Assembly: GCA_905199855.1 (NCBI GenBank)
Contig: CAJKHY010000003.1
Location: 6,823-70,822 of the forward strand
Source of the DNA: an uncultured Clostridium sp.
GTDB taxonomy: Bacteria; Bacillota_I; Bacilli_A; RF39; UBA660
Direction: 5' to 3'
DNA: 64,000 bases
Part shown: positions 1 to 64,000 of the stretch, in pieces
How the letters are laid out: each line of letters opens with the position of its first letter
Numbering within the stretch: position 1 is the first letter of the stretch
Notes under the pieces: generated by a model
Database searches by the model: none
What the model saw: only the letters and a program-made list of their open reading frames with translations
Told to the model about the DNA's origin: nothing
Position numbers and translations under genes: made by a program

Positions 1-880
1 TAATGCTAATAGCATGGTATGAACTTTTTTCTTTTATTTTTATATAATCAAAGCCTATTTCCATGTTAACTCCTGCTTCTTTTAATTTGGATATTAGTGA
101 TTCTAAATGGCTTGGAATAATATTATTAATAGTTAGGTTTTCTCCAAGTAATGAGGCAATGATTAGATATGTTCCTGCTTCAATACGATCTGGTATTACT
201 TCATGAAAACATTTGTGTAAATATGTTACTCCTTCTATTTTTATGACATTGGTTCCTGCACCTTTGATTTTGGCTCCCATATTATTTAGGAATGTTGCAA
301 CATTTACTATTTCTGGTTCTTTAGCAGCATTTTCGATAATGGTTGTACCTTCAGCTTTAACCGCGGCGAGCATGATGTTAATTGTAGCTCCAACACTAGG
401 CATATCTAAATAAATTTTTGCTCCAGTTAATTTTGAGGCTCTGATGGTGTATTTGTTACTTTTTTCTACTACTTCTGCCCCGAGTAAACGGTAGCCTTTT
501 AGGGTTTGGTCAATTGGTCTTGCTCCAATATTGCAACCTCCAGGAAAATACATTTCTACTTTTTTATATTTTCCTAAAAGAGCAGACATGAAGTAGTATG
601 ATGCTCTTAGTTTGTTTGAAATATTTTCTGGTATTTCTTTGTTTTTTATTTCTTTAGGGTTTATGGTAATTGTGCCATTTGTCGTTTTAACTTGTGCTCC
701 TAGGTAAAATAATATTTCTTCTAGGGATTCAACATCCGCGATATTAGGGATATTGCTAATTGAGACAATTTCATCACATAGGATAGCCGCAGGGATTAAA
801 GCTACCGCACTATTCTTAGCTCCACTGACGGTTATTTGTCCAGTTAGTTTGTGTTTACCTTCTATTTTTATTTTAGGCAT
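1..880 (-). CDS. murA: UDP-N-acetylglucosamine 1-carboxyvinyltransferase (MurA), 5' part only; gene runs off the window start
   Basis: Reverse translation from ATG at 878-880 gives MPKIKIEGKHKLTGQITVSGAKNSAVALIPAAIL..., a typical MurA N-terminus. AGGAGG RBS upstream. Adjacent to fba as in Bacillus. Confidence 0.8.
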   Translation of the reverse strand, partial: MPKIKIEGKHKLTGQITVSGAKNSAVALIPAAILCDEIVSISNIPNIADVESLEEILFYLGAQVKTTNGTITINPKEIKNKEIPENISNKLRASYYFMSALLGKYKKVEMYFPGGCNIGARPIDQTLKGYRLLGAEVVEKSNKYTIRASKLTGAKIYLDMPSVGATINIMLAAVKAEGTTIIENAAKEPEIVNVATFLNNMGAKIKGAGTNVIKIEGVTYLHKCFHEVIPDRIEAGTYLIIASLLGENLTINNIIPSHLESLISKLKEAGVNMEIGFDYIKIKEKSSYHAISI

Positions 881-896
881 ATTTCCTCCTACTGTA

Positions 897-1748
897 TTAT
901 ATGTTTTTAAATAATTTTGTTTTTTCTTTAACAACCTTTTTAATGGCTTTTTCTCCACTCGTGATAACTTTTCTTGGGTCATAGGCTGTTTCATTTTCTT
1001 TTAGGAATTTTCTTACTTCGCTTGCCCAGGCTATTTGTAGTTCGGTGTTAATGTTGATTTTGTTAATGCCATTTCTTATTGCTTCTTGAATAAGATTATC
1101 AGGAATGCCCGTTCCACCATGTAAGACAAGAGGAATAGAAACATTTTCGCTTATTTTTTTCATGGTTATAAAATCAAGGTTTGGTTTCCCTTTATATAGT
1201 CCATGGACACTTCCTAAAGCTGGGGCTATAGAATCAATATGAGTGCTATTTACTAGAGTAATGACATCTTCTAATTTGGCATTATAATTTTTGCCTTCCA
1301 TGTCATCTTCGCTTCCACCTATTTGTCCTATTTCGGCTTCTACTGTTACATTTTTTGAATGTGCATATTCAACTACTCTTTTTGTTATATTTATATTTTC
1401 TAGAAGAGGGTAGTGAGAGGCATCGATCATAACAGAGGTAAAGCCTGCATCAATACATTTTTGGCATATTTCAAATGAAGAACCATGGTCTAAATGGAGA
1501 ACAACATCAATTTGAATGTTTAAGTCTTTGATTAATGATTTTACAAGGTTGGCTACAACATTTACGCCTCCCATGTATTTTATGGCTCCTTCACTTACAC
1601 CAAGGATAACATCACTGTTTAATTCTTGCATTTCTTCAAGGATATATCTCGTCCACTCTAGGTTGTTTATATTAAAGTGAGGAACAGCATAATTACCTTG
1701 TTTTGCTTTTTCTAATATTTCTTTACTGTTTACTAACATATTTATCAC
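897..1748 (-). CDS. fba: class II fructose-bisphosphate aldolase
   Basis: 283 aa; VVLHLDHGSS metal-binding motif; overall FbaA-like sequence. Confidence 0.85.
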   Translation of the reverse strand: MINMLVNSKEILEKAKQGNYAVPHFNINNLEWTRYILEEMQELNSDVILGVSEGAIKYMGGVNVVANLVKSLIKDLNIQIDVVLHLDHGSSFEICQKCIDAGFTSVMIDASHYPLLENINITKRVVEYAHSKNVTVEAEIGQIGGSEDDMEGKNYNAKLEDVITLVNSTHIDSIAPALGSVHGLYKGKPNLDFITMKKISENVSIPLVLHGGTGIPDNLIQEAIRNGINKININTELQIAWASEVRKFLKENETAYDPRKVITSGEKAIKKVVKEKTKLFKNI

Positions 1749-1844
1749 CCATTATAATATTAAGATAAATTTTGCTTTTAGTCAAATAAAAAAGACATAT
1801 ACTTGACAGTATACATCTTTTACCCCTTTTTTTATTTCGTTTTA

Positions 1845-3302
1845 TTAAATAGTTAATTTTCTTGTATATGCTTTTGAACTTGTACTGCAGTTGGTGTTTT
1901 CTTCAATATTACTGAATTGTTCATCTAATTTTGCTTGTTCTTTTTCAGTTAATCTATATAATGAGTTTGCTCTTTCAAGATCTGACATGATTAGATTAAC
2001 TGCATTTTCCATTGAGTATTCAATATCTAACATTAGGTATTTGCTATGTTCATAGTTTTCTGGATTTGTGTTAGCTGGTGCTCCTTTAGATGCGTTGTAA
2101 TTTAATATCGAATTATCTATTTCTCCTAATGTATTTGTATACTCAACAACTGTATCTTCAGGTAATAATTGAACGGCAACTTGAGCAACATCTAATAAGA
2201 TAAATTGTACTTGGTTTGATACTGATGTCGTTCCTAAAGAGGCTACTTCTAATTCTCTTACTTCATTGATAGTTAAATTCATTTTGTTAGCAAGTTCTTC
2301 GTAACTTGGTATTTTATTTAATTCTTTGATTAGTCCTTGTCTTACTTTTAAGTAGTTCTTTACATTGTCTTTTTGGACTGGATTATTTGGATAAACAATT
2401 GTCTCGGCAATTGATCTTACAAAATCATAAGATTCTCCCAATGCTTCTTCTTTATCTTTTTCATATGATGCAGATACAACACTTTGTATTCTATCAGCAA
2501 AGTAACTATATACTATTCTATCTTTGTCATCCATGATATATTTAGCATAGATACTTGTTCCATTTGATGGATTGCTTCCTTTAATTTTGTGATTAAATGA
2601 TAAATAATTTACTGATGGAATAGTTAACTCTTGTAGTATTGTTTCATAATCTTCAGCAAAATCCAACCAATAATCGTGGCTATATACATCTATTTGCTCT
2701 AGTGTTAAACCATTGATAAAGCCTAATTGAATTAATACTTCATCGTCATTTAATACAATTCCTGTTGCTAATTCAATATCATTTTTAAAGTTTTCAAGGT
2801 TGTTTTTGATAAATTCTAGTTTCTCTGCTGGAAGAAATGTATTTAACTTATCTTCAACTATAGGTGCAAATGAAGGTGCTGGAGTATTTTCAATTTCATA
2901 ATTTATTTTGTTTTCATTTGCAACAAGTGCATTCTCATCAATAGAGGTTTCTATATTTGACTTTTCTGTTCTTGTCCCTTTAATATCATTTAATATTGAT
3001 TTTGCCAAAGAAACAATACCATAACCCGCTAAAGTAACTGCAACAGTTCCCGCTAAAGCGAGAGAAGTTATTTTTACAAAATTGTTTTTTCTTTGTATTG
3101 TATAACATACTTCTGCTCTTTGGTCTCTTGGTTTTTTTCTTTCACTTATTTCTATATTTCTTAGAATATCATCTAAGTCTTCAGGATCTATATATTTTGT
3201 TGTTGAATTGATTGGTGTTTTTGATTTTTCGTTAGCAAAAACTCCAATTCTTAATTCATTTTCCTTATCATAATAAGGTCTTATAATTTTTCCATTTTTC
3301 AT
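1845..3302 (-). CDS. hypothetical membrane protein (ORF-A); N-terminal cytoplasmic ~75 aa, one TM, large C-terminal domain; possible anti-sigma-factor-like architecture
   Basis: 485 aa ORF. TM segment VKITSLALAGTVAVTLAGYGIV. The N-terminus MKNGKIIRPYYDKENELRIGVF weakly resembles RsgI-N-type anti-sigma domains. The internal segment YLKVRQGLIKELNKIPSYEELANKMNLTINEVRELEV resembles sigma-70 region 3. Own consensus promoter. Confidence 0.5.
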   Translation of the reverse strand: MKNGKIIRPYYDKENELRIGVFANEKSKTPINSTTKYIDPEDLDDILRNIEISERKKPRDQRAEVCYTIQRKNNFVKITSLALAGTVAVTLAGYGIVSLAKSILNDIKGTRTEKSNIETSIDENALVANENKINYEIENTPAPSFAPIVEDKLNTFLPAEKLEFIKNNLENFKNDIELATGIVLNDDEVLIQLGFINGLTLEQIDVYSHDYWLDFAEDYETILQELTIPSVNYLSFNHKIKGSNPSNGTSIYAKYIMDDKDRIVYSYFADRIQSVVSASYEKDKEEALGESYDFVRSIAETIVYPNNPVQKDNVKNYLKVRQGLIKELNKIPSYEELANKMNLTINEVRELEVASLGTTSVSNQVQFILLDVAQVAVQLLPEDTVVEYTNTLGEIDNSILNYNASKGAPANTNPENYEHSKYLMLDIEYSMENAVNLIMSDLERANSLYRLTEKEQAKLDEQFSNIEENTNCSTSSKAYTRKLTI

Positions 3303-3368
3303 AATTTTCCCCCTCTTTCAAAAAGATGTCTCATATTCTAGCACGTATGTTTGTATTTGTCAAGTGTT
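3303..3368 (-). promoter_or_regulatory. Consensus sigma-A promoter plus leader of ORF-A: TTGACA-17-TGcTAGAAT with extended -10, and RBS AGAGGGGGAA
   Basis: Reverse complement reads CTTGACAAATACAAACATACGTGCTAGAATATGAGACATCTTTTTGAAAGAGGGGGAAAATTATG. About 80% identical to the promoter/leader of ORF-B at 18903-18970. Confidence 0.6.
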
Positions 3369-3382
3369 TTTTTGTTTTTTTT

Positions 3383-3916
3383 TTAAAATAAATACGATAA
3401 ACCTATAATTATTAGGACTATTCCACCACATATTGTTGATATTTTTCCATATTTTTGACTTAGTTTATCTCCTATATTTAGGCCAAAGTAAGTAAATAAG
3501 GCACTTGTAAGGCAAAATGTGGTGCTTACTATTAAGTAATTGTTATTGATGATATTTAATCCTATTCCGGTAGTAAAACTATCAATACTAACACTTAGGC
3601 CAAAAATAAGGAAACTTACGATGTTTTCTAATGGTACTACTTCTTTTTCTTTGATGTTGGATAGAATTAGTTCTAGTCCAATGATAATAAATATAATTGA
3701 TACTAAGTATTTTAGGTTTAAAACTAGGTATTTAGCTATGAATAAGCCTATTGATAATCCTAGCAAGGGCATTAAAAAGTGATAAATACCGACGATAATG
3801 GATAGGATAATTTTATTTTTTTTATCAATGTTTAATGTGCCATATACAAGTGATAAGGAAAAGGCATCCATGCTTAAGCTTATGGCAATGATAAGTGTAG
3901 TAAGAAATGTGTTCAT
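3383..3916 (-). CDS. mntP: manganese efflux pump MntP family (DUF204) membrane protein
   Basis: 177 aa polytopic membrane protein with the LSMDAFSLSL motif typical of MntP/YwlD. Confidence 0.6.
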   Translation of the reverse strand: MNTFLTTLIIAISLSMDAFSLSLVYGTLNIDKKNKIILSIIVGIYHFLMPLLGLSIGLFIAKYLVLNLKYLVSIIFIIIGLELILSNIKEKEVVPLENIVSFLIFGLSVSIDSFTTGIGLNIINNNYLIVSTTFCLTSALFTYFGLNIGDKLSQKYGKISTICGGIVLIIIGLSYLF

Positions 3917-3963
3917 GTAAGAGAACCTCCTAATTAAATTTTATTTAGGAGGTTTTACTTTAT

Positions 3964-4497
3964 TCAAAATATTTTATTTAGAAGTTCTTTTACTAAAAAT
4001 TTGTATTCTACCTCATCTTGATTTTCGTTATCTAATAGGCATAGTGGGGGAAACAAAACACACCACCAATTGTCTCCTTTACCATCACCAAGTGTTATTA
4101 CTAAAGATTCATAATAACCGTCATTATATGTAATACCTTTATATTGTTTCTTAGGAAAATAATTTTGTCCATATTTAATGGTATAATCAATGTTATAATT
4201 TTTATCTTTTATTGTTTTATCTATTTCTTTTTTTAAATTATCTAAGTTATTTTGAATGGTATTTCTTGCATCGTTGATATTATTTAAGTCAATTAGGTTA
4301 TTTGCTATGTAGCTTTCAATAGTATTTTTTATTACTTGTTTTTGGGTTTGGTCTTCAATTGTGTTACTGTTTGATATTACTCTTAATCTTATTGCTGTAT
4401 CAGGGATAACGATATTATCTTTATTATTTGTGCTATCATATGCGATAAATGTTATAGTTATTGCTATAATTATTAGTATTTTTTTAATAATTATCAC
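3964..4497 (-). CDS. spoIIR: stage II sporulation protein R (SpoIIR)
   Basis: N-terminal signal/TM; IRLRVISNSNTIEDQ motif and C-terminal NWWCVLFPPLCL typical of SpoIIR; located next to prmC-prfA as in B. subtilis. Confidence 0.7.
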   Translation of the reverse strand: MIIIKKILIIIAITITFIAYDSTNNKDNIVIPDTAIRLRVISNSNTIEDQTQKQVIKNTIESYIANNLIDLNNINDARNTIQNNLDNLKKEIDKTIKDKNYNIDYTIKYGQNYFPKKQYKGITYNDGYYESLVITLGDGKGDNWWCVLFPPLCLLDNENQDEVEYKFLVKELLNKIF

Positions 4498-4533
4498 CCT
4501 TTCTAATAGTGTTATGGGGGATAATGATTTTTT

Positions 4534-5328
4534 TTATTCAGTTTTATAGATAAAAACGTAGCGATCTTTGTTACTATAGTCTTTTTCGATGGATACTGTA
4601 GGGGTATCTAAATATTTATAGGCAATAGCTTTTATTTGCTTGCCTTGATTCATGCCTATTTCAAAGGCTATTAGGTATTTAGATTTTTGTTTCATATTTT
4701 TTAGTATTTGTTCATAGAAGTATAGTCCATCTTTTTTAGCATATAAAGCCATGTGGGGTTCATTATTCCTTACTATGTCCATAATTTTTTCATCATTTGC
4801 AATGTAAGGTGGGTTACTAATAATAATATCATAATATGAAGGTAATGGTTTTGTGATGTCGTGCTTTATAATATTTATTAGAGTGTTGTTTGTTTTTGCA
4901 TTTTCTATGGCTACACTTATAGCTTTTGCTGATAGTTCGTAGGCGTCTATTTTGATAGTAGGGAAAAATTTTTTTAGGGTGATAGCTATACAACCTGAGC
5001 CTGTTCCTAAATCGGCTATGGTTAAATTGTTTTGATTAGGATAGAGTTTTTTTATGTAATTGATAGTCTTTTCTACTAATAATTCTGTTTCAAAACGCGG
5101 TATTAAGACATTTTTATTTACTTTGATGATGTTGCCATAGAAGTTAACATTGCCAATTATGTATTGAATAGGTTTTCCTTTTATTAATTGATTAATACCT
5201 TGATTATAGGTTTTCTCATTGTAAATATTTTCTTCTTGTAAGTAGTTATAGTAATAATCGGCTAAAGATTCTTCGATGTTGTGTTCTTTTAGAATTTGTT
5301 TGGCTTTAGTTATGGTATTATTTGTCAT
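4534..5328 (-). CDS. prmC: release factor glutamine N5-methyltransferase PrmC/HemK
   Basis: SAM MTase motifs DLGTGSGCIA and NPPY (ISNPPYI); overlaps prfA. Confidence 0.8.
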   Translation of the reverse strand: MTNNTITKAKQILKEHNIEESLADYYYNYLQEENIYNEKTYNQGINQLIKGKPIQYIIGNVNFYGNIIKVNKNVLIPRFETELLVEKTINYIKKLYPNQNNLTIADLGTGSGCIAITLKKFFPTIKIDAYELSAKAISVAIENAKTNNTLINIIKHDITKPLPSYYDIIISNPPYIANDEKIMDIVRNNEPHMALYAKKDGLYFYEQILKNMKQKSKYLIAFEIGMNQGKQIKAIAYKYLDTPTVSIEKDYSNKDRYVFIYKTE

Positions 5329-6379
5329 TTCCTTCTAAGGCTCTTTTCTGATTTTCGTTTATTAAGGCATCAATTATGATTCCTAATTCACCATCCATGA
5401 TGCGATCTAGATTCATTGATGTAAATCCAATTCGATGGTCGGTTACTCTATTTTGAGGGTAATTATAGGTTCTTATTTTTTCTGAGCGATCGCCAGTTCC
5501 TATTTTAATTCTTCTTTCAGCACTTTCTTTTTCTTCGTTTTCTTTTAATTTCAAGTCATATAATCTTGTTTTTAAGATTTTCATGGCTTTTTCTTTGTTT
5601 TTGATTTGGCTTCTTTCTGTTTGGGAATAAACAATGATACCTGTTGGGATATGGGTTAATCTTACTGCTGAGTCAGTTGTGTTTACGCCTTGTCCTCCAC
5701 AGCCACTTGAACGGGTGATATCTACTCGTACTTCTGATTCATCTAATTCAAAATCAAATTCTTCAGCTTCTGGCATGACTAAAACGGTTGCTGTTGAAGT
5801 ATGAACACGGCCTTGAGATTCGGTTTCTGGTACTCTTTGAACACGATGCGAACCACTTTCAAACTTTAATTTAGAATATGCTCCTTCTCCTTTAATCATA
5901 AATTCTATTTGGGCATATCCTCCAGCCGAACCTTCAACACTGTTTAAGATTTCACTTTTCCAACCATAGTTGGCTATATATTTTTGGTACATGTCATATA
6001 AATCGCCTGCGAAAATGTTGGCTTCATCTCCTCCTGCGGCTCCACGAATTTCTATGATAACATTCTTTTCATCATTAGGATCGTGTGGTAGTAATAAGAT
6101 TTCTAATTCTTTTTCAGTTTTGTTTTTTTCTTCTTCTAATCTAATTAATTCTTCTTTAGCAAACTCTCCTAATTCTTTATCGTGGATTAGTTCTTTACTT
6201 TCTTTGATATCATTTAATATTTTTTTATATTTGAGATATAGTTCTACTGTTTCTTTTAATCTTACTTGTTCTTTTGATAATTCGGTCATTTTTTTAATAT
6301 CTTTTAATACTTCTTCGCTTGATAGTAGGGAAGTTGTTTCGTCATATCTTTCTTTGATTTTTTCTAATCTTTCAATCAT
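5318..6379 (-). CDS. prfA: peptide chain release factor 1
   Basis: GGQ motif (SGCGGQGVNTTDSAVRLTHIPTGI) and RF1-type PxT region (RVQRVPETESQGR). Confidence 0.9.
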   Translation of the reverse strand: MIERLEKIKERYDETTSLLSSEEVLKDIKKMTELSKEQVRLKETVELYLKYKKILNDIKESKELIHDKELGEFAKEELIRLEEEKNKTEKELEILLLPHDPNDEKNVIIEIRGAAGGDEANIFAGDLYDMYQKYIANYGWKSEILNSVEGSAGGYAQIEFMIKGEGAYSKLKFESGSHRVQRVPETESQGRVHTSTATVLVMPEAEEFDFELDESEVRVDITRSSGCGGQGVNTTDSAVRLTHIPTGIIVYSQTERSQIKNKEKAMKILKTRLYDLKLKENEEKESAERRIKIGTGDRSEKIRTYNYPQNRVTDHRIGFTSMNLDRIMDGELGIIIDALINENQKRALEGNDK

Positions 6380-6466
6380 GAGTAATTCTCCTTTTCTATT
6401 AGAATTATATTATATAATTAACTTTTATGCAAATAAAAATATGTTTTTAGGACATATTTTCATTTT

Positions 6467-6898
6467 TTATTCGATTTCGTCTTCATCTATGATAGATAAA
6501 TCAGTTAATTCATCATCTTCGTAGTCATCATCTGTGGCATCGTAGTCGTCAATATCAATGTCATCATCTTCTTCAGGTTCAATATCATCTTCATCACTGG
6601 TTTCTGGTTCGATTTCGTCTTCTTCCTCTTCTTCTAAGTCTATTTTAACGGCATGATTAGATTTTAAATCCCACTTGCCATCTGTTAGTAAGATAAATTC
6701 TTTTGATGTTGTTAATGATTGGAAGAAATCTGCAATTTTTTCTTCATATTCATTTTCGCTTAGTTCTAATAAATCACATACTTCTTTGAACAATTCTTTT
6801 GTTGTTAATGTTTTTTTAGTTTCCTCTAAATACATTTTTGCTATTTGTGTGTATGAGAGTAACTCCAATTCTTCTTTAGGCATTTTTTTTATACTCAT
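6467..6898 (-). CDS. rpoE: DNA-directed RNA polymerase delta subunit (RpoE)
   Basis: N-terminal HARE-HTH-like domain (MSIKKMPKEELELLSYTQIAKMYL...TDGKWDL) followed by a long poly-acidic D/E tail. Confidence 0.75.
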   Translation of the reverse strand: MSIKKMPKEELELLSYTQIAKMYLEETKKTLTTKELFKEVCDLLELSENEYEEKIADFFQSLTTSKEFILLTDGKWDLKSNHAVKIDLEEEEEDEIEPETSDEDDIEPEEDDDIDIDDYDATDDDYEDDELTDLSIIDEDEIE

Positions 6899-6908
6899 TT
6901 TTTTCCTC

Positions 6909-8528
6909 CTACATTTCCTCTCTTGGTATTATACCTATTAAATTTAAACTATTATTGATAACAATTTGTATAGCTTTTAGTAAATTAGTTCTTTCACTAG
7001 TATACTGAATGTCCTCAGTTATAATTTTTTCTTGATTATAGTATGTGTGGAATAATGAGGCTAATTCGTAAACGTAGCTTGCTATAATATGTGGTGCTTT
7101 TTTGCTCGCTGAGGTTTCAACAATGTCTTTAAATTCATTTAGTTTATTCAAAATATTATATGTATATTGACTTTTTAATGTTTGATATTTGTCAATGTTG
7201 GTAGCAAAATTTTTGGAATTCTTTAAAATAGAGCATATTCTTGCATTGGCATATTCAATATAGTATACAGGATTTTCACTGTTTTGTTTTAAGGCTAAGT
7301 CAATATTGAAGTCTAATTGGGTGTCAAGGCTTTTTGATGAAAATAGATATCTTGTAGCATTTACGCCAACTTCTTCGATTATTTCACTTAGAGTTACAGT
7401 TTTACCTGTTCTTTTACTTAATTTTAATTCTTCGTTATCTTTCATTAGTCTTACCATTTGTAATATTTTGATATCTAGGATACTGCTATCTTTACCCATC
7501 ATTTCTAATGAGGCCTTTAATCTGTCTATATAGCCATGGTGATCTGCTCCAAGGACATCAATTAATTCATCAAAGCCTCTTTCTATTTTATCACAGTGAT
7601 AAGCTATATCAGGTAATAAATAAGTATAGTTACCATCGCTTTTGATTAGAACACGATTTTTTTCATCACCATAGTCTATTGTTTTTAACCATAGAGCTCC
7701 ATCTTCAATATAGCAGTGGTTGTCATTTTTTAGTTTGGTAATTACTTTTTCTACTAAACCACGGTCATATAATGATTGTTCACTAGAGAATACATCAAAG
7801 TTAACACGATAGATGTCTAAGTCTTTTTTTATTTTTTCTAATAGGATGTTTAGTCCATATTTTTTAAAGAATGGGATGTCTTCGTTTAATTTAGTATCTT
7901 GATATTCTTCTTTAATTTTTTTGGCGATGTCAATTATTTCTTGTCCATGATACCCATCTTCTGGTAATGTGGATTCGATATTGTATAAGTTTTGGTATCT
8001 TACTTTAATGGAAATTCCAAGATTATTCATTTGATTACCTGCATCGTTGATATAATATTCTTTAGTTACATCGTACCCCGCAAAGGTCATGATTCTTGCT
8101 AAGTTATCTCCGTAGGTTGCTCCACGGCCATGTCCTAAGTGTAAGTTTCCTGTTGGATTTGCACTTACAAACTCAATATTTACTTTTTTTCCTTGCCCTA
8201 GATCACTTTTACCATAGTTAGTGTTTTCTTTAATTATGGTATTAATGCTTTCTAGTAAGTATTGCTCACTTATAAAGATATTAATAAATCCTGGCGGTAA
8301 TACTTCAATTTTAGATATTATTTCACTTTGAATTTTATTTTTAATTTTATTTGCTATGTTTATTGGATTATCTTTTAAAGATTTAGCTAAAGATAAAGCA
8401 ATATTAGTCGAATAATCTCCATGATTTTTATCCTTTGGTATGCTTACTTCAATTTCTTGCTCATAGTCAATTTGTAATTCAATTAATGTTTTTTTTAGTA
8501 TTTCTTGTATTTCTTTTTTTATACTCAT
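6909..8528 (-). CDS. argS: arginine--tRNA ligase
   Basis: 539 aa; class I aaRS HIGH-like motif (PTGNLHLGHGRG) and ArgRS-type anticodon-binding C-terminus. Confidence 0.9.
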   Translation of the reverse strand: MSIKKEIQEILKKTLIELQIDYEQEIEVSIPKDKNHGDYSTNIALSLAKSLKDNPINIANKIKNKIQSEIISKIEVLPPGFINIFISEQYLLESINTIIKENTNYGKSDLGQGKKVNIEFVSANPTGNLHLGHGRGATYGDNLARIMTFAGYDVTKEYYINDAGNQMNNLGISIKVRYQNLYNIESTLPEDGYHGQEIIDIAKKIKEEYQDTKLNEDIPFFKKYGLNILLEKIKKDLDIYRVNFDVFSSEQSLYDRGLVEKVITKLKNDNHCYIEDGALWLKTIDYGDEKNRVLIKSDGNYTYLLPDIAYHCDKIERGFDELIDVLGADHHGYIDRLKASLEMMGKDSSILDIKILQMVRLMKDNEELKLSKRTGKTVTLSEIIEEVGVNATRYLFSSKSLDTQLDFNIDLALKQNSENPVYYIEYANARICSILKNSKNFATNIDKYQTLKSQYTYNILNKLNEFKDIVETSASKKAPHIIASYVYELASLFHTYYNQEKIITEDIQYTSERTNLLKAIQIVINNSLNLIGIIPREEM

Positions 8529-8893
8529 AATATATCCTCCAATTCTATTTTATATTCAAATATGTTATTACTTTCTAAGATTTCATATTTGATATATATT
8601 TTATCTTCTTTAATATCTAATTCTCTTGTTTTGATATTTAGTTCTAAATTTAAACCTGATTCTTTTAGTAAATAATTACTCTTATGAGTTTTGTCTTTTT
8701 GGAACTGCATAGCGTGAGTAAATTTAGAATTATCTCTAATAACGATTATCTCATTATTTTTGATACGTATTTCATATGATGTATCATTGTCTTGATATTT
8801 TATTTTGTTTTGGTTAACAATGCAGTTAGAATTATGGTTAGTAATTTCATTAGTTGTTAAATTCTTTAATTCACTTTTAATTTTTCTTCGCAC
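8525..8893 (-). CDS. small hypothetical protein, probably the DUF1934 family protein commonly found upstream of argS in Firmicutes
   Basis: 122 aa; overlaps the argS start; beta-rich composition; synteny argument only. Confidence 0.4.
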   Translation of the reverse strand: MRRKIKSELKNLTTNEITNHNSNCIVNQNKIKYQDNDTSYEIRIKNNEIIVIRDNSKFTHAMQFQKDKTHKSNYLLKESGLNLELNIKTRELDIKEDKIYIKYEILESNNIFEYKIELEDIL

Positions 8894-9018
8894 AATATCA
8901 CCTGATTTTTTCGTTTCTCATTATATCATAACATTTAAAAAAATAAAACTTATATTTTATTTTTTTTAGTAAATATTATTATTAGGTTAGAAAAATCGTT
9001 TATTTTAAAGGAATTCAG

Positions 9019-10989
9019 GTGATTAAAATGTTTAAGAAAATTTTTAAATATATTAAATTTTCTGTTATTTTGGTTGTTTTTGGGATAATTGCTTTTTTTA
9101 GTTTATATATTTATGCTTTGGTTACACCTAAACCTGACATTAATAAGGCTAGAAGTTATTATTTATATGATAAGGATAGTAATCTTGTTTTTAATAATAA
9201 TGATGAATGGATAAGTTTAGATAATATTAGTGACTATTTAATTGATGCGACAATTTATACTGAGGATAAGAAGTTTTATAAGCATAGTGGTTTTGATTTT
9301 TTGAGAATTATTAAGGCTGTTTATGTTAATTTGTTATCTGGTAGTAAGAAGGAAGGTGCATCTACGATTACCCAGCAATATGCTAGGAATTTGTTTTTGA
9401 ATTTTGATAAGACTTGGAAAAGAAAATTTGATGAGGCTAAGCTTGCTTTGGAATTGGAATGCCACTACAAAAAGGAGGAGATTTTGGAAGGGTATTTGAA
9501 TACTATTAATTATGGTGGAGTTTTTGGAATTGAGAATGCTTCTAAGTACTATTTTGGTAAAAGTGCTAGTGAACTTAATTTAGCGGAGGCTTCGATGTTA
9601 GCAGGTATTCCTAAATCTCCTAGTACTTATTCTCCTTTGATAAATCCTTTGAAAGCTAAGAAGAGGCAAGGTTTAATTCTTTCGATTTTACTTAAAAATA
9701 AGGTTATTAGTGAGAATGATTATAATGCGGCTTTAAATTATGAACTCGTTTTTAAGAGTTTTGAGGATGAAGATGGTTTAAATGCTGTGATGTATTATCA
9801 GGATGCGGTTATTAATGAACTTAAGAAGATAGAGTCAATTCCTAATTCTTTACTTGAAACTGGTGGTTTAAAGATTTATACTACTTTGGATAAGGATGCT
9901 CAAAAATACTTGGAGAATGCTACAAATAAGTATATTAATAAGGATAGTGAGTTGCAATCTTCTTCTATTATGATGGATCCTAATACGGGTGAAGTTTTGG
10001 CTTTAATGGGTGGAGTTGATTATAATAAGAGTCAATTTAATCGCGCTACGTCGGCAGTTAGGCAAGTAGGTTCTACGATGAAACCATTTTTATATTATGC
10101 GGCTTTGGAGAACGGTTTTACTGCTTCTAGTGCTTTTATAAGTGAAAGAACGACTTTTACTTTTTCAGGTAACAAGACTTATTCACCAAAAAATTATAAT
10201 GATAGATATCCTAATAAGCAAATATCTTTAGGTGCTGCGATTTCTTATTCCGACAATGTTTATGCTGTTAAAACACATTTGTTTTTGGGGGAAGATGTGC
10301 TTGTGGATATGGCTAAAAGGGTTGGAATAAGTGGTAATTTAGAAGCTATTCCTTCTTTGGCTCTTGGTAGTGAAGAGATTAGTATGATAGATATGGTTGG
10401 TGGATATGCTTGTTTTGCTAATGAGGGTTACAAGGTTAAGCCACATTTTATTAGGAAGGTGTTGGATAGTAAGGGTAATGTTATTTATGAGTATAATAAT
10501 GTTAAAGAGGGTGTTCTTAATAGGAGTATTGTATTTATTTTAAATGAGTTAATGACTTCAACTTATGATACGGCTTTTATTGATTATAATTATCCTACAA
10601 TTATTAGTTTACTTCCTGATATGACCCACAAATACGCGGTTAAAACGGGGACAACGGATACTGATGTGTGGATAATTGGTTATAATAAGAATGTTGTTTT
10701 GGGGGTATGGAATGGTTTTGATGATAATCGAGTAATGTCTAAAGAAGATTCTGGTAAGCATAAGAAGATATGGGTTGAGGCAATAGAAAATTATTTAAAA
10801 GATACGGATAAAAATACGGAATGGTATGATATTCCTAGTAATGTTGTGGGAGTTTTAGTTAATCCAATTACTGGTGAGCCTGTAAATGAGGCTAGTAAGA
10901 ATAGTAAGATATTTTATTTTATTAAAGGAACTGAACCATATTACAATAATGTTGATTTAGATACGGTTTTCAAACAGGAAAATAATTAG
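9019..10989 (+). CDS. bifunctional class A penicillin-binding protein (glycosyltransferase GT51 + transpeptidase)
   Basis: N-terminal TM anchor; GT51 motifs EDKKFYKHSGFD and GASTITQQYARNLFL; transpeptidase SxxK-type region (QVGSTMKP). Alternative ATG at 9028 with a better RBS. Confidence 0.8.
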   Translation: MIKMFKKIFKYIKFSVILVVFGIIAFFSLYIYALVTPKPDINKARSYYLYDKDSNLVFNNNDEWISLDNISDYLIDATIYTEDKKFYKHSGFDFLRIIKAVYVNLLSGSKKEGASTITQQYARNLFLNFDKTWKRKFDEAKLALELECHYKKEEILEGYLNTINYGGVFGIENASKYYFGKSASELNLAEASMLAGIPKSPSTYSPLINPLKAKKRQGLILSILLKNKVISENDYNAALNYELVFKSFEDEDGLNAVMYYQDAVINELKKIESIPNSLLETGGLKIYTTLDKDAQKYLENATNKYINKDSELQSSSIMMDPNTGEVLALMGGVDYNKSQFNRATSAVRQVGSTMKPFLYYAALENGFTASSAFISERTTFTFSGNKTYSPKNYNDRYPNKQISLGAAISYSDNVYAVKTHLFLGEDVLVDMAKRVGISGNLEAIPSLALGSEEISMIDMVGGYACFANEGYKVKPHFIRKVLDSKGNVIYEYNNVKEGVLNRSIVFILNELMTSTYDTAFIDYNYPTIISLLPDMTHKYAVKTGTTDTDVWIIGYNKNVVLGVWNGFDDNRVMSKEDSGKHKKIWVEAIENYLKDTDKNTEWYDIPSNVVGVLVNPITGEPVNEASKNSKIFYFIKGTEPYYNNVDLDTVFKQENN

Positions 10990-11019
10990 GAGAATTAGTT
11001 GACTTATTCATTATTTCTG

Positions 11020-11313
11020 TTATCATTTTTTTGTTGATGGTATTAATGATTATACTGATATTTTACTTGGAGTTAGAGATGATGCGAAGAATAGGTCAAG
11101 GTACAAAAGCACTTATTATAAAGGGGATATCCGCCTAGTAATGAAGGAGTTTGTACTGATTTAGTCTTGAGTGCGTTAGATGAGGCTGGTTATAAGTTGA
11201 AGGATTTTGTGGATGAGGATATTAAGAATAATGTTAGTGCATATCCTAGGATTAATGGAAACCCTGATTCTAATATTGATTTTAGAAAGTTGCCTGAGAT
11301 TTTTTTATTAGAT
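11020..11313 (+). pseudogene. degenerate coding remnant, possibly DUF1287-like; frameshifted and lacking a start
   Basis: Two adjacent frames read ...GINDYTDILLGVRDDAKNRSRYKSTYYKG and YPPSNEGVCTDLVLSALDEAGYKLKDFVDEDIKNNVSAYPRINGNPDSNIDFRKLPEIF*. No start codon; a 1-nt shift separates them. Confidence 0.35.
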
Positions 11314-11321
11314 TAAACAAA

Positions 11322-11357
11322 AACTGAATGAAGTTAAAATTCATTCAGTTATTTTAT
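11322..11357. terminator. bidirectional rho-independent terminator between the PBP/remnant region and parB
   Basis: AACTGAATGAA-gttaaaa-TTCATTCAGTT: 11-bp perfect stem, flanked by T-runs on both strands. Confidence 0.7.
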
Positions 11358-11360
11358 TAG

Positions 11361-13238
11361 TTATTTTTTTTGAATTTTTATTATAAATTGATATTCGTTA
11401 GGTAAATCTAATTCGTCTACATCAACAATGTAACCTGATGCTTCTAAGTTATCTATTAGTTGTCTACTCATATTTAAGGCATTCCTTAAATAGTATGGAG
11501 AATATTCTTGTTTTGCTTGTGGTTGTTCTTCAAACGAAGGTGCCCCCTCTGTATTAAATTCTGGCAAGAATGGTTCTTCAATTTTTGATGGTTGAATGTT
11601 TGGTTGTGTTTCAACTGGAGAGGATACAAAAGTTGGATTATTGTTTTGTAGCGAAGGTTGAGTTGATGCTGTGATGCTTTCTTGAGTTGCAACTGGTTGA
11701 ATATTATTTACTGTTTCTTCTTGGGGTACGAACTGAGGTGTTATATTGTTTGAAATATTCTCTGGAGTTTGTTCAATTTTTTGGTTAGGTTCTAAATTAA
11801 TGTTTGAAATTGTTGGTTCTATTTTTGGTGTTTGAACACTTGGAATGTCATTTGTAGTTGGAGTTTGAATTGTATTTAAGTTAGGTAATGGCATCGTATT
11901 TTCAATAGATGATGTAGGCATTGGGGTAATATTTGATGCCATGGTTTCTGGAGTTGGCATTTCCCAAGTATTTATTGGATTATTTAAGTTTAGTTCTTGG
12001 TAAGATTCTGTAGGAGTTGCAATATTAACTTCTGGATGTGGTGTTTCTTTAGCCCCTTGTATATTTATTTGTTCAGGTTGATTTTGAAAATTATTTGGTA
12101 CTGCAGGTTGTGGTGTTGGTTCTACTAGAGTTGAATTTAATTCCGGCATATTAAATATAGGGGTAGGATTTATAGTTTGTGATGTTACTTCAGGGGTTTG
12201 TTCATTATTTACAGTATCAGGCATGTTTATTCTTTCTATATTAATTGGTTGTGGAGTTTGTGGTTGCATAGGTAAAGGCATTTCGACATTTTTTGCAGGT
12301 TCCATAAAGTTAGAGCCTGTGTTCATGTTTGTGCTTTCATCTTCTAGTGATGTGAAAAATTTGCCTGCGAATGAAAATTTTGGTTTTTCAACAGGTTGTT
12401 CTTGTTTTGGCATACTTTCATCTACTTTTAATAAATTGTTGATATCTGCAGTTTGCTCTTGATGATTTATATCTTGGGCTGATGCTTTAATTGCATCAAT
12501 GTTAATCATTTGTGTTTTATCCATTTTATCCTCCACTATTTCTGGTTCAACATCATCGAACGTATTTGATTTTTTATTTACTATATCAAGTCCTGATAGA
12601 ACTTTTTGCATATTAGGATTAATATCCATTTCCTCTACTTGTTCTTTGTTTTCTTTAATTATATCTTGGACTTGTTTAACTGTTAATCTTTCTTTTTTGA
12701 TTCTTTCTAGCATTGCATTTTCTTCCTGTTCATTTTCTAATTGAAGTAATGCTTTAGCATGTCCTTCGCTAATTTCATTATTTTGTAAAGCTTCTTGGAC
12801 ATTTTTACTTAATTTTAATAGTTTCATTTTGTTATTTATTTCTTTTTCTTCTTTAGACATTAAATTGGCTATTTCTTTAGTGTTACTATTTCCCGCTAGA
12901 TTTTGATAAGCTTTGGCTTCTTCAATTGGAGTAAGACTTTGTCTTTGAAGATTTTCAACGATGGCTAGTTCGGCACTTGCTTGGTCATTTATTTCCATAA
13001 TAATAGCTGGTACTTGGGTTAAACCTACTAAAGAGGCGGCTTTTAATCTTCGTTCACCTGCGATTACTTCATAACCATTAGGTATTTTTCTTAGAATAAG
13101 GGGTTCTATTATCCCATATTTTTTTATAGAGTTTGCCAATTCTTGTAGTGCTTTCTCATCAAATTTAATACGTGGTTGAAAACGGTTAGGTTTTATTTCA
13201 GTAATGTTTATTTGTTTTATTTCATTACTTTGTTGCAT
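11361..13238 (-). CDS. parB: ParB/Spo0J-family partition protein with a long low-complexity insertion
   Basis: ParB N-terminal domain with the IAGERRLKA motif and HTH. Then ~350 aa rich in P/T/N/Q, then a short C-terminal domain. Start set at MQQSNEIK with AAGGAGGG RBS; the ORF track extends to 13313. Confidence 0.75.
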   Translation of the reverse strand: MQQSNEIKQINITEIKPNRFQPRIKFDEKALQELANSIKKYGIIEPLILRKIPNGYEVIAGERRLKAASLVGLTQVPAIIMEINDQASAELAIVENLQRQSLTPIEEAKAYQNLAGNSNTKEIANLMSKEEKEINNKMKLLKLSKNVQEALQNNEISEGHAKALLQLENEQEENAMLERIKKERLTVKQVQDIIKENKEQVEEMDINPNMQKVLSGLDIVNKKSNTFDDVEPEIVEDKMDKTQMINIDAIKASAQDINHQEQTADINNLLKVDESMPKQEQPVEKPKFSFAGKFFTSLEDESTNMNTGSNFMEPAKNVEMPLPMQPQTPQPINIERINMPDTVNNEQTPEVTSQTINPTPIFNMPELNSTLVEPTPQPAVPNNFQNQPEQINIQGAKETPHPEVNIATPTESYQELNLNNPINTWEMPTPETMASNITPMPTSSIENTMPLPNLNTIQTPTTNDIPSVQTPKIEPTISNINLEPNQKIEQTPENISNNITPQFVPQEETVNNIQPVATQESITASTQPSLQNNNPTFVSSPVETQPNIQPSKIEEPFLPEFNTEGAPSFEEQPQAKQEYSPYYLRNALNMSRQLIDNLEASGYIVDVDELDLPNEYQFIIKIQKK

Positions 13239-13371
13239 AAAAAATCCCTCCTTATTCTTTTTTCTTACCCTTATGATATAATAATACACTAAGAAAAGGA
13301 AAAATTCAATCATTTTTTGTCGAAATAATATAAAAAAAATTAGAATTTTATGTTAATCTAACTTTTTTTAT

Positions 13372-14073
13372 TTATAGTGGATTTTTTTTTATTTGACTAT
13401 AGTTTCTAGGATATATATTTTTAGTTGGTTCTAATTTAATTATGTCTAAGAGGGTTCTCTCACTTTCTTCAATAGGTAGTTTAAATTTTTCTATTTTTAT
13501 TATTTTTGATTTCAATTTACTTAATGATGTTTCTATATTATTCAATTCTTTATCAATATTAGATTTCATAGGAATGAAGTGGCCATTTACTTTTAGTAAG
13601 GGAATAGAGTATTCTATAAGTTCTTTTAAATTGGCTACTGCTCTTGATGTTACTATATCATAGGTTTCTCTCACTTTTTTACCATAATCTTCAGCTCTTT
13701 CATTTATAATGGTAATATCTTTTAATTCTAAGGTGTCAATTACTAGTTTTAAGAAGTTACATCTTTTGTTTAGTGGTTCTATTAAAGTTACTTTTAAATT
13801 AGGGAATACTATCTTTAAAACAATTCCTGGGAATCCTGCACCTGTTCCTATATCACATAAGGTTTGATTGTCTAATTTTATTATTTTATTTAAGGTTAAT
13901 GAATCATAGAAATGTTTTAGGTATACTAGATTGTATTCGGTAATACCAGTTAAATTAATTTTTTGATTTTCTGTAATAAGAAGGTTATAGTACATATCTA
14001 ATTGGTTTATTTGGTTTTCTTTTATGTTTATGTCTATTTTTTTTAAGTAATTAATAAATTGTTCTTTATTCAT
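13372..14073 (-). CDS. rsmG: 16S rRNA (guanine527-N7)-methyltransferase RsmG/GidB
   Basis: DIGTGAGFPGI SAM motif; overlaps mnmG. Confidence 0.85.
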   Translation of the reverse strand: MNKEQFINYLKKIDINIKENQINQLDMYYNLLITENQKINLTGITEYNLVYLKHFYDSLTLNKIIKLDNQTLCDIGTGAGFPGIVLKIVFPNLKVTLIEPLNKRCNFLKLVIDTLELKDITIINERAEDYGKKVRETYDIVTSRAVANLKELIEYSIPLLKVNGHFIPMKSNIDKELNNIETSLSKLKSKIIKIEKFKLPIEESERTLLDIIKLEPTKNIYPRNYSQIKKNPL

Positions 14074-15889
14074 TATATTTTTTCTTTAAATAAACCATTA
14101 GAATAGATATGTCAGCAGGGTTTACGCCACTTATTCTTAGTGCCATGCCTATTGAAGTTGGGGCATATTTGATTAGTTTTTGTCTTGCTTCCGTGGCTAA
14201 ATTAGGTACTTTGTTGTAGTCTATGTCTGAGGGTATTTGTTTTTCTTCGTATTTAAGCATTTTTTCGGCTTCTTTCTCTGTTTTTCTTATATAACCTTCA
14301 TATTTTATTTGTATTTCTACTTGTTCTATAACATATTTATCATAATTTAGTTTGATATTATATTTATCTATCAAGTTATTTATATTTATCTCAGGATTTT
14401 TAAGGGCATTATAAATGGTATCACTTTTGTTTTCTAGTTTTATTTTAGTTTCTTTAAAGTAGTTTAGGAGTTTTTGAATATTCTGTTTTTTTTCTTTGAA
14501 TTTTTGATATGTTTCTTCATCAATTAGTCCTACTTGGTAACCATATTCTCTTAGTCTTAAGTCAGCATTGTCATGTCTTAATAGGAGGCGATATTCGGCA
14601 CGTGATGTTAGTAGGCGATATGGCTCGTTTGTTCCTTTGGTAATTAAATCATCAATTAATACTCCTATATAGGCTTCGTTTCTTTTTAATATTAATGGTT
14701 CTTTATTTTCTAGTTTTAGACTAGCGTTGATACCTGCGATTAACCCTTGACATGCGGCCTCTTCATAGCCTGATGTGCCATTTATTTGACCAGCGGTAAA
14801 TAAATTAGTTATAACTTTGGTTTCAAGGCTTTGTTTTAGTTGGGTAGGGTAGATGGCATCATACTCTATGGCATATGCATATTTTAGTATTTTAGCATTT
14901 TCTAATCCTTCTAGGCTATGTACCATTTCTTCTTGGACAGAGGTAGGCATACTCGTAGAAAAACCTTGAATGTAGATGTCATCATAGTAAAGGCTTTCAG
15001 GTTCTAAGAATAGTTGATGTCTTTCTTTGTCTTTGAATTTTACTAATTTATCTTCTATTGATGGGCAATATCTTGGTCCTACGGCATCTTTAATATATCC
15101 TCCGTACATGGCTGATTTGTCTAAGTTAGATTGAATTATGGCATGGGTTTTTTCATTGGTATAAATAAGATGACATGGTATTTGGTTTTTGACATCGTAT
15201 TTAGGATTTCCATTTATTTCAAAGGTATATGGTTCTTGATCGCCATCTTCTACTTTAGTTTTGGTAAAGTCAATGGTTGATTTTTCGATCCTAGGAGGTG
15301 TTCCTGTTTTTAATCTTAGAATTTCAAAACCATATTTTTTTAAATTATCACTTAGATGGTTAGAAGGTTTTTCTCCATGTGGTCCTTCTCTTTTTCTGGT
15401 GCTTCCAATTAGAATATCAGCTTTTAAATAAGTCCCAGTTGTTAAAATAACAATAGTTGATGTTATTTTTGTTTTATCTTCTAAGATTACTCCTTTTACT
15501 TGTTTGTTTTCTATGATTAAGTCTTCAACGATTGCTTCTTTGATGGTTATGTTTTGGGTATTATTTAGTGTTTTTAGCATTTCTTTAGGATATATTATTT
15601 TATCTATTTGAGATCTTAGGCTTCTAACCGCTGGACCTTTGGATGAATTTAACATTTTCATTTGTAATATTGCTTTGTCAGCATTTTTACCCATTTCGCC
15701 CCCTAGAGCATCGATTTCTCTTACCACGATACCTTTGGCGGAACCGCCAATTGATGGGTTACATGGCATGGTGGCTATATTATCAATTCGTCCTGTTATT
15801 AATAGGGTTTTGTGTCCTTTTCTTGCTGAAGCTAAAGCGGCTTCACAACCAGCATGTCCTCCTCCTACTACGATTATTTCATATTCCAT
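14066..15889 (-). CDS. mnmG: tRNA uridine 5-carboxymethylaminomethyl modification enzyme MnmG/GidA
   Basis: 607 aa; FAD motif IVVGGGHAGCEAALASA; full-length GidA similarity. Confidence 0.9.
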   Translation of the reverse strand: MEYEIIVVGGGHAGCEAALASARKGHKTLLITGRIDNIATMPCNPSIGGSAKGIVVREIDALGGEMGKNADKAILQMKMLNSSKGPAVRSLRSQIDKIIYPKEMLKTLNNTQNITIKEAIVEDLIIENKQVKGVILEDKTKITSTIVILTTGTYLKADILIGSTRKREGPHGEKPSNHLSDNLKKYGFEILRLKTGTPPRIEKSTIDFTKTKVEDGDQEPYTFEINGNPKYDVKNQIPCHLIYTNEKTHAIIQSNLDKSAMYGGYIKDAVGPRYCPSIEDKLVKFKDKERHQLFLEPESLYYDDIYIQGFSTSMPTSVQEEMVHSLEGLENAKILKYAYAIEYDAIYPTQLKQSLETKVITNLFTAGQINGTSGYEEAACQGLIAGINASLKLENKEPLILKRNEAYIGVLIDDLITKGTNEPYRLLTSRAEYRLLLRHDNADLRLREYGYQVGLIDEETYQKFKEKKQNIQKLLNYFKETKIKLENKSDTIYNALKNPEININNLIDKYNIKLNYDKYVIEQVEIQIKYEGYIRKTEKEAEKMLKYEEKQIPSDIDYNKVPNLATEARQKLIKYAPTSIGMALRISGVNPADISILMVYLKKKYNE

Positions 15890-15958
15890 TGGTGCACCTC
15901 CTTAAAATTTCTTATATATTATATACTATTTTAAGAAGTTTTTCAATGAAATTATATG

Positions 15959-16852
15959 CTATGTTTCTATTATTCTTTTTACTCTTTCTATTGATACTTT
16001 GTAATTACGATATTCGATGTTGGTTGTACCTATTGTTTCAAAATTAGTTATTATTTTACTATAATAAGTGTAAATTAAGACAATAGCACTTATATCTATT
16101 AGATTTTGCTTGGTTAAGGTTATAGCATAGAAGATAATACCATATCTACTTAAATCAATGATAAATAATACTAGATAAATAATACCTTGCGACATGACGT
16201 TAAATTTGTAATTACTTTCTAGGTATTTTGTCGTGGTAATATTATTTATTTCACTGATGGCGTTTATTTCTTTGTTACGTATTTGTTCTTGCATTTCTAA
16301 ATCTTGGATTATTTTTTCGTCTAAAAGTTTTTTTTTGTTTTTGTTATATTCTTGTAGTTCTTTACCAGCATATATTTGAAATACTAACATTAAAACAATT
16401 ATGATAAAGGCAAAAATAAATATTTTATAATTTACTAAATAAAATGAAATTAAAATAACAATAAATTCTACTAATTGTAGAAGTCTTGTTACAAGATTAC
16501 CTAGGAATGTACATATGATGTCGGTATCATTATAAGCGATGTTGGCAAACTTTCCCGAATTTATTTCAGTTATTTTTTTATTTTTAAATTTTTTACTTAT
16601 TGTTAAAAATAACCGGCTATAGTAGTTATACCATGTTTTTTGGTTTATGTAGCACCAAAAGTAGTATAATGAAGAGATTATAAAGCAGATTATTATTAGG
16701 TAATACGCTTTTTCATAATTAACATTTGTAATGTATTTGACGACTTTACCCCAGTAAATAGGGATGAGTAGAGAAGTTACACACATCATGATGGAAGTTA
16801 ATATTTTAAGTATTAGTGGTTTTTTATTTTGTTTAATTATTTGTTTTATCAT
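15959..16852 (-). CDS. ABC exporter transmembrane domain (ABC_membrane-like), no nucleotide-binding domain; possible gene remnant
   Basis: 297 aa with 5-6 TM helices and a type-I exporter TMD pattern (…SGKFANIAYNDTDIICTFLGNLV…AGKELQEYNKNKKKLLDEKIIQDLEMQEQ…). The ORF stops where an NBD would begin. Confidence 0.5.
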   Translation of the reverse strand: MIKQIIKQNKKPLILKILTSIMMCVTSLLIPIYWGKVVKYITNVNYEKAYYLIIICFIISSLYYFWCYINQKTWYNYYSRLFLTISKKFKNKKITEINSGKFANIAYNDTDIICTFLGNLVTRLLQLVEFIVILISFYLVNYKIFIFAFIIIVLMLVFQIYAGKELQEYNKNKKKLLDEKIIQDLEMQEQIRNKEINAISEINNITTTKYLESNYKFNVMSQGIIYLVLFIIDLSRYGIIFYAITLTKQNLIDISAIVLIYTYYSKIITNFETIGTTNIEYRNYKVSIERVKRIIET

Positions 16853-16944
16853 TTTACCTCCTTATATTATTAGTTTGGCATTTTTTGTTATTTTTATATA
16901 TATTAATTTAAATTAATGTTATAATAATTTATGAAGGTGAAGAT

Positions 16945-17820
16945 ATGAGGTTTGAAAAAGAAATAAGAATTGCAAAAGAAATTATGGAAAATTTTATTAA
17001 TAAATTAGGTCTTGATGGAAAGAATTTTTGCAGAATTATGAAATTTCCTGTGGTTATATATAATAATGTTATTTTTGATGGTGATGGAAGGTATGTGTCA
17101 ATAAATAATAAATATTTAAATAAGATAATTAATTCGTTTTCTTTTAGTGAAGAGGAAAAGACGAACATTTTAGAAAATGGACTTATTGAGATAGATAAAA
17201 AATATGAAAATAATCATAATTCTATGTTTTATGTAACTTTAGTTCATGAAATTTTACATGCTAATAGGGATTTGCTTTTATATGATTATTTTAACAATGT
17301 TGGGGGTAGTGAATTTTCTAATGAATATGCTTATGTTTATAAAGATGGGAGATTTTTTAAGAATACTAGTAATTTGTCTTTTGATTATGGAGATGCTAGT
17401 CAAAATATATTGAATGGTAATATTGATAGTTCTAAGATAGAGAATGCTCAGGATGAATTAGATATGGATGAAAAGGTAGCGGAAAAAATGGACAAACAAG
17501 TTGAGATTGATGAGGCTTTGATTGATACTATGTCTATTGTAGCAAATAAGATTTATAATGAGAAAAAAAAGGGGAATAAGTTGGGTATTTTTGAGTGTTT
17601 AGAATTACTTAGAGACTGTATAGATGTTAATAATGTTAAGGTTATTTGTGATATTATTTTAAGACATAGAGATTATGGTTTATTTTATTGGGTGTTAGAT
17701 CCTATTGGCTATACATATGGTGATATTCATTATGATTTTTTTAGTAACTATACTAAAAATGATGGTGATTTAGTTAGTTGTTTTGATTCTTATCAGGATT
17801 TTGGCAAAAGAAAAAACTAG
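16945..17820 (+). CDS. hypothetical protein with an HExxH zinc-metallopeptidase-like motif
   Basis: 291 aa; HEILHANRD motif around residue 100; no TM; extended -10 promoter TGTTATAAT upstream. Confidence 0.4.
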   Translation: MRFEKEIRIAKEIMENFINKLGLDGKNFCRIMKFPVVIYNNVIFDGDGRYVSINNKYLNKIINSFSFSEEEKTNILENGLIEIDKKYENNHNSMFYVTLVHEILHANRDLLLYDYFNNVGGSEFSNEYAYVYKDGRFFKNTSNLSFDYGDASQNILNGNIDSSKIENAQDELDMDEKVAEKMDKQVEIDEALIDTMSIVANKIYNEKKKGNKLGIFECLELLRDCIDVNNVKVICDIILRHRDYGLFYWVLDPIGYTYGDIHYDFFSNYTKNDGDLVSCFDSYQDFGKRKN

Positions 17821-17825
17821 TTTTG

Positions 17826-18902
17826 CTAGTTTTTTCTTTTTTTTAATCTTTTGTTCATGTTATGAAGGGCTACACCGTTCATGATTAAATTACCATGTTT
17901 GTATTCTTGATATTGAAGTCGGTTTGCCTCTTCGATGTCTTCTCCACCAAAGTATAGTATTTTAATACTTTCTTTTAGTTTTTTTAGTTTTTCTAGTCTT
18001 TCTGTTGGTGTACTTCTTACTTCGTCTTTTTTATAGTTATCACATTTTGATACTATAAATTTTTTCATTTCTCCATTTTCTTTTATTTCTTGGATTCCTT
18101 CAGTTATAAAGTCGTAAGAATCTATTCTTGATTTAATACGGTCTTTTATTTTAGGACAAAGTGTTGCTGTAGCATTTTGACAACTAAAGCATAGATGGTT
18201 TTGACTTTTAGTGTAAATTATGTCTATTAAATCTGCAAATATGTTTTGTGATAATTCATAAATTCCATTATTAATGTTATTCGTTTTGGTGTATGAAGCA
18301 AATATTTCATTTATTGGTGTATTTATTTTTTTATTTTCTAATTCTCTTATTGTTCTTTCTGGTAATCTTAATAATAAGTTAGTATAATATGTCATTATCA
18401 TTTCTTTTATCATGATAGATATTGTGGCTTTTTTATTATTTATTAAACTTTTTTCTATATATTTGACATTATTGTTAACTTTGTTTTTTGTTATCTTTTT
18501 TGTAGATGTGTAAAGACTTAATGGAATAAGGTGGTTCTGTTTTAAGATGTCATTTACTATTGTAGATGTGTAAAAACTTAATGGAATAAGGTAGTACTGT
18601 TTTAAGATGTCATTTACTATTTGTAATAGTTCTTCTTCTGTTTTTGCTTCATTTATTTTTTTTATGATGTTACTTGTTTCATTTAATGAACAATGGGCGT
18701 TTAATTCGTTTGTTATTGATTTTGCTTTTCTTATGATTTCACTTTTTTCCTTGCTAGGTAATTTTATGATGTCTTCTTGGCTTAAGATGTTTTCAAAACA
18801 TTTATCTTTTTTAGTAAAATATGGTATGAAATTACTTCTTTTTATTTTTTCTACCTCAGCAATTTGTCCGTTTTCTTTTTTAATTATAATACTTTTTCCC
18901 AT
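17826..18902 (-). CDS. hypothetical protein (ORF-B) with an internal 20-aa tandem duplication and a Cys-rich C-terminal half
   Basis: 358 aa from MGKSIIIKKENGQIAEV. The start is chosen because a perfect sigma-A promoter and GGGGG RBS lie immediately upstream; the track's longer ORF reaches 19037. Contains HLCFSCQNATATLCP…SKCDNY. Confidence 0.5.
   Translation of the reverse strand: MGKSIIIKKENGQIAEVEKIKRSNFIPYFTKKDKCFENILSQEDIIKLPSKEKSEIIRKAKSITNELNAHCSLNETSNIIKKINEAKTEEELLQIVNDILKQYYLIPLSFYTSTIVNDILKQNHLIPLSLYTSTKKITKNKVNNNVKYIEKSLINNKKATISIMIKEMIMTYYTNLLLRLPERTIRELENKKINTPINEIFASYTKTNNINNGIYELSQNIFADLIDIIYTKSQNHLCFSCQNATATLCPKIKDRIKSRIDSYDFITEGIQEIKENGEMKKFIVSKCDNYKKDEVRSTPTERLEKLKKLKESIKILYFGGEDIEEANRLQYQEYKHGNLIMNGVALHNMNKRLKKRKN
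18501..18620. repeat. 2 x 60-bp direct tandem repeat (~95% identity) inside ORF-B, in frame
   Basis: tgtagatgtgtaaagacttaatggaataaggtggttctgttttaagatgtcatttactat repeated; encodes IVNDILKQYYLIPLSFYTST / IVNDILKQNHLIPLSLYTST. Confidence 0.9.
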
Positions 18903-18970
18903 ATAAAATTCCCCCTTTTTTTGAAATATGACTCGTATTATAGCACGTTTGTTTTTGTTTGTCAAGTTTT
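18903..18970 (-). promoter_or_regulatory. Consensus sigma-A promoter plus leader of ORF-B: TTGACA-17-TGcTATAAT, RBS AAGGGGGAA
   Basis: Reverse complement reads CTTGACAAACAAAAACAAACGTGCTATAATACGAGTCATATTTCAAAAAAAGGGGGAATTTTATATG. About 80% identity over 56 nt to the ORF-A promoter/leader. Confidence 0.65.
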
Positions 18971-19021
18971 TTATTCGAGTGGGAGGAGTACTAAAAACAA
19001 TAACAAAAGAAAAAAGAAGAA

Positions 19022-20371
19022 TTATTTTCCTAGACAAAATCTTTTAAACATTTCGTCTAGCATTTCTTCTTTATATGTAGCACCGATTATTTCGCCTAGT
19101 ATGTTCCATGCTTCTTTGATATCTATTTCTAATAGATATGGTTCTATTCCTTGACGTGTTTTATTAATTACTTCTTTTAGAATGTCATGGGCTTTTTTTA
19201 GTAATCCGATGCTTCTTGCACTTGTTAGATAATTCATATCTGTTGTTTCTATTTTATCAATGTTAAATAAGTATTTTATTTTGTTTTTTAAATCATCTAT
19301 TCCTATATTATATTCTGCACTTATTTTAACTATGTTTTCATGGTTAATTTCTTCAATATTGGTAGGTAAGTCTATTTTATTTAAAACAATTATACTTGTT
19401 TTGTTTTTAATTAATTCTAATAAATATTTATCTTCTTCTGTTAATTGTTCATTACTGTTTAAGATAAGTATTATTAGGTTACTATTTTCTATAACTTCTT
19501 TGCTTTTGTTTACTCCAATTTGTTCTACAATATCATTTGTCTCTCTTATTCCTGCAGTATCAATTAGGTGGATAGGAATGTTATCTATTTGGATTGTTCC
19601 TTCGACAATATCTCTTGTTGTTCCTGCAATATTGGTTACTATTGCTTTGTTTTCTTCTAAGAGTGTATTTAGTAAACTGCTTTTTCCAACATTTGGCCTA
19701 CCTATTAGACATACTTTTATTCCTTCGGTTATTATTTTCCCATTTTCGCTTTGAGTTATTGTATCTTCTAGGCTTTTGTTTACTTCTTTTAGAATTGGTA
19801 ATATTTTTTCATTGTTAATAACTTCGATATCATCGTATTCTGGGTAATCAATGTTTACTTCAATATTAGAGATTACTTGAATTAGTTTATCTCTTAGAGA
19901 TATTATCTTATTTGAAACATTACCACTTAATTGGTTGATTGATAGTTTTCTGGATGTTTCTGTTTTGGCTTCGATTAGATTCATGATACCATCGGCCTCG
20001 ATTAGGTCAATTCTTCCATTTAAAAAGGCTCTTTTGGTGAATTCTCCTGGTTCTGCTAGACGAATACCTTTTTGAATAAGTAATTCTAATACTTTATTAG
20101 TTGTGGATATACCTCCATGGCAATTTATTTCGACAATGTCTTCTTTGGTATAGGTTTTAGGACTTTTCATGATGCTTATTAGGACTTCATCTATTATTTC
20201 TTCTTTGTTTACGATATGTCCATAGTGAATGGTATGGGTGTTTACTTTGGTTAAATCTTTTCCTTTAAATATTTCATTTACTAATGGTATTGCATCTTTG
20301 CCACTTACTCTTATGATGGATATAGCTCCAACTCCTAAGGCCGTTGATATACCTGCAATTGTATCATTCAT
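19022..20371 (-). CDS. mnmE: tRNA modification GTPase MnmE/TrmE
   Basis: 449 aa; G-domain GRPNVGKSSLLN, DTAGIRE; C-terminal CLGK motif. Confidence 0.9.
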   Translation of the reverse strand: MNDTIAGISTALGVGAISIIRVSGKDAIPLVNEIFKGKDLTKVNTHTIHYGHIVNKEEIIDEVLISIMKSPKTYTKEDIVEINCHGGISTTNKVLELLIQKGIRLAEPGEFTKRAFLNGRIDLIEADGIMNLIEAKTETSRKLSINQLSGNVSNKIISLRDKLIQVISNIEVNIDYPEYDDIEVINNEKILPILKEVNKSLEDTITQSENGKIITEGIKVCLIGRPNVGKSSLLNTLLEENKAIVTNIAGTTRDIVEGTIQIDNIPIHLIDTAGIRETNDIVEQIGVNKSKEVIENSNLIILILNSNEQLTEEDKYLLELIKNKTSIIVLNKIDLPTNIEEINHENIVKISAEYNIGIDDLKNKIKYLFNIDKIETTDMNYLTSARSIGLLKKAHDILKEVINKTRQGIEPYLLEIDIKEAWNILGEIIGATYKEEMLDEMFKRFCLGK

Positions 20372-20435
20372 ATTGTCAGTCCTTTCTTTTTTTTCCTAGT
20401 AGTATACCATATTTTGTTTATTTAGAAAAGTATTT

Positions 20436-20855
20436 TTAGATTTCATAATATTTTCTTTTTTTTACTTTTGGTAACTCTTTTGATGGAGTGTAGTTATAGA
20501 TTAATGAGGCTGTCATAGTAACAAAACTTTCTTTATTATTTGAACAGATCTTCTTCTCAAGATTTATTCCTTTTTCCTGGCATAGGTCTTGGAAGTATTC
20601 TTCGTTGATGTTTTCAAATATTGGATTAGAATAATTATATTTTTTGCTATTTTTTTCACAATATGTATATTTGGTTTCAAATTTTGTTATTTTTTGTTCT
20701 TCTTCTAAATTTTCTATTATTTTATTTATTAAATCTTCTTTGATGTAGTTAAAAGCTTCTTCGGTTTCATTTTTTTTTGTTATTTTTATTATGTGATTTT
20801 CACATAGTTGGTCTAAATATTTTTTAAATTCTTTGTTTATTTCTATTTTACTCAT
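20436..20855 (-). CDS. hypothetical protein, lineage-specific
   Basis: 139 aa, K/E-rich, 4 Cys; directly downstream (10-bp gap) of the 437-aa ORF. Confidence 0.4.
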   Translation of the reverse strand: MSKIEINKEFKKYLDQLCENHIIKITKKNETEEAFNYIKEDLINKIIENLEEEQKITKFETKYTYCEKNSKKYNYSNPIFENINEEYFQDLCQEKGINLEKKICSNNKESFVTMTASLIYNYTPSKELPKVKKRKYYEI

Positions 20856-20865
20856 TTTTTTACTC

Positions 20866-22179
20866 CTATTTTGTTTTATTTTTTAGTTTACTAGATATGA
20901 GTTGTTGAACTTGTTCATCTATTTTTCTTTGTTCTTCTTCATTTATGTTATTTAATATGGTATCTTTATTATATTGTTTGATTCTTTGTTTTATTGATTC
21001 ATTGTCTTGTTTGGTTGAAAATGAAGATTTTTTTTCTAATATCATTATGATACCATAGGTGTTATTTTCTAGGTACTCACAGATTATTCTTGCTTGTGAA
21101 GAGTTAGAATTAGATCTTATTCTTTTTATTTTACGATATGGGATGTCTTTTTGATATGTACTCTTTAATGGGATATTATTTTCTTTTATTTTGATTAGAA
21201 GAGAATAGATATCTTTTAATGTTTTTTGTTCTTCTATATTATCTATATCTTTTAAGATGTTATTAGATAGATAAACTATTTTATTTTTATGATTTTGGTA
21301 ATCAAAGTAGGTATCTGTTGGTTCTTCTTCAATACTTTCTTCTTTTTCTTTTAGATGTTTAAATAGTTCATATAGGATATCAATATTTTCTTTTACTATT
21401 TGTTTATCTTCTTCGTCTAATTCATTTAATAGAGATGTTTCTTCTTCGATTTCTTCTTTTAAGATGCTACTTAATATAACAATAGTATTTGTTGTATTGG
21501 AATTGTTTTCATATATGTTATTGTTTATTAAAACATCAAGTTTTTGAATTTTTTCTTCAATTGTTGGTAATTTATCAATTTCGGTAATAAAGACTTGTTT
21601 TGCTATGTCAAATGTTAGGGAGAAGCCTTCTTCGATTAGGTCTTTTTTACTCGGTGTATCTTTTAAAATTTCTTCTCTGTTAATTTGTTTAATAGTATTT
21701 TCTTCTATATATTTAGATATTTGCTCATATTCTTCTTTGGTTAGGGGAATATTTTTAATAATGTTATTTAATTTGTTTGGTTCTAGATTATAGAGTTTGG
21801 TTTTCTGTAAAATGTTTTTTATGTTTTCTAGGATGTCTATGTCTTTGATAATTAGAGTTTCTTTAGTTTGGAGGGAAAGTTTTTTTAAATATTCTAAAAG
21901 GACATTTACTTCAATAAGATAGTCTTCTATTCCGTTTGTTCCAATTTGTTTATATGCTATATAGATTTCTTGAGCATTTTTAATGGATTTGTTGTTTTGA
22001 AAATCCGGTATGAGTTTTGTAAATATAGAATTTAATAAGTTTGTATTGTTTTTATCTAATATGCTAAGTGGTTCATGTGTATATATTTCTAAGAACTTTT
22101 CGATATTTTCTTTTAGTTCTTGTTTTTGAGTTTCTTTTATAATTGTTTCTTCTATTTTGTTAATAAGAAAATTTTCCAT
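20866..22179 (-). CDS. hypothetical protein, lineage-specific
   Basis: 437 aa, acidic/K-rich, no recognisable motif; own promoter TTGTCA-17-TATAAT and RBS upstream. Confidence 0.45.
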   Translation of the reverse strand: MENFLINKIEETIIKETQKQELKENIEKFLEIYTHEPLSILDKNNTNLLNSIFTKLIPDFQNNKSIKNAQEIYIAYKQIGTNGIEDYLIEVNVLLEYLKKLSLQTKETLIIKDIDILENIKNILQKTKLYNLEPNKLNNIIKNIPLTKEEYEQISKYIEENTIKQINREEILKDTPSKKDLIEEGFSLTFDIAKQVFITEIDKLPTIEEKIQKLDVLINNNIYENNSNTTNTIVILSSILKEEIEEETSLLNELDEEDKQIVKENIDILYELFKHLKEKEESIEEEPTDTYFDYQNHKNKIVYLSNNILKDIDNIEEQKTLKDIYSLLIKIKENNIPLKSTYQKDIPYRKIKRIRSNSNSSQARIICEYLENNTYGIIMILEKKSSFSTKQDNESIKQRIKQYNKDTILNNINEEEQRKIDEQVQQLISSKLKNKTK

Positions 22180-22232
22180 TTATTTTTCACCTACCTTGAT
22201 TAAATTATACTATTGATAATTGGTTTTGACAA

Positions 22233-22262
22233 GGCGATTTGACAGAAAAAAAGAAACTATTT
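22233..22262 (-). terminator. rho-independent terminator at the end of jag
   Basis: On the minus strand: AAGAAAC-aaaata-GTTTCTT followed by TTTTTTT. Confidence 0.6.
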
Positions 22263-22868
22263 TGTTTCTTTTGGTTTGATAACAACGCATCTATTTGGTT
22301 CCTCGCCAGTACTTTCTGTGTATACGTATCGATTATTAGATAAAGCTTCATGAATGATTCTTCTTTCATATGAGTTCATGCTATCTAATTTAGCTTCAAT
22401 TTTAGTTTTAGATACTTCTTTAGCGGTGTTTTTTGCTAGGTATTCTAATGATTTTATTCTTTTTTCTTTGTAGTTTTCAACGTCTAAGATAATGGATATT
22501 TTTTCTTCTAAGACATTGTATACCATTTGTTTGATAAGGTTTTGTAAGGCGGATATAGTACGACCATTTTTACCTATTAGTATGGCATTGTTGTCTGAAA
22601 ATATTTTGATAGATATTGTTTCATTTCTTTTTCTTACTTCTAGGTTGATGTTTACTCCCATACTTTTTGTTATTTCATTCAATGTGTCTTTGATAAAGTC
22701 TACTATTTCGTCTTGTTTAATTACTTTAACTACAACTTTTTTCTTAACGATGCCTTTTGTTTCTTCTAGGACTTCAACGATAAGATTTTCTCTTATAGTA
22801 TTTAGTTCGTTTACGGCTTTGTTGATGGCTTCCTCTTTATTCTTTCCTTCGTACGTGTACGATTTCAT
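22257..22868 (-). CDS. khpB: RNA-binding protein KhpB/Jag (KH + R3H domains)
   Basis: 203 aa; KH-like GKNGRTISALQNLIKQ and a C-terminal R3H-like region; conserved position next to yidC. Confidence 0.8.
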   Translation of the reverse strand: MKSYTYEGKNKEEAINKAVNELNTIRENLIVEVLEETKGIVKKKVVVKVIKQDEIVDFIKDTLNEITKSMGVNINLEVRKRNETISIKIFSDNNAILIGKNGRTISALQNLIKQMVYNVLEEKISIILDVENYKEKRIKSLEYLAKNTAKEVSKTKIEAKLDSMNSYERRIIHEALSNNRYVYTESTGEEPNRCVVIKPKETK

Positions 22869-22871
22869 TTT

Positions 22872-23786
22872 TTATACCTTCTTTCTTTTAACTATTTCAT
22901 TTTGCACTATTGTGAATAAACTTGATGTTATCCAATAAATTGCTATTGCTGTTGGTAGGGTAATGGATGCCATTGCTATAAAGAATAACATAAAATAAAT
23001 AGTAAATTTCATTTGATTTGCTGCTTGAGTTGCTTGATCTTTTAATGTATTTTTAAATGAGAAATAGGTAGTACCAATGATAAGGATAATTAAAATTATG
23101 TAGTAATAATTGCCATTTGCAATACCGACTGAAGGGTTAGTCCCCATTTGAAGAGATAAGAATTTTTTTTCAAATATTGCTGGAACACGGTTGATAGCTT
23201 CAAGGAAAGCAAAGAATAATGGTAATTGGATAAAAGCAAGTAAACAACCTGATGCTGGTGAAATATTATATTTTTTATATATTATCATTAGTTCTTGAGC
23301 TTTTTGCATTTGACTTTCACGATCTAGTTTATCAGCATATTTTTTTTCTAGTTTGTCTAGTTCAGGTTTTGCTTTTTTCATATTTTCGGATTGTACTGCG
23401 GTTTTATTTGTAAGAGGATAGGCAATTAAACGAATAATTATGGTTGCTATAATGATTGCAAGACCATTATTTTTTACTATTTTACCTATTTGGATTATTG
23501 CCCAGGCTAGTGGTTTTACAAATATTGAAGTCCAAAGTCCTTCATAGCCTCCATCTGTTGGTTTGAAATTATCACATGTAGGTAGTTTGGTTATATCTTT
23601 GTTATTTTCTTTATATAGTTTGATTGCATTTTCATTAGTTGGTTGACAAAGAATATTTTCTGTTAATGATTGTCCTGTTTCTTTATTGACTATTGTTTTT
23701 TTATCATCACCTTTTAGGTATTTTGTACATCCCGTTAATAGGAACAGTGATAATACTATAATTATTATTTTTTTATTTTTTGACAT
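22872..23786 (-). CDS. yidC: membrane protein insertase YidC/SpoIIIJ/Oxa1 family
   Basis: Lipoprotein-like N-terminus (LLTGC) and 5 TM helices with the YidC core pattern. Confidence 0.85.
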   Translation of the reverse strand: MSKNKKIIIIVLSLFLLTGCTKYLKGDDKKTIVNKETGQSLTENILCQPTNENAIKLYKENNKDITKLPTCDNFKPTDGGYEGLWTSIFVKPLAWAIIQIGKIVKNNGLAIIIATIIIRLIAYPLTNKTAVQSENMKKAKPELDKLEKKYADKLDRESQMQKAQELMIIYKKYNISPASGCLLAFIQLPLFFAFLEAINRVPAIFEKKFLSLQMGTNPSVGIANGNYYYIILIILIIGTTYFSFKNTLKDQATQAANQMKFTIYFMLFFIAMASITLPTAIAIYWITSSLFTIVQNEIVKRKKV

Positions 23787-24117
23787 GTTTTTCTCCTTCT
23801 ACTTTATTGAATAGGTTAATTAATTCAGTTTGCATTTTAGAATAATCAATATTTTTTACCCACTCTCTTACTATTATAACATAATCATATGATTTTGGTA
23901 TAGATATTTTGTTATTATCAATAATACTTTTTATTTGTCTTTTGATTTTGTTGCGGGTAACGGCATTTCCTGTTTTTTTAGGAATTGAGATGCCATAGTA
24001 ATTTTTCTCTTGATTAGGTTGATAGAAAATACTAAAATATTTATTTTTAATAGCATTTTTTTTGTTTATTATTTTGGAAAATTCATAATTTTTTTTAATA
24101 ATTTCTTTTTTTTTCAT
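23773..24117 (-). CDS. rnpA: ribonuclease P protein component
   Basis: Basic ~115 aa protein with an RnpA-type RNR motif region (VTRNKIKRQIK). Start chosen at the ATG with GGAGG RBS; the track ORF extends to a GTG at 24144. Confidence 0.8.
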   Translation of the reverse strand: MKKKEIIKKNYEFSKIINKKNAIKNKYFSIFYQPNQEKNYYGISIPKKTGNAVTRNKIKRQIKSIIDNNKISIPKSYDYVIIVREWVKNIDYSKMQTELINLFNKVEGEKHVKK

Positions 24118-24160
24118 ATGTTCCTCCAATAAGAAAAAAGCCACTTAAAAGATTAGTGGT

Positions 24161-24283
24161 TTAAGCACATAATTTTTTACGGCCTTTTGCTCTTCTTTTG
24201 TTTAATACTTTTCCTTCAATACGGGCAAAGAAACCATGTTTTTTCTTTTTATTTCTATTATTTGGTTGAAAAGTTCTTTTCAT
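24161..24283 (-). CDS. rpmH: 50S ribosomal protein L34
   Basis: Reverse translation gives [40 protein letters not shown]. Confidence 0.95.
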
Positions 24284-24599
24284 TATTACACCTCCAAAGT
24301 TCTTTTTTTAATATAAAATGCTATTTTATTATATAGGTGTTTTATTTTAAAGTCAATAAAAATTTTTATTTTGTCTATTTTTTTGTTATGATACAAGTTA
24401 TTTATAGTTGATATTGACATTAGCAAATAATGTCTTTTTTTATTAGAATGTTGTATCCTAAATAAGGTATGTTTCTATTTTTTAACTAAATTTTTCTTGT
24501 GATAACGGCGTAGCAAAGGCATAAGAAAATTAAAATTGGTGTTTTAAAAATTATAGTTTTGGTGTATAATGGTTTTAAGAATAGAATTTGGGTGATTAT

Positions 24600-26366
24600 A
24601 TGTTTAAGAGGATACTTGCTATTAGTAAGAATTATGCTTTTGTAGAGATAGATAATTTAATGAGTGAAGATTTGCTTAATTATTATGTTATTTTTGTCGA
24701 TGATGATAAGAAGTTTCTTGGCGAGGTTAATGAGGTAGATGGTAATAGGGTTAAGATTACTTTTTTAGGCGAATTTATTAATGATAAGTTTGTTAGTGGT
24801 ATTATTAGAAAACCTAGTTTGACTTCTAATATTAGAATTATTAACAATATTGAGCTCGATGAGTTAATGGGGACTGTTAATGATAAGAATATGGTTCTTG
24901 GTTTATCTCCTTTATATAATGATCATCCAATTAATATAGATATTAATAGTATGTTTAGTAACCATAGTTCAATATTTGGTAACACAGGAAGTGGTAAAAC
25001 ATATGGGGTTGCTAGAATTTATCAGTCTTTGTTTGATAGAAATGATATTATTCCTTTTAATGCTAATATTTTTATATTTAATTCAACTAATGAGTATCAT
25101 AATTCTTTTTCTTCTATTAATAAGTTTAATATTAATTATAATTATAAGATGTATACGACTAATACTAATAATAAGGATAGTTTAATTATTAAGTTGCCTC
25201 TTTGGCATTTAACTGTTGATGATTATGCTAATTTACTTGATGTTTACGAATATTCACAGATTAATATTATAGAGAAGATGTTATCCTATGTATGTGCTTT
25301 TGCTAAGAATGATGAGTATTCAATAAGATATAAGAATCATTTGATAGCTTCTGCAATTATATCAGTTATGTATACGAATCAAACGGCTTTTAGGATAAGG
25401 GATCAAATATTTAATATTCTTAGTACTTGCAGTACAAAAGATTTAAATTTGGATTATGAAATTCCTGGTGTTGGATATACTAGAACTTTTAGAAAATGTT
25501 TTGATATTGATAGTCAAGGAGAATTTGTTGAGCGATTACTTGTTTCTAAATATGTGGAACAGTTTGTTGATAATAATACGAAATGGAATGAAGATTATAC
25601 TCCCATTTATTATACTTTAGAGGATTTAGAGATAGCTTTAAACTTTACTTTGATTAGTGAAGGATTACTTTTAAATGAAAAATATTATGCGGAGGCGATT
25701 GCTTTAAAAGTAAAGTTGCATTCTATTATTAATAGTTCTTATCATAAATTTTTTGATTATAATAGATTTGTTAGTTTGACTGAGTTTATTACTGATATCG
25801 TGGTTAATAAAGAAAATAAAAGATGTCAAATAATTAATTTTGTCTTAGAAGATGTGGATGATAGATTTGCTAAGGCTTTAACTAAGATTTATTCAAGATT
25901 ATTTTTTAAGTTTGCTAGAAGTTTGCCTCAGCGTGGGACATTTCCTATGCATATTTTATTGGAAGAAGCCCACAGATATGTGCAAAACGATGCAGATACT
26001 AGGACTTTAGGTTATAATATTTTTGAGAGAATTGCTAAGGAAGGTAGAAAATATGGGGTAATTTTAGATTTGGTTACTCAAAGGCCTACGGAATTATCCG
26101 AATCAGTTATTTCTCAGTGTAGTAACTTTTTGATTTTTAAGATTAATCACCCAACTGATTTAGATTATATTGGTAAAATGGTTCCTAATATTACGGATGA
26201 TATAATTGAAAAGCAAAAAAGTTTGCAGTCTGGGATATGCGTAGCGTTTGGCAAGATGATGAAGTTACCTATGATAGTTAAGATGAAACTTCCTAATCCT
26301 CCTCCTAGCTCCGCGAATGCTGATGTATATGATAAATGGATGTTTAATTTAAAAGGTAGATATTAA
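24600..26366 (+). CDS. HerA/DUF87-family ATPase (HAS-barrel + RecA-like hexameric ATPase), standalone
   Basis: Walker A GNTGSGKTYG; Walker B/catalytic ILLEEAHRY; HerA-type C-terminal block GRKYGVILDLVTQRPTELSESVISQCSNFLIFKINHPTDLDYI; ~125-aa N-terminal barrel-like region. Confidence 0.7.
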   Translation: MFKRILAISKNYAFVEIDNLMSEDLLNYYVIFVDDDKKFLGEVNEVDGNRVKITFLGEFINDKFVSGIIRKPSLTSNIRIINNIELDELMGTVNDKNMVLGLSPLYNDHPINIDINSMFSNHSSIFGNTGSGKTYGVARIYQSLFDRNDIIPFNANIFIFNSTNEYHNSFSSINKFNINYNYKMYTTNTNNKDSLIIKLPLWHLTVDDYANLLDVYEYSQINIIEKMLSYVCAFAKNDEYSIRYKNHLIASAIISVMYTNQTAFRIRDQIFNILSTCSTKDLNLDYEIPGVGYTRTFRKCFDIDSQGEFVERLLVSKYVEQFVDNNTKWNEDYTPIYYTLEDLEIALNFTLISEGLLLNEKYYAEAIALKVKLHSIINSSYHKFFDYNRFVSLTEFITDIVVNKENKRCQIINFVLEDVDDRFAKALTKIYSRLFFKFARSLPQRGTFPMHILLEEAHRYVQNDADTRTLGYNIFERIAKEGRKYGVILDLVTQRPTELSESVISQCSNFLIFKINHPTDLDYIGKMVPNITDDIIEKQKSLQSGICVAFGKMMKLPMIVKMKLPNPPPSSANADVYDKWMFNLKGRY

Positions 26367-26389
26367 TCTATCTTTTTTTTATAAATTGA

Positions 26390-26735
26390 ATGAAAAAAGA
26401 GTTATCCACAGTAAAATGTGGAATAAATTTTCTATTTGTTGTCTAATTGTGTAAAAATTTGACACATTTTTGGTACTAAATACAAGAAAAAAGAAAAGTT
26501 ATCCACATAACGAATAAGTTATCCACATGTGAGGATGGGTGTTGATAATAATATACACATAAAATTTTTTTTGTGTAAATTTGTGGAAAAAAGAAGAAAT
26601 CCTTATAAAATATATAAAATATAAGTGGAATTTTGTGTGGAAAAACTGAGGATAGTTAGTATTTTTTAAAAAAATTCTTTTCATTTTCCACATTATAGTG
26701 TAAAATATAGATAGAAATCCAAAAAATAAGGAGTA
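26390..26735. promoter_or_regulatory. oriC upstream DnaA-box cluster and dnaA promoter region
   Basis: Perfect TTATCCACA boxes at 26404, 26507 and 26525. Near-consensus boxes TGTGGAAtA, TGTGGAAAA (x2) and TTTTCCACA. TTGACA promoter at 26459. Confidence 0.85.
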
Positions 26736-26741
26736 ATGGTT

Positions 26742-28094
26742 ATGGATACATTAGTAATTTGGAATAGTTTTTTAGAAAAAATTAAAGAACAGGTTTCTTC
26801 TTTATCTTACGAAACTTGGTTTAAGGATACGAAATTAGTTAGTTTAGATAATAATACCGCGACTGTTATTGTCCCTATGAACTTACATAAGAAGCATTTA
26901 AAAGAAAATTATATTTCTTTAATGGAAGATATTTTTAATAGTATTACGGGTACTAATTTTACTTTTTCTTTCTTACTTGAAGAAGAATACGAGACAGAAA
27001 CTGTAGTAGAAGATGTGGATGTTGGAGTACCTAAGTATCATAGGGAAGATGCTAATTTAAAACCAAATTACACTTTTGAATCATTTATTATTGGTGAAAG
27101 CAATAAGTTTGCTTATACTGCTGCGATGTCGGTAGCAGAAAAACCTGGAAAAGCTTATAATCCTTTATTTTTGTATGGTAAAAGTGGTTTAGGTAAAACA
27201 CACTTAATGCATGCAATAGGTAATTATATTATAAATAATACTAATTTAAAGGTTTTATATGTTACTAGTGATGATTTTGTTAACGATTTTATTAGAGTAG
27301 TACGCAACAAGGATAAGGAAAATTTTGAATTAATTAATACTTTTAAGGCAAAATATAGAAATGTGGATGTTTTAATGATTGATGATATTCAGTTTTTAGA
27401 AAATGCGGCTGCTACACAGCAAGAATTTTTTCACACATTTAATGAGTTATATAATTCTAATAGGCAAATCATCATTTCTTCCGATAGATCGGTTAATGAT
27501 TTAAAGTTACTTGAGGATAGACTTAGGACACGTTTTGCTTGTGGACTTACTGCAAATATTTTTCCACCCGATCTGAAATTAAGCAAGGATATTATAAAGA
27601 AAAAGATAATGTATCAAGAATCAGCCAAAGACATACCAGAAGATGTAATTGATTATATTGCTAATAGTTTTAGTACTGATGTTAGGTCATTAGAAGGGGC
27701 TATTACTAGGGTATTTGCTTATTCTTTAATGATGGGGCATGGGGAAATTACTTTAGACATTGCAGTTGATGCTTTAAAAGATCAAATGATTAAATCTTGT
27801 AATTTTAAGAATGATATACATCGTATTCAAATGGTGGTAAGTGATTATTTCCACATAAAAGTGGAAGATTTAAAGGGAAAGAAAAGGTCTAAGTCGATTG
27901 CTTTTCCTAGACAGATAGCAATTTACCTGTGTAGAACTTTAACTAATGAGTCTTTCCCTAGAATAGGTGGTTATTTTGGTGGAAGAGACCATTCAACAAT
28001 AATGCATTCTTATGATAAAATAAGTGTGGATATGAAAAATAATGAACAAGTTAAAGAAATAATAAAAGATATTAAAAAAACTTTATCTAATTAA
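26742..28094 (+). CDS. dnaA: chromosomal replication initiator DnaA
   Basis: AAA+ Walker A LFLYGKSGLGKTHL, box VII, C-terminal DNA-binding domain; start at the second ATG (8-nt spacing to AAGGAG). Confidence 0.95.
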   Translation: MDTLVIWNSFLEKIKEQVSSLSYETWFKDTKLVSLDNNTATVIVPMNLHKKHLKENYISLMEDIFNSITGTNFTFSFLLEEEYETETVVEDVDVGVPKYHREDANLKPNYTFESFIIGESNKFAYTAAMSVAEKPGKAYNPLFLYGKSGLGKTHLMHAIGNYIINNTNLKVLYVTSDDFVNDFIRVVRNKDKENFELINTFKAKYRNVDVLMIDDIQFLENAAATQQEFFHTFNELYNSNRQIIISSDRSVNDLKLLEDRLRTRFACGLTANIFPPDLKLSKDIIKKKIMYQESAKDIPEDVIDYIANSFSTDVRSLEGAITRVFAYSLMMGHGEITLDIAVDALKDQMIKSCNFKNDIHRIQMVVSDYFHIKVEDLKGKKRSKSIAFPRQIAIYLCRTLTNESFPRIGGYFGGRDHSTIMHSYDKISVDMKNNEQVKEIIKDIKKTLSN

Positions 28095-28226
28095 CTTGTG
28101 TAAAGTTATTTGACATTATGCACAAGAAAAAATGTTAAAAACACTTATAAAATAAGAGATAGTAAAGTTATCCACAGTTATCCACAATATAATCATTAAT
28201 AAAAAAATAAAGAAAGAAGGTATATT
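28095..28226. promoter_or_regulatory. oriC downstream part: two tandem DnaA boxes plus an AT-rich putative unwinding region between dnaA and dnaN
   Basis: TTATCCACAgTTATCCACA at 28168-28186, preceded by ~70 bp of >80% AT. Confidence 0.8.
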
Positions 28227-29339
28227 ATGAAATTTATTATCAAGAAAGAATATTTAATTGAGGGGTTAAATAATGTTTCAAAGGCTATTTCTTCAAAAAA
28301 TTTAATTCCTATATTAGCTGGGATAAAATTTGAGTTAAAAAAAGATGGACTTTATTTAAGTGCTAGTGATACTGATATTTCTATACAGTCATTTATTAGT
28401 AATGAAAAAATTAGTGAAGTAATTGAGTTAGGTAGTATTGTTATATATGGAAAGTATATTGTGGAGATAATTAGAAAGTTACCTAATGTGGATATATCTA
28501 TTGAAGTTTTAGATGGTTTTAAAATGTTGATTACTACAGATAATTCTTCATTTAATTTAAATGGGATAAATCCTAATGAATTTCCTAATTTATATTTAGA
28601 AGAAACTAAGGAACCAATTGTTTTGAAGAATAGTGAGCTAAAGGCTTTAATTAATAAGGTAGCATTTGCTACTTCACCTAGTGAGAGTAGACCAATTTTA
28701 ACTGGGATTAATTTTATTATAAATGGTGATAATTTGGAAGTTCTTGCTACTGATTCATATCGTTTGGCTAAATATAGCATAAATATTGATAAATTTAATA
28801 GTAATTCAGTTAATTTAGTAATACCATGTAGAAATTTATTAGAATTGATTAAAATTATTGATGATAATGGAGAAATTGAGATGCATTTATTTAACAATAA
28901 GGTGTTATTTAAATATAAAAATATTTTATTTCAGTCAAGGTTATTAAGTGGAACTTATCCTACTAATTCTAGTGTTATTCCTTCAAATTTTGAAATCCAA
29001 ATAGATGTTGATGTTAATGTGCTATATGAGATGATAGATCGTGCAAGTTTGTTAACTAGTGATAAGGATAAAAATACAATTAAGTTAATGCTTAATAAAA
29101 ATGAATTAGTAATTTTATCAAATAGTCCTGAAATAGGAAAGGTTGAAGAAAAACTTAGTTTAGTAACAGATAAGGAAATTGACATATCATTTAGTTCTAA
29201 ATATATGATGGAGGCTTTAAGAAGTTTTGAAGCTGAAACTGTTACTATTTGTATGAATAATGATATTTCTCCAATTGTTATCAAATCAACAGATGATAAT
29301 AATTTAGTTCAATTATTATTACCAATTAAGACATATTAG
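28227..29339 (+). CDS. dnaN: DNA polymerase III beta sliding clamp
   Basis: 370 aa, three-domain DnaN pattern, conserved position. Confidence 0.9.
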   Translation: MKFIIKKEYLIEGLNNVSKAISSKNLIPILAGIKFELKKDGLYLSASDTDISIQSFISNEKISEVIELGSIVIYGKYIVEIIRKLPNVDISIEVLDGFKMLITTDNSSFNLNGINPNEFPNLYLEETKEPIVLKNSELKALINKVAFATSPSESRPILTGINFIINGDNLEVLATDSYRLAKYSINIDKFNSNSVNLVIPCRNLLELIKIIDDNGEIEMHLFNNKVLFKYKNILFQSRLLSGTYPTNSSVIPSNFEIQIDVDVNVLYEMIDRASLLTSDKDKNTIKLMLNKNELVILSNSPEIGKVEEKLSLVTDKEIDISFSSKYMMEALRSFEAETVTICMNNDISPIVIKSTDDNNLVQLLLPIKTY

Positions 29340-29366
29340 TTGAATTTAGGCCGAAAAAGTTAATTT

Positions 29367-29393
29367 TTTGGTTTTTTTCGACAAAATTCGACA
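29367..29393. promoter_or_regulatory. three direct repeats TTCGACAAAA/TTCGACAAAA/TTCGACAATA at 10-bp phasing; each contains the reverse complement of the Spo0A box TGTCGAA
   Basis: Seen directly at 29367-73, 29377-83 and 29387-93; ~70 bp upstream of the comK-like start, right after the dnaN terminator hairpin. Confidence 0.5.
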
Positions 29394-29462
29394 AAATTCG
29401 ACAATATGTGTGTGTTAAAGTACAAGCCATATATATTTATATATATGTTTGGAGGTGATATA

Positions 29463-29930
29463 ATGGATTATTTTATTACGCAAGAGACATTACTTATTAT
29501 GCCAATTACGAAAACACAGACTAAGATATTAGAAAATGATAATGTCATGTTTGTTGATTCTAAAACATTCAAAATTGTAAATGATAATTGTAAGTTATAT
29601 GGAAGTACTTATTTGAATAGAGTAGAGTTTAGTAAAACAATACTTAAGTGTAGATGCAAAATGCCTATAATTTTAGATAATGATGGAAATATAATACTTT
29701 TTCCAACAACTTCTAAGCGTCAAGAACATTGTGCATGGTTAAATTATAATAATATTAAGTCTTATAAAGAACAGGGTTCAAAAAACGTAGTTGTTACCTT
29801 TTTAAATGGTATTAAGATTGTTATTAATATGTCATATTATACATTTGAGCACCAAATAAATAAATGTCATAGATTAAAATTGGATTATTTGGAAAAAAAA
29901 GTTTCAATTGTATACAAAAATGCCAGATAA
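29463..29930 (+). CDS. comK: ComK-family competence transcription factor-like protein
   Basis: Blocks IILFPTTSKRQEHCAWL and VVVTFLNGIKIVINMSYYTFEHQI align with B. subtilis ComK IFLFPTLSSTRPQCGWI and TEVTFSNGKTMELPISYNSFENQV; GGAGGTG RBS. Confidence 0.65.
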   Translation: MDYFITQETLLIMPITKTQTKILENDNVMFVDSKTFKIVNDNCKLYGSTYLNRVEFSKTILKCRCKMPIILDNDGNIILFPTTSKRQEHCAWLNYNNIKSYKEQGSKNVVVTFLNGIKIVINMSYYTFEHQINKCHRLKLDYLEKKVSIVYKNAR

Positions 29931-29949
29931 AACTGGCATTTTTTTTTTA
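29922..29949 (+). terminator. rho-independent terminator after the comK-like gene
   Basis: GCCAG-ataaaa-CTGGC followed by a T-run of 10. Confidence 0.6.
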
Positions 29950-30033
29950 TATGTGATATAATTTATGTGGGTATGATTAGGGATACTAAGTAATTAGAAA
30001 AGGTGAAAAAATGAGCAAAAAATATAATTTAAA

Positions 30034-33077
<3,044 letters not shown>

Positions 33078-33089
33078 GAGGTGTAGAAA

Positions 33090-35684
33090 ATGGATAATGA
33101 TAATAATTTAAACGAACTATTGAATATGGCAATGAATGACAATGATGTGGATAACAAAGAGGTAGATAATAATACGGATGTTGAGAATGTTGATGATGAG
33201 ATGGTAAATACTGATTTTGGTGGAACATTTCATGAACATGATAGTTTAACTGAGAATAATATAGTTGATGAGGTAAGCAAGAGTTTTTTACAATATTCTA
33301 TGAGTGTTATTACTTCAAGAGCATTGCCTGATTTGCGTGATGGATTAAAGCCTGTTCATAGGAGAATTTTGTGGAGTATGTTTTGTTCAGGTTATACTCC
33401 AGATAAACCTCATAGAAAATCAGCAAAGACTGTTGGTGAGGTTATGGGTAATTACCATCCACATGGTGATTCTTCAATATATGAAGCAATGGTAAGAATG
33501 GCTCAAGATTTTAATGAGCGATATTTACTTATTGATGGACATGGTAATTTTGGTAATATTGAGGGTGATGGCGCGGCGGCAATGCGTTATACTGAATCAA
33601 GGTTATCTAAACTTTCACTAGAATTGCTTAGGGATATTAAGAAAAACACAGTTGATATGACTAAGAATTTCGACGAATCTTTGGATGAGCCAACGGTATT
33701 GCCTAGTAGGTTTCCAAATATTTTAGTTAATGGAACAATGGGTATCGCGGTAGGTATGGCCACAAATATTCCTCCTCATAATTTATGTGAGGTAATTGAT
33801 GGTTGTATAGCATATATAGATAATCCTGATATTGATACTTTAGGTTTAATGCAATATATTAAGGGGCCTGATTTTCCAACTGGTGGTATTATTTTAGGAA
33901 ATTCTGGTATTCGTAAGGCTTATGAAACTGGTCGTGGTTCTATTACGATTCGTAGTAAAGCTATAATTGAGGAAGGTACTAATCATAGTAATATAATTAT
34001 TACTGAGGTTCCATATGGTGTTAATACAATGGAGCTAAAGAATAAGGTGGCAGAATTGGTTAGGGATAAGGTAATTGAAGGTATTTCTGATTATCATACT
34101 GATTTGAAGGATGGTGTGAAGATTACAATTACTTTGAAGCGTGATGCTAATCCTCAAGTTATTTTAAATAATTTATATAAGCATACTAATTTGCAGGTAC
34201 AATATGGAATTATTTTCTTAATGATAGATAATAAGACACCAAGAACTTTAGGGTTAAAGGATATTATTGCTAAATATATTGATCATCAAAAAGAAGTTAT
34301 TATAAGGCGTACAAATTTCGATTTGGAAAAAGATGAGAAGCGTGTGCATATTTTAGAGGGGTATAAGATAGCTCAAGATAATATTGATGAGGTTATTAAT
34401 ATAATTAAGACTGCTAAAACAGATATTATTGCTAAGGAAAAGTTAATGTCAAGGTTTGGGCTTACTGATATTCAATCTGATGCTATTTTGGAATTGAAGT
34501 TACGTCGTTTAACTGGTCTAGAAAGAGATAAAATTGAGACTGAGTTAAGGGATTTGTTGCTTGAAATTGAAGATTTACGTTCTATTTTGGCTTCAAATGA
34601 AAAGATTCTTAATATTATTAAGGAAGAGCTGTTGGAGGTTAAGTCTAAATATGGTGATGAGAGAAGAACTAAAATTGATATGACCGCAATTGATTACATT
34701 GATGATGAGTCTTTGATACCTGAAGAGAATATTGTTGTTACTTTGACAGGAAAAGGTTATATTAAGAGATTACCTGTGGATACTTATAAAACGCAAAATC
34801 GTGGTGGTGTAGGTATTAAGGGTATGAGTACGAATGACGAAGATTATGTGGAAAACATGATTGAAGCTAGTTCTCATGATTATATATTATTCTTTACTAA
34901 TAATGGTAAGGTTTATCGTATTAAGGGTTATGAGATACCAGAGTATAGTAGGCAGTCAAAGGGGTTACCAATTATTAATTTGTTAAATTTAGAGAAAAAC
35001 GAAAAGGTTGCTGCTTTAATTAGGATTGCTAATGACGATGAGAGTAATAATTTAGTTTTTGCTACAAAGAGTGGTTTAATTAAGAGGACTGCAATTAGTG
35101 AATTTAATAATATTAGAAATAATGGTAAAAAATTTATTACTTTGCGCGATGATGATGAGTTAATATCTGTTGAAAAGACTACTGGCGATAACGATATATT
35201 AATGGCTTCTTCTAATGGTAGAATGGTTCGTTTTAATGAGAATTCTATTAGAGTTATGGGTCGCGGAGCTGCAGGAGTAAGAGGTATTAATTTAGAAGGT
35301 GGATTTTTGGTTGGTATGTCTAAGGCTGTGGATAATCAACAAGTATTGGTTGTTACTGAAAGGGGTTATGGTAAAAAAACTGATATTAGTGAGTATCGCA
35401 TTACTAATCGTGGTGGTAAAGGTGTTAAGACTTTAAATATTACTGATAAGAATGGATCAATTGTAGCATTTAAAACAGTAAATTGTAATAGTGATTTAAT
35501 GATTATTACTAATGAGGGTATTGTGATTAGATTAGATATAGATAAGATTTCTACTATGAGTCGTGTAACTCAGGGTGTAAAGCTTATAAATCTTAGGGAA
35601 AATCAATGTGTATCTTCAATAGCTGTTGTTGATAAGATAATTGAGGATGATTCTAATGTTGATGATGAAGTTACAAATAATTAG
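33090..35684 (+). CDS. gyrA: DNA gyrase subunit A
   Basis: Active-site region [11 protein letters not shown]; QRDR-like segment [15 protein letters not shown]; C-terminal beta-pinwheel repeats. Confidence 0.95.
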
Positions 35685-35864
35685 TAACTTCTTTTTTTAG
35701 AAGAAATGTTTGTGTTTTTTTACAAAATGTATTTTATTTATTACAAAAATTGTGGATAACTCATATTTATTAAACCAAATTAGGGATATTATTTAGTTAA
35801 ATAAATGTGGAAAGAATAATTTTGTTATTAAATGAGTGATTATATAGTAGCCTTATTAAGAATA

Positions 35865-36010
35865 ATGTTTCACGTGAAACATAGTATAATCTCAATAAAA
35901 TATATAGAGTTAGTATTATAATTAATGTTTCACGTGAAACATAGTATAACCTCAATAAAATATATAGCGTTAATATTAAAATTAATGTTCCACGTGAAAC
36001 ATAGGGCGTA
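35865..36010. repeat. 2.4 copies of a 60-bp tandem repeat, each carrying the 18-bp perfect palindrome ATGTTTCACGTGAAACAT followed by TAGTATAAT
   Basis: Palindromes at 35865-82, 35925-42 and 35985-36002 (third has 1 mismatch); the units differ at only a few positions. Confidence 0.9.
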
Positions 36011-36142
36011 GTTAAAATTAATTATATGGACATATATAGGATAAAAACTAAAAGAGAATATTAATATTTTTGTGTGGATAAATTTTTATTTTTTTTATAT
36101 AAATGCTTGATTTATTTTTATAATTAATGTATATTATTTATT

Positions 36143-36224
36143 GATGCAACAATAATGTTGAAAATGAGTCAGGATCGGGAGATAGCAGCTATAACAACCT
36201 CTTATTGTGTGCATCTTTTTTTTT
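36143..36224 (+). ncRNA. ffs: small signal recognition particle RNA (4.5S/scRNA-type)
   Basis: GUCAGGAUCGGGAGAUAGCAGC matches SRP domain IV consensus GUCAGGUCCGGAAGGAAGCAGC, with a compensatory pair and GNRA tetraloop. Long imperfect hairpin GAUGCAACAAUAA…UUAUUGUGUGCAUC followed by a T9 terminator. TTGATT-17-TATATT promoter upstream. Confidence 0.75.
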
Positions 36225-36348
36225 GTAGTAATGTAGATAAGTGTTTTTTACATATTAATGAACAAATGTTTTCTATAAAAAAATATTGACATAGTATATA
36301 CTTTTTGATATACTATAAAGTTATATAGATAGTAGTGGGTGGTAAGTT

Positions 36349-36777
36349 GTGGATAACTATTATATGAACTTAGCTATTAAGATGGCAAGGTTTGCTTATA
36401 TGAGAAATGAAGTTCCTGTTGGCGCGGTTGTTATTAATTGTGATAATAATATGGTTACAAAGGGGTATAATCAAAAAAATTCTTCTAAATTGGTTACTAA
36501 GCATGCTGAGATAATAGCAATTGAACGAATGTGTAAAAAAATTGGTGATTGGCGTTTAAGTAATTGCGTTTTATATGTAACATTAGAACCTTGTTTGATG
36601 TGTATTGGTGCAATAATTGAATCACGTATTAAAAAAGTAGTTATAGGATGTAATAATAGTCATAATCGAGATTTAATTGACATATTGAAAAAAAATAAGA
36701 TTGAGGTTGTGGAAAATGTTTTGAGTAATGAATGTTGTATGATTTTAAAAGACTTTTTTAAAGCAAAAAGAAAATAA
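36349..36777 (+). CDS. tadA: tRNA-specific adenosine deaminase TadA (CDA fold)
   Basis: HAEIIAIE…TLEPCLMCIGAI zinc-binding motifs; position upstream of dnaX as in B. subtilis. Confidence 0.8.
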   Translation: MDNYYMNLAIKMARFAYMRNEVPVGAVVINCDNNMVTKGYNQKNSSKLVTKHAEIIAIERMCKKIGDWRLSNCVLYVTLEPCLMCIGAIIESRIKKVVIGCNNSHNRDLIDILKKNKIEVVENVLSNECCMILKDFFKAKRK

Positions 36778-36822
36778 TCTTCATTTTTGTGTTATAATTA
36801 ATTTGATTGGAGGTTTGATAGT

Positions 36823-38520
36823 TTGAAATATTTAGCTTTATATCGTAAATATAGACCTTCTAGGTTTGAGGAAATATCTGGACAAGAAGGTGTAGTTGGT
36901 GTTTTAAAGAATGCTATTAAAACTGGACGTATTTCTCATGCTTATTTGTTTTGCGGTCCACGTGGAACAGGTAAAACTACTACGGCAAAGTTACTTGCTA
37001 AGATGGTTAATTGTACTAATCCAATTGATGGAGAACCTTGTGGAAAATGCGAAAGTTGTTTGAGTATATTTAATAATACTAATGATGATATTATTGAGAT
37101 TGATGCTGCTTCTAATAATGGTGTAGATGAAATTAGAGAGTTGAGAGATAAAATTAATTTAGTTCCATCTAATTCAAAATATAAGGTTTATATTATTGAT
37201 GAAGTACATATGCTTACTGTTGGAGCCTTTAATGCCTTGCTTAAAACCTTGGAAGAACCACCTAGCCATGTAATCTTTGTTCTTGCTACTACTGAGACTT
37301 ATAAGGTTCCACTTACAATTTCTTCTAGATGCCAAAAATTTAGATTTGATAAAATAACTGTGGATAACATAGTAAAAAGGCTTGAAGAAATTTGTAATAT
37401 TGAAAAAATAGTTGTTTCTAGTGATATTTTGAATGAAATAGCGCGTTTGGCAGATGGTGGGATGAGGGATGCTATTAATTTATTAGATCAGCTTGTTAGT
37501 TATAAGGGCAATGATATAACTATAAATGATGTTTATGATATTACAGGTCTTGTTTCTTATGAAATAATCTATGAATTGTTGTTAAGCAGTTATAATAAAG
37601 ATATGTCATCAATAGTTAAAATATTAGATGATATTAATTATAGTGGGAAAAATATTTCTAAATTTATTGAAGAAATTATATTGTTTTTAAAAGATGTACT
37701 TGTTTATAAGAATATTACTGATTATTCTTTAAATTTGGATAAACTTAACAAAGTTAAAGAAATTAGTGATTTGTATGATAATAATTTAATTTATAATTAT
37801 GTTAATGAATTAAATAATGTACTTAATAATATTAAAAATTCCAGTTATCCCTTGCTTCTTTTAGAAGTTGCTTTGATAAAATTAGTTAATTTAGAAAAAA
37901 AAGAAGAATCTATTTTAGAAAAAGTCAATGTCAAGGAAAGTAAAAATAATGTAAAAGCAGAGAAAAATACTAGTAATATGTCTATAAAAAATGATATAAT
38001 TAAAGAAGATGTTTTTCCTAAATTATCTAATGAAGAATTGAAGCATATCAGTTATTTAAAAGAAGTTAGGGTAAACAATGCTTTTGTAAGTGCAAATAAA
38101 AGTTTGCTTAACAAATTTAAAGAAAAATGGTCCCTTGTATTTGAATATTTGACAAATGATAAGTATGAGAATATTGTAGGATTACTTAAGGATGTTAATG
38201 TTGTTGTGGCAGGAAAAGAGAATTTAATATTTCAGTCAAAGTTTTCTTCAGTAGCGGCATCTTTGAATAGTCAAAGTGAATTATTAAGTGAATTATTTTA
38301 TGAAATATATGGTGTTAATTATAAAACTATTGTACTTAGTAACAGCGAATGGGATTATGAGAAAAAAAAGTATATTGATAATTTGAATAATAAATATGTA
38401 TATGAAATGAAGGTGGAAAAAACTAAGGGACAGAATGATATTAAGTATGAAAAAAGTAGTAATTTAGGTGCAAATGATTTAGTAGATATATTAGGGGCAG
38501 AGGTTATTGAATATAAGTAA
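36823..38520 (+). CDS. dnaX: DNA polymerase III subunit tau/gamma
   Basis: TTG start with GGAGG RBS; Walker A GPRGTGKTT; Zn module CGKCESC; SRC motif. Confidence 0.9.
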   Translation: MKYLALYRKYRPSRFEEISGQEGVVGVLKNAIKTGRISHAYLFCGPRGTGKTTTAKLLAKMVNCTNPIDGEPCGKCESCLSIFNNTNDDIIEIDAASNNGVDEIRELRDKINLVPSNSKYKVYIIDEVHMLTVGAFNALLKTLEEPPSHVIFVLATTETYKVPLTISSRCQKFRFDKITVDNIVKRLEEICNIEKIVVSSDILNEIARLADGGMRDAINLLDQLVSYKGNDITINDVYDITGLVSYEIIYELLLSSYNKDMSSIVKILDDINYSGKNISKFIEEIILFLKDVLVYKNITDYSLNLDKLNKVKEISDLYDNNLIYNYVNELNNVLNNIKNSSYPLLLLEVALIKLVNLEKKEESILEKVNVKESKNNVKAEKNTSNMSIKNDIIKEDVFPKLSNEELKHISYLKEVRVNNAFVSANKSLLNKFKEKWSLVFEYLTNDKYENIVGLLKDVNVVVAGKENLIFQSKFSSVAASLNSQSELLSELFYEIYGVNYKTIVLSNSEWDYEKKKYIDNLNNKYVYEMKVEKTKGQNDIKYEKSSNLGANDLVDILGAEVIEYK

Positions 38521-38542
38521 TTAAAGAAAGGAAGATGTTATT

Positions 38543-38839
38543 ATGAATATGCAAGCAATTATGAGACAAGCTCAACAAATGCAAAGTGAAATTATGAAAA
38601 TACAAAAGGAGTTAGAAAAAACAGAATACGAAGGAAATTCTTCGCTGGTTACAGTTGTTTTGAACGGAAAAAAGGAAATGTTAAAGTTAACTATTAAAGA
38701 TAAAGAAAATTTAAACAGTGATGATATGGATATATTAGAGGATATGGTAGTTGTGGCTTTTAATGAGGCTATGAAAAAAGTAGATGTTGACAAAGAAAAA
38801 AAGTTAAGTAAATATCAAGGGTTAGCAGGTATGATGTAA
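38543..38839 (+). CDS. ybaB: nucleoid-associated protein YbaB/EbfC
   Basis: 98 aa; dnaX-ybaB-recR synteny; typical N-terminal MNMQAIMRQAQQMQ. Confidence 0.85.
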   Translation: MNMQAIMRQAQQMQSEIMKIQKELEKTEYEGNSSLVTVVLNGKKEMLKLTIKDKENLNSDDMDILEDMVVVAFNEAMKKVDVDKEKKLSKYQGLAGMM

Positions 38840-38840
38840 G

Positions 38841-39437
38841 ATGTATCCTAAAAATATTAAAGATTTAATGGAATGTTTTGAGTTATTACCTGGTATTGGT
38901 GAGAAAACAGCAGAAAGGTTAAGCTTTTCTTTGATTAATTTTGATAAGGATAAATTAACTGAGTTTGCTGATTCAATTATTGGTATTAGAGATAATATTA
39001 AAAATTGTAAGATATGTAACAATATAACTGATAAAGATATATGTTATATATGTGAAAATAGAAATCGGAAAAATGGGACGATTTTTGTTGTGGAAAATCC
39101 TAAAGATGTTATTTTGTTTGAAAAATTGGGTATTTATAAAGGTGAATATCATGTATTGGGTGGTTTAATTTCACCGCTTGACGGAATAAATCCTGAGGAT
39201 ATTAGTGTAGATAATTTAATTGAGAGAATTAAGAATGGAAAATATACGGAAATTATTGTGGCTTTGAAACCTAGTGTTGAAGGTGAAACGACAGTGCAAT
39301 ATATTAAAAAAATGCTTGAAGGATATGATATTAAAGTTAGTAAAATTGCTAGTGGAGTACCAATTGGTGCTGAGATAGAGTATATTGATCCTATGACTTT
39401 AGAAATGGCTTTGGAAGAGAGAAAATATTTATCATAA
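38841..39437 (+). CDS. recR: recombination protein RecR
   Basis: HhH N-terminus; C4 zinc finger CKICNNITDKDICYIC; Toprim. Confidence 0.9.
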   Translation: MYPKNIKDLMECFELLPGIGEKTAERLSFSLINFDKDKLTEFADSIIGIRDNIKNCKICNNITDKDICYICENRNRKNGTIFVVENPKDVILFEKLGIYKGEYHVLGGLISPLDGINPEDISVDNLIERIKNGKYTEIIVALKPSVEGETTVQYIKKMLEGYDIKVSKIASGVPIGAEIEYIDPMTLEMALEERKYLS

Positions 39438-39476
39438 TAGTAAGAAAGTAACATAGTATTTACTGGGTGAATTATT

Positions 39477-39665
39477 ATGTTAAAAAAAATATTTAAATTA
39501 GTTAAAAAGATTGTTGTATCTGGTTTGGTAATATATGCTTATAATGTGTTGGCTACTCCTATAAATGCGACAATTCCAATTAATTTTATAACACTTTTTA
39601 CAGTGGCAATATTAGGTATGCCATGTTTAGCAGGTTTTATAATTTTGATGCTTATTTTTTATTAA
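39477..39665 (+). CDS. small membrane protein, BofA-like (pro-sigma-K processing inhibitor) by position and shape
   Basis: 62 aa, two TM helices, …ILGMPCLAGFIILML C-terminus; follows recR as bofA does in B. subtilis. Confidence 0.4.
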   Translation: MLKKIFKLVKKIVVSGLVIYAYNVLATPINATIPINFITLFTVAILGMPCLAGFIILMLIFY

Positions 39666-39678
39666 AGATGGTGATTTT

Positions 39679-40548
39679 ATGTTGGATGATTACAAAGATG
39701 GACAAGTTATATTTTATAATGTACTTAGTATGGCAATAAAAAACAATAAAATATCACATGCTTATTTGTTTGAAAATAAAGGAAATGATAAATATATAGA
39801 AATCATTTTATCATTTGTTAAGGCTATTTTGTGTCCAAATAATTATTTTAATAACGAAAAATGTGGAGAATGTTTGCAATGCTTGAGAATTGAAAATGGT
39901 AATTATCCTGAAATAAAAATTATTAAACCTGAAGGAATGTGGATAAAAAAAGAACAATTAATGGATTTGCAAGAAGCATTTAATAAAACAGCAATTGAAG
40001 GTAGTAAAAGAATATATATAATTTTGGAATGCGAAAAATTAAATAAGCAGGCAGCTAATTCAATTTTAAAATTTTTAGAGGAACCAAATGATGATATTAT
40101 TGCTTTATTAGTTACAAATAATAAGGATTTAGTATTAGATACTATTAAATCTAGGTGTCAAGATATATTGATCTTAGCTGATAATGAAGTTAATTTTGAC
40201 TCGTTGATGATTAATGATGTTCTAGATTTTATTAGAGTATTAGAAAATAAGAAAAAAGATACTATTATATATGCTAAACCTTTATGGCTTACTAAATTTA
40301 AGGATAGAAATAGTTTTATAAAAGCCATAGATATTATGATATATTTTTATAATGATGTTTTACTTTTTAAATTAGGTTGTGATTTAAAATATTTTAATAA
40401 TTATTATGATGATGTTACTAATATTAATGGTTCTATTGATGAGATTATAAAAAAAATAAAAATTTTGATAGAAAATGAATATTTAATTAGGTACAATTTA
40501 AATTTGAATTTACTTATTAATAAAATAATTATAGAATTTGGAGGTTAA
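39679..40548 (+). CDS. holB: DNA polymerase III delta-prime subunit
   Basis: 289 aa; degenerate AAA+ with a Zn-module-like CGECLQC. Confidence 0.75.
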   Translation: MLDDYKDGQVIFYNVLSMAIKNNKISHAYLFENKGNDKYIEIILSFVKAILCPNNYFNNEKCGECLQCLRIENGNYPEIKIIKPEGMWIKKEQLMDLQEAFNKTAIEGSKRIYIILECEKLNKQAANSILKFLEEPNDDIIALLVTNNKDLVLDTIKSRCQDILILADNEVNFDSLMINDVLDFIRVLENKKKDTIIYAKPLWLTKFKDRNSFIKAIDIMIYFYNDVLLFKLGCDLKYFNNYYDDVTNINGSIDEIIKKIKILIENEYLIRYNLNLNLLINKIIIEFGG

Positions 40549-40551
40549 TGT

Positions 40552-41328
40552 ATGGGTGTTGTAGGAGTTACTTTAAGTGATAATGGGAAAATTTATTATT
40601 TTTACGATAATAACTTACGATTGAAAAAAAATCTTACAGTAATTGTAGAAACAGAAAAAGGTTTACAGTTTGGTAAGGTAGTTAGTTTTATTGATCCTGA
40701 AAAGGTTGATAATAGAATTAAATATAAAAAAATAATTAGAATATCAACTAAAGCTGATTATTTACAACATTTAAATAATTTGAAGGATGCTGATCGTGCT
40801 ATTCAAAGATGTAATTATTTTGTTAATAAGAACAACCTTAATATGACTATTATGGATGCTTTTTATACTTTTGATAGGAGTCAGTTAATATTTCGCTTTA
40901 TTGCTGATGATAGGGTTGATTTTAGACAACTTGCTAAGGATTTAGGTTCTGCTTTTAAGACTAGAATAGAACTTAGGCAAGTTGGAATTCGTGATAAAGC
41001 AAGAGAAATTGGAGGAATTGGTCCTTGTGGTAGAAAATTATGTTGTACAACATTTTTAACTGATTTTGATTCTGTGTCAATTAATATGGCAAAGAATCAG
41101 TCTTTAGCTCTTAATCCGTCTAAGATAAATGGTAGTTGTGGAAGACTTTTATGTTGTTTAAAGTATGAAGATGATAATTATTTAGATTATAAAAAAGGTT
41201 TACCTGAAGTTGGTAGTATTGTAACAATAGAAGCTGGGAAAGGAAAAGTAGTATCAGTAAATTTGTTTAAGAGAAAGTATAATGTTTTTATAGAAGGTAC
41301 TGGTATTGTTACTGTTGAAGTGGAGTAG
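40552..41328 (+). CDS. yaaT: PSP1-domain protein (stage 0 sporulation protein YaaT homolog)
   Basis: PSP1 C-terminal Cys-rich block GPCGRKLCCTTFL…GSCGRLLCCLKYE. Confidence 0.8.
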   Translation: MGVVGVTLSDNGKIYYFYDNNLRLKKNLTVIVETEKGLQFGKVVSFIDPEKVDNRIKYKKIIRISTKADYLQHLNNLKDADRAIQRCNYFVNKNNLNMTIMDAFYTFDRSQLIFRFIADDRVDFRQLAKDLGSAFKTRIELRQVGIRDKAREIGGIGPCGRKLCCTTFLTDFDSVSINMAKNQSLALNPSKINGSCGRLLCCLKYEDDNYLDYKKGLPEVGSIVTIEAGKGKVVSVNLFKRKYNVFIEGTGIVTVEVE

Positions 41329-41329
41329 T

Positions 41330-42052
41330 ATGGAAGTTAAACATCGATTACTAAATTTCAGTAATAAAGTAATTTATCAAAATGATGATTGGTTTTTGTT
41401 TTCTTTAGATTCTTTATTACTTGCTAATTTTGTTACATTAAGAAAAAGTGATAAAAAAATACTTGATTTATGTACTGGAAATGCTCCAGTAGCAATGTTT
41501 CTTGCAATGAAGAGTAAGGCTTCAATAGTGGGTATTGAGTTGCAAAAAGAGATATATGATTTGGGAGAAAAATCGGTTATAGAAAATGCTATGGACAAGC
41601 AGATTACACTTATTAATGATGATATTAGAAATATTAGTAAGTACTATGAAACAGATAGTTTTGATGTTATAACTTGTAATCCGCCTTATTTTAAGGTTAA
41701 TGATACAAAGATGATAAATGATAATAAAATTAAGTCAATTGCTAGGCATGAGATTATGTGTAATTTAGATAGCATTTTGGAGATAAGTAAAAAAATGCTT
41801 AGGACAGGTGGTGTAATTGCGTTAGTTTATCCAGTTTCTAGATTAATTGAAATTATATATAAAATGAAAGAAAATAATATAGAGCCTAAGAAAATGCAAA
41901 TAATTTATCCTAAACAAGGAAAAAGTGCTAATTTGTTATTAATTGAAGGTGTTAAAAATGGAAAATCTAGTTTAAAAATTATGCCTCCTTTATATATCCA
42001 TAATGAAGACGGAAGTTATAAAGAGAATATTAGGAAAATGTTTCAGGAGTGA
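41330..42052 (+). CDS. SAM-dependent N6-adenine methyltransferase, YabB/tRNA1(Val) m6A37 MTase family
   Basis: DLCTGNAPVA SAM motif and NPPYF catalytic motif; start set at MEVKHRL (GGAG RBS). Confidence 0.7.
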   Translation: MEVKHRLLNFSNKVIYQNDDWFLFSLDSLLLANFVTLRKSDKKILDLCTGNAPVAMFLAMKSKASIVGIELQKEIYDLGEKSVIENAMDKQITLINDDIRNISKYYETDSFDVITCNPPYFKVNDTKMINDNKIKSIARHEIMCNLDSILEISKKMLRTGGVIALVYPVSRLIEIIYKMKENNIEPKKMQIIYPKQGKSANLLLIEGVKNGKSSLKIMPPLYIHNEDGSYKENIRKMFQE

Positions 42053-42056
42053 TTTT

Positions 42057-42899
42057 ATGTGGCAAAATAGTTATGATGGTAGTCCTACTTTATATTTAGT
42101 TCCAACGCCAATTGGTAATTTGGAAGATATGACTTTTAGGGCAATTGATATATTAAAAACTGTTAGTGTTATTTTTTGTGAAGATACACGTGTTACTTTA
42201 CAACTTCTTAATCATTTTGAGATAAAAAAGAAGTTAATTACTTTACATGACTACAATGAGGAAAAAGTAAAGGAAATATTGATTAAATATTTAGAAAATG
42301 GTGAGAGTGTTGCAATAGTTACTGACAGGGGTACTCCAATTATTAGTGATCCAGGACATAAAACTGTAGCATATGTGATAGAAAAAGGTTATAATGTTGT
42401 GTGTTTACCTGGTGCTTGCGCATTAGTTCCTGCGATTGTTACTTCTGGATTATCTACCGAGCATTTTATATTTTATGGTTTTTTAAATAGTAACAGTACT
42501 AAGAGAAAAAAGGAATTAATGGAATTAGAAAGTTTTCCTTATACTGTTATATTTTATGAAGCACCGCATAGAATAAAAAAGACTTTGTGTGATATGTATG
42601 AAATATTTGGTGATAGAAATATTTCTTTATCTAGGGAAATAAGCAAGAGGTATGAAAGTATTTATCATGGAAAATTGTCTAATTTAGTTCATAGTGATGT
42701 TGAAATTAAAGGTGAAATTGTTTTAGTAGTAGAGGGAAATAGTAATATATTTACTTTAAGTGATATGACTATAGTAGAAATGGTAAATATTTATATTAGT
42801 AATGGTTATAGTGTAATGGATGCAATTAAGAAAGTGGCTAAGGATACAGGTAAGAAAAAAAATGATATATATAAGGAATATCATGGAGGTGTGTCATGA
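42057..42899 (+). CDS. rsmI: 16S rRNA (cytidine1402-2'-O)-methyltransferase RsmI
   Basis: LYLVPTPIGNLEDMTFRA N-terminus typical of RsmI/YabC; tetrapyrrole-MTase fold. Confidence 0.85.
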   Translation: MWQNSYDGSPTLYLVPTPIGNLEDMTFRAIDILKTVSVIFCEDTRVTLQLLNHFEIKKKLITLHDYNEEKVKEILIKYLENGESVAIVTDRGTPIISDPGHKTVAYVIEKGYNVVCLPGACALVPAIVTSGLSTEHFIFYGFLNSNSTKRKKELMELESFPYTVIFYEAPHRIKKTLCDMYEIFGDRNISLSREISKRYESIYHGKLSNLVHSDVEIKGEIVLVVEGNSNIFTLSDMTIVEMVNIYISNGYSVMDAIKKVAKDTGKKKNDIYKEYHGGVS

Positions 42900-43444
42900 A
42901 AATAGTTTTTGGTTTGGGTAATGTAGGAAGAGAGTATGATAATACTAGACATAATATGGGTTTTATGTTTTTAGATTATTTATATCCTAATATTTCTTAT
43001 AAAAAAAAGTTTGATGGAATGTATGCTGAAGTTGTTATAGATAATGAGAAAATTTTATTGGTAAAACCGTGTAAGTATATGAATTTATCTGGAGAGGTAG
43101 TTTCTAGTTATATTGATTATTATAAAGTTGGTTTAGATGATATTTTGGTTATTCATGATGATTTAGATATGAATTTAGGCACTTTTAAGTTAACTTATAA
43201 TCATTCTAGTGGAGGTCATAATGGAATAAAGAATATTTTTAATAATATTAATTCCAATAATTATTTGAGATTAAAATTGGGAATATCTAAGAATGGTAAT
43301 GATATTATAGATTATGTGTTGGGTAAGTTTAATAAAGAAGAATGCAATGTAATAAATAATACATTTAGTAAGTTGGATAATATTGTTTATGATTTTGTTA
43401 AATTAGACAGAGACAAGCTTATGAATAAATATAATTCTATGTAA
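42896..43444 (+). CDS. pth: peptidyl-tRNA hydrolase
   Basis: MKIVFGLGNVGREYDNTRHNMGF and HNG motif. Confidence 0.9.
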   Translation: MKIVFGLGNVGREYDNTRHNMGFMFLDYLYPNISYKKKFDGMYAEVVIDNEKILLVKPCKYMNLSGEVVSSYIDYYKVGLDDILVIHDDLDMNLGTFKLTYNHSSGGHNGIKNIFNNINSNNYLRLKLGISKNGNDIIDYVLGKFNKEECNVINNTFSKLDNIVYDFVKLDRDKLMNKYNSM

Positions 43445-43507
43445 ATTTGACAAAAAACAAGCAAATGTGTTAGGATATGAACAAATTTGTTGAGAGGGGA
43501 AGTTAGT

Positions 43508-44545
43508 ATGAGATTAATAGTAAGACCATATATTGATGAGAATGGAGTTTTAAAAATTGCTAGTTTTGAAGTGAATAATTTAAAGGTTCCTGTTGAAATA
43601 TCTAAAAGAAGTTTTAATAGTATGGATGAAGTGGAAAATATTCTTAAATTAATGAAAAAGGAAACTAAAAGTAATCATAATTATGGAAGTTATAAGATAG
43701 AGAGAAATGGTGTTAAAAATTTAGTATTTAAGCCTTCTGCATACGATAAGTTGAGAAATGGTTTTATACTTGAGAAGTGTTCTATTAAATCAACAAAACA
43801 TAGTAAAAATGAAGATGCTACAACAATACTAAAAAAAGGTAATAATTATTTATTGATGGTATGTGATGGTGTCGGTGGTGTTAGAGGTGGTGAAATCGCA
43901 TCAAATATGGTTGTTGATAATATGTCTAAATTCTTTTTAACTTATGATTTTTCTAAGGTAGATAACACTAATGATGTTGTTAATGATTTTGCTTACAAGA
44001 TAAAAGAAATTTCTAATGAATTAGCTAGTCTATTTAGAGATAATCCCTTAACGACTTTGAATATGGCGATTGTTTTGGAAAATGAGACAGAGATATTTAA
44101 TGTTGGAGATTCAAGATGTTATGCTATTGGTAATGATAATAATATTAAGTTAGTAACAAGTGATCATTCTTTTGTATGGAATAATTATATTAAGACTAAT
44201 AAATTAGGTGTTGATGATTTGAGGTTTACTCCTGGAAATAATATTATTACTAGTTCTATTGGTGATTTTATGGGTCCTAAGATAGATGTTTATTGGCTTA
44301 ATAATAATGATTATAAGGCTTTAATATTATGTAGTGATGGAGTTAGTGATGTTTTATCTAGTAGAGAGATTAGGGATACAGTTATTAATAATAAAGATAA
44401 TATTGCTAATAAAATGGTTGGTTTAGTTAGAAGCAAGACTGGTTATAATTACTTAGACGTGCAAAGATGTAGGGAATTATTTGCTAATGTTGATCAAAAT
44501 TATGTTAAAGATGATGATGCTAGTGTTGTAGTTTTTAAGAAATAG
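43508..44545 (+). CDS. PP2C-family Ser/Thr protein phosphatase with a ~110-aa N-terminal extension
   Basis: LMVCDGVGGVRGGEIAS, VGDSRCYAI, LCSDGVSD metal-binding blocks; no kinase gene adjacent. Confidence 0.65.
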   Translation: MRLIVRPYIDENGVLKIASFEVNNLKVPVEISKRSFNSMDEVENILKLMKKETKSNHNYGSYKIERNGVKNLVFKPSAYDKLRNGFILEKCSIKSTKHSKNEDATTILKKGNNYLLMVCDGVGGVRGGEIASNMVVDNMSKFFLTYDFSKVDNTNDVVNDFAYKIKEISNELASLFRDNPLTTLNMAIVLENETEIFNVGDSRCYAIGNDNNIKLVTSDHSFVWNNYIKTNKLGVDDLRFTPGNNIITSSIGDFMGPKIDVYWLNNNDYKALILCSDGVSDVLSSREIRDTVINNKDNIANKMVGLVRSKTGYNYLDVQRCRELFANVDQNYVKDDDASVVVFKK

Positions 44546-44606
44546 TAAAAAATATATAAATTTAAGTTAGATACAATTGATTTTGTATCTTTTTGTGGGT
44601 GATATA

Positions 44607-47600
44607 ATGAAATTATTTGATAATCTATTTAAACAAGATAATGATAATTATTATGGTGTTGTTGGTTTAAACAAAGAAACTAATTATATATATATTTATA
44701 ATAAGTTTTTAAATAATAATAAGAATGTTTTAGTTCTTGCTAGTAGTTTGTATGAAGCATCGTATGTTTATCAGGGAATACTTAATTATACTGATAAAGT
44801 ATTGTTTTTTCCAATGGATGATTTTATTACAAGCGAGGCTGTATCAATTAGTCCTGAATTTAAGGTTGAAAGAATTAATACTATTAATAAGTTAATTACT
44901 AATGATAAATATATTGTAGTTACTAATTTAATGGGATTTTTAAGATATCTACCCAATAAGAAAACTTGGCTAAACAGTATAGTTCATTTGAGCGTTAATG
45001 ATAAAATTGATAGGAATAAATTATTGGAATCTTTTTATAATTTAGGTTATGAAGTAGATAATTTGGTTAGTAAGACTGGTAGTATAGCTTCACGAGGATA
45101 TATCATTGATATTTTTCCTATTGGAGAAGAATATCCTGTTAGAATAGAATTATGGGGAAATGTTATCGATAGTATTAGATATTTTGATGTTGATACGCAG
45201 TTATCTACTAAGCATTTAAAAAAAATAACAGTTATGCCTACTAGTGAATTTTTATTAAATAAATATGATGAAGATATTGTTAGAAAACAAAAATATTTAA
45301 AACATTATGCTAATGATATTGAGTCATTAAGTGATTATATGAATGATTATGTTTGTTTTTATTATGATTATAGTCAAATTAAAGCTAGTTATGAAAAGAT
45401 AATGAGTGATATAGTTGATTATAATGCTAGAAATAATAACGAGTTTGAGACTGATTATATGTTTCATTTAGAAGAAATTAATGTTAAAAACGAGATATTT
45501 TTGATGAATATAGATAACTTATCTAATTTAGAATTGAAGAAGTATAAGGTAAGTGATATTGTTAATTATAATGAAGATATTGAAGCTTTGAAAAAAAGTG
45601 TTAATAAGTATGTTACTAGTGGTAAAACTGTTGTTATTGCTGTAACTAATAGAAATATTTTTAATAAGATAAGAGATAATATGGATGTTTTAATTACTAA
45701 TGAAGATAAAATAGTTAGTAATAAAGTTAATTTAATTAATAAAAAAATAGGCAATGGTTTTGTTATTAATGATTTAGTAGTAATTAGTGAATTTGATTTA
45801 TATAAGGTTAAAGAAAAAAATTATACTTATAAGAGTAAATATAAACTTGGTACTAAAGTAAAAGATATTAACAATATTCATAATGGTGATTATATTGTTC
45901 ATGAGATACATGGTATTGGTCAATATGAGGGAATTGTTACTTTAAACAAGAATGGTTATCTTAAAGATTATATAAAACTTCTTTATAATAAGGGAGATGT
46001 TTTGTATTTACCTGTTGAGAAAATAGATAGAATTAGTTTGTATTCGGCTAAAGAAGGACATATTCCTAAGATTAATACTTTAGGTAGTGGAGATTTTATT
46101 AAGAAAAAATTAGCTTTGAAGAAAAAATTTGAAGACATTGCTTCTAAGTTGTTAAAAATATATGCAATGCGTGAGAGTCAAAGTGGATATGCTTTTAGTC
46201 ATGATGATGAGAATCAAGTGATGTTTGAAAGTGAATTTATGTATGAGGAGACTGAGGACCAGTTAAATGCTGTTAAAAAAATTAAGGAAGAAATGGAAAA
46301 AAGTAAACCAATGGATATGCTTTTATGTGGAGATGTTGGTTATGGTAAAACAGAGGTTGCGTTTAGAGCAATGTTTAAGGCTGTTAATGATGGCAAGCAA
46401 GTTGCTTATTTGTGTCCTACAACGATTCTTTCTAGTCAACAATATAATAATGCTCTTATTAGATTTAAAAATTTTCCTATTAATATTGCTTTAATGAATA
46501 GGTTTGTCAGTAAGGGTGAACAAAATATAATACTTCAAAAACTAAAGGATGGAAAAATTGATATTTTATTCGGTACGCATCGTATTTTATCTAATGATAT
46601 TGTTTTTAAAGATTTGGGTTTGCTTGTAATAGACGAGGAGCAAAGATTTGGGGTTAAACATAAGGAAAAAATTAAAGAGTATAAGAATAATATAGATGTT
46701 TTAACGTTAAGTGCTACGCCTATACCAAGGACGCTTCAAATGTCGATAGCTGGGATTAGAAGTCTTGCTTTAATTGAAACTCCTCCTGTTGATAGATTAC
46801 CTATTCAAACTTATGTCTTGCCTTTAAATGATAGTGTAGTTAAAGATGCAATATATAAGGAATTGGCAAGACAAGGACAGGCATTTATTTTGTATAATAA
46901 AATAGAAGATATTGAGTTAGAGGTAGAAAAAATTAAGTCTTTAGTTCCTGAGGCTAGGGTTAGTTATGCCCATGGACAAATGAGTAAGGAAATGTTAGAA
47001 GATAGAATGCAAGATTTTATTAATTATAAGAGCGATGTTATGGTGTGTACAACAATCATTGAAACAGGTATTGATATACCTAATGTTAATACTTTAATTA
47101 TAAAGGATGCTGATCTTTTTGGTTTATCACAGTTATATCAAATAAGAGGACGAATTGGAAGAAGTAGTAAAATAGGTTATGCATATTTGATGTATGATAA
47201 TAGAAAAGAATTAAATGATATTGCGGTGAAAAGGTTGCAGGCAATTAAAGAATTTACGGAACTTGGTAGTGGATTTAAGATTGCTATGAGAGATTTGTCA
47301 ATTCGTGGTGTTGGTGATATTCTTGGAAGTGAACAGTCTGGTTTTGTTGAATCAGTGGGAATTGATTTATATATGAAATTATTAAATGATGAGATTAATA
47401 AGTTAAAAGGTATTGAAGTAGTTGATGAAGATAATGTTGAGGACTCGAAACCACTTATTGACATTGCTACGCATATTAGTAGTGATTATACAGTAAATGA
47501 TGATATTAAAATAGAAATGCATAAGAAAATTAATGAAGTTGATAGTTATGCTAAGTTACTTAAATTAAAAGATGAGTTGGATGATAGGTTTGGAACTGTT

Positions 47601-47903
47601 ACTAAGGATATGGAAATATATATGTATGAGGAATGGTTTGAGAAATTAGCTAAGAAACTTTCTATTCAAAAGGTTAATCAAACTAAGAATTATATTGAGT
47701 TAATATTACCTAGTGAAATTAGTAATAAAATTGATGGTGAGAAGTTATTTATGGATGCTTATAAGATAAGTAGGATGTTTAGATTTAATTATAAGAATGG
47801 TAATATTAGTATTATTCTTGATACGGTTAAGTTAGAAAATCATTTTTTTGTATATTTAAATAATTTATTAGAAGTAATAATTAAAGACATAGAAAAAAAG
47901 TAA
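44607..47903 (+). CDS. mfd: transcription-repair coupling factor Mfd
   Basis: SF2 helicase motifs GDVGYGKTEVA, DEEQRFG; TRG region; ~1100 aa. Confidence 0.9.
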   Translation: MKLFDNLFKQDNDNYYGVVGLNKETNYIYIYNKFLNNNKNVLVLASSLYEASYVYQGILNYTDKVLFFPMDDFITSEAVSISPEFKVERINTINKLITNDKYIVVTNLMGFLRYLPNKKTWLNSIVHLSVNDKIDRNKLLESFYNLGYEVDNLVSKTGSIASRGYIIDIFPIGEEYPVRIELWGNVIDSIRYFDVDTQLSTKHLKKITVMPTSEFLLNKYDEDIVRKQKYLKHYANDIESLSDYMNDYVCFYYDYSQIKASYEKIMSDIVDYNARNNNEFETDYMFHLEEINVKNEIFLMNIDNLSNLELKKYKVSDIVNYNEDIEALKKSVNKYVTSGKTVVIAVTNRNIFNKIRDNMDVLITNEDKIVSNKVNLINKKIGNGFVINDLVVISEFDLYKVKEKNYTYKSKYKLGTKVKDINNIHNGDYIVHEIHGIGQYEGIVTLNKNGYLKDYIKLLYNKGDVLYLPVEKIDRISLYSAKEGHIPKINTLGSGDFIKKKLALKKKFEDIASKLLKIYAMRESQSGYAFSHDDENQVMFESEFMYEETEDQLNAVKKIKEEMEKSKPMDMLLCGDVGYGKTEVAFRAMFKAVNDGKQVAYLCPTTILSSQQYNNALIRFKNFPINIALMNRFVSKGEQNIILQKLKDGKIDILFGTHRILSNDIVFKDLGLLVIDEEQRFGVKHKEKIKEYKNNIDVLTLSATPIPRTLQMSIAGIRSLALIETPPVDRLPIQTYVLPLNDSVVKDAIYKELARQGQAFILYNKIEDIELEVEKIKSLVPEARVSYAHGQMSKEMLEDRMQDFINYKSDVMVCTTIIETGIDIPNVNTLIIKDADLFGLSQLYQIRGRIGRSSKIGYAYLMYDNRKELNDIAVKRLQAIKEFTELGSGFKIAMRDLSIRGVGDILGSEQSGFVESVGIDLYMKLLNDEINKLKGIEVVDEDNVEDSKPLIDIATHISSDYTVNDDIKIEMHKKINEVDSYAKLLKLKDELDDRFGTVTKDMEIYMYEEWFEKLAKKLSIQKVNQTKNYIELILPSEISNKIDGEKLFMDAYKISRMFRFNYKNGNISIILDTVKLENHFFVYLNNLLEVIIKDIEKK

Positions 47904-47928
47904 GTATTCTTGTTAATACTTGCTTTTT
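47902..47928. terminator. terminator hairpin between convergent mfd and ppa
   Basis: AAGTATT-cttgtt-AATACTT followed by GCTTTTT. Confidence 0.55.
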
Positions 47929-47964
47929 GCTATGCTGATACTTTAAAGTGATTTTTATTTTAAA

Positions 47965-48711
47965 TTAGTTTTCTTTTTTTGTGTTTTGATATGTTTTAAT
48001 AATTGTTTTTTCTAAATAATTTAAGAATTCTTTGTCGGCAACAATATCACTTATATTACTTTCATTAAATACAACATGATATTTGTTTTGGCGCTCTATA
48101 ATTTTAATATTTTCAATAGTTTTATTATTGCTTAAGATAATATTACAAATCGCTTTACAATTTCTATTTTGGTTATTGTTTAAAAAGAATTTTATTTTTT
48201 CTATTTGTACTTTGTTTAGATTTTCTTTGTTTTTGTATCTTTGTTGACAATTTTCTATTATTTCTAAGGCTTCTTCAGTATCGTGATAATTTAATACTTC
48301 AACGGGAATGTTTTGGAGTGTTTTGTAGTTTGAAAAGAAGTCTTTTATTTCTTCTAGGATAAATTTTGGCATATCATTTAGGGTGTTAATTTCATTATAT
48401 CTAGGATCAACATTTACTACAGAAATTATTTTGTAATCTTCATGTCCATTGTCAATAACTTCTAGATAGCCAATAACTCTGGCTTCAACAATACATCCAG
48501 GGAAAGTTGGAGCAGAAGATACTAATAAGATGTCTAATGGATCTCCGTCTAAGGCTAAGGTGTTTTCAATGTATCCATATTCTACAGGATAATTCATGGC
48601 AGAGTAGAGTACTCTATCTAATCTAATTTTGCCTGTTGTTTCATCAATTTCAAATTTATTTTTAGTATTAAGTGGTATTTCAATTATTGCATCAACGATA
48701 TTATTTTTCAT
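47965..48711 (-). CDS. ppa: family I inorganic pyrophosphatase with a ~75-aa C-terminal extension
   Basis: First ~170 aa match soluble PPase (…DGDPLDILLVS…); the K/N-rich tail has no counterpart in canonical Ppa. Confidence 0.7.
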   Translation of the reverse strand: MKNNIVDAIIEIPLNTKNKFEIDETTGKIRLDRVLYSAMNYPVEYGYIENTLALDGDPLDILLVSSAPTFPGCIVEARVIGYLEVIDNGHEDYKIISVVNVDPRYNEINTLNDMPKFILEEIKDFFSNYKTLQNIPVEVLNYHDTEEALEIIENCQQRYKNKENLNKVQIEKIKFFLNNNQNRNCKAICNIILSNNKTIENIKIIERQNKYHVVFNESNISDIVADKEFLNYLEKTIIKTYQNTKKEN

Positions 48712-48771
48712 ATTTCACCTCGGTTTATTTTGTATATCAAATATAGCATATTTAAGTTTAAAAGTCAATTT

Positions 48772-49434
48772 TTAATGGGGTGATTTTAAGATATTGTAGG
48801 GAATAGTTATATTATAATTACCATAGTAATAAGGGGCTATTTGGTATCTGTCAAAAAAAATTATTATGCCTTCTTTTGAAAATAGAATGTGTTTATAGTT
48901 ATTTAATGTTGCTTTGGTTCCTTCTTTTAACATGTTTAGAACTGTTTTATTTTGAAATATCTTTTTTTGAGAAAGATTTTGATATGTATAGTTTGCTATG
49001 TTATTTAAAATAATTTGATTATTATTAATGATATTGTCGATGGTAATAAATTTATTTTCTTTATAGTCATAGTTAATTGTCCATATTTTATGTATCGGAT
49101 GGGCTCCTAGAAAATATGTTTCGGTAAAGAAAATGTAAGAGATAATTGTTTTATAAGAATATGATTTATAATTAATTATTAAGTAATATGTTGTCTTTTC
49201 TTCGTTTAAGGTAATTTTGGCAAAATCATTGATTTGATTAGTTATAAATTCTTTGATCTTTTTATTTAGTTTAGCATAGTTGGTAGAGGGATAAACTATT
49301 TTAATAGTATTTTTTTGATAATTAGTGTCATTAATTTTGTTGTTAGTTTTTCTTTTTTTTAAAAATACGATAGATAATGATAACAGCATAGCAAAAATGA
49401 AAAAATAAATAATATATTTTTTTAAGTCATTCAT
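48772..49434 (-). CDS. membrane-anchored protein, DUF3298/DUF4163 (RsiV/PdaC-N-like) by composition
   Basis: N-terminal signal anchor; GAHP and YQIAPYYYG motifs. Confidence 0.35.
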   Translation of the reverse strand: MNDLKKYIIYFFIFAMLLSLSIVFLKKRKTNNKINDTNYQKNTIKIVYPSTNYAKLNKKIKEFITNQINDFAKITLNEEKTTYYLIINYKSYSYKTIISYIFFTETYFLGAHPIHKIWTINYDYKENKFITIDNIINNNQIILNNIANYTYQNLSQKKIFQNKTVLNMLKEGTKATLNNYKHILFSKEGIIIFFDRYQIAPYYYGNYNITIPYNILKSPH

Positions 49435-50027
49435 GTTATATTATATGATATTTTCTTTTTTTTATTTTATCTAATAATTAGTTAAAATTTATACTATAAT
49501 CTATATTAGAAGGAAGTATGTTGATTATGAAAAAATATGTAGTAATCCAAAATTATTGGTCATAATCTTCATAATACTGCTTTGTTATATCTTGTATTAG
49601 TACTTTTAATGTACATACTATAATTGGAAATTGACTTGATTTTATTACTAGTGGTTGTTTAGTGTTGTTTTTATATTATATTTTGATTATTTCTAAAAAG
49701 CATATTAATTTAACTACAAAGAAACAAAATGCTATTTAAATACTAATATTATCTAACTATATACCTTTATTTGCTTTATTAATTATTAGGTTAGTAATTA
49801 TATTCTATTCTAAAAATAAAAGTATTATTAAGCCTAATATAATGAGTATAGTATGTATATTATTTTATATTATTTGTTTAATAGGTTCTGTTAATAATTT
49901 GTCAACTTATGAAACAATTAAAATTAATGTGTTATTAAATTTATTATAGAAACAATATATTATATACTAGTAATATTATATTTTAGGTTATATGGACTTA
50001 ATAGATTAGATAAATTGGAGGCAAAAA

Positions 50028-50430
50028 ATGAAGGATAATTTTTTTGATGGTTTAGAAGATGCTAAAGAAAGTATAAAAACAAGATTTGTTAATTGTGGAA
50101 GAGAAGCAAATGATTTAGAAAAAGGATGTCCTTATTGTGATAATTTGAAGGAATATAATACAGAAAAATTTAATATGAGATTAGAATATATTATGAGAGA
50201 AAAAAATACTATTTCAAATATTTTAAAGTATCGCTTGGGTAATTGTTGGATTAGGTTTTGTCCTTGGTTTTATATTAGGAAAAAATCAATATGATGAAAT
50301 AGAATTTGGTTCGTTAATAACTATATGGTTAATTTATGGTGGCATATCACTAGGAATATTTGCCCTAGCGGAAATAATACAAATATTACACATATTAGAT
50401 TTAAAGTTTGGATTAAAAACAAAATGGTAA
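50028..50430 (+). pseudogene. small Cys-rich (CX11CXXC) protein whose hydrophobic C-terminal half is in the +1 frame; frameshifted gene or sequencing error
   Basis: Frame 1 is the 88-aa ORF 50028-50294. An overlapping frame continues from about 50230 as IVGLGFVLGFILGKNQYDEIEFGSLITIWLIYGGISLGIFALAEIIQ… to 50430, with no start of its own. Confidence 0.4.
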
Positions 50431-50518
50431 ATAACGAAATAATCTAAAGTACTTTTAATTAAGTGCTTTTATTATTACATTAATATTTATTTTAAAAAGA
50501 GGTTGTAAAGTGTTAATG

Positions 50519-50546
50519 TAAATTAAGAAAAAGTACTATTGCTAGT
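50519..50546 (-). terminator. terminator downstream of tRNA-Trp
   Basis: AGTACTA-ttgc-TAGTACT palindrome followed on the minus strand by TTTTT. Confidence 0.55.
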
Positions 50547-50611
50547 ACTTAATCAAGTTATATGTTACACAAACCATTCTATAAAGTATAAAAGTTTGTG
50601 TTATTTTCTAA

Positions 50612-50684
50612 TGGCAGGGGATGAGAGAATCGAACTCCCAACAGTGGTTTTGGAGACCATTATTATACCATTTAACTAATCCCC
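50612..50684 (-). tRNA. tRNA-Trp (anticodon CCA)
   Basis: Reverse complement GGGGATTAGTTAAATGGTATAATAATGGTCTCCAAAACCACTGTTGGGAGTTCGATTCTCTCATCCCCTGCCA. T-loop GTTCGATTC; anticodon loop CTCCAAA; encoded CCA end. Confidence 0.85.
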
Positions 50685-50797
50685 TAAAAATATTTGGTAT
50701 ATATAATTTATCATATATTTCTTTTTTTTTCAATACAATATAATAAAAAAATAAAAAATTCATATAATTTTCTTGTAAAGTGGAAAAAGGTGATAAA

Positions 50798-51223
50798 ATG
50801 ATTGTTAAGTATAATCAAAAGGAATTAGAGTTACTAGCTAGGTTAATGAGAGCTGAGGCACTGGGAGAAGGCAATCTTGGGATGTTAATGGTTGGTAATG
50901 TTGTTGTTAATAGGACAATTGCTGATTGTTTGATTTTTAAAGATATTCGTTCTTTAACTGATGCAATTTATCAAAATCCAGGTGGTTTTTCAGGTACTAG
51001 TAGTAGTCTTTTTACTGGGAATCCTACAGTTTTGGAAAAAGATTTGGCTCAAAGAGTAATACGTGGTGAATATTATTATCCTGCGACAAATGCTTTATGG
51101 TTTTATGCTCCTGCGAAAGGAACAAAATGTGGTAGTTCGTGGTGGGAGCAGGACTTTGCTGGGAGATATAAAAATCATTGTTTTTATAAACCTGATGCGG
51201 GTGTGTGTAAAGAACTTCACTAA
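50798..51223 (+). CDS. SleB/CwlJ-family cell wall hydrolase (Hydrolase_2 domain)
   Basis: LLARLMRAEALGEGNLGMLMVGNVVVNR signature; start at MIVKYNQ with AAAGGTGA RBS. Confidence 0.7.
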   Translation: MIVKYNQKELELLARLMRAEALGEGNLGMLMVGNVVVNRTIADCLIFKDIRSLTDAIYQNPGGFSGTSSSLFTGNPTVLEKDLAQRVIRGEYYYPATNALWFYAPAKGTKCGSSWWEQDFAGRYKNHCFYKPDAGVCKELH

Positions 51224-51274
51224 AATGTGTTAGTTTTTCTTTTTTTGTGGTATACTATTTATGAGGTAGATAAT

Positions 51275-53089
51275 ATGTGTGGAATAGTAGGCTTTAGTGA
51301 TAAAAGCAAAAATAAAGAAAAAATAATCAAAGATATGGCAAATAGAATTATTCATCGTGGTCCTGATAGTGATGGGTATTATGTTGATTCAAATGTGGCT
51401 TTAGGCTTTCGTAGGCTATCAATAATAGACCTTAATACTGGTAGTCAACCAATATATAATGAGAAGAAAAATAAAGTTATTATTTTTAATGGAGAAATTT
51501 ATAATTATCAGGAGATAAAAAAGAATCTTATAAAAAAAGGTTATAAATTTAAAACTAAGACGGACACAGAAGTAATTTTACATGGTTATGAGGAATATGG
51601 AGAAGATATTCTTATGAAATTAAGGGGAATGTTTGCTTTTGTTATTTATGATATAAAAACTGGTGAACTTTTTGGAGCTAGAGATTTTTATGGAATTAAG
51701 CCAATGTATTATTATTTTGACAATGATAGTTTCATGTTTGGGTCTGAAATTAAGAGTTTTTTAGCTCATCCTGGATTTAAAAAGGAATTGAATATAGATA
51801 TGCTTGATTATTATTTGACTTTTCAATATAGTGTATACCCTGAAACATTTTTTAAAAATGTTTATAAGTTATTGCCAGGGCATTATTTTAAGTATAAGGA
51901 TGGTAAACTTGATATTTTAAAATATTACGAATTAGAATTTGCACCTGATAATAGTAAAGATTTAAAATACTATGAGAAAGAGATTAATAGATTACTTGAT
52001 GATTCAATTAAGGTTCATAAGATAAGTGATGTTGAAGTTGGTAGCTTTTTATCTAGTGGTGTAGATTCTTCTTATATTGTAGCTAAGGCTGATGTTGATA
52101 AGACTTTTACTGTTGGTTGGGATAATACTAAGTATAGTGAAATTGATTATGCTAAGGATTTATCTAAAAATTTAAAAATAGATAATATTAGTAAAAAGAT
52201 AAGTAAGGAGGAATATTTTGCTAATTTCCCTAAAATTCAGTATTTTATGGACGAACCTTTAGCAGACCCTGCAGCGGTGGCTTTGTATTTCGTGGCAAAT
52301 GAAGCAAGTAAATATGTAAAGGTTGCTTTATCAGGGGAAGGCGCCGATGAAATATTTGGTGGATATAATATATATCATGAGCCATATTCTGTAAGTTCTT
52401 ATTATAAGATACCTTATGTTGTTAGAAGGTTTTTGGGTGTTTTAGTTTATCCTTTTAGGAAACACAGAGGCTTTAATTTTATATATAGAAGAAGTCATAA
52501 GTTAGAAGATAGATATGTAGGTAATGCTTTTATCTTTGATGAGGTTGAGAAAAAAAGAATTTTAAAAAACAAGAAAAAGGATTTATGTTTTAAGGATGTA
52601 ACTAAATATTATTATGAAAAATGTAAGGAATATGATGATGTTACTAAAATGCAGTATATTGATTTTAATACTTGGTTAATTGGTGATATTCTTCTTAAGG
52701 CAGATAAGATGTCAATGGCTAATTCCTTGGAGGTAAGGGTACCTTATCTTGATAGAGTTTTAATTGATACTATGAGAAAAATGCCAACAGAATATAAGAT
52801 TAAGGATGGACAAACTAAGTATGCTTTTCGTAATGTTGCTAAGAAGGAATTAGAGGATAAGGTTGCTAATAAGAAAAAATTAGGCTTTCCTGTTCCTATT
52901 AGAGTGTGGTTAAGAGAAAATGATACATATGAATTAATTAAGAAAACTTTTGAGAGTGATAATCAGTTCTTTAATAAAAAGGAAATAATGAAGCTTTTAG
53001 ATGAGCACTATAGAGGGAAAAGAGATAATAGTAGAAAAATATGGACTGTTTATACATTTTTAGTATGGTACCATGAGTACTTTTCGTAA
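51275..53089 (+). CDS. asnB: asparagine synthase (glutamine-hydrolysing), AsnB family
   Basis: N-terminal MCGIVGF nucleophile; SGGVDSS PP-loop; ~600 aa. Confidence 0.9.
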   Translation: MCGIVGFSDKSKNKEKIIKDMANRIIHRGPDSDGYYVDSNVALGFRRLSIIDLNTGSQPIYNEKKNKVIIFNGEIYNYQEIKKNLIKKGYKFKTKTDTEVILHGYEEYGEDILMKLRGMFAFVIYDIKTGELFGARDFYGIKPMYYYFDNDSFMFGSEIKSFLAHPGFKKELNIDMLDYYLTFQYSVYPETFFKNVYKLLPGHYFKYKDGKLDILKYYELEFAPDNSKDLKYYEKEINRLLDDSIKVHKISDVEVGSFLSSGVDSSYIVAKADVDKTFTVGWDNTKYSEIDYAKDLSKNLKIDNISKKISKEEYFANFPKIQYFMDEPLADPAAVALYFVANEASKYVKVALSGEGADEIFGGYNIYHEPYSVSSYYKIPYVVRRFLGVLVYPFRKHRGFNFIYRRSHKLEDRYVGNAFIFDEVEKKRILKNKKKDLCFKDVTKYYYEKCKEYDDVTKMQYIDFNTWLIGDILLKADKMSMANSLEVRVPYLDRVLIDTMRKMPTEYKIKDGQTKYAFRNVAKKELEDKVANKKKLGFPVPIRVWLRENDTYELIKKTFESDNQFFNKKEIMKLLDEHYRGKRDNSRKIWTVYTFLVWYHEYFS

Positions 53090-53111
53090 TATATTAAAGT
53101 AGGTGAAGTAG

Positions 53112-54704
53112 ATGTTAGGTTTTTATGTTAGTCTTTTGACTTATTTCTTATATGTGTTGATAAGGTATCGAAACGGACTTTATATGTTACAGCAAAATTC
53201 ATATAATGTAAGTAATAGATATATTAAGTGGATAGGGAAAAATGTTAAAAAGGTTTTTGTTTCTTGGGATTTTTTGTATGTTTTAGTTATTCCTTTTTAC
53301 TTTATTTTAGATATTAATTTCTTTTATTTGATTAATATAATGTTTTTTCTGTTCCTTTTTTATTTAGAGGGTAGTAAGATAAAAAGGATGCAAGTTAAGA
53401 AACCTTTTGTAGTTACTAGTCGTATTAAGAGATTAGTTTTAACAATTTTTGTAATATATTTATTTTTAAGTTTAGTTATATGGTTTAATTATAATCAAAA
53501 TGATATTGTATTTTATTATTTAATTTATTTGTTTTTAAGTTATATGTCTTATTTTGTTGTTTTTATTGCTAATATAATTAATAAACCAATAGAAAAATGT
53601 GTTTATTATTATTATAAAAATATGGCTTTAAAGAAGTTAAATGATAAAACTAATCTTATAAAAATTGGAATAACAGGTAGTTATGGGAAGACTAGTAGTA
53701 AGAATATATTAAATGAAATATTGAATGCTAAGTATAATTCTTTTGCTACGCCTAAGAGTTTTAATACTCCATATGGTCTTATGAATGCTATTAATAATTA
53801 TTTGGATAAGTTTGATAATGTTTTTATCGCGGAGATGGGTGCTTGTAAAATTGGTGATATTAAAGAATTATGTGATTTTATTAAACCTAGTTATGGTATT
53901 GTTACAAAAATAGGCGAAGCACATTTAGAAACGTTTAAGTCTTTAGAAAATACTACAATGGAAAAAATGAAGTTAATTGAATCTTTGCCTTGTGATGGAA
54001 TTGGTATTTTAAACGCGGATGATGAAAGGCAAGTAAGTTATCTCATTAAGAATAATTGTAAGATTATATGGATTGGTATTGATAATATAGATAAGGCGGA
54101 TGTTTTTGCTAGAAATATTAAGATAGATAATTTAAAAATGAGTTTTGATGTGGAATTTAAAAATAAGGAAAGTTATCATTTTGAAACTTCTATTCTTGGT
54201 AGGGCTAATATTTATAATATTTTGTCTGCAATTGCACTAGGAAGGGCATTAGGGGTGACTATTTGTGATATGCAAAGAGTGGTTAAATATTTAAAGCCAA
54301 CCGAACATCGTTTGAGTATTAAGAAACTTGGTAATATTACAATAATAGATGATGCGTTTAATTCTAATCCTGATGGGTCTAAAATGGCTTTGGAAGTATT
54401 AGATTTAATGAAGGGTGTTAAGGTAATTGTTACTCCTGGTATGATAGAATTGGGTAGTAAGCAATATGAGTTAAATTATTTATTTGGTAAATTTATAAGC
54501 GAAGTGTGTGATTATGTTATTTTAGTAGGTAAGGAGCAAACTAAACCTATATATGAAGGATTGATTGATAATAATTATTTAAAAGATAAGATATATGTAA
54601 TTAATGATGTAAAGGAATCTTTTGAGATAATTAATAAGATAGATGGTAAGAATAAGTATGTGCTTCTTGAAAATGATTTGCCTGATATATTTAATGAAAA
54701 ATAA
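53112..54704 (+). CDS. Mur ligase family protein (MurF-like central and C-terminal domains) with an N-terminal ~170-aa polytopic membrane domain
   Basis: 4-5 TM helices, then the GITGSYGKTSSKNIL P-loop and Mur ligase middle/C domains; no canonical MurF N-domain. Confidence 0.65.
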   Translation: MLGFYVSLLTYFLYVLIRYRNGLYMLQQNSYNVSNRYIKWIGKNVKKVFVSWDFLYVLVIPFYFILDINFFYLINIMFFLFLFYLEGSKIKRMQVKKPFVVTSRIKRLVLTIFVIYLFLSLVIWFNYNQNDIVFYYLIYLFLSYMSYFVVFIANIINKPIEKCVYYYYKNMALKKLNDKTNLIKIGITGSYGKTSSKNILNEILNAKYNSFATPKSFNTPYGLMNAINNYLDKFDNVFIAEMGACKIGDIKELCDFIKPSYGIVTKIGEAHLETFKSLENTTMEKMKLIESLPCDGIGILNADDERQVSYLIKNNCKIIWIGIDNIDKADVFARNIKIDNLKMSFDVEFKNKESYHFETSILGRANIYNILSAIALGRALGVTICDMQRVVKYLKPTEHRLSIKKLGNITIIDDAFNSNPDGSKMALEVLDLMKGVKVIVTPGMIELGSKQYELNYLFGKFISEVCDYVILVGKEQTKPIYEGLIDNNYLKDKIYVINDVKESFEIINKIDGKNKYVLLENDLPDIFNEK

Positions 54705-54722
54705 GATGTAGGATGTGATTTT

Positions 54723-56078
54723 GTGGTAATAACAGATTCTAGGAAAGTAAAAAAGGGAGATACTTTTTTGGCGCTTAGAGGGGTAGAAACTGATGGGCAT
54801 GATTATATTGTAAGTGCTATTAAAAATGGAGCATTTAAGGTAATATGTGAACATGGTAGTTATGATGTGGAAACAGTTGTTGTGGAGGACACGAGGAAGT
54901 ATTTAGCAGATTATTTGCATGATATGTATTATAATGAGTTGAAAGATGTTAAGTTTGTTGGGATAACTGGTACGAATGGTAAGACTACTACTGCTTATTT
55001 AGTTTATCAAATGTTAAATAAATTAAATTGTCCTACTGCTTATATTGGTACAATTGGTTTTTATATGGTGGATAGTTACAAAGAGACTCAAAATACTACA
55101 CCTGATTTGATGGAATTATATGAGATGTTTGATTTGTGTATTGAGAATAAGATTAAGGTAATTGTTATGGAAGTATCTAGTCATGCTTTAGAAATTGGAC
55201 GTTTGATGGGGATAGATTTTGATATTGTAGCTTTTACTAATTTAACCCAAGATCATTTGGATGTTCATGGTGCTTTTGAAAATTATATGAAGGCTAAGCA
55301 AAAGTTATTTTATAAGGTTAAAAATGGAGGTAAGGCTATTGTTAACATTGATGATGAATATGCAAGTAATTTTCTTATTAAAGGGAATAGCAATATAACA
55401 TTTGCTTTTAATAAGAGTGATTATCAAGTAATATCAAGTAAGTTATTAACTAATAAAACAGTATTTGATTTTAACTATAAGGATGTTATTTATAATGTGG
55501 AAGTTAATTTGCTTGGAAAATATAATATATATAATTATTTACTTGCTTTAATTATTGTTAATGGGCTTGGTTATGATATTAAAGAGATACTAGGTATTGA
55601 TGTAAGTTCTCCACCTGGAAGATTTGAAATAATTAATTATCAAGATAATGTTATTATAATTGATTATGCTCATACTCCTGATGCAATGGAAAATATATTG
55701 AAGTGTTGTAATGAATTAAAAAATGGTAATATTATTACTGTTATTGGATGTGGTGGTAAGCGGGATAAGACAAAAAGACCTATAATGGGCGAAATTGCCA
55801 CGAAGTATTCTAGTTATGCTATATTTACTGATGATAATCCTAGGTGTGAGGATTCAAAAGAAATTACAAATGATATTATAAGGAATTTAGATGTTAAGAA
55901 TTTTGAAGTAATTAATGATAGGTATGATGCTACAAAAAAAGCAATAAGTTTACTTAATCATAATGATATGTTACTTATTCTTGGAAAAGGACATGAGAAT
56001 TATCAAATAATAGGTAATGAGAAGATTCATTATAGTGATAAGGAAACTGTTTTGGAAATAATAAAAAATAGTAATTAG
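54723..56078 (+). CDS. murE: UDP-N-acetylmuramoyl-L-alanyl-D-glutamate--2,6-diaminopimelate ligase (MurE), DNPR type
   Basis: GITGTNGKTTT P-loop; DNPR motif (DDNPRCED) indicates meso-DAP specificity; GTG start. Confidence 0.85.
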   Translation: MVITDSRKVKKGDTFLALRGVETDGHDYIVSAIKNGAFKVICEHGSYDVETVVVEDTRKYLADYLHDMYYNELKDVKFVGITGTNGKTTTAYLVYQMLNKLNCPTAYIGTIGFYMVDSYKETQNTTPDLMELYEMFDLCIENKIKVIVMEVSSHALEIGRLMGIDFDIVAFTNLTQDHLDVHGAFENYMKAKQKLFYKVKNGGKAIVNIDDEYASNFLIKGNSNITFAFNKSDYQVISSKLLTNKTVFDFNYKDVIYNVEVNLLGKYNIYNYLLALIIVNGLGYDIKEILGIDVSSPPGRFEIINYQDNVIIIDYAHTPDAMENILKCCNELKNGNIITVIGCGGKRDKTKRPIMGEIATKYSSYAIFTDDNPRCEDSKEITNDIIRNLDVKNFEVINDRYDATKKAISLLNHNDMLLILGKGHENYQIIGNEKIHYSDKETVLEIIKNSN

Positions 56079-56089
56079 TGAGTTAATTA

Positions 56090-56755
56090 CTATTTTATTT
56101 CTCTTTTTAAGGATACAACTTTTCCTAATATCATGTCATTTGATACGACATTTATATTAATTGTTTGATATTTAGGATTTAAGGCTTGTAAGATAATGCC
56201 TTTAGGATATTTATATAGTCTACGTACAGCTAAAATGTTATTTTTAATAGCTATAACAATGTCGTCTCCGTTTTTGTAAGAATCTAATTTAACAATGTTA
56301 ACTTTATCATTTTTTAAATAGGCAGGCGCCATAGAATCGTCTATGACTTTGATAGTTAAATCACTTGCATTTGTAATAGGTTCATAAATAGCATTTTTGT
56401 AGGTTTCTATAATTTTTTCGATATATGGAGTTAAGTGTTTATCTTTTCTAGTACTATTTACGTAATCTTTAACAAATTTATGCTCGAATTTATTTTTAGT
56501 TTCTTTGTCAACAGGCATATTACTAATATCAATATCTTCGATGTTAAAAATGCGACATATTTCAAATAAAATGTTATAAGGAATATTTAATGTTCCATTT
56601 TCATATTTATGTAATGTTTGCCTGTTTTTTTGATAATTAAGTGCTTTAGCTAAATCTTCTAATGAATATCCAAACTTAATTCTAGCGTCTTTTATTTTTT
56701 GACAAATTATTGGTTTTAATTCATTAGATATTAGTTCTTCTTTGCTTGTTCTCAT
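56090..56755 (-). CDS. XRE-family HTH + S24 (LexA/CI-like) self-cleaving repressor
   Basis: N-terminal HTH (FGYSLEDLAKALNYQKNRQTLHKYENG); C-terminal DDSMAP…K peptidase S24 dyad. Confidence 0.7.
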   Translation of the reverse strand: MRTSKEELISNELKPIICQKIKDARIKFGYSLEDLAKALNYQKNRQTLHKYENGTLNIPYNILFEICRIFNIEDIDISNMPVDKETKNKFEHKFVKDYVNSTRKDKHLTPYIEKIIETYKNAIYEPITNASDLTIKVIDDSMAPAYLKNDKVNIVKLDSYKNGDDIVIAIKNNILAVRRLYKYPKGIILQALNPKYQTININVVSNDMILGKVVSLKREIK

Positions 56756-56768
56756 ATTGTTATACTCC

Positions 56769-57431
56769 TTAATCTTCTATTTTTTTACATATATATATTG
56801 CTCCTGTGCCAATTATACCCACGATGTATTTAATGATGGTAGTAATTATTACAGAAAAGACAAAAATTTTTATGTCGGCAAAAACAAGGTAGGCAATAAT
56901 TGAATATAAGACAGTATCTGTAAATTGGATGATTATGGTACTTATGAAGTTGCTAATCCATATTTTGTTTTTAGTTTTTCTTATTTGATAATATAGTTCA
57001 ATGTTTGCTAATATGGAAGCAATATATGCTATTACGAAAGCTATACATTTGATTATATCTAGTTTAAAAACATTTATAAATGCTTCGTTATTTTCTAAAT
57101 TAATATAACCTATGTTATAGTTATTTAACATAACTATAAGTAAATATGAGAAAATAAGCGACATAATAGAACAGATCACTATTTTTTTATTTTGTTCAGT
57201 TCCATATTTTTGAACTAGGATATTCATACAAATGAAATTAGATACATATGGGACAATACCAAGACTTACTTCATAATTAAATATAATGATGGTTTTGACA
57301 CTGAGAATGGTCGATGTAATTATAGATATTATTAACCAAAAGTAAAGACCATTTTTGCCATATAATTTATTTGCTATGATAAGTGCGGAAAACGTAACAA
57401 TAATTTCTATTAATAAAATTAATTCATTCAT
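56769..57431 (-). CDS. VUT/YhhQ-family (DUF165) membrane transporter, paralog 1
   Basis: 220 aa, 6 TM; QKYGTEQNKKIVI motif region; overlaps the upstream paralog by 4 nt. Confidence 0.55.
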   Translation of the reverse strand: MNELILLIEIIVTFSALIIANKLYGKNGLYFWLIISIITSTILSVKTIIIFNYEVSLGIVPYVSNFICMNILVQKYGTEQNKKIVICSIMSLIFSYLLIVMLNNYNIGYINLENNEAFINVFKLDIIKCIAFVIAYIASILANIELYYQIRKTKNKIWISNFISTIIIQFTDTVLYSIIAYLVFADIKIFVFSVIITTIIKYIVGIIGTGAIYICKKIED

Positions 57432-58093
57432 TTTTTCACCTTCTTTAATGTTAATATATAATATATAAAAGGTAAATAAAGAATTGATGTCATTAATTTA
57501 AAAGTATAAGTAGCAAGTACAACGTAAGTTACATTCATACTATTATTACCGAGGTAGATAATAGGCAAATATATGGCTGTATCAATTATGCTTATGATGA
57601 TAGTGGTTAAACAATTTTTAATAAATGGATTATCATAATATTCTTTAATGTATTTATATATAATAATTATTATATATTCACTTAATCCTAGCATTACTGT
57701 AAATAATATTAAGTTAAGGAAATTATTTTCTAATAGTTTAGTTAGATAAACAGAAGTGTTATCATAGATGCTTGGTCTGTATACTGAAGATATATAGAAG
57801 TAAAATATTGTTATTAGCATCGTGAAAATAGTAACTGAGACAACTTTTTTAGTTTCTTTTTTATTATACTTTTCTATTAGAATAAAAATACATATATAGA
57901 TAGAACTAAGAATTGGAAAAGCTCCATTAACATCAAAGTTGCATAAGGGCATCGTTCTAAATGATGCAATGAATGAAAATATTGTTGCAATGATAATCCA
58001 AAGATATAGACCATCATGACCAAGGTATTTGTAAAAAACGAATATTCCTGTCATGCATACTATAATTGTAACTAAAAAAAGTAATTCATTCAT
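57428..58093 (-). CDS. VUT/YhhQ-family (DUF165) membrane transporter, paralog 2
   Basis: 221 aa; N-terminus MNELLFLVTIIV vs MNELILLIEIIV in its neighbour; tandem duplication. Confidence 0.55.
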   Translation of the reverse strand: MNELLFLVTIIVCMTGIFVFYKYLGHDGLYLWIIIATIFSFIASFRTMPLCNFDVNGAFPILSSIYICIFILIEKYNKKETKKVVSVTIFTMLITIFYFYISSVYRPSIYDNTSVYLTKLLENNFLNLILFTVMLGLSEYIIIIIYKYIKEYYDNPFIKNCLTTIIISIIDTAIYLPIIYLGNNSMNVTYVVLATYTFKLMTSILYLPFIYYILTLKKVKK

Positions 58094-58264
58094 TTTAGCA
58101 CCTCTTTATTCTTTATAATCATTATAACATAGTTTTTATAGTTAGAGAACACTAAATTTGTAAAAAATTGATATTTTTGTTTTTAATAGGTTTGAATTTT
58201 AAAGTTGTTTTAAAAATTGTGTTATATATTTTTTGTTTTTTTCATATCTTATTTGGGGGATTAT

Positions 58265-58912
58265 ATGAAAATAATAGGTATTATTGCTAGACCAGATATG
58301 ACTAGTCAAAATAATTTTGTTATGGTTGCTAACAAAAAGTTATTAGAAGTTATTCAAAGATATAATGTTAATGTTATGGTGATTGTTCCACCGTGTAAAG
58401 ATAATTATATTGATTTTGATTATGAAGATGGACCTAAAATTACTGATTATGATTTTAATAAAATGTTAGATTTAATTAAGATGTGTAATGGTGTTATTTT
58501 ACAGGGTGGAGATGAGTTTTATGATTTTGATATTAAGGTTATAGATTATTTATATAAAAATGATATTCCTACATTAGGAATATGTCTTGGTATGCAAGCT
58601 ATGGCTTCTTATAAGGGAGGTAATTGTGTAAGATTAAATAATCATTATAAGATTAAGCACTCTATAAAGATAAGAAGAGATTCTAAGTTATATAGTATTT
58701 TGAAGAGTGAGAGAATAATGATATCTTCAAGGCATAATTATCAAGTAAAGGGTTCTTGTTTATTTGTAAATGCAATAAGTGAAGATAATGTTATTGAGGG
58801 ATTTGAGGATAATAGCAAAAGATTTTTTCTTGCTTGCCAATGGCACCCGGAAGAAGGTGATGATGTTTATCAAAGAAGGTTATTTCAAAGTTTTATAGAT
58901 AGTTTAGAATAA
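58265..58912 (+). CDS. class I glutamine amidotransferase-like / peptidase C26 (gamma-glutamyl hydrolase family)
   Basis: GICLGMQ nucleophile elbow; C-terminal WHPEE His-Glu. Confidence 0.7.
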   Translation: MKIIGIIARPDMTSQNNFVMVANKKLLEVIQRYNVNVMVIVPPCKDNYIDFDYEDGPKITDYDFNKMLDLIKMCNGVILQGGDEFYDFDIKVIDYLYKNDIPTLGICLGMQAMASYKGGNCVRLNNHYKIKHSIKIRRDSKLYSILKSERIMISSRHNYQVKGSCLFVNAISEDNVIEGFEDNSKRFFLACQWHPEEGDDVYQRRLFQSFIDSLE

Positions 58913-58949
58913 AATTAATATTTATACATAGAGTTTATTGGAGAGATAT

Positions 58950-59771
58950 ATGAGAAAAAAGATAATTGGACTACCTAGGGTATATTTATATTATAAGAAT
59001 AATAAGTTATGGCGAAATTTTTTTAATTATTTGGGGTGTAGTGTCTGTGTAAGTCCTAGTACTAATGAAGAAATACGGGAAATTGCAATAATATTTAATA
59101 TTGATACTAGTTATAATAATAAGATTTATATGAGTCATATTTTTTATTTGTTTAATAAATGTGATTATGTTTTAGTAGAAAATAATTATTTTTATCACGA
59201 TATAATGAGGGTGTTACCTAATATTTCAATGATTTTATATAAAGATTATGATAATTTGTTATTGGAGTTTTATTCTTTTTTGAAAATGGGTTTTAAGGTG
59301 AACAAGAATGTTTTAAGAATAGTTTATGCTTTTATTAGGGCTAAGCATAAGGAATCAAAGGGTAAGAGGATAGTTTTAAATAATCAAAATAATATGCTTT
59401 ATAAGGAGAATAAGAAGATTTTGATTGTTTCAATGTATGATAGTATTTATGATAGATATGTAGACGATTTAAGCTATAATTATATTCTTAATAATGATAT
59501 TAGTTTGATATATGCTAATGTTTTAAACAAAAAACTTGGTGTTAGTTATGCTAAGCATGTTAAAAATTATATTTATAATAAAAAGCTGTGTGGGGCAGTT
59601 TTTTATTATCGGGAGGCGGTTGATGGAATTATATTTTTAGATAATACGGAGATAAGTGATAAAATAGATAATTTTATGAAAGAGTATCAGATAAAGAAAA
59701 AATATTTGGTTGTTAATGGATATAATATGAGTGAAAAGATAGTTAATTTTATTGAGAGAGATATCTTGTAA
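58950..59771 (+). CDS. DUF2229-like protein (acyl-CoA dehydratase activase-associated family), tentative
   Basis: N-terminus KKIIGLPRVYLYYKNNKLWRNFFNYLGCSVCVSPSTNEEI resembles the IGIPRxLLYYExxPLWKTFFExLG signature of that family. Confidence 0.35.
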   Translation: MRKKIIGLPRVYLYYKNNKLWRNFFNYLGCSVCVSPSTNEEIREIAIIFNIDTSYNNKIYMSHIFYLFNKCDYVLVENNYFYHDIMRVLPNISMILYKDYDNLLLEFYSFLKMGFKVNKNVLRIVYAFIRAKHKESKGKRIVLNNQNNMLYKENKKILIVSMYDSIYDRYVDDLSYNYILNNDISLIYANVLNKKLGVSYAKHVKNYIYNKKLCGAVFYYREAVDGIIFLDNTEISDKIDNFMKEYQIKKKYLVVNGYNMSEKIVNFIERDIL

Positions 59772-59827
59772 CTTTGTATCTTTTTTTCTAAATTTGTGAT
59801 AAAATTATAATAGAAAGAAGGTATTAT

Positions 59828-62800
59828 ATGAAATATAAAACAATGGACGCGAATAATGCAGTTGCTAGTGTGGCTTATAATTTTACTGAAATATGTGGTA
59901 TATATCCAATAACTCCTGCTTCACCGATGGCAGAGTTAGTTGATAAAATGACTAAGGATAATGTTAATTTTTTTGGTAATAAAGTTAAAGTGGTAGAAAT
60001 GCAAAGTGAGGCGGGGGCAATAGGGCTTGCTCATGGTGCACTTCAAGCTGGGTCTTTAGCTACGACATTTACGGCTAGTCAAGGTTTGCTTTTAATGATA
60101 CCTTCATTATATAAGGTGGCTGGGGAAATGTTACCTTTAGTTATTCATGTTGCATCCCGTAGTATATCGACACATGCTTTATCAATTTTTGGTGATCATC
60201 AGGATATATATGCAACAAGAATGTCTGGGGTATGTATGTTATGTTCAAATAATCCAACGGAGGCTTATCATTTAGCCAATGTGGCTCATTTAGTGGCGAT
60301 TAAATCTAGTTTGCCTTTTATTCATTTTTTTGATGGATTTCGTACAAGTCATGAAATAAATAAGATTAGGTTAGTAGATGATGATAAAATAAAGGAATTA
60401 ATCGATAAGAAGAGTCTTGATGATTTTAGGGCGAAGGCGATTAATCCAGAAAGACCTAATACGAGAGGGACGGCTCAAAATGAGGATACTTATTTTCAAT
60501 GTATGGAAGTGAGAAATAAGTTTTATGAGGGGGCAATTCTTGATGTATGTTATTATATGGATAAGATTAATAAGATATGTAAGACTAATTATAAGCCATT
60601 TAATTATTATGGGGTAGATAATCCTGATACGATAATTATTGCTATGGGTAGTGTATGTGATACAATACATGAAACTGTTTCTTATTTGAATGATAAGTAT
60701 AATAAAAAATATGGAGTTATTTCAGTACATTTATATCGTCCCTTTAGTAATAAACATTTACTTAGTAAAATACCTAAGGGTGTTAAGAATATTGTTGTAT
60801 TAGATCGTAGTAAGGAAGCAGGTTCTAATGGAGAGGCACTTTATTTAGATGTTTGTAGTGCTTTAAAGGATGTGAATGTTAATATTTATGGTGGTAGATA
60901 TGGATTATCTTCTAAAAATACTACTCCTGCTCATATTAAGGCAATTTTTGATTATGTAGAAGAAGGGAAAATACATAATAATTTTACTATTGGTATTAAT
61001 GATGATGTAACTAATTTAAGTTTGGATTATGATAGGAATTTTATTATACCTAGTGATTTAGATGAGTATTTATTTTATGGCTATGGGTCTGATGGAATTG
61101 TTTCAACATCGAAAGATATTCTTAAGATTATTGGTGATAATACTAATAAGTATGTACAAGGTTATTTTCAATATGATTCTAAGAAAAGTGGGGGTGTTAC
61201 TAGGAGTTATTTGAGAATAGGAAATGAGGAGTTTCAAAAGCCATATTATCCTTTAAATCCTAGATTAGTTGTGGTTTCTAAGGATAGTTACATGTATAAG
61301 TATGATATTTTGGATAATATTTGTGATAATGGGATTCTTTTATTGAATACTAATTTAGATGAAAAAGAAATAGCTCTTAGTTTGCCTGATAAGGTTAAAT
61401 ATTTATTAGCTGTTAAGAATATTAAATTTTATATAATAGATGCAAATAAGATAGTTAATGAGATTGGACTTAAGAATAAGATTAGTACTTGTATGGAGAT
61501 TGTTATTTTTAAACTAATTAATATTATTAAGATAGATAAAGCAAAGACTATTATGAAGGAACAAAATAAACATAGGTTTTTAAGTAAGGGAGAAAAGATA
61601 ATTGAAATTAATAATGCTATAGTAGATAAGGCTCTTGATTATTTAGTAGAAGTTAAAGTAGAAGAGCAATGGAAGAATTTAAGTTATAAGGATAGTGTTT
61701 ATAAAAATAATGAGGAAGTTATTAATCATTTAAAGGGTGATGATTTACCAGTTTCTGCGTTTTTGAAGAACAAGGAAGGTATTTATGAAGGCGGTAATAC
61801 AAAGTATGAAAAGAGGAATATTGCGGATGTAGTACCCTTTTGGAAGAAGGAAAATTGTATCCAATGTAATCAATGTGCTTTTGTTTGTCCTCATTCGGTT
61901 ATTAGGCCATTTTTAACTGAGGATAAAGATAATTCTATTAAGGCAATACTTCCTAAGAGTGATATGGATGTAAATTATAAGGTGGCTATTAGTTATGAAG
62001 ACTGTACAGGATGTGGTTTATGTGTAAATGCTTGTCCTGGTAAGATGGGAAATAAAGCTTTGTGTTTAGTTAATTATGATAAGTGTAAAGGTCCTCAAAT
62101 GGATTTTGATAATTTGGTTAATAATAATTTAAATGATAAGTATAATTACGATGTTAAGAATGTTAAGAATACAATGTTTAATCGACCAAAGTTTGAATTT
62201 TCCGGAGCATGTGCTGGGTGTGGAGAGACACCTTATATTAAGAATTTAACGCAATATGTGGGCAATGGTTTAGTTATTGCTAATGCTACAGGATGTTCTT
62301 CAATTTATGGGGCTTCTTCACCATCAACGCCATATTCAGTGGCTTGGACTAGTTCTCTTTTTGAGGATAATAGTGAGTATGGTCTTGGAATTGAGATAAG
62401 TTATCAAAAGAAACGTGACGATTTAAGAGAATATCTTATGAATACTAAGTTTAGTAAAAAGAATAAGGAACTTGTTAAGAAGTTATTAGATAATTACGAT
62501 GATTATAATATATGTAAGTATGTTTATGATAATCTTGTTTATGATAATTATTTAGAAGAGAATAAGGACTATATTCTTCCTAAGACTGTTTTTGTTATTG
62601 GTGGGGATGGATTTGCTTATGATATTGGTTTTGGTGGTTTAGATCATGTTTTATCTACTGATAATGATATTAATATTTTGGTGCTTGATACGGAAGTTTA
62701 TTCTAATACTGGGGGGCAGGCATCAAAGTCTACTTCTCTTGGGGCAATTGCATCTTTTGCGTCTTCAGGTAAGACTAATTATAAGAAGGATTTGGCAAGG

Positions 62801-63211
62801 ATGGCAATGTGTTATCCTAATGCATATGTAGCTTGTGTTAATATTGGTTATAATAAGGAACAGTATTTAAAAGCACTTGGAGAGGCTATTAATCATAAGG
62901 GCCCTTCTTTGATTATTGCTTATGCTCCTTGTATAGAACATGGTATTAAGAAGGGAATGGGGACTGATTTAGAAAATGCTTCTTTGGCAACAAAATGTGG
63001 ATATTTTTTGACTTTTAGATATAATCCTGATATTTTAAAGTTTACGCTTGATAGTAAGAATGTTGATTTTAACCTTTATGAGGAATTTTTAAGCAGTCAA
63101 AATAGGTATAATGTTTTTGAAAATAAAGAATTACTGGAAAAACAAAAGACATGGGCAAAACAAAGATATGGTTATTATAAGAAATTAGAGGAAGAAAAAA
63201 ATTGCGAATAA
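59828..63211 (+). CDS. por: pyruvate:ferredoxin (flavodoxin) oxidoreductase, single-chain PFOR
   Basis: 1127 aa; two 4Fe-4S motifs CIQCNQCAFVCP and CTGCGLCVNACP; TPP-binding GGDGFAYDIGFGGLDHV. Confidence 0.95.
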   Translation: MKYKTMDANNAVASVAYNFTEICGIYPITPASPMAELVDKMTKDNVNFFGNKVKVVEMQSEAGAIGLAHGALQAGSLATTFTASQGLLLMIPSLYKVAGEMLPLVIHVASRSISTHALSIFGDHQDIYATRMSGVCMLCSNNPTEAYHLANVAHLVAIKSSLPFIHFFDGFRTSHEINKIRLVDDDKIKELIDKKSLDDFRAKAINPERPNTRGTAQNEDTYFQCMEVRNKFYEGAILDVCYYMDKINKICKTNYKPFNYYGVDNPDTIIIAMGSVCDTIHETVSYLNDKYNKKYGVISVHLYRPFSNKHLLSKIPKGVKNIVVLDRSKEAGSNGEALYLDVCSALKDVNVNIYGGRYGLSSKNTTPAHIKAIFDYVEEGKIHNNFTIGINDDVTNLSLDYDRNFIIPSDLDEYLFYGYGSDGIVSTSKDILKIIGDNTNKYVQGYFQYDSKKSGGVTRSYLRIGNEEFQKPYYPLNPRLVVVSKDSYMYKYDILDNICDNGILLLNTNLDEKEIALSLPDKVKYLLAVKNIKFYIIDANKIVNEIGLKNKISTCMEIVIFKLINIIKIDKAKTIMKEQNKHRFLSKGEKIIEINNAIVDKALDYLVEVKVEEQWKNLSYKDSVYKNNEEVINHLKGDDLPVSAFLKNKEGIYEGGNTKYEKRNIADVVPFWKKENCIQCNQCAFVCPHSVIRPFLTEDKDNSIKAILPKSDMDVNYKVAISYEDCTGCGLCVNACPGKMGNKALCLVNYDKCKGPQMDFDNLVNNNLNDKYNYDVKNVKNTMFNRPKFEFSGACAGCGETPYIKNLTQYVGNGLVIANATGCSSIYGASSPSTPYSVAWTSSLFEDNSEYGLGIEISYQKKRDDLREYLMNTKFSKKNKELVKKLLDNYDDYNICKYVYDNLVYDNYLEENKDYILPKTVFVIGGDGFAYDIGFGGLDHVLSTDNDINILVLDTEVYSNTGGQASKSTSLGAIASFASSGKTNYKKDLARMAMCYPNAYVACVNIGYNKEQYLKALGEAINHKGPSLIIAYAPCIEHGIKKGMGTDLENASLATKCGYFLTFRYNPDILKFTLDSKNVDFNLYEEFLSSQNRYNVFENKELLEKQKTWAKQRYGYYKKLEEEKNCE

Positions 63212-63293
63212 TTTAAAATATTTGCATTTTTTTGTATTATTTAAATATTCAATAAATTTTTTTCTACATAGAATTTATGTAGGAAGTGGTTAT

Positions 63294-63374
63294 ATGGAAT
63301 ATTTAGTTGATTATTTAATTGAGATAGTACTTACAATTACAACGACTTTAATTATTACTATACAAGAGAATTAA
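63294..63374 (+). CDS. 26-aa hydrophobic peptide (MEYLVDYLIEIVLTITTTLIITIQEN), speculative
   Basis: Good RBS (AGGAAGTGG, 5-nt spacer) immediately after a 7-bp hairpin CTACATA-gaatt-TATGTAG; single predicted TM. Confidence 0.25.
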   Translation: MEYLVDYLIEIVLTITTTLIITIQEN

Positions 63375-63612
63375 AAAAAATAGTTAGGACAATTGAAGTT
63401 AATCTTGTTTTTATTGTTGTTATTATAAAGAATATCTATGTTGAAAAATACTACTTATACACAAATAAGGGTTGTTTTTCTTTGAATGAAAATGAAACAC
63501 TTAATAATTTATATATTAAATATAAAAAATAGGTGGTAATAGAATAATTGACGATATAAGGGATGAAATAGATAAGATACCTATCAAGAAAGATTGCTAA
63601 GGAGGTGATATA

Positions 63613-63960
63613 ATGGATGTTTTAGTAACTCAAAAACTTTTGGATATATTGATGATTTCTGTTACTTTAAGTTCTGTTGTTATGGCTGCAATTCAAAAAT
63701 GTAAGAGTTTGCCTTTTGTAAAGAAAGAATGGCATATCTTTTTCTTGAATTTAATATTATCTTTTGGAATTGGAATACCTTTTGTATATAGTTTTTATGA
63801 GAAAGATTTGGTTATAAGTATGTGGATTAGTTTGTTTAGTTTTATTGGGGCTCCTGGAATATATAAGTTTTTGAAGAGTCAAAATATTATTAATTATACA
63901 CCTAAGAGTATGGATGATGATAGTATTAAGGTAGATAAAGATAATTATATAGATAGGTAG
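63613..63960 (+). CDS. small two-TM membrane protein, holin-like in shape
   Basis: 115 aa; two hydrophobic helices then a charged tail; AAGGAGGTG RBS. Confidence 0.3.
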   Translation: MDVLVTQKLLDILMISVTLSSVVMAAIQKCKSLPFVKKEWHIFFLNLILSFGIGIPFVYSFYEKDLVISMWISLFSFIGAPGIYKFLKSQNIINYTPKSMDDDSIKVDKDNYIDR

Positions 63961-64000
63961 AAAAAAACTCTGTGTAATAAGTTAATCTTATGTACATGGA

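Follow-up and report, generated by a model that had tools for sequence, protein, structure and literature searches.

An insertion between mnmE and mnmG in an uncultured gut Bacilli species holds a stand-alone ABC-exporter-type transmembrane protein and a recurrent pair of a predicted HExxH metallopeptidase and a Cys4 protein

ImmA-ImmR, IrrE(PprI)-DdrO and CapP-CapH each combine an M78-type zincin with a DNA-binding partner. Type I ABC exporters combine a transmembrane domain (TMD) with a nucleotide-binding domain (NBD), to which the peptidase-containing, bacteriocin-type exporters add a C39 domain. Genes that call for comparison with both kinds of system lie between mnmE and mnmG, two genes that are normally contiguous, as a sequence-only reading of this DNA had assumed and as a reference set bears out: the median gap is 48 bp at 73 loci that hold both genes, with 59 of the 73 at 120 bp or less. 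In the 64,000-nucleotide stretch of DNA analysed here (the window), a 3.1-kb block at 15890-19021 sets mnmE apart from mnmG and holds three intact genes in the ORF listing, in agreement with that reading.

14066..15889, minus strand: mnmG (GidA), downstream border of the insertion; 607-aa ORF, orthologue matches GIDA (Pfam)
15959..16852, minus strand: 297-aa stand-alone TMD protein of the ABC type I exporter kind, without ATPase or peptidase domain (ORF; Pfam, NCBIfam and PHROG alignments)
16945..17820, plus strand: 291-aa acidic cytoplasmic HExxH protein, predicted gluzincin-like metallopeptidase fold; HEILHANRD at residues 101-109
17826..18902, minus strand: 358-aa basic cytoplasmic Cys4 (putative zinc) protein; ORF with ATG after a GGGGGA ribosome-binding site
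19022..20371, minus strand: mnmE, tRNA modification GTPase, upstream border of the insertion; 449-aa ORF

The identity of the upstream border is clear from the conspecific orthologue of mnmE, which matches TrmE_N/MnmE_helical/MMR_HSR1 in Pfam, and from the 47-75% identity of the window mnmE to its counterparts in 80 reference genomes. Every conspecific metagenome contig examined across the junction (L001-L006, L105, L106) has the three genes of the block, and the block is found in part of one sister lineage (L104), which shows about 87% nucleotide identity over the region; there the Cys4 and HExxH genes are accompanied by the initial bases of the TMD gene. Comparison of the junction with related genomes, which the sequence-only reading had proposed, places the block outside them: the closest other genome (L007; mnmE 75%, mnmG 81%) lacks it and has an mnmE-mnmG gap of 17 bp, and it is also missing from about 30 related MAGs. 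In several related MAGs the gap contains single small ORFs of other kinds. The block is an insertion specific to its lineage, placed at the mnmE-mnmG junction in an uncultured gut Bacilli species of low GC content, and in this clade the junction is a repeated pick-up site for small genes.

The hallmarks of a mobile genetic element (integrase or transposase, repeats, tRNA target, phage or plasmid homology) were not found in the block. Its borders show no flanking direct or inverted repeats, no tRNA and no Rfam RNA family, and its three genes include no recombinase by Pfam, NCBIfam and PHROGs. No homologues were found in phages, searched by tblastn with the HExxH protein and with long and short Cys4 proteins, or in plasmids, searched with the short Cys4 protein only. 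One contig (L101) was considered as a natural deletion that fuses the Cys4 and TMD genes; the join lies in T-rich microhomology of a k-mer-based assembly, and it was not relied on.

The spacers in the block measure 69, 92, 5 and 119 bp, and the following putative regulatory elements lie in or across them.

15918..15946, minus strand: promoter-like site TTGAAA-17-TATAAT in the 69-bp spacer before mnmG, 11/12 match
16853..16944, no strand: 92-bp divergent intergenic region between the TMD and HExxH genes, with putative promoter-like sites
17806..17840, no strand: bidirectional terminator-like hairpin between the convergent HExxH and Cys4 genes; stem of 15-16 bp, loop of 3-5 nt, T-runs on both sides
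18937..18965, minus strand: predicted consensus sigma-70-type promoter of the Cys4 gene, TTGACA-17-TGnTATAAT, 12/12 match

The perfect consensus promoter ascribed earlier to the 358-aa gene is indeed a 12/12 match, with a TG before the -10 box, and is the sole such match in a scan of 15500-20600. Its hexamers and spacing are kept in the sister lineage L104 despite a differing upstream sequence. The site at 15918..15946, whose position was read from the sequence, could serve mnmG as a promoter of its own after the operon was split. The divergent region has TTGGCA-18-TATATT on the plus strand and a TGTTATAAT element at about 16918-16926, read directly off the sequence.

The TMD protein aligns to ABC_membrane (PF00664) over profile positions 1-268 of 274 with an E value of 3.6e-5, at a score of 24 bits that lies below the 28-bit gathering cut-off; most of its homologues have a precomputed PF00664 match. 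It also aligns to positions 147-449 of 673 of a peptidase-ABC exporter model (NCBIfam NF045998) and to positions 152-459 of 726 of the PHROG 2392 ABC transporter (E=2e-16). With five to six hydrophobic segments, it has the transmembrane domain of the PF00664 type, with its approximately six helices, and it was correctly described before as the transmembrane half of an ABC exporter. It is not a complete half-transporter: an NBD, with its Walker A/B motifs and ABC signature, is missing, the protein stops at the TMD/NBD junction and mnmG is only 69 bp away. No ABC_tran gene adjoins it here or in L094-L103. A C39 peptidase is likewise missing, as the NF045998 alignment begins at 147, past the peptidase domain, and no peptidase family appears among the Pfam matches at E<=1.

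This short architecture is the normal state of the family, which comprises 159 homologues, nearly all of those listed being 296-313 aa long and many having PF00664, and which is common in related MAGs. With a dN/dS of 0.044 among conspecific sequences and of 0.026 in comparison with a relative of 76% identity, the TMD gene is under strong purifying selection. The suggestion that the locus is degraded does not hold, since all three reading frames are intact and the TMD protein has the full length of its family and is strongly constrained. Elsewhere, TMD homologues follow a PTAC gene, lie between ileS and ruvA or adjoin a serpin gene. An ATPase-less protein of this kind may be a membrane protein that has acquired an ATP-independent function.

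The three genes were first interpreted as a degraded or novel peptide (bacteriocin or RiPP) module, in which the HExxH protein would process a peptide that the ABC protein exports or confers immunity against. The best alignment of the membrane protein, to the TMD of peptidase-containing bacteriocin-type exporters, the divergent arrangement of its gene next to the HExxH gene, and one distant lineage (L122) in which an HExxH homologue directly follows a complete ABC exporter are all in line with such a module. Yet there is no NBD and no C39 domain, the four spacers are too short to hold a precursor ORF, and TMD-only proteins are the conserved form across the family, not truncations. Leader-peptide ORFs, which the sequence-only reading had advised looking for, find no room in the spacers, and every further ORF of at least 50 aa in the block lies antisense over one of its three genes. 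Furthermore, no other genome that was sampled has the TMD gene next to the HExxH/Cys4 pair, both proteins of that pair have neither signal peptides nor TM segments, and no RiPP-type family was matched in Pfam or NCBIfam. These findings already largely refute a peptide processing, export or immunity module, which now appears very improbable. The arrangement in L122 leaves slight room for a loose link between HExxH proteins and ABC proteins.

The divergently transcribed HExxH protein was rightly recognized from its motif, and both the invariance of the motif and the predicted fold mark it as zincin-type. Residues H101, E102 and H105 do not vary among 15 homologues of 34-88% identity, and the family alignment shows further invariant D/E/H residues. 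In the structure model the motif lies on a helix formed by residues 93-117, and the invariant D189/E190 are placed by alignment and model on the next long helix, which makes them a plausible candidate for the third metal ligand. A low-confidence insert (residues 119-174) widens the spacing between the motif and the candidate glutamate to about 85 residues. The model predicts a thermolysin-like fold; metal binding and peptidase activity would be expected of such a protein. Searches of Pfam, NCBIfam, PHROGs and PADLOC with the window protein gave nothing significant, and Pfam searches with the 15 homologues gave only stray single-member matches, among them one homologue that matches SprT-like (PF10263) at E=2e-5, a family that the window protein does not match. 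M78 (PF06114) was matched neither by the window protein nor by any of the 15 homologues.

The family has a median pI of 4.75 and no TM segment. Two conspecific strains (L006, L106) have a version of the gene with nonsense mutations, and in L128 it is frameshifted; the module is therefore dispensable. Its within-species dN/dS is high (0.4-0.7), at very low divergence. Instead of a hydrolase, the HExxH protein could be an oxygenase of the Fe(II)/alpha-ketoglutarate-dependent HExxH kind (ChlH/BpmH/PflC type), whose protein or peptide substrate might be the Cys4 protein. The alpha-ketoglutarate-dependent HExxH hydroxylases (IPR026337) are recognized by a family profile together with a RiPP cluster context, and here there is no match of any kind in NCBIfam, which includes a model for these enzymes (TIGR04267), and the neighbourhood contains no gene for a RiPP precursor, a radical-SAM enzyme or an MNIO. 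Such an activity is a most unlikely one for this protein.

The Cys4 protein is composed of an N-terminal beta-hairpin, a helical insert, a Cys4 domain and C-terminal helices with a K/R-rich tail. A 403-aa TTG-start ORF at this position is a mechanical extension of the 358-aa ORF. With six cysteines in 358 aa the protein is not Cys-rich, as had been proposed, but four of them (C238, C241, C249 and C287) are invariant in the family alignment. The family comprises 290 cluster representatives in long and short forms. The Cys4 domain presumably binds zinc, and the K/R-rich tail hints at nucleic-acid binding. The window protein has a pI of 9.4 and no TM segment, and the median pI of the family is 8.7; the charges of the HExxH and Cys4 proteins are complementary, acidic versus basic, which was counted in favour of the pair. 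Neither protein has a hydrophobic stretch of the length that a membrane helix or a signal peptide would need, so both are most likely cytoplasmic.

The AF2 model of the Cys4 protein has a pLDDT of 91.7, and no match was found in Pfam, NCBIfam or the PDB. PDB profile searches with three family alignments (A1, A2, A4) gave no meaningful match and returned at E<0.01 only designed repeat proteins, through a short YFDAxxxEEA-like motif. PHROGs and PADLOC gave nothing significant for the window protein, and Pfam and NCBIfam gave only stray single-member matches for 60 homologues. The helical insert contains one further feature.

18500..18619, no strand: in-frame 60-bp (20-aa) tandem duplication within the Cys4 gene (TRF: period 60, 2.0 copies, 95%)

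This duplication was also detected as direct-repeat family D1, and the model is of low confidence over it (pLDDT 57-69 for residues 110-140). It had been called fresh; it is present and in frame but is not private to this genome, since the 358-aa allele is common (cluster P0028 with 158 member sequences, and also L106 and L107). Strains without the duplication encode a 338-aa allele. None of the three proteins matches a named housekeeping family, as first noted. The further thought that they might be conserved core genes of known function in related genomes came true in one half: all three families are conserved in relatives, but their functions are not known. Overall, the observation of the sequence-only reading is confirmed and its interpretation is partly supported.

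A Cys4 homologue adjoins the HExxH gene in 8 of 15 HExxH lineages, counted from the HExxH side, with the Cys4 side sampled for a single lineage (L130). The two genes are convergent, tail to tail, in L087, L088, L111, L116 and the window, where they are not co-transcribed because of this orientation. They are co-directional in L120, L123/125/127 and L129, with short gaps (37 and 64 bp in the cases with a called start codon), and in this operonic form the Cys4 gene comes first. Cys4 is the only neighbour family of HExxH that recurs outside shared synteny, with no third recurrent family found. No HExxH-Cys4 fusion was found among 149 Cys4 representatives, and many members of the Cys4 family may lack an HExxH neighbour.

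The three genes could also be unrelated, lineage-specific passengers of a permissive intergenic site, with the adjacency of HExxH and Cys4 elsewhere reflecting shared ancestry. The uptake of unrelated small ORFs by this junction in related MAGs fits that explanation, as does the clearly independent history of the TMD gene, with a within-species dS of 0.42 against 0.03 for the other two genes; moreover, 7 of the 15 HExxH lineages have no adjacent Cys4 gene. Adjacency that holds between lineages whose HExxH proteins share only 29-38% identity, across surroundings that are not syntenic and in two orientations is, however, hard to explain without selection for linkage, and a wholly unrelated set of genes appears unlikely.

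The explanation that we prefer, and to which we give an even chance, is that the block consists of two independent units. The first would be an intact stand-alone ABC-exporter-type TMD protein that moved into the junction, with no demonstrable link to the other two genes. The second would be a two-gene cytoplasmic module of an acidic gluzincin-like HExxH metallopeptidase and a basic Cys4 protein, in which the latter may serve the peptidase as a dedicated partner, whether substrate, regulator or inhibitor. By analogy with ImmA-ImmR, IrrE-DdrO and CapP-CapH, cleavage or sequestration of the Cys4 protein might switch an activity. The recurrent adjacency points to the partnership; a physical contact between the two proteins is putative, as is any biological role. 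The seven HExxH lineages with no Cys4 gene beside it, the convergent genes of the window, the broken HExxH copies with the high within-species dN/dS, and the exporter in L122 speak against this explanation.

A two-gene module may also be selfish, and a toxin-antitoxin or abortive-infection/defence system, with a zincin toxin and a basic zinc protein as antitoxin or the reverse, would account for the patchy distribution, variable genomic location and occasional pseudogenes. It would also suit the two-gene architecture with short gaps in some lineages, the very strong predicted promoter of one partner and the opposite charges of the two. Nevertheless, neither protein has a PADLOC match, no homologue of either turned up in phages or, for the short Cys4 form, in plasmids, and the neighbours are housekeeping genes and not defence islands. 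The HExxH gene is broken in L006 and L106, and the Cys4 gene is lost or truncated in L112, L117 and L114, each time with the other partner intact; classic addiction would not tolerate the loss of a single partner unless other copies exist. The convergent orientation (five lineages) is atypical of toxin-antitoxin operons, and a system of this type is improbable here.

A bolder form of the two-unit explanation, which we regard as possible and hold only tentatively, is that the pair is an undescribed two-component system specific to uncultured low-GC gut Bacilli, in which a new gluzincin family acts on, or is controlled by, a nucleic-acid-binding protein with a new Cys4 zinc fold. If true, the pair would be a new type of proteolytic switch or a nucleic-acid-associated protease system; no description of it was found in the literature. 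The findings overturn no current knowledge, and their value lies in annotation and in the generation of hypotheses. Two unannotated protein families are defined, the gluzincin-like peptidase and the Cys4 protein, the latter with 290 representatives, a high-confidence model and no match to a solved fold, and the genomic link between them is reproducible, which yields a concrete and testable hypothesis about proteins often encountered in uncultured gut Bacilli. In this clade new genes have repeatedly landed in the mnmE-mnmG operon, which is highly conserved and lies near the origin; this helps in annotating MAGs and in following the remodelling of operons close to oriC.

Compared with known systems, the TMD protein is like the bacteriocin-type peptidase-containing ABC exporters (NF045998; PHROG 2392) over the whole TMD and ends where the ATPase domain normally starts; in contrast to type I exporters and their peptidase-containing members, it has neither NBD nor C39 domain, and the conservation of this form across 159 homologues, under strong constraint and without any ATPase, is unusual in this class of transporters. 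The HExxH protein shares only 8-12% sequence identity with gluzincins such as the M1 aminopeptidase catalytic domain, thermolysin (M4), lugdulysin (M30) and the minigluzincins, from which it differs in being small, stand-alone and cytoplasmic, with putative activity and no Pfam or MEROPS-type family match. With respect to SprT/Spartan/Wss1-type zincins, the putative zinc-binding sub-domain sits here on a separate protein and not on the HExxH protein. The pair resembles ImmA-ImmR, IrrE-DdrO and CapP-CapH in its proposed logic, whereas its partner is a Cys4 protein, with no HTH_3 match and no detectable homologue of known structure, instead of an XRE helix-turn-helix protein, and its genes are often convergent and not co-transcribed.

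The three genes that split mnmE from mnmG form a lineage-specific insertion that combines two units independent of each other: an orphan ABC membrane protein, conserved and lacking an ATPase, and a gluzincin-like/Cys4 gene pair. They lie in a region close to the origin of a low-GC (~27%) bacterium, where the minus-strand order is rnpA, yidC, jag, two unannotated genes, mnmE, the three genes, mnmG, rsmG, and a ParB/Noc-like gene. The main features are as follows:

14066-15889, minus strand: mnmG, border of the three-gene block
15959-16852, minus strand: TMD gene (297 aa, stand-alone ABC-exporter-type membrane protein), between mnmE and mnmG
16945-17820, plus strand: HExxH gene (291 aa, zincin-like protein), between mnmE and mnmG
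17806-17840: terminator-like hairpin with a 15-16-bp stem, between the convergent HExxH and Cys4 genes
17826-18902, minus strand: Cys4 gene (358 aa, four-cysteine protein), between mnmE and mnmG
18500-18619: in-frame 60-bp tandem duplication, two copies, 95% identical
18965..18937, minus strand: promoter TTGACA-17-TATAAT with TG ahead of TATAAT, the sole 12/12 match in the region
19022-20371, minus strand: mnmE, border of the three-gene block

The split, the duplication, and the consensus promoter were thus found as an earlier sequence-only reading had described them. Promoter-like sites as a class are not enriched over shuffled sequence (34 observed versus 33.1 expected). An 11/12 promoter-like site inside the 69-bp spacer ahead of mnmG could make up for the loss of co-transcription with mnmE.

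The block is present in all conspecific metagenome contigs examined (L001 to L006, L105, and L106), which come from human gut samples and show 89 to 100% nucleotide identity in a mosaic pattern. Contig L104, from a sister lineage (~87% nucleotide identity), contains the Cys4 and HExxH genes as well as the first bases of the TMD gene. In a one-genome-per-species collection, the nearest other genome, the “Bacilli bacterium” MAG L007 (mnmE 75% and mnmG 81% identical), has an mnmE-mnmG gap of 17 bp, and this spacing has a median of 48 bp across the 73 reference loci that include the two genes, with 59 loci at 120 bp or less. The insertion proposed by the sequence-only reading is real. Gaps of 380 to 525 bp occur in the related Bacilli MAGs L013, L019, L022, L025, L028, L041, and L051, most of them containing one small open reading frame (ORF) of 52 to 167 aa (L013, 167 aa; L019, 144 aa; L041/L051, ~122 aa; L022/L028, 52 to 76 aa). 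Because this ORF differs between lineages, the junction is a recurrent landing site, or gene-gain hotspot, in the clade, and the 3.1-kb block of the window is the biggest insertion among the loci seen. Repeats, tRNA, RNA families, and recombinases were searched for at the insertion borders, and none was found.

Other genes in the window were also noted. Between jag and mnmE lies a second unannotated pair (20436-22179, minus strand; 139 and 437 aa). In L007 the 437-aa gene is matched by a homologue (46% identical) in the same position and the 139-aa gene is not; the C terminus of the 437-aa protein weakly resembles Gp49/HigB-like proteins (PF05973, E=0.0016). A 592-aa HerA/DUF87-type ATPase gene (24588-26366, plus strand) between the rpmH-rnpA operon and dnaA, kept in the conspecific contigs, is unusual for an oriC-proximal region. 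The ParB/Noc-like protein (11361-13313, minus strand) contains ParB_N and HTH_ParB and a low-complexity, Q/P/N/T-rich C-terminal extension of ~400 aa; its top NCBIfam match is nucleoid occlusion protein, below the cut-off. A 248-aa ORF (47965-48711, minus strand) fuses an inorganic pyrophosphatase domain to a SpoVG-like C-terminal domain.

The TMD protein aligns with the type I ABC exporter transmembrane domain (PF00664, profile positions 1 to 268 of 274), a peptidase-containing exporter model (positions 147 to 449 of 673), and a PHROG ABC transporter (positions 152 to 459 of 726, E=2e-16), which bears out its assignment as an ABC transmembrane domain. Unlike type I ABC exporters, it stops where their ATPase domain would begin. 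This is not a truncation; related uncultured Bacilli have 159 homologues, of which those listed are nearly all 296 to 313 aa. These homologues occupy other contexts (directly downstream of a PTAC gene, in the ileS-ruvA interval, or beside a serpin), and no ATPase gene adjoins them there. In two more distant relatives (L094:6442-7933 and L097:6442-7903), the TMD-only gene is directly downstream of a ~185-aa PF06130 gene (PduL-type phosphotransacylase, PTAC) with a LemA gene upstream, an arrangement that may be the ancestral context of the family. The TMD gene is under strong purifying selection, with a within-species dN/dS of 0.044 and a value of 0.026 in comparison with a relative at 76% identity. 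Its within-species dS is more than 10-fold that of the HExxH and Cys4 genes (0.42 versus 0.03), so its recent history differs from theirs. Conspecific strains have 91 to 94% nucleotide identity over the TMD gene (window 15500-16900) versus 97 to 99% over the HExxH and Cys4 genes (16900-18900), which suggests recombination or a recent within-species sweep of the HExxH/Cys4 pair.

The HExxH call of the sequence-only reading was correct. The protein has 27 homologues (lowest identity, 32%). In the family alignment, H101, E102, H105, R108, and D189/E190 (QxxIDEAL) are invariant, as are H241/D243 and H262/D264 (GDIHYDFF). The family is acidic (median pI, 4.75), and no hydrophobic segment was found in the protein; we take it for a gluzincin-like peptidase of the cytoplasm, with predicted metal binding and activity. 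HExxH alpha-KG oxygenases are known in RiPP clusters (PMC12636437), but membership of that group is unlikely, as the protein has no match to the family and precursor-peptide, radical-SAM, and MNIO genes are absent nearby.

A word-indexed search with the Cys4 protein retrieved conspecific relatives only, whereas a full HMMER scan reached 290 cluster representatives (E<=1e-10 for 160). The family has a long form (~320 to 345 aa) and a short form (~140 to 170 aa) without the central helical insert. Common to all members are a beta-hairpin at the N terminus (IIKKENG), a helix with YFDAxxxEEA, a tail rich in K/R, and a domain in which four cysteines are invariant (HLCW-x-C-x7-C ... FxVxxCxNY; C238, C241, C249, and C287 in the window protein). 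No relative of known structure was detectable. The 60-bp duplication sits within the helical insert, where it reduces the local model confidence, and is polymorphic, the 358-aa allele being common and other strains having 338 aa.

Loci encoding distant HExxH homologues (29 to 38% identity) were examined for neighbors. A Cys4-family gene is convergent and downstream of HExxH in L087, L088, L111 (one intervening gene), and L116, and directly upstream on the same strand in L120, L123/L125/L127, and L129, ending 37 bp (L120) and 64 bp (L129) from the called HExxH start. L130, found from the Cys4 side, has an apparent convergent HExxH C terminus at the contig end. With HExxH proteins clustered at 60% identity, 8 of 15 lineages have a Cys4 neighbor. 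The remaining surroundings are unrelated housekeeping genes (e.g., polA, eno, pgk/gap, and rpsL), and since Cys4 is the sole neighbor family that recurs outside shared synteny, the data support a functional link between the two genes. The TMD-only gene does not belong to this pair; an ABC protein is associated with HExxH in one further case, L122, where a full-length exporter lies upstream, probably by coincidence. In one HExxH lineage, a small co-directional gene (115 to 145 aa) is conserved 3' of HExxH (L111:6020-6454, where it stands between HExxH and Cys4; L112:6035-6379; L117:6035-6379) and may be a lineage-specific third component. In Logan contig ERR11473717_41324 (L101:1-1400), an ORF of 396 aa fuses half of Cys4 (N-terminal) with three quarters of the TMD protein (C-terminal), and HExxH is deleted. 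The join falls in T-rich microhomology of ~16 to 32 nt, and the ORF reflects a natural deletion or else a chimera of k-mer assembly.

The pair is dispensable. HExxH carries nonsense mutations in two conspecific strains with intact Cys4 (L172 to TAA in L006 and E217 to TAG in L106) and is frameshifted in L128, while Cys4 is lost or truncated beside intact HExxH in L112/L117/L114. That either gene can be lost alone argues against a classic toxin-antitoxin addiction pair, and searches of PADLOC and phages with both proteins, and of plasmids with the short Cys4 form, gave no match. Their dN/dS against the sister lineage (HExxH, 0.31; Cys4, 0.40) points to a moderate level of constraint, as is usual for accessory genes. 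The proposal of a degraded or novel peptide processing, export, or immunity module is not supported: all frames are intact and constrained; an ATPase, a C39 domain, and a precursor ORF are all absent; and the soluble HExxH and Cys4 proteins are most likely cytoplasmic, with the membrane gene unlinked to the pair elsewhere.

By analogy, the two soluble, oppositely charged proteins are best read as a putative protease-partner module, in which Cys4, a possible nucleic acid-binding protein, would serve the peptidase as substrate, regulator, or inhibitor. The pair is newly recognized, helps the annotation of uncultured gut Bacilli, and offers a testable hypothesis; a protease with a partner is of a kind already known and will not surprise a specialist. 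HExxH and Cys4 were tested for M78 and XRE, the defining features of ImmA-ImmR, IrrE-DdrO, and CapP-CapH, and had neither; their likeness to these protease-partner pairs is one of analogy, not membership.

Follow-up and report, generated by a model that had tools for sequence, protein, structure and literature searches.

Gene content of the origin region

ORF-A and ORF-B, the two genes considered here, lie on the minus strand of a 64-kb window (the whole stretch of DNA analyzed) that represents the replication-origin region of a low-GC spore-forming Firmicute; the GC content is 27.5%, and not the 29% given in the preliminary description of this DNA. The plus strand of the origin region carries dnaA, dnaN, recF, gyrB, gyrA, the SRP RNA gene, and dnaX, and the minus strand carries rnpA, yidC, jag, mnmE, mnmG, and rsmG. 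To the left of the origin genes, the window contains argS, prfA, prmC, spoIIR, mntP, ORF-A, and fba. ORF-A is located between mntP and fba, and ORF-B between mnmE and mnmG, with mntP and mnmE as the respective upstream neighbors; the interval 18903-18970 covers the upstream region of ORF-B. Scaffold HF996799.1 of Clostridium sp. CAG:762 encodes products that are 97% (ORF-A) and 96% (ORF-B) identical to those of the window. Matches to the promoter pattern put the window within CAG:762 or very close to it. Related contigs originate from human and animal gut metagenomes and were labeled by their submitters as Bacilli, Tenericutes, or Clostridium.

The origin-proximal operons, which are usually compact, are broken up by lineage-specific genes, all of which are conserved in two relatives (L005 and L127). 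A HerA/DUF87-type ATPase gene (24588-26366, plus strand) lies between rpmH and dnaA. Two ORFs of 437 aa (20866-22179, minus strand) and 139 aa (20436-20855, minus strand), both without a significant family match, separate jag from mnmE, and two others (15959-16852, minus strand; 16945-17820, plus strand), with no match above the curated cutoff, accompany ORF-B between mnmE and mnmG. Elsewhere in the window, a ComK-family gene (29406-29930, plus strand; Pfam E = 1.6e-34) lies between dnaN and recF, and a ParB-like gene (11361-13313, minus strand) encodes 650 aa, about twice the usual length; ParB_N and HTH_ParB are both present in the orthologues of the latter from L005 and L127.

Three tandem 60-nt repeats occupy 35841-36020, between gyrA and the SRP RNA gene. 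Each contains one 14-bp palindrome, GTT(T/C)CACGTGAAAC (35867-35880, 35927-35940, and 35987-36000), which is followed by ATAGTATAA in the first two repeats, and perfect DnaA boxes at 35751-35759 and 36073-36081 flank the array. The window holds 14 perfect TTATCCACA DnaA boxes, clustered at 26402-26527 (upstream of dnaA) and 28168-28186 (between dnaA and dnaN), with single boxes strung along 31283-39946.

Both protein families are extremely narrow, comprising 7 clusters for ORF-A and 11 for ORF-B among 5.8 billion sequences; a profile search with ORF-A returned 8 representative clusters among 1.84 billion. The preliminary description pointed to a similar short motif at the beginning of both proteins and suggested comparing their N-termini with RsgI_N-type anti-sigma domains. 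We detected no homology between them (BLASTP E >= 0.5; hhalign probability 0.4%), which leaves the motif without statistical support, and the N-termini (residues 1-77 of ORF-A and 1-80 of ORF-B) gave no Pfam match at E <= 10. Both AlphaFold2 models were poor (mean pLDDT of 40.9 for ORF-A and 42.9 for ORF-B); an N-terminal beta-hairpin is drawn in both proteins, with low confidence in the model of ORF-B.

The ORF-A product begins with a domain of about 75 aa, which is followed by a single predicted transmembrane segment (about aa 78-100) and a C-terminal part. A segment of this last part (residues 294-351) shows a likeness to SigA regions 2.4-3.1, with which the sigma factor reads the extended -10 element, at marginal but consistent scores: 6e-5 for Pfam Sigma70_r3 (below the curated cutoff), about 1e-3 for the NCBIfam RpoD models, and 0.003-0.006 for SigA chains in the PDB. 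In the PDB sequence search, all 12 of the 12 matches at E <= 1 were SigA or RpoD chains, likewise at a marginal level. Such a segment is odd in a protein with a predicted membrane segment; residues 13-54 show a weak likeness to sigma regions 3.2-4.1.

The same PDB search with ORF-B returned no match. This gene truly begins with the ATG at 18902, and a TTG at 19037 is not its start. Inside ORF-B, a 60-nt tandem duplication (18500-18619, copies 95% identical) adds 20 residues (IVNDILKQ..LIPLS..YTST); because these residues are absent from most orthologues, the duplication represents a recent in-frame expansion.

Promoter, leader, and Shine-Dalgarno sequences of the two genes

The best local alignment between the sequences upstream of ORF-A and ORF-B has 54 of 67 nt identical (80.6%), in agreement with the identity of about 80% reported at first; the accompanying count of 44 of 56 was one short, since the ungapped comparison from CTTGACA gives 45 identical positions out of 56. 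Identity reaches 25 of 29 positions in the core from -35 to -10 and 14 of 17 within the 17-nt spacers. To place this pair among others, we compared 1378 pairs of 100-nt upstream regions from the window: the A-B pair scored 34.5 (mean = 9.0, standard deviation = 1.9) and the next best pair 20.5, making it by far the most similar upstream pair in the window. A degenerate 35-mer built from both copies matched just these two sites of the window at three or fewer mismatches and none of 100 shuffles, and a position weight matrix built from related sites scored the two cassettes at 52.4 and 52.0 bits, with the rest of the 64 kb below 12 bits. Chance and low complexity are thus ruled out as the source of the similarity by the shuffles, the weight matrix, and the pairwise scores, the former as the preliminary description had maintained.

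Read from 5' to 3', the upstream region of ORF-A is CTTGACA-AATACAAACATACGTGC-TAGAAT-ATGAGAC-ATCTTTTTGAAAGAGGGGGAAAATT-ATG, and that of ORF-B is CTTGACA-AACAAAAACAAACGTGC-TATAAT-ACGAGTC-ATATTTCAAAAAAAGGGGGAATTTTAT-ATG. The coordinates of the elements are given in Table 1.

Table 1. Elements of the two genes and their upstream regions, in window coordinates
Feature	Position	Strand	Description
ORF-A	1845-3302	-	485 aa; no family match above the curated cutoff
ORF-A start codon	3300-3302	-	
ORF-A extended SD GAAAGAGGGGG	3309-3319	-	
ORF-A discriminator ATGAGAC and A/U-rich leader	3303-3334	-	Unstructured; predicted start at the A of 'CAT' (~3327)
ORF-A -10 hexamer TAGAAT	3335-3340	-	5/6 match; preceded by TG
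ORF-A 17-nt spacer AATACAAACATACGTGC	3341-3357	-	Clade motif CAAACA; extended -10 CGTG at 3342-3345
ORF-A -35 hexamer TTGACA	3358-3363	-	6/6 consensus match
Hairpin with T-tracts	17806-17840		Common to ORF-B and the convergent 291-aa gene
ORF-B	17826-18902	-	358 aa; no family match and no transmembrane segment; CxxC-x7-C plus C motif
ORF-B start codon	18900-18902	-	
ORF-B SD AAAAAGGGGG	18911-18920	-	
ORF-B discriminator ACGAGTC and leader	18903-18936	-	Unstructured; predicted start at the A of 'CAT' (~18929)
ORF-B -10 hexamer TATAAT	18937-18942	-	6/6 match; preceded by TG
ORF-B 17-nt spacer AACAAAAACAAACGTGC	18943-18959	-	Extended -10 CGTG at 18944-18947
ORF-B -35 hexamer TTGACA	18960-18965	-	6/6 match

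Judged by sequence, both sites are near-perfect sigma-A promoters with an extended -10 element (CGTGnTAnAAT, a variant of TRTG), and promoter scoring places each of them at the top of its region. The hexamers, the 17-nt spacing, and the TG at -15/-14 were found in both; for the TRTG extension, the CGTG of the window agrees at 3 of 4 positions and the TGTG of the orthologues at 4 of 4. Transcription likely starts at the conserved 'CAT', 6-8 nt downstream of the -10 hexamer. The leaders are about 25-30 nt long and A/U-rich, and they fold no more strongly than shuffled sequences (z = +0.98 and +0.59). Both end in a Shine-Dalgarno (SD) sequence with a run of five G (G5), preceded by A-rich sequence and placed 7-9 nt ahead of the ATG. 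A search of both promoter cores for inverted repeats (5 nt or longer, within 20 nt) found none.

Of 53 ORFs in the window (120 aa or longer) whose SD was examined, 9 have GGAGG and 3 have GGGGG, namely ORF-A, ORF-B, and the glutamine-amidotransferase gene starting at 58265; SDs of the GGAGG type otherwise predominate. The third GGGGG (58250-58267) precedes this glutamine-amidotransferase/peptidase C26 gene with no cassette-type promoter upstream. The 16S 3' end, which holds the anti-SD of the clade, was found in none of the fetched loci. In the spacer between mnmE and ORF-B, about 15 nt upstream of the -35 hexamer of ORF-B, lies a C-rich, anti-SD-like motif (18979-18988, CTCCTCCCAC on the minus strand) that is conserved in the orthologues; judging from its sequence, it could pair with the G5 SD in transcripts reading through from mnmE. 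At the other end of ORF-B, the hairpin with T-tracts is likely a bidirectional terminator, which would probably make ORF-B monocistronic.

Conservation in orthologues and recurrence in other genomes

We fetched orthologous loci by protein identity. Averaged over eight genes, the four-fold degenerate sites of the window and of L001 are about 42% identical, a saturated level; at this distance, ORF-A retains 54% amino acid identity, the promoter core is identical at 26 of 29 positions, and the leader is nearly unchanged. A more distant ORF-A homologue (L044, 33% amino acid identity, with the same mntP-fba synteny) keeps 24 of the 29 core positions together with the G5 SD, and the orthologues of ORF-B (78-90% amino acid identity) keep 27-29 of 29. 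On this comparison of sequences, both promoters are under purifying selection. The leader variants of ORF-A and ORF-B differ from each other, and each is itself conserved across species; the two copies are therefore old and not products of a recent duplication, and their similarity has been kept by selection and not by recency.

The orthologues in L001, L005, L126, and L044 have ATGTG in place of ACGTG, the ordinary Gram-positive TRTG extended -10. The CGTG of the window is therefore a variant of a known polymerase contact and not the operator core for which ACGTG had been taken. What stands of the preliminary proposal of a shared module, operator, or leader is a conserved, non-chance unit of promoter, leader, and SD ahead of two non-homologous genes; an operator with dyad symmetry is not supported.

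In the distant ORF-A homologues L129, L130, L131, and L132, which were found by protein profile, the upstream half of the spacer differs, and TTGACA, a TRTG-type extended -10, the CA start, a U-rich leader, and an SD with four or five G are kept. The CAAACA spacer is thus not obligatory and could be a consequence of common ancestry or of a local optimum in promoter strength, and the G-rich SD emerges from this footprint as the most deeply conserved non-canonical feature.

To see how the promoter is distributed beyond the orthologues, one genome per species was scanned with TTGACAAAnnnAAACAnnnGTGCTAnAAT, a DNA pattern that forces many positions, which yielded at least 118 sites. At least about 90 of them belong to Clostridia, Saccharibacteria, and other groups, with varied free positions and no G5 SD; several are positioned immediately ahead of tRNA genes, and others resemble promoters of stable RNAs. 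The forced pattern fits any strong extended -10 promoter. At least about 28 sites, in gut MAGs labeled Bacilli or Tenericutes, form a discrete class. Among the matches listed, the unforced C at -24 (CAAACA) occurs in 89% of this gut-Bacilli subset versus 17% elsewhere, and the class is also marked by an A at -37, a short leader, TT(C/G)AAA, and the G5 SD. CAAACA is associated with the G5 SD at an odds ratio of 13 (p = 5e-7) in sequences that are not phylogenetically independent. A metagenome scan forcing just TTGACA, CAAACA, GTGCTA, and AAT returned mostly G5-SD cassettes among the matches listed, and added AA after the -35 hexamer and W-W-Y before GTG, again among the matches listed, as features of the class. 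The cassette reads TTGACAAAnnCAAACAwwYGTGCTAnAAT plus the G5 SD. The pattern was found in one viral contig. For CAG:762, the matches listed comprise just the two expected sites, both on scaffold HF996799.1.

Other near-consensus promoters of the window, those of mnmG, the 437-aa ORF, rpmH, and the gene at 36349, have unrelated spacers and GGAGG-type SDs, and near-consensus promoters at the same loci as the gut-Bacilli cassettes likewise have ordinary spacers and GGAGG SDs. It had been anticipated that the pairing of ORF-A and ORF-B would lose its meaning if many unrelated genes carried the same promoter. Within the window, the promoter is confined to these two genes and absent from housekeeping promoters, whereas across related genomes it does precede many unrelated genes.

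In MAGs of related gut Bacilli, Clostridium sp. CAG:762 and CAG:302 among them, the cassette precedes at least 12 non-homologous gene families, most of which have no family match. These include the ORF-A family (with L044) and ORF-B; a family of 139-aa proteins, seen at 8 loci; a family of proteins of about 500 aa that have membrane segments and occur in 6 genomes and on many metagenome contigs; the Cys/Thr-Pro-rich L059 family; and two SPFH proteins, two J-domain proteins, and several singletons. Searches of ten cassette-driven proteins from other genomes against Pfam and NCBIfam left almost all without a match, the exceptions being the SPFH and DnaJ domains, and several of the downstream proteins have predicted membrane segments. 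In one locus (L131), at 2570-5981, a gene of the L059 family comes directly behind a cassette-type promoter; next is a gene of the ORF-A family, whose product (P0025) has a J-domain-like N-terminus, and then a gene of the 139-aa family, which has a promoter and a G5 SD of its own. The adjacency of three cassette-associated families in this locus provides independent support for a functional link among them.

We also examined the folding of the leaders. Of 30 cassette leaders that represent different families or species, 15 have the G-run unpaired in a short hairpin loop (among them those of L039, L042, L049, L068, L087, L129, L130, and L131), compared with 3.1 of 30 expected from flank shuffles and 4 of 36 observed in ordinary window genes. 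The hairpin arms differ between families (for example, AUUCAAA/UUUGAAU, AAAUAA/UUAUUU, UAGAA/UUCUA, and AUAUUC/GAAUAU). By the same folding, the hairpin is absent or negligible in the leaders of ORF-A and ORF-B.

Possible roles of the cassette and comparison with known systems

On balance, the two sites are probably copies of one clade-specific promoter-leader cassette of about 65 bp that is maintained by selection and marks a small set of co-expressed genes. Host RNA polymerase with sigma-A would fire the cassette strongly, and the open, unstructured leader would allow efficient translation. The AA after the -35 hexamer, the CAAACA of the spacer, and G5 instead of GGAGG are positions that sigma-A would not need; they may have been kept because the cassette marks a coordinately expressed gene set, and they would probably be read by a putative factor, either a protein that binds DNA at the spacer or a partner, RNA or protein, that recognizes the G-run.

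A more specific form of this proposal, which we put forward tentatively and with doubt, is that the cassette is the cis-signature of a regulon that has so far gone undescribed and is restricted to this clade of uncultured gut Bacilli, the relatives of CAG:762 and CAG:302. A factor reading the spacer (AAnnCAAACA), a G5 SD presented in a loop, or both would then coordinate lineage-specific proteins. The putative set would comprise the ORF-A family, L059-like Cys-rich proteins, the 139-aa family, and J-domain and SPFH proteins, most of them without a family match and several with predicted membrane segments. ORF-A, whose SigA-like segment corresponds to the part of sigma recognizing the extended -10, could itself be part of cassette control. 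Against the cassette as the mark of a regulon, no operator symmetry was found in either core, selection for plain high expression would yield every canonical element too, the upstream half of the spacer differs in the distant ORF-A homologues (L129-L132), and the related sites were gathered with DNA patterns forcing many positions.

The chief competing explanation, to which we give an appreciable minority chance, is that these are plain strong constitutive promoters of two genes that both need high expression, each promoter having converged independently on the sigma-A and ribosome optimum of the clade without a shared regulator, so that the likeness of the spacers reflects a strength optimum or common descent. 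All deeply conserved elements are indeed canonical (-35, TRTG, -10, CA start, A/U-rich leader, and an extended SD complementary to the 16S tail), and convergence of this kind would also agree with the variable upstream spacer half of the distant homologues, with the forced pattern being found in unrelated Clostridia as well, ahead of tRNA and rRNA-like loci, and with cores free of dyad symmetry. However, the housekeeping promoters of the window and of related loci have neither this spacer nor the G5 SD, G5 has been kept across saturated divergence in place of the better-pairing GGAGG, and the unforced positions (C at -24, AA at -29/-28, and W-W-Y before GTG) co-vary with the G5 SD. Control could alternatively be post-transcriptional, with the G5 SD as the target of an RsaE/RoxS-type C-rich small RNA or of a protein binding G-runs in RNA loops, and with the likeness of the promoters being secondary. 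The depth to which the G-rich SD is conserved, the excess of leaders presenting the G-run in a loop, and the action of RsaE through G-rich target motifs (PMC6158497) speak for this idea. We nevertheless consider it improbable, given that the hairpin is absent or negligible in ORF-A and ORF-B themselves, that the stems are short and A/U-rich, that the base after the G-run varies between A and U, and that no RsaE-like RNA was detected in the window at Rfam gathering scores.

Two further explanations fare worse. A recent duplication or capture of a promoter within this genome (a "mobile promoter"), in which case the copies would be alike because little time has passed, is very unlikely. The pair does agree with the published definition, since the alignment exceeds the required 50 nt and 80% identity and the genes on both sides are non-homologous; yet the differences between A-type and B-type leaders are conserved across species, homologues of ORF-A as distant as 23-33% amino acid identity still have their copy, and neither promoter copy is flanked by repeats or mobile-element remnants. 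Almost no probability remains for an operator with an ACGTG core in the spacer/+1 region that is shared with the palindromic repeats at 35865-36010 and controls two RsgI-like anti-sigma proteins, along the lines of the preliminary description. ACGTG does occur in both promoters and in the GTTTCACGTGAAAC palindromes (35867-36000), but the window contains 23 copies against about 40 expected from its composition, and a 5-mer that is not enriched carries no information when it is common to both. The ATGTG of the orthologues, the lack of symmetry in the promoters, the absence of an RsgI_N match, and the unrelatedness of the two proteins count against this operator as well.

The selectively maintained cassette is of interest because the genes involved have no known function and are confined to a fast-evolving, uncultured branch of gut Firmicutes, in which the cassette is the sole handle tying them together. 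If it marks a regulon, it would allow a functional module to be delimited in organisms that are beyond cultivation, and it provides compact, apparently strong expression signals for the clade. If it is just a strong constitutive promoter, the case would be ordinary, yet a clean example of selection freezing a spacer and a non-optimal SD.

One of the closest known systems is the Gram-positive extended -10 promoter, for which TRTGnTATAAT is given as the extended -10 or "-16 region" in PMC5036317, citing Voskuil & Chambliss. The cassette shares with such promoters the TTGACA, the 17-nt spacer, the TG at -15/-14, the TAnAAT, and a predicted start 7 nt downstream. Unlike plain extended -10 promoters, it conserves about 10 more positions that sigma-A is not known to read, including AA after the -35 hexamer and CAAACA in the spacer, and it comes joined to a fixed leader and a G5 SD.

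In Firmicutes, regulon sites that overlap sigma-A promoters include the boxes of CtsR, CIRCE/HrcA, and LexA. The cassette resembles these signatures in that the same extended sequence precedes unrelated genes and is conserved across species, but it has neither a dyad nor a tandem heptad. A comparison by eye with consensus sequences gave no convincing match to CtsR, CIRCE, Spo0A, CodY, Rex, or Crp/Fnr, nor to the WalR/PhoP direct repeats, NrdR, the ComK box, or ECF and sporulation sigma factors. As in the targets of C-rich small RNAs of the RsaE/RoxS type (PMC6158497), a G-run SD is common to a set of mRNAs; unlike in those systems, no such RNA was found in the window by the Rfam gathering scan, and the likeness is one of analogy. 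A riboswitch, T-box, or attenuator was not recognized in the leaders, either by the Rfam scan of the window, which returned tRNA-Trp and SRP RNA and no leader family, or by folding against shuffles.

Putative mobile promoters have been defined by alignments that cover no fewer than 50 nt, are 80% identical or better, and fall inside the 150 nt upstream of start codons, with downstream and upstream coding sequences that are not homologous (Matus-Garcia et al. 2012, PMC3488235). The alignment of the cassette pair (54/67) and the non-homology of the adjoining genes both fall within this definition, and, like such promoters, the cassette forms a two-member family in the genome and recurs in other genera. 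It differs from them in showing purifying selection and in being a compact core promoter and not a stretch of 100 nt or more, and signs of mobilization were absent: both copies are syntenic and old, without flanking repeats, and a megablast of the first 20 kb of the window against two collections gave no plasmid or phage match. Taken together, the cassette is a shared or propagated sigma-A extended -10 promoter that is unusual in its conserved coupling to a G5 SD and to genes mostly without a family.

Follow-up and report, generated by a model that had tools for sequence, protein, structure and literature searches.

A partner-less HerA-family ATPase gene beside dnaA belongs to the vertically inherited core genes of an uncultured gut lineage

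The window, that is, the whole stretch of 64,000 nucleotides analysed here, comes from an uncultured Clostridium sp. (contig CAJKHY010000003.1). It carries a gene of the HerA family, which is flanked by rpmH on one side and by the DnaA boxes preceding dnaA on the other, and is co-oriented with dnaA on the plus strand. The window ORFs agree on both points with the initial annotation, which had been made from the sequence without database searches. The features are the following, in window coordinates:

24161 to 24283, minus strand: rpmH (40-aa ribosomal protein L34), divergent neighbour on the upstream side of herA; ORF, the homologous gene in relatives being PF00468
24284 to 24599, plus strand: rpmH-herA spacer of 316 bp, with no DnaA boxes, a promoter-like site and a ribosome-binding site
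24600 to 26366, plus strand: herA-family gene, whole coding sequence including the stop codon; ORF, profile and fold evidence
24600 to 24899, plus strand: N-terminal HAS-type β-barrel, aa 1-100; β-strands at 2-80 in the structure model
24978 to 25001, plus strand: Walker A motif GNTGSGKT, aa 127-134; G127, G130, G132 and K133 invariant in both alignments
25245 to 25814, plus strand: helical-bundle insert in the ATPase, aa 216-405; helices in the structure model
25956 to 25973, plus strand: Walker B and catalytic block LLEEAH, aa 453-458; E455, E456, A457 and H458 invariant
26040 to 26129, plus strand: EGRKYGV...TQRP...QCSNF block, aa 481-510; candidate arginine finger R483 and sensor residues
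26402 to 26692, no strand assigned: left oriC DnaA-box cluster in the herA-dnaA spacer, three perfect and four one-mismatch TTATCCACA boxes
26736 to 28094, plus strand: dnaA; ORF
28116 to 28186, no strand assigned: second DnaA-box group, between dnaA and dnaN; box scan

ORF calling gives herA 588 aa from its ATG (589 codons including the stop), and an alternative in-frame TTG start at 24588 would extend the product to 592 aa. The dnaA form recorded in public assemblies has 450 aa and starts at 26742. A conserved ComK-family gene lies three genes downstream of herA, and recF, recR and mfd are also found near it within the window.

The spacer upstream of herA contains a promoter-like TTTAAA-16-TATAAT at 24543-24570 and the ribosome-binding site GGGTGA at 24590-24595. 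The initial annotation had credited the gene with its own promoters. This is partly backed by the conservation of the -10 box, the ribosome-binding site and the ATG in two relatives (L177 and L007), but promoter-like matches in this AT-rich stretch are no commoner than in shuffled sequences (25 found against 19.3 ± 4.6 expected). The herA-dnaA spacer measures 369 bp, and the first box of its cluster forms half of an inverted repeat at 26405-26422. DnaA boxes occupy this spacer in 18 of the 18 relatives where herA adjoins dnaA, and they are essentially absent upstream of herA in the same loci, the sole exception being one single-mismatch box (L012). In an Rfam scan of 23500-28400, neither spacer matched an RNA family at E values up to 1.

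The motifs that had been quoted for the herA product (GNTGSGKT, EEAH, GRKYGV, TQRP and QCSNF) are all found in it. In the distal block, EGRKYGV spans aa 481-487, TQRP aa 493-496 and QCSNF aa 506-510, with G482, R483, K484, G486, P496, N509 and F510 invariant in the alignments; R483 probably serves as the arginine finger. Walker A, Walker B, R483 and the QRP/QCSNF block are unchanged across the aligned clades. Judged by these intact motifs, the product should be a catalytically competent ATPase. The helical-bundle insert is conserved to about the same degree as the N-terminal half of the ATPase (mean top-residue frequency of 0.65 versus 0.68 in 88 orthologues), and no transmembrane segment was detected in the protein, its maximum 19-residue hydropathy being 1.23.

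A structural model of the HerA monomer was obtained with a pLDDT of 85.6. The top 50 Foldseek matches to it were all HerA proteins, the best being the HerA of the S. aureus Sir2-HerA complex (8yhx_A, TM 0.74). At the profile level, the protein matches Pfam PF01935 (DUF87) with 71.4 bits against a cut-off of 23.2, and ten PADLOC HerA models at E < 1e-30, the best at 7e-95. Profile, RecA-like core motifs and N-terminal HAS-type barrel are thus all present, and the profile and fold searches together confirm the HerA-family identity and rule out FtsK, VirB4 and TraG. Neither a conjugation or type IV secretion context nor a best structural match to VirB4 or to type IV coupling proteins (TraG, TrwB) was found. 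An exact look-up of the protein sequence returned no records.

The gene had also been described as lacking a linked partner, and this was confirmed for the window and for related loci. No plausible partner ORF adjoins herA in the window. Pfam and PADLOC scans of all ORFs of at least 120 aa in the 64 kb that had no prior identity from synteny gave no match to NurA, SIR2 or DUF4297. A hidden partner among the seven family-less ORFs of the window (143, 485, 297, 291, 403, 437 and 139 aa) was rejected, as none had a match at the Pfam threshold or in PADLOC. A partner gene next to herA was likewise absent from about 170 related loci. The conserved neighbours over 87 loci are rpmH/rnpA, dnaA, ftsY, ylxM, ffh, ecfA/T, truA, leuS, rny and recA, and neither SIR2 nor DUF4297 was found among them. 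We also considered a partner fused to the C-terminal extensions of orthologues of 829-943 aa, and rejected it, since these tails are low-complexity, S/N/T-rich and devoid of domains. As the neighbourhoods show no coherent functional theme, homology is what the substrate and process of HerA have to be read from.

At least 80 species of uncultured gut Bacilli/Mycoplasmatota-like bacteria carry a relative at 50% identity or more, and the gene is found among them in several contexts, so that the local insertion proposed in the initial annotation is not what the data show. Among the matches listed, at least 594 stretches in species-representative genomes were confirmed by tblastn, and the best 80 all reach 50% identity or more. 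The relatives of herA fall into more than 8000 clusters at 90% identity, the top 120 having 68% identity or more. None of the matches has a cultured host, and a cluster look-up of distant relatives returned only unnamed metagenome proteins. Labels such as Muribaculaceae, Ignavibacteriales, Roseburia and Clostridium, found on contigs that share the Bacilli-type synteny, were disregarded, as they look like errors of binning or naming. Lineage-wide presence was sampled from loci found through herA itself. A literature search on orphan or standalone HerA, on HerA near rpmH/dnaA or ylxM/ffh and on DUF87 in Firmicutes did not return a report of this clade.

In a neighbour-joining tree of herA (without support values), the clades coincide with synteny blocks. 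Adjacency to dnaA is confined to one of them, with about 26 loci, in 18 of which the spacer to dnaA is visible. The sister clades carry the gene in other contexts: ftsY-ylxM-herA-ffh (about 40 loci), ecf-truA-herA-GH31-leuS (about 11 loci) and rny/herA/recA (4 loci), herA being convergent with recA in one sub-clade. The rpmH-herA-dnaA arrangement is therefore shared by relatives in one clade and not in its sisters, and the seat between rpmH and oriC/dnaA reflects the synteny of a single sub-clade and does not characterise the family as a whole. It had been foreseen that the arrangement might turn out to be ubiquitous in the lineage and to have a known housekeeping role; half of this holds, the arrangement being fixed within the sub-lineage, whereas the protein has no known housekeeping role.

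We then compared the constraint on herA with that on its neighbours. The dN/dS values of herA, 0.085 and 0.093, lie next to those of mnmE (0.087-0.098), dnaN (0.080) and yidC (0.06-0.08), and in shared loci the amino-acid identity of HerA (58-70%) resembles that of DnaA (54-66%) and DnaN (62-66%). herA evolves like its housekeeping neighbours, under purifying selection. Furthermore, it is in place in 23 of the 23 long contigs read from the same species, defined as those carrying an identical DnaA (exact DnaA look-up), and in the eight same-species loci for which DNA was retrieved it is intact and 99.3-99.8% identical. The species is a common one in the human gut, its DnaA being recorded in 328 collection blocks. 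It is almost absent from viral contigs, IMG/VR yielding four matches to HerA, all at 27-28% identity. We conclude that herA is a vertically inherited core gene of the lineage, fixed within the species.

The lineage also contains paralogues, which we refer to as HerA-1 (the window type), HerA-2 and a P0128-type, these paralogous orphan HerAs lying within housekeeping operons. Of 80 HerA-2 loci, about 10 have type IV pilin-like genes nearby (directly adjacent in five), and in one locus (L072) such genes lie between the two herA copies. In the HerA-1 clade the association is seen in 1 of 87 loci, a case caused by the paralogue HerA-2. The pilin association is limited to HerA-2 and was rejected as a functional clue for the window clade. 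A complete FtsK, with 4TM, alpha, motor and gamma domains, shares the locus with herA-2 in five cases, and in three of these it precedes herA-2 by three or four genes. With a canonical FtsK encoded a few genes away in four or five loci, HerA is not an FtsK substitute, at least in those loci, and the idea that HerA replaces FtsK was rejected at least for the HerA-2 clade.

On balance, we lean towards the view that the gene encodes a constitutive core HerA-type ATPase, likely threading double-stranded DNA through a ring and lacking an operon partner, rather than a mobile defence module. By homology, the protein would assemble into a ring and, powered by ATP, pull a polymer (most likely double-stranded DNA) through the pore. 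It would work alone or with a partner encoded elsewhere, none being found in the operon. We infer that it is hexameric, has DNA as its substrate and takes part in chromosome maintenance, be it repair, recombination or segregation. Our best reading is that HerA probably acts on DNA and is neither a defence module nor origin-specific.

The initial annotation had offered a single-gene variant of a HerA-based defence system or an origin-proximal function. That the protein is still an anti-phage component, acting alone or serving an unlinked effector, is suggested by its best profile and fold matches, which are the HerAs of SIR2-HerA and DUF4297-HerA, and by the nearest outgroup of known context, which is SIR2-linked. 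We regard this as quite improbable. Its scores against the antiphage-HerA NCBIfam equivalogs are far under the cut-offs (NF042944, 138 vs 850 bits; NF042943, 128 vs 800 bits), it lacks the barrel insertions seen in SIR2-linked HerAs, and in the loci examined it has core-gene neighbours and never sits in a defence island. The single-gene reading misfits, because the tree tracks synteny, as expected of vertical inheritance, the constraint equals that on replication genes, the gene is present species-wide and viral contigs nearly lack it. A task specific to the origin, for instance the movement or remodelling of the oriC region or a joint action with DnaA, would explain the seat beside the DnaA boxes, and adjacency to the left box cluster is indeed kept in the 18 loci, including seven in which another upstream gene takes the place of rpmH. 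Such a task is nevertheless very unlikely: in the larger sister clades the orthologues are remote from dnaA, adjacency was lost within the dnaA-adjacent clade itself (L001-3, L014), and the window herA has no DnaA boxes upstream. The origin-proximal function was therefore not borne out.

A DNA role of a narrower kind, as the motor of double-strand-break end resection in the manner of HerA-NurA but with an unlinked nuclease, would be a sub-case of the housekeeping function. The UV and heat sensitivity of Thermus HerA-like knock-outs (PMC5365140), the convergence with recA in one sub-clade and the nearby recF, recR and mfd point in this direction. It is still unlikely in our view, as no NurA gene adjoins herA in the roughly 170 loci or occurs in the window, the repair-HerA NCBIfam models score far below their cut-offs (NF040937, 114 vs 800; NF040819, 82.7 vs 970), and the sequence and Foldseek neighbours are defence-type HerAs, in which the NurA-binding helix extension of the barrel is missing (PMC11514289). 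A motor for DNA uptake or export, or for another envelope-linked translocation as with TdtA in Thermus and CedD in archaea, has a forerunner in TdtA, which pumps DNA as an orphan HerA-like protein (PMC5365140), and is further suggested by the conserved ComK-family gene, the pilin-like genes around HerA-2 and a weak NCBIfam match to CedD (3.4e-10). That match reaches only 39 bits against a cut-off of 600, the pilin link hardly extends to HerA-1, the protein has no transmembrane segment, and ComG ATPase or channel genes are not adjacent, all of which makes this role highly improbable.

Beyond the favoured reading of a constitutive core ATPase, one may ask how such a gene arose. A speculative and, to us, unlikely answer is that a defence-type HerA motor was domesticated, or that the ancestral housekeeping form behind SIR2-HerA persists here, and that it has become an indispensable chromosome-handling ATPase throughout an order-level lineage of uncultured gut Bacilli, with two or three paralogues. 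If true, the paralogues would perform a cell-cycle task for which other bacteria use different machines, be it repair, segregation or the handling of the origin region.

The characterised HerA ATPases compared here all work alongside an effector of their own (NurA, Sir2 or DUF4297), and bacterial HerAs are now filed almost automatically as anti-phage defence. A large and abundant uncultured gut lineage nevertheless keeps a partner-less HerA under constraint at the level of DnaA and DnaN, in core operons and with orphan paralogues, which suggests that this motor has a housekeeping use that has gone unrecognised. Since PADLOC-type models match a core HerA at 7e-95, caution is warranted against labelling every bacterial HerA match as defence. 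The origin-adjacent position is a minor, clade-specific detail. The case offers a natural comparison for the interconversion of defence motors and cellular motors.

The closest characterised relatives of the window HerA, all of them defence components, are the HerAs of SIR2-HerA (Nezha) systems, such as S. aureus SaHerA (PDB 8yhx/8yho; PADLOC PDLC04102). They have the same three-domain build (N-terminal β-barrel, RecA-like ATPase and long helical bundle, the last with some nine helices), at an identity of about 20-29%, and the window HerA shares a branch of descent with the HerA subunit of these systems. PADLOC scores are graded accordingly along the family, from 804 bits for P0149 and about 580 for P0133/P0136 to 317 for the window protein; relatives of P0149 overlap an upstream SIR2_2 gene within defence islands (P0369, P0305). 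In contrast, no SIR2 gene lies near the window herA, and its clade lacks four insertions of the SIR2-linked HerAs, two of them in the N-terminal barrel, the domain on which Sir2 docks (PMC11514289). Judged by alignment with SIR2-linked relatives, the barrel is shorter by 8 N-terminal residues and by these two insertions, which are about 12 and 21 aa long. SIR2-HerA is patchy and found in defence islands, whereas the window herA is core, syntenic and under housekeeping-level constraint.

The DUF4297-HerA complexes (PDB 9c1m, 8xau, 8ziq) are the top phmmer matches in the PDB (124 bits), with the likeness concentrated in the C-terminal ATPase half, but no DUF4297 nuclease gene is present in the window or in the conserved neighbourhoods of related loci. 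HerA-NurA complexes (Sulfolobus 4d2i, Deinococcus 7f6d) have a chromosome-maintenance, non-defence role like the one proposed here. The window herA differs from them in having no NurA, Mre11 or Rad50 neighbours and in the extended helical bundle of bacterial defence-type HerAs, and its Foldseek TM score to 4d2i is only 0.54 (normalised by query length). FtsK/SpoIIIE belongs to the same ring-translocase superfamily and gives a weak Pfam match over the P-loop (20.5 against a cut-off of 24), but its 4TM, alpha and gamma domains are missing from the window protein. Finally, TdtA of Thermus thermophilus binds the membrane and is encoded on a mobile element (PMC5365140), whereas the window HerA is chromosomal, core and without a membrane segment. 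Likened to it by description, TdtA, TTC0147 and TTC1430 are orphan FtsK-HerA translocases with DNA-pumping or repair phenotypes, whose assigned role requires no operon partner (PMC5365140).

The window, with a G+C content of ~27%, covers the origin region of a low-GC genome, and human-gut metagenome contigs match it at 99.8% identity over 12.3 kb. On the minus-strand side, the order is ParB, gidB, gidA, three family-less ORFs, mnmE, two further family-less ORFs, jag, yidC, rnpA and rpmH; the plus strand continues with herA, dnaA, dnaN, a ComK-family gene, recF, gyrB, gyrA, dnaX, recR, holB and mfd. The features relevant here are the following:

11361-13313, minus strand: ParB homologue, 650 aa
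15959-19037, between gidA and mnmE: ORFs of 297 aa (minus, membrane-like), 291 aa (plus) and 403 aa (minus)
20436-22179, minus strand: family-less ORFs of 437 and 139 aa between mnmE and jag
24600-26366, plus strand: herA, 588 aa from its ATG
26402-26692: DnaA-box cluster in the herA-dnaA spacer
28116-28186: second DnaA-box cluster
29406-29930, plus strand: ComK-family gene between dnaN and recF (Pfam, 1.6e-34)
56090-56755, minus strand: LexA-like repressor (HTH_3 and Peptidase_S24)

The initial annotation had placed a HerA gene between rpmH on one side and DnaA boxes and dnaA on the other, and this description proved accurate; its length of 589 counted the stop codon. The 316-bp rpmH-herA spacer contains no DnaA boxes. 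The sign of the AT skew flips at ~26 kb, in keeping with an origin at this position. Past the herA stop, the first perfect DnaA box forms one arm of an inverted repeat (26402-26422, TCCACAgtaaaaTGTGGA), which was also picked up by the terminator scan, and the pair of boxes may also serve as a weak terminator for herA.

Several neighbors deserve mention in their own right. The ParB N-terminal and HTH domains match only the first ~223 residues of the ParB homologue, leaving an unexplained C-terminal extension of ~400 aa. The three gidA-mnmE ORFs had no match in Pfam or PADLOC, and the dN/dS of the 291-aa ORF against a 95%-identity relative (0.69) suggests relaxed or diversifying selection. The mnmE-jag junction is usually tight; its 437-aa ORF has a sub-threshold Gp49/HigB-like C-terminus, neither ORF matched PADLOC, and both are retained in related loci L007, L177 and L179-186, with dN/dS of 0.16-0.23 (437 aa) and 0.05-0.23 (139 aa). 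The ComK-family gene keeps its position in all relatives with herA beside dnaA, while diverging fast (25-36% identity versus ~64% for DnaN). The LexA-like repressor adjoins two tandem Vut_1 (queuosine/vitamin uptake-type) transporter genes.

Judged from its sequence, the protein is a member of the HerA family that lies outside all named subfamilies. Pfam DUF87/HerA scored 71.4 bits (cut-off 23.2), with FtsK_SpoIIIE below threshold, and ten PADLOC HerA models matched with E < 1e-30, the best being PDLC04102 (7e-95, residues 43-582). The protein fell far under every cut-off of the curated NCBIfam equivalogs for antiphage and repair HerAs. A confident AlphaFold model (pLDDT 85.6, pTM 0.83) starts with an N-terminal β-barrel, continues with a RecA-like core that a ~190-residue helical bundle interrupts, and closes with a C-terminal brace. 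All 50 of the top 50 Foldseek matches were HerA chains, led by HerA of the S. aureus Sir2-HerA system (8yhx_A, TM 0.74). The family assignment made initially is therefore upheld by profile and fold alike, which point to HerA and not to FtsK, TraG or VirB4.

Among 5.8 billion proteins searched, relatives filled at least 8000 clusters, with identities of 68% or more throughout the best 120; when the 50%-identity representatives were searched exhaustively, full-length relatives extended down to ~30% identity. Scanning one genome per species gave at least 594 confirmed stretches, of which the best 80 were all at least 50% identical. All 80 belong to MAGs of uncultured organisms that carry the label Bacilli, Tenericutes, Mollicutes or Mycoplasmatota, among them Clostridium sp. 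CAG:524 and Ca. Faecisoma merdavium (NCBI: Mycoplasmatota incertae sedis), such MAG labels being unreliable. This lineage probably corresponds to GTDB order RF39 and its neighbors. herA is thus a lineage-wide gene and no local insertion; describing it as inserted at the origin is misleading, since the gene is long resident in the lineage and has come to lie at oriC in a single branch.

To place the gene in its relatives, window proteins were mapped onto loci by tblastn, the ORFs of all loci were called and clustered with simple scripts of our own, and conserved neighbors were named by Pfam. The clades of a distance-based neighbor-joining HerA tree, which carries no support values, coincide with synteny blocks:

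Clade a (the window's clade), 18 loci: herA, DnaA-box spacer, dnaA, dnaN, comK-like, recF, gyrB
Clade b (sister of a), ~11 loci: ecfA-ecfA'-ecfT-truA, herA, GH31, leuS
Clade c (largest), ~40 loci: rnj (opposite strand), ftsY, small membrane protein, ylxM, herA, often ffh
Nested in clade c, 4 loci: rny (opposite strand), herA, recA (convergent)

From contexts and tree together, the rpmH-herA-dnaA order is a derived state of one sub-lineage; the other clades use other contexts. In clade a, divergent rpmH is the upstream gene in ~11 loci, and in 7 its place is taken by an LtaS-like sulfatase gene. Even within this sub-lineage the order decays. In three loci of one species (L001-3), herA lies between rpmH (opposite strand), DUF1538 and P-II-like genes on one side and a PBP gene (opposite strand) on the other; the PBP/argS/prfA block of these loci lies 15 kb to the left in the window. 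This arrangement indicates an inversion with its breakpoint between herA and dnaA, which left herA on the rpmH side. Locus L014 has an insertion that separates herA from rnpA/rpmH: a small ORF and a 1542-aa gene with FHA and FtsK/SpoIIIE domains (974-5602, minus strand; EssC-like, type VII secretion ATPase). The closest other species (L177/L178, 9003-10000; HerA 95% identical) has an rpmH-herA spacer of ~1 kb that holds a 113-aa minus-strand ORF; only the last ~90 bp of this spacer, with the -10 box, ribosome-binding site and start codon, are conserved.

A second clade, HerA-2 (P0124-like, ~42% identical), shares contigs with the window's type, HerA-1, in at least two genomes. In locus L072 the two are in tandem, flanking two type IV pilin-like genes (6001-10537); for HerA-2 P0481 and HerA-1 L059, a single contig was inferred from the matching 81,238 bp and 'Ignavibacteriales' MAG label. 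Across 80 metagenome loci (L094-L173), HerA-2 occupies housekeeping settings: yqeG-yqeH-herA2 (27 loci), herA2-sepF-divIVA (8-9), ftsK-pnp-M16-M16-herA2 (3), herA2-rlmN-PP2C-PASTA kinase and secDF-relA-...-herA2. A role as FtsK substitute is unlikely at the loci where a complete FtsK adjoins herA2. A third type (P0128/P0414) again stands alone, divergent from an LtaS-like gene. Some HerA-1 orthologues (P0121, P0122, P0129, P0125, P0127; L063, L066, L067, L084) have disordered tails rich in S/N/T and 70-360 aa long, which are C-terminal in most cases and N-terminal in one. The P0121 tail repeats EHNPALDFG three times; those of P0122 (LVNFIENMN) and P0129 (LSSFIDNM) end alike, in peptides that may be short docking motifs.

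herA evolves like a housekeeping gene. At shared loci, identity to the window proteins was 58-70% for HerA, 54-66% for DnaA, 62-66% for DnaN, 45-54% for RecF and 57-63% for YidC. Against a 95%-identical and an 88%-identical relative, its Nei-Gojobori dN/dS was 0.085 and 0.093, matching the 0.098 and 0.087 of mnmE, 0.080 of dnaN, 0.061 and 0.077 of yidC and 0.113 of recF; nearby family-less accessory ORFs gave 0.16-0.69. Every HerA domain, helical insert included, is constrained. The window's exact DnaA occurs in 328 collection blocks; herA lay between rpmH and dnaA in all 23 long contigs read with it, and was intact and 99.3-99.8% identical in the eight of eight loci for which DNA was returned.

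The ATPase is intact and of HerA type, its catalytic motifs are all invariant, and no linked partner gene was found at herA loci. By analogy with Sulfolobus HerA, the Sir2-HerA and DUF4297-HerA structures and Thermus TdtA, the protein would assemble as a hexameric ring and move along DNA or unwind it. Given the intact ATPase, the core-gene population genetics and these precedents, we lean, by a modest degree, towards a constitutive motor that handles DNA in chromosome maintenance. The most concrete form of this general reading would be end resection together with a nuclease encoded at an unlinked site.

Other roles appear improbable. A defence role would fit the PADLOC matches, but conservation, dN/dS, fixation and viral scarcity (only four IMG/VR relatives, at 27-28% identity) are nothing like those of a defence gene, and we give this role little credence. 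We hold an origin-specific role to be just as doubtful: DnaA boxes lie downstream of herA in 18 of 18 clade-a loci, with none upstream except a single one-mismatch box in L012, and other clades carry the gene elsewhere. DNA uptake or export is likewise a long shot; pilin-like genes (N_methyl motif) occur within a few genes of HerA-2 in ~10 of the 80 loci, directly adjacent in 5, but the association does not extend to HerA-1 (1 of 87 loci, owing to the paralogue there), and no hydrophobic segment was found in the window protein.

Comparison with defence-type HerAs places this maintenance motor candidate among its kin. PADLOC scores fell from 804 bits (P0149) through 500-586 (P0133, P0136, P0139) to 245-370 in the Bacilli orphan clades. 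Since relatives of P0149 (Flavobacterium, Mucilaginibacter) overlap an upstream SIR2_2 gene by 8 bp, amid restriction, Schlafen-like and recombinase genes, PDLC04102 is a SIR2-HerA-type model. Aligned with SIR2-linked HerAs, the window clade lacks 8 N-terminal residues, barrel insertions of ~12 and ~21 aa, ~15 aa past the barrel and ~15 aa further on. The HerA N-terminal barrel is where Sir2 docks in the S. aureus complex, via protruding hairpins, and deletion of HerA residues 1-35 abolished activity (PMC11514289). It is plausible that the orphan HerA has shed Sir2-docking elements. The interest of the clade and its paralogues lies in this kinship: they are partner-less and housekeeping-like, yet from the same stock as the Sir2-HerA motors.

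Follow-up and report, generated by a model that had tools for sequence, protein, structure and literature searches.

The 64,000-nucleotide stretch of DNA that was analysed, referred to here as the window, has a G+C content of about 27% and includes a gene cluster with the order rnpA (on the minus strand), a herA-like gene, dnaA, dnaN, a ComK-family ORF, recF, gyrB, and gyrA. The ComK-family ORF, from here on comK, is the sole gene between the end of dnaN and the start of recF according to the ORF listing and the Pfam searches (Table 1). Its start was set at the ATG located six bases past the sequence GGAGGTG; the mechanical ORF list begins the frame earlier, at nucleotide 29406. In B. subtilis the dnaN-recF spacer normally holds yaaA (rlbA), which is also a small gene lying in this same slot, although the protein that it encodes is unrelated to the ComK-family ORF. 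No S4-like ORF of the yaaA/rlbA type was found between dnaN and recF in the window, and no extra gene was called there in the relatives that were checked.

Table 1. Features of the dnaN-comK-recF region, in coordinates of the window.
Feature	Coordinates	Strand	Basis or remark
dnaN (DNA polymerase III beta clamp), upstream neighbour	28227..29339	+	Pfam DNA_pol3_beta, _2, _3 domains
Plausible intrinsic terminator of dnaN, 11-bp A/U-rich hairpin and T-run abutting box 1	29348..29378	+	
Putative 0A box 1, TTCGACA	29377..29383	+	about -51 to -45 of the predicted promoter; conserved in relatives
Putative 0A box 2, TTCGACA	29387..29393	+	about -41 to -35
Putative 0A box 3, TTCGACA	29397..29403	+	about -31 to -25
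Predicted extended -10, TGtTAAAGT	29413..29421	+	read from sequence
Palindrome CATATATAT-tt-ATATATATG	29428..29447	+	inverted repeat in the predicted 5' UTR, immediately ahead of the ribosome-binding site
Shine-Dalgarno, GGAGGTG	29451..29457	+	sequence; unchanged in close relatives
comK-family gene, 155 aa, short form	29463..29930	+	PF06338, E=1.2e-34
Plausible intrinsic terminator of comK, 11-bp stem over the stop codon and T-run	29916..29949	+	
Predicted own promoter of recF, extended -10 TGaTATAAT	29954..29962	+	conserved in L010, L013
Upstream ORF, 10 codons, out of frame, overlapping the recF start codon	30011..30043	+	read from sequence
recF, downstream neighbour	30034..31149	+	Pfam SMC_N

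An earlier note on this DNA, made from the sequence alone, had assigned the product of the gene to the ComK family, and the profile search that it proposed as a check bears this out: the protein matches the Pfam ComK model PF06338 with 119.7 bits, well above the cut-off of 22.3, over profile positions 3-146 of 152. The identity to B. subtilis ComK is 30% over 146 amino acids (E=5e-27). The alignment stops at residue 157 of the B. subtilis protein and the window protein ends about 10 amino acids further on, so that the last ~35 residues, the C-terminal tail of B. subtilis ComK, are missing. MecA targets ComK to ClpCP by way of the FMLYPK motif, which lies in this tail. The window protein, which lacks the tail with its motif, belongs to a short subfamily that is still within the ComK family, and lengths of 145-157 amino acids predominate among its closest relatives. 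An AlphaFold2 model with a pLDDT of 95 has a fold similar to that of solved LytTR domains, a likeness of structural class and not of sequence family. There is no NCBIfam model for the protein and no sequence relative in the PDB.

Known ComK boxes are AAAA-N5-TTTT dyads. No perfect type-I K-box is present within the 64-kb window, and the sole AAAA-N5-TTTT near comK is the hairpin of the dnaN terminator, which is not conserved in the relative L010; a K-box upstream of comK was dropped as a conserved feature. Since the 64-kb window includes no late competence gene, a role in competence would be attributed to this ComK through its family membership.

It had also been claimed that the gene is bracketed by its own terminators, and a hairpin followed by a T-run is indeed found on both sides. 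The upstream hairpin (nucleotides 29348 to 29374) has a fold energy of -8.7 kcal/mol (z -2.76), and a hairpin and T-run of the same kind precede the boxes in most relatives. The downstream hairpin (nucleotides 29916 to 29943) reaches -13.5 kcal/mol (z -5.0) and is conserved in L010 and L013. Both are plausible Rho-independent terminators and, with that of dnaN ahead of the gene and its own behind it, comK would be a monocistronic unit. The ATG of the short upstream ORF lies 23 nt ahead of the recF ATG, an offset that is the same in L010 and L013.

Three direct repeats, TTCGACAAAA, TTCGACAAAA, and TTCGACAATA, precede comK, starting at nucleotides 29377, 29387, and 29397 with an exact period of 10 bp. 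They form an array of three perfect TTCGACA heptamers that encompasses nucleotides 29377 to 29403, in which the two 3-bp spacers are AAA and AAA. Read on the opposite strand, the heptamer is exactly the Spo0A core TGTCGAA, and the earlier description of three phased repeats with 10-bp spacing and this relation to the 0A box was accurate in every part. The 10-mer repeat occurs five times in the 64 kb against an expectation of 0.27, and the TTCGACA 7-mer seven times in the window against 2.5 expected, with three of the seven in the array; the background rate of the 7-mer is about 4 sites per 128 kb of strand. No second tandem pair was found in the 64-kb window, even when two mismatches were allowed.

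The predicted promoter of comK consists of an extended -10 located after box 3, with transcription predicted to start near nucleotide 29428. A -35 hexamer is absent, the sequence found 17 bp upstream of the predicted -10 being AAAATT, and the TCGACA of box 2 lies 22 bp upstream of it. This arrangement recurs in relatives: none of the 16 lineages aligned has a -35 hexamer at the canonical distance, and in 13 of the 16 a -10-like hexamer follows box 3 by 11-12 nt. Most loci have a TGn ahead of this hexamer; in L017 and L110 it is less clear. Two lineages with a single box (L016 and L019) retain the position of box 2, 20-21 nt before the -10. The palindrome in the predicted 5' UTR is kept in L007, L008, and L010 and is weaker in L013, while another hairpin occupies the same place in L027; its fold energy is weak (z -0.9). 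Two other candidates for the comK promoter, a -35/-10 pair inside the palindrome and the sequence TTTATA-17-TATAAT that ends on the comK start codon, were rejected because neither would leave a 5' UTR.

Relatives of the locus were collected by protein homology, a search in which the motif played no part, and eleven lineages with 33-88% ComK identity were obtained (identities are from a MAFFT alignment unless otherwise stated; phmmer values are 1-3 points higher). The closest, at 88% and 86%, are loci L007, L008, and L009 (Clostridium sp. CAG:762), followed by the proteins P0007 (45%), P0008 (42%), P0009 (41%), P0010 (38%), P0012 and P0016 (both 36%), and P0050 (35%, a phmmer figure, this protein being outside the MAFFT alignment). 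The most distant, P0110 (33%), is encoded on the 548-nt contig L144, and its neighbours lie beyond the contig ends. The identical ComK protein is encoded, next to the same genes, on many contigs from gut metagenomes, and a scan of genome contigs gave one match, Clostridium sp. CAG:762. A scan of the JGI metagenomes with a three-sequence ComK alignment (A4) found no relative. Proteins from metagenome-assembled genomes were named "competence protein ComK" by NCBI, under the labels Tenericutes, Mycoplasmatota, or Bacilli bacterium. One member of the ComK cluster is located on a 1.38-Mb contig. A long ComK of 188 amino acids (P0022) lies elsewhere, among neighbours judged to be Bacillus-like.

The order dnaN-comK-recF is found in every homology-found locus with readable flanks, which amounts to ten lineages, so the arrangement that the earlier note proposed to look for in relatives is present in them. 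That note had considered the gene as inserted and its place as unusual; this stands in relation to model organisms and fails within the clade, where the arrangement is the rule and no private insertion is seen. Just upstream of comK, 10 of the 11 lineages have one or more perfect copies of TTCGACA, always in the same orientation (the window, L007/L009, L008, L010, L013, L015, L016, L017/L018, L019/L020, and L142/L143). Three perfect boxes are found in the window, in L007/L008/L009, and in L017/L018. Other loci have mixed arrays, with TTCGACA, aTtGACA, and TTCGACA in L010, TTCGACA, TTaGACA, and TTCtACA in L013, aTCGACA and TTCGACA followed after 13 bp by another TTCGACA in L015, and aTCGACA and TTCGACA in L142; L016 and L019 have one box each and L144 includes degenerate copies only. 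The repeats, whose absence from orthologous loci had been named beforehand as evidence against the claim, are thus present down to 33% ComK identity. In the two lineages with 86-88% identity the substitutions within the array are confined to the 3-bp spacers and none affects a core, a count that is not significant by itself.

Metagenomes were also scanned with the pattern TTCGACA-N3-TTCGACA-N3-TTCGACA and no protein information, which gave at least 120 loci. Some of these matches are unrelated minisatellites, such as (TTCGACATGG)n. Among the matches listed, nine of the 21 triple-box loci with less than 32% G+C have a ComK-family ORF (phmmer E 1e-17 to 1e-28) that starts 30-55 nt past the boxes. 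The gene preceding comK is dnaN in all nine of these loci, and recF follows it in seven; of the other two, L099 ends inside comK and L022 extends about 1 kb past comK with no match to recF. Where the contigs reach far enough the order is dnaA-dnaN-[boxes]-comK-recF-gyrB. DnaN identity to the window protein is 46-53% in these loci and ComK identity 27-38%. The perfection of the boxes in the nine loci was ascertained by selection, and their synteny is free of it. The dnaN-comK-recF position is apparently ancient and, judging from the loci compared, conserved across a clade of uncultured low-GC bacteria.

The candidate binder of the array is Spo0A. The spo0A gene is the classic autoregulated Spo0A target, and in L025 and L134, two unrelated contigs of 60-64% G+C from Clostridia, the same triple array precedes spo0A by about 130-165 bp (spo0A matches were obtained by tblastn over the collected loci, with B. 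subtilis Spo0A as the query). Other triple arrays precede spoVS (L058), the gene for a soluble HisKA/HATPase kinase (L048 and L130), and soj after rsmG (L028). The window itself includes sporulation genes. SpoIIR was identified with PF09551 (E=6e-39) and with TIGR02837 (E=9e-44, a score 3 bits under the equivalog cut-off), and BofA with PF07441 (E=5.5e-10). Pfam Hydrolase_2 (E=7.5e-15) identifies in addition a small SleB/CwlJ-type cell-wall hydrolase, which scores 41.5 bits against the NCBIfam SleB model, far below its cut-off of 236.5 bits. Footprinted Spo0A sites consist of two boxes 3 bp apart (PMC2731898), the same core is recognised by C. difficile Spo0A through contacts with G2, C4, and G5 (PMC3485338), and in B. 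subtilis Spo0A~P binds directly to the comK promoter (PcomK), where three of its sites activate and two repress (PMC3297582). The reading of the array as a set of Spo0A sites is strengthened by the fit of the 3-bp spacer to the published two-box geometry, by the sporulation genes in the window, by the arrays upstream of spo0A elsewhere, and by this direct binding to PcomK. Field et al. predicted that the Mycoplasmatales-related orders RF39, RFN20 (CAG-631 and CAG-449), and ML615J-28 include spore-formers, and stated the presence of spo0A explicitly for the two RFN20 families CAG-631 and CAG-449 (PMC10868615). The source genome of the window is absent from the supplement of that paper; SpoIIR and BofA, taken together with the literature on related orders, suggest that it may have a spo0A gene. 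The possible control of comK by Spo0A that the earlier note had raised is supported on these grounds.

We propose that Spo0A~P activates an origin-linked short comK, the product of which lacks the MecA-targeting tail, as a streamlined variant of the link between Spo0A and PcomK in B. subtilis, and we give this reading a probability of about 0.6. The predicted promoter would combine an extended -10 and no -35 with three consensus Spo0A boxes covering positions -51 to -25 approximately, and since boxes of 7 bp are separated by 3 bp the bound Spo0A protomers would be on one face of the helix. Upon nutrient exhaustion phosphorylated Spo0A would accumulate and fill the array, where it would substitute for the missing -35 contact, and comK would be switched on. 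Because this ComK is short and has no tail for targeting by MecA/ClpCP, transcription driven by Spo0A~P is probably the main input to comK, and transcription probably its main control point. The place of the gene, 1.2-3 kb from the DnaA-box clusters, would in addition tie its copy number to the initiation of replication. Such a circuit suggests that starvation signalling switches on DNA uptake directly.

A more far-reaching version of this proposal, which we consider unlikely, is that throughout a clade of uncultured gut Bacilli with small genomes ComK is wired to two inputs only, Spo0A~P through the three-box operator and the origin-proximal gene dosage, with the MecA, ComS, and Rok layers absent, or else that the short ComK has been repurposed as a Spo0A-controlled regulator of recF, gyrBA, or the origin and not of DNA uptake. 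If the two-input wiring were true, the decision to sporulate would early and obligatorily bring about a ComK-driven state, which would also be a read-out of replication stress.

Spo0A~P could also bind the array with another outcome. The extended -10 promoter might be constitutive and be blocked by the occupied array, above all at box 3, at high levels of Spo0A~P, turning comK off after commitment to sporulation, or the array might act on the origin; this is a real alternative, although an unlikely one. Repression is disfavored by the location of the boxes upstream of the -10, and not over or downstream of it as in the repressed abrB promoter, and by the similarity of the positions of boxes 1 and 2 to those at spoIIG and spoIIE, which are reportedly activated by Spo0A. 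On the other hand extended -10 promoters can work with no -35, box 3 overlaps the spacer region, where a bound protein could hinder RNA polymerase, and PcomK of B. subtilis also has repressing 0A sites (PMC3297582). Action on the origin would agree with the ability of Spo0A~P to block replication initiation through 0A boxes located there (PMC2731898), and only some 1.2 kb separate the array from the DnaA boxes at 28168 and 28178. The strict register of the array to the comK -10 across lineages points instead to a transcriptional role at comK.

The remaining explanations replace Spo0A by another protein. It is quite unlikely that the repeats are the ComK box of this clade, with positive feedback of ComK on its own promoter and a coincidental resemblance to 0A boxes. 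LytTR regulators bind direct repeats, and because the ComK model is LytTR-like some self-binding is conceivable, but LytTR sites recur about every 21 bp and not every 10, and the known ComK box is a dyad that includes no GC-containing heptamer. The identical arrays upstream of spo0A, spoVS, the kinase gene, and soj, some of them on contigs of 60-64% G+C, also speak against a ComK box, and all seven positions fit the 0A consensus in addition to the 3-bp spacing. We regard as very unlikely the binding of a different response regulator or factor for direct repeats with 10-bp phasing, of the OmpR/PhoB or WalR type: winged-helix response regulators typically act at phased direct repeats standing in for a -35, and TGTCGA resembles the WalR half-site TGTWAH, yet the sites of WalR and PhoP repeat every 11 bp and differ in their cores, no protein of these types is encoded nearby, and the exact 0A consensus together with the arrays upstream of spo0A is more simply explained by Spo0A. 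A function of the repeats as weak DnaA boxes of the origin region or the dnaA operon has a negligible probability in spite of their location inside the dnaA-dnaN-recF cluster and of the five bases out of seven that TTCGACA shares with the ATCCACA part of the DnaA box. This reading was dropped, as the repeats taken as 9-mers match the DnaA box at only five of nine positions, with G where DnaA boxes have C, and the canonical boxes TTATCCACA are in use in clusters elsewhere (26402-26527 and 28168-28186, with perfect copies at 26402, 26499, 26519, 28168, and 28178); the conserved register to the comK -10 argues in the same direction.

Spo0A acting on comK is a known kind of link. B. subtilis comK is also controlled by CodY, AbrB, and DegU and by proteolysis involving MecA/ClpCP and ComS. 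Its promoter resembles the one proposed here in that a master regulator of the ComK family is preceded by three Spo0A sites read as activating, linking starvation signalling to competence; those sites are imperfect, with 1-2 mismatches, and are paired with the repressing sites R1 and R2 and embedded among ComK boxes and Rok (PMC3297582). The window has, in contrast, three perfect boxes in a strict 7+3 array, a predicted promoter without a -35, no conserved K-box seen, and a protein without the MecA-targeting tail, and the gene is at the origin, whereas B. subtilis comK is about 1.1 Mb away from it.

The spoIIG and spoIIE promoters are Spo0A-activated sigma-A promoters in which 0A boxes overlap the -35 region. 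They share with the window a -35-like hexamer at about 21-22 bp from the -10 (here from the TCGACA of box 2 to TAAAGT), and because of this likeness the predicted comK promoter may depend on an activator. The differences are that spoIIG and spoIIE reportedly have weak boxes at two separated sites, compared with three contiguous consensus boxes and an extended -10, and that their products are sporulation proteins and not a competence regulator. A 7-bp core with a 3-bp spacer is found as well in abrB, where the boxes are downstream of the start site and repressing, and in the autoregulatory boxes of spo0A; in L025 and L134 the orientation of the spo0A array relative to its gene is opposite to that of the comK array. 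The same geometry is present in phage phi29 and Nf promoters (PMC2731898).

As it is the case for comK in the window, the comCDE operon of S. pneumoniae is a competence master switch near oriC in a position conserved across relatives, and its gene dosage is tied to this origin-proximal position (PMC5034851, PMC8394987). Replication stress could raise the dosage of a master switch located near oriC, an argument that may be extended from comCDE to comK. The two cases differ in regulator family, ComCDE/ComX and ComK respectively, and in that comK lies inside the dnaA-gyrA cluster, the dosage effect in the window being a predicted one.

What appears to be new in this locus is the consensus three-box operator without a -35, the short tail-less ComK, the lack of a conserved K-box, and the position inside the dnaA-dnaN-recF-gyrBA cluster. 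No published description of an origin-linked dnaN-comK-recF arrangement with such boxes was found in the literature searched. Under the proposed circuit, natural transformability is predicted for abundant uncultured Bacilli of the gut, with phosphorylation of Spo0A at starvation as the likely trigger, which matters for the movement of genes in the gut and for the genetic tractability of these bacteria. The circuit would also offer a minimal natural Spo0A-ComK circuit for studying how the decisions to sporulate and to become competent are coupled and, after pneumococcal comCDE, a second and independent case of a competence master switch kept beside oriC, in which the gene-dosage idea becomes testable in a lineage other than pneumococcus.

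Elsewhere in the window a single putative 0A box is located at nucleotides 13315 to 13324, directly against the presumed ATG of a noc/parB-like gene. The triple array of L028, at the rsmG-soj junction, lies in a place equivalent to that of this single box.

Spo0A boxes (0A boxes, core TGTCGAA) were also found at the partition genes. In the window the noc/parB-like gene, which comes after rsmG and codes for a protein with a C-terminal extension of about 400 amino acids that carries no annotation, is preceded by a perfect TTCGACAAAA. The equivalent rsmG-soj junction of the low-GC metagenome contig L028 includes the full triple array, and the two sites together suggest a Spo0A input into the partition operon. 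Among the other contigs recovered by the scan for the triple pattern, two high-GC gut contigs (L025 and L134) include the array 130-165 bp upstream of spo0A; in L134 there appears to be an inverted duplication of the spo0A region. In a further contig, L101 (34% G+C), the gene that follows the array encodes a protein with a Cas10 palm2 domain (E=1e-17), and this may be a type III CRISPR locus under Spo0A control. Scans based on the triple box motif only must be taken with caution, since many of the matches are minisatellites such as (TTCGACATGG)n or (TTCGACACCC)n and then repeats of the (GAGCTCACCAACC)n type, on contigs of 35-49% G+C (L031, L032, L035, L042, L047, L097, L103, L112 and others), which have no relation to Spo0A.

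Coordinates of the features in the window and in related or scanned contigs
Feature	Location	Coordinates	Strand	Remarks
485-aa protein	window	1845-3302	-	weak sigma-70 region 3 match as sole domain match
spoIIR	window	3964-4497	-	
Perfect DnaA box, single	window	10667		
Noc/ParB-like protein, 650 aa	window	11361-13313	-	
Single perfect TTCGACAAAA	window	13315-13324	-	directly upstream of noc/parB-like gene
HerA/DUF87-type ATPase gene, 592 aa	window	24588-26366		between rnpA and DnaA boxes upstream of dnaA
Perfect DnaA boxes at oriC (5)	window	26402, 26499, 26519, 28168, 28178		
Perfect AT palindrome/hairpin	window	29428-29447		predicted comK 5' UTR, directly before ribosome-binding site
Counterpart, AT palindrome/hairpin	L010 (relative)	4963-4986		predicted comK 5' UTR
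Counterpart, hairpin	L027 (scanned contig)	about 283-310		predicted comK 5' UTR
Upstream ORF, 10 codons	window	30011-30043	+	overlaps recF ATG (30034), out of frame
Counterpart, upstream ORF	L010	5550-5591		
Counterpart, upstream ORF	L013 (relative)	about 2596-2637		
Perfect DnaA boxes TGTGGATAA (8)	window	31283, 33146, 35327, 35751, 36073, 36348, 37359, 39938	+	
bofA, 62 aa	window	39477-39665	+	directly 3' of recR
Small cell-wall hydrolase	window	50780-51223	+	SleB/CwlJ type
Triple array	L028	10212-10238 (oriented)		rsmG-soj junction
Three perfect TGTCGAA boxes, 3-bp spacers	L025	1031-1057		upstream of spo0A
Three perfect TGTCGAA boxes, 3-bp spacers	L134	773-799; mirror copy 6139-6165		upstream of spo0A
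Triple 0A-box array	L101	4194-4220 (oriented)		48 nt upstream of cas10/csm1-like gene

The 64-kb window includes 16 perfect DnaA-box 9-mers, as compared to fewer than one expected by our own estimate, and 54 with at most one mismatch, as compared to 25.8 expected. Eight boxes with the sequence TGTGGATAA, all in the same orientation, are scattered from gyrB to holB and constitute a one-sided cluster on the right side of the origin. Three of the eight fall in the intergenic regions surrounding the SRP RNA gene; four others code for V-D-N and one for W-I. The HerA/DUF87-type gene located before dnaA was found in the window's species and its 88% relative (L001-L007) and is missing from L010, L012 and L017, where rpmH-rnpA lies directly 5' of dnaA. 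Its product scored far below the cut-offs of the NCBIfam anti-phage HerA models.

The palindrome preceding comK could serve as an operator or act in translation. It is retained by several lineages, L015 being a locus without it, and the fold z-score of the hairpin is -0.9 in the window, a weak value, and -4.4 in L027, a strong one. The ORF upstream of recF, which runs out of frame into the recF ATG, is 10-13 codons long in the window, L010 and L013, and the distance between its ATG and that of recF is 23 nt in all three lineages. GGTGA ahead of recF is the ribosome-binding site of this ORF, and recF itself lacks a Shine-Dalgarno sequence. This overlapping arrangement resembles a case of translational coupling. 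The stretch from the recF promoter to the upstream ORF also contains a conserved GGTTAGGGATAC box.

The genome, to which NCBI gives the label Tenericutes or Mycoplasmatota, carries sporulation-related genes, namely spoIIR, bofA and the gene for the small cell-wall hydrolase. In B. subtilis, too, bofA comes directly after recR. Peptidoglycan genes, for a class A PBP as well as for Mur ligases, are also in the window.

Follow-up and report, generated by a model that had tools for sequence, protein, structure and literature searches.

We found that the three 18-bp palindromes between gyrA and ffs in the window (the whole 64-kb stretch of DNA that was analyzed) are very probably chromosomal parS sites, i.e., predicted loading sites for ParB/Spo0J, which together make up a short tandem array in this spacer; this assignment is based on sequence identity, origin-proximal position and conservation in the clade. 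Because the palindrome is the textbook bacterial centromere site, no new regulator is needed, and the kind of element is already known: canonical parS at its expected place. This corrects the sequence-only reading in which the palindrome had been flagged, and there is no longer reason to regard it as the site of an “unknown regulator”.

A tandem array of parS sites between gyrA and ffs

The array, its sites and its neighbors are as follows.

33090-35684, plus strand: gyrA, left boundary of the array spacer (NCBIfam NF004043, TIGR01063; gyrA 1112-1139 bits)
35854-36004, no strand: 60-bp tandem repeat, the parS array of 2.5 units (Tandem Repeats Finder), with homologous units in relatives L086 and L087
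35865-35882, no strand: parS site 1, perfect 18-bp palindrome ATGTTTCACGTGAAACAT; its core, 35866-35881, is consensus parS
35925-35942, no strand: parS site 2, same sequence as site 1 (zero mismatches to ATGTTTCACGTGAAACAT)
35985-36002, no strand: parS site 3, ATGTTCCACGTGAAACAT, one mismatch to ATGTTTCACGTGAAACAT
36133-36230, plus strand: ffs (small SRP RNA), right boundary of the array spacer (Rfam RF00169, 50.4 bits)
36349-36777: tadA, downstream of ffs (NCBIfam)
36823-38520: dnaX, downstream of tadA (NCBIfam)

The repeat has a 60-bp period, 91% matches and a Tandem Repeats Finder score of 235; its 2.5 copies agree with the 2.4 copies noted from sequence alone, and the location between gyrA and ffs given there was confirmed by NCBIfam and Rfam matches. 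When positions 35400-36600 were read directly, the palindromes were found exactly 60 bp apart, in AT-rich spacer after the end of a long ORF. They had been described as three perfect inverted repeats at this spacing, which is correct for the spacing and for copies 1 and 2, whereas copy 3 carries one mismatch. When up to three mismatches were allowed, ATGTTTCACGTGAAACAT was matched three times in 64 kb, where 0.05 matches would be expected, and 0 of 100 shuffles reached three. All of these matches fell in the array, and its palindrome was the only recurrent GC-containing palindrome in the window. The three copies may be a lower bound, because arrays of this kind may be collapsed in assemblies of short reads; many of the related contigs break off within their own arrays.

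The 16-bp core, TGTTTCACGTGAAACA, is identical to consensus parS at all 16 positions, and scanning with the consensus (TGTTNCACGTGAAACA / TGTTTCACGTGAAACA) gave 0, 0 and 0-1 mismatches at 35866, 35926 and 35986, respectively. The C of site 3 is at the fifth base, which we take to be the degenerate N in the B. subtilis form of parS, TGTTNCACGTGAAACA; among 287 related sites this position was T in 216 and C in 67. At both positions that discriminate parS from Noc-binding sites (G1 and A6), the sites of the window are parS-type. It has been reported that the consensus is TGTTTCAC-GTGAAACA (Jalal et al. 2020, PMC7383237) and that the 20-bp parS duplex of the ParB co-crystal is GATGTTTCACGTGAAACATC (PMC7383237), which contains the whole 18-mer of the window. 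Thus, the earlier statement that the palindrome matches no known Firmicute site does not hold, since its core is the consensus parS (PMC7383237). With regard to the three candidates proposed at that time, a replication- or segregation-related element was the right one and tandem promoters were not, whereas an array of operators for an unknown dimeric regulator was only loosely right, in that ParB is a dimeric site-specific DNA binder.

Besides, two other sequences of the window were observed. One is CGGTCCACGTGGAACA, located inside dnaX at 36954-36969, which has a palindromic CCACGTGG core and is three mismatches away from parS; it may be a chance occurrence or a degenerate site. The other is a second 60-bp tandem repeat at 18500-18621 (2.0 copies, 95% matches), whose sequence is unrelated to the parS unit. 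It lies inside an ORF on the minus strand (17826-19037, 403 aa) that had no family match, and is probably a 20-aa in-frame duplication.

The array is located close to the replication origin

The window covers the region around the replication origin of a spore-forming bacterium of the Bacilli with a low GC content (27.5%). Its left part has the gene order spoIIR, prmC, prfA, argS, class A PBP, ParB-family gene, rsmG, mnmG and mnmE, followed by jag, yidC, rnpA, HerA-like ATPase, dnaA, dnaN and comK in the middle and by recF, gyrB, gyrA, the array, ffs, tadA, dnaX, ybaB and recR in the right part. The best matches to the C-terminus of GyrA were 71-75% identical and came from MAGs of uncultured gut “Bacilli”, “Tenericutes” and “Erysipelotrichaceae”; the species of the window is present in many ENA gut assemblies. 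Origin-related features are listed below.

26402-28186, no strand: oriC region, with DnaA-box clusters on both sides of dnaA and a shift of AT and GC skew
35751-35759, 36073-36081 and 36348-36356, minus strand: three perfect DnaA boxes flanking the array, outside the repeat unit

The DnaA boxes around dnaA (26402, 26499 and 26519; 28168 and 28178) form clusters at 26402-26527 and 28168-28186, and both skews shift at about 24-28 kb. On the basis of these clusters and the skew shift, the array is origin-proximal, about 7.7 kb to the right of oriC and the dnaA-dnaN DnaA-box cluster. In total, the window contains 14 perfect DnaA boxes versus 0.93 expected. The DnaA boxes around the array, which had also been pointed out from sequence alone, are real, and the flanking boxes are kept in L086 and L087. 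However, only 16 of 76 gyrA-to-dnaX intervals (those of the window, L086 and L087 included) contained any DnaA box, and we therefore rejected these boxes as a general part of the element and regard them as local context.

Several further features of this region were observed. To the right of oriC (31283-39946) there are eight perfect DnaA boxes (31283, 33146, 35327, 35751, 36073, 36348, 37359 and 39938), all on the minus strand and several of them inside gyrB, gyrA and dnaX; the rightward replichore has a strong orientation bias of the DnaA 9-mer. A ComK-family gene (29406-29930, plus strand) is located between dnaN and recF, and the same insertion was found in L081 (425-859), so that it looks like a marker of the clade. 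The HerA-like ATPase gene (24588-26366, plus strand) is upstream of dnaA, directly after rnpA and ahead of the cluster of DnaA boxes. Its product weakly matched anti-phage-associated HerA models (138 bits versus a cutoff of 850), and the gene is absent at the equivalent position in L081.

parS sites are conserved at this position across the clade

Related loci were fetched via the C-terminus of GyrA (80 genomes) and via DnaN (80 metagenome contigs) and were scanned for the motif only afterwards; the comparison was therefore anchored by synteny and not conditioned on the motif. parS (up to two mismatches) was found in each of the 76 loci of the clade whose gyrA-to-dnaX interval was complete, with 2-18 sites per interval and a median of 4. 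The sites were always in the spacers between gyrA, ffs, tadA and dnaX. Similarly, in the DnaN-anchored 21-kb loci, consensus-like sites occurred only in gyrA-dnaX spacers, and single weak 2-mismatch matches were found elsewhere in L104 and L142. Contigs of Bacillus and Ectobacillus had no parS at the gyrA-dnaX position. It had been suggested in the sequence-only reading that conservation of the array be checked and that a motif lacking in relatives would speak against a function; at least two sites were present in all 76 syntenic intervals, and the motif occurred in all relatives.

In the 287 sites collected from 81 loci (80 GyrA-anchored loci and the window), information was confined to the 18-bp block A-TGTT[T/C]CACGTG[A/G]AACA-T, and both sides were at background. 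The outer A (280 of 287) and the outer T (273 of 287) were kept even though they were outside the search pattern. At least six sites were kept in 20 of the 81 loci scanned. As judged from these alignments, it is only the 18-bp palindrome that is conserved, whereas spacing and unit sequence turn over around it.

Variant palindromes were observed at the parS position in several lineages (L049, 5021-5078; L051 and L053, about 4972-5088; L148, 8621-8737). One of these variants, TATTTCACGTGAAATA, is the hybrid of parS and the Noc-binding site (NBS); the other is TGTTACACGTGTAACA. It has been reported that such a hybrid was preferred by Q-K-x-G ParB variants in the published scan. Such lineages may be cases in which the site and its reader co-vary.

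Spacing and copy number of the sites turn over rapidly

The repeat period ranged from 35 to 126 bp between lineages:

about 35 bp: L117, L122
43 bp: L004, with at least 13 units before the contig ends
60-61 bp: the window, L086, L087
about 75 bp: L009, L056
about 106 bp: L032, L107
119-126 bp: L109, L041
irregular, 100-200 bp: many other lineages

The spacer that holds the array reached up to 2.2 kb of non-coding DNA (L005). L086 and L087 are 83-91% identical to the window in nucleotide sequence across gyrA-dnaX. Both have a homologous unit of 61 bp, in 9 copies in L086 and 8 copies in L087, and contain 7 and 8 good parS sites, respectively, versus 3 in the window; L086 also has two decayed cores. 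These different unit counts indicate that parS copy number changes over short evolutionary times. L086 and L087 also differ from each other in the order in which unit variants occur. In both, the last unit agrees with the site 3 unit of the window in core and downstream flank, which suggests that the terminal unit of the window is orthologous to their last units. Units within arrays were 87-99% alike. Because they are recent copies, a comparison of core and spacer conservation within an array is only weakly informative, and it is the comparison across lineages that carries the argument.

Noc-binding sites and composite arrays

NBS is a 16-bp palindrome, TATTTCCC-GGGAAATA, that is unlike parS at two positions per half-site (PMC7383237). 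In the 1.49 Mb of clade loci we found 148 perfect NBS (ATTTCCCGGGAAAT), and NBS were present in the gyrA-dnaX interval of 40 of 76 relatives. In contrast to these relatives, ATTTCCCGGGAAAT had 0 matches in the window at up to two mismatches, and no NBS was found within one mismatch in L086 and L087 (21 kb each); in all, the origin-region DNA sampled from the species (about 106 kb) had no NBS.

In several relatives, NBS (TATTTCCCGGGAAATA) were observed to alternate with parS inside tandem units downstream of gyrA. The arrays with both kinds of site include the following, and similar parS/NBS alternation was found in L040, L044, L056, L108 and L021.

L041 (OZ006970.1, complete MAG), 4976-5681: 5.6 copies of a 126-bp unit with parS and, 59 bp later, NBS
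L109, 17408-17900: composite parS/NBS array
L004, 5139-5994: four NBS at a 74-bp period, then at least 13 parS at a 43-bp period

The titles and abstracts retrieved on parS, Noc, NBS and origin made no mention of composite parS/NBS arrays, which is weak evidence for novelty.

Candidate readers of the sites

One ParB-family gene was identified in the window.

11361-13238, minus strand: sole ParB-family gene of the window (product 625 aa), with Pfam domains ParB_N and HTH_ParB, directly after rsmG

Its start codon is at 13238 behind AAGGAGG, and a 625-aa product was also called in L175. The best PDB matches of the protein were Noc and Spo0J. The gene occupies the noc position, as in the rsmG-noc-parA-parB operons of other gut Bacilli, and the order is the same in B. 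subtilis. An alignment of the helix-turn-helix region gave E173-K179-K184-G201 as the specificity residues of the protein (Caulobacter numbering). Since the same E-K-K-G residues were found in other samples of the species (P0001-P0004), they are not a sequencing error. The positions are R173/T179/A184/G201 in Caulobacter ParB and Q/K/K/R in B. subtilis Noc. A deep mutational scan of Caulobacter ParB showed that parS-specific variants had an invariable R173 (PMC7383237), and that NBS-specific variants mostly had Q173 (R being allowed) and R201 (PMC7383237). Judged by these residues, the E-K-K-G combination is of neither the parS-binding ParB class nor the Noc class of the Caulobacter scaffold, and the 625-aa protein is unlikely to be the reader of the array. 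Its syntenic orthologues in relatives were Noc-type (Q-K-[N/S/A]-R), and the nearest orthologues had Q-K-T-G (L084) and K-K-T-G (L085). The presence of NBS in the loci of relatives and their lack in the window agree with this difference.

After the HTH, the protein has a P/Q/N/T-rich low-complexity linker of ~350 aa that leads to a short C-terminal domain, and we take this domain to resemble the C-terminus of Noc. B. subtilis Noc has an N-terminal membrane-targeting helix. The 625-aa protein and its clade orthologues appear to be without such a helix, because in them the conserved PNRFQPR motif is preceded by only about 8-10 residues.

A parS-type ParB (R173...G201) was found neither in the 64-kb window nor in ~10 kb beyond either of its ends (same-species contigs), nor within 10 kb of dnaN in relatives, and the window had no gene for ParA/Soj. 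Across about 84 kb around oriC there was only one ParB-family gene. These negative results, together with E173 in the single family member, speak against the parS reading of the array. Homologues of its product were Noc-type or atypical. The nearest canonical ParB family that was recovered (P0033-like, R-T-K-G) was always in rsmG-noc-parA-parB operons of other gut Bacilli lineages. On the other hand, a Noc-type (Q-K-x-R) orthologue and a canonical parS array occurred on the same contig in L110, L116, L118, L122, L125 and L131, and also in L143, L150, L154-L161 and L164. Because genomes with Noc-type orthologues keep canonical parS arrays, a separate parS-type ParB must exist in the clade, and we infer that such a protein is encoded elsewhere in the genome to which the window belongs.

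These observations may be joined in a broader interpretation, which we offer tentatively and consider possible but somewhat doubtful: the centromere of the clade would be a plasmid-like, fast-evolving array in the gyrA-ffs-tadA-dnaX region, composite (ParB and Noc) in many lineages, and the window would represent a derived, parS-only state. Each composite unit would load ParB at parS and Noc at NBS. In the derived state, the Noc orthologue of the window would have lost its NBS-reading residues (Q173 to E, R201 to G) and NBS would have vanished, with the reader of parS either encoded far from the origin or supplied by a re-targeted Noc orthologue. If true, origin segregation and Noc function would be coupled at a single locus.

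Proposed function of the array

It has been reported that ParB nucleates at parS, binds CTP, closes and slides off, giving rise to the partition complex (reviews PMC7333895, PMC7022226). By analogy with the ParB literature, we infer that a ParB dimer would recognize each 16-bp site through its helix-turn-helix, and that the clamp would then slide onto flanking DNA and leave the site free for reloading. Adjacent sites would raise the loading rate at one locus, which could result in one large origin-proximal partition complex. Such a complex would mark or position the origin for segregation and, in Firmicutes, recruit SMC condensin; ParB binding, clamp loading and the link to SMC and segregation are predicted by this analogy. 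The array would grow and shrink by tandem duplication and deletion of whole units, and selection would keep just the 18-bp palindrome unchanged. No lineage has fewer than two sites and many have 6-18, which argues that site multiplicity is under selection.

Alternative explanations

The number of sites could also be explained without such selection, if a single site mattered and the extra copies were neutral products of replication slippage, so that the array as such had no function. In several species one parS is enough for segregation (reviews PMC7022226, PMC7333895), the units of an array have arisen by recent duplication (87-99% alike), close relatives differ in copy number, and two units of L086 have decayed cores, all of which would be consistent with this possibility. 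However, at least two sites in 76 of 76 lineages and at least six in 20 of 81 loci were retained despite complete turnover of spacer and period, and irregular arrays (L028 and L029) keep perfect sites among unalignable spacers, which is unexpected for neutral copies; we consider this explanation improbable. A different possibility concerns the reader: the E-K-K-G protein at the noc position may have been re-specified from NBS back towards parS, with the array as its loading platform. This would agree with the presence of only one ParB-family gene in about 84 kb around oriC, with a G at position 201 as in ParB (R as in Noc in the orthologues of relatives), and with the lack of NBS in 64 kb of the window and in 21 kb each of L086 and L087, where relatives have ~1 per 10 kb. 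Besides, the parS-parS distance of 60 bp in the window matches the parS-NBS distance of 59 bp in L041 and L109. Yet E173 belongs to neither the parS class (invariable R) nor the NBS class (mostly Q), and the parS arrays kept by Noc-type relatives point to a separate reader in the clade, so that re-specification of this protein also seems quite unlikely. An E-K-K-G Noc orthologue in a species without NBS in its sampled origin-region DNA is a natural case for the published ParB/Noc specificity-switch model.

It is highly improbable that the palindromes are operators of a transcription factor other than ParB, or tandem promoters driving ffs or tadA. Dimeric regulators typically bind palindromes, TATAAT follows copy 1, and weak promoter-like matches (GTGAAA-16-TAAAAT) overlap two units, but with 16/16 positions identical to parS no other reader has to be assumed. 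It had been claimed that TAGTATAAT follows every copy. We found it only after copy 1, with TAGTATAAC after copy 2 and TAGGGCGTA after copy 3; TATAAT is thus intact in one of three copies, and it is conserved neither in L086 and L087 nor across the clade. The homologous units of L086 and L087 have TAGGTGATAAC and similar sequences in place of TAGTATAAT, and positions beyond the 18-mer were at background in 287 related sites. Promoter-like matches were as frequent as in shuffles (8 versus 8.8), and for each gene a better promoter-like site lies beyond the array, on its downstream side (for ffs TTGATT-17-TATATT, which ends at 36135, and for tadA TTGACA-17-TATACT, which ends at 36314). Sigma-70 tandem promoters were therefore rejected: a -10 element in one of three units, only 9/12-quality matches at shuffle frequency, and no conservation.

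Other candidates were also considered and rejected. An intrinsic terminator of gyrA was not supported, as no terminator-like site was detected in 35600-36450. With regard to structured RNA, only the SRP RNA passed Rfam, and matches of rox2 and mir-3116 on the repeat were far below gathering scores. A MITE or other mobile, plasmid or phage origin was rejected because the unit had no blastn match in PLSDB and INPHARED and the motif occurred nowhere else in the window; a match to a known repetitive family, the other outcome that would have spoken against a function in the sequence-only reading, was likewise not seen among plasmid and phage repeats. Finally, CRISPR does not fit, since the spacers are mutually homologous (91% matches between whole units) and no cas domains were found among the annotated ORFs of the window.

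Comparison with known systems

Like the chromosomal parS of Firmicutes and most bacteria (TGTTNCACGTGAAACA), the array has the identical 16-bp sequence, an origin-proximal position and multiple copies. In genomes with many sites, such as those of B. subtilis, Streptomyces and Listeria, parS are scattered over tens to hundreds of kb and are often inside genes. In contrast, the sites described here are in head-to-tail repeat units packed into one intergenic spacer, their copy number differs between close relatives, and no parAB operon was found near the origin. The NBS of Bacillus and Staphylococcus resemble parS in that a ParB-family CTP clamp is loaded at a 16-bp palindrome; unlike in NBS systems, the sites of the window are parS-type at G1 and A6, and the window has no NBS.

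The number of parS per genome is known to vary from 1 to about 20-23 (PMC7333895), and why this number varies and what drives the clustering of sites have been listed as open questions (PMC7333895). The clade offers dozens of natural alleles at one locus, with 2 to at least 18 sites, periods of 35-126 bp, and with or without Noc sites. This material is suited for tests of site number and spacing against ParB clamp loading, and of co-loading of ParB and Noc.

In its architecture, the array is like sopC of the F plasmid, whose 12 direct repeats are 43 bp long and each contain a 16-bp inverted repeat to which SopB, a ParB-family protein, binds (PMC3177203). Both are tandem direct repeats with one ParB-type palindrome per unit (2.5 units in the window and up to 18 sites in relatives), and L004 even has the same 43-bp period, in at least 13 units. 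Unlike sopC, however, the array is chromosomal, in core synteny (gyrA, ffs, tadA and dnaX) and not on a plasmid; its palindrome is the universal chromosomal parS rather than the SopB box; it is not adjacent to parA or parB; and it has no sequence similarity to plasmid or phage records. What departs from the described cases is the occurrence, in this clade, of sopC-like tandem arrays on the chromosome, with fast turnover of copy number, frequent interleaving of Noc sites and no partition operon near the origin.
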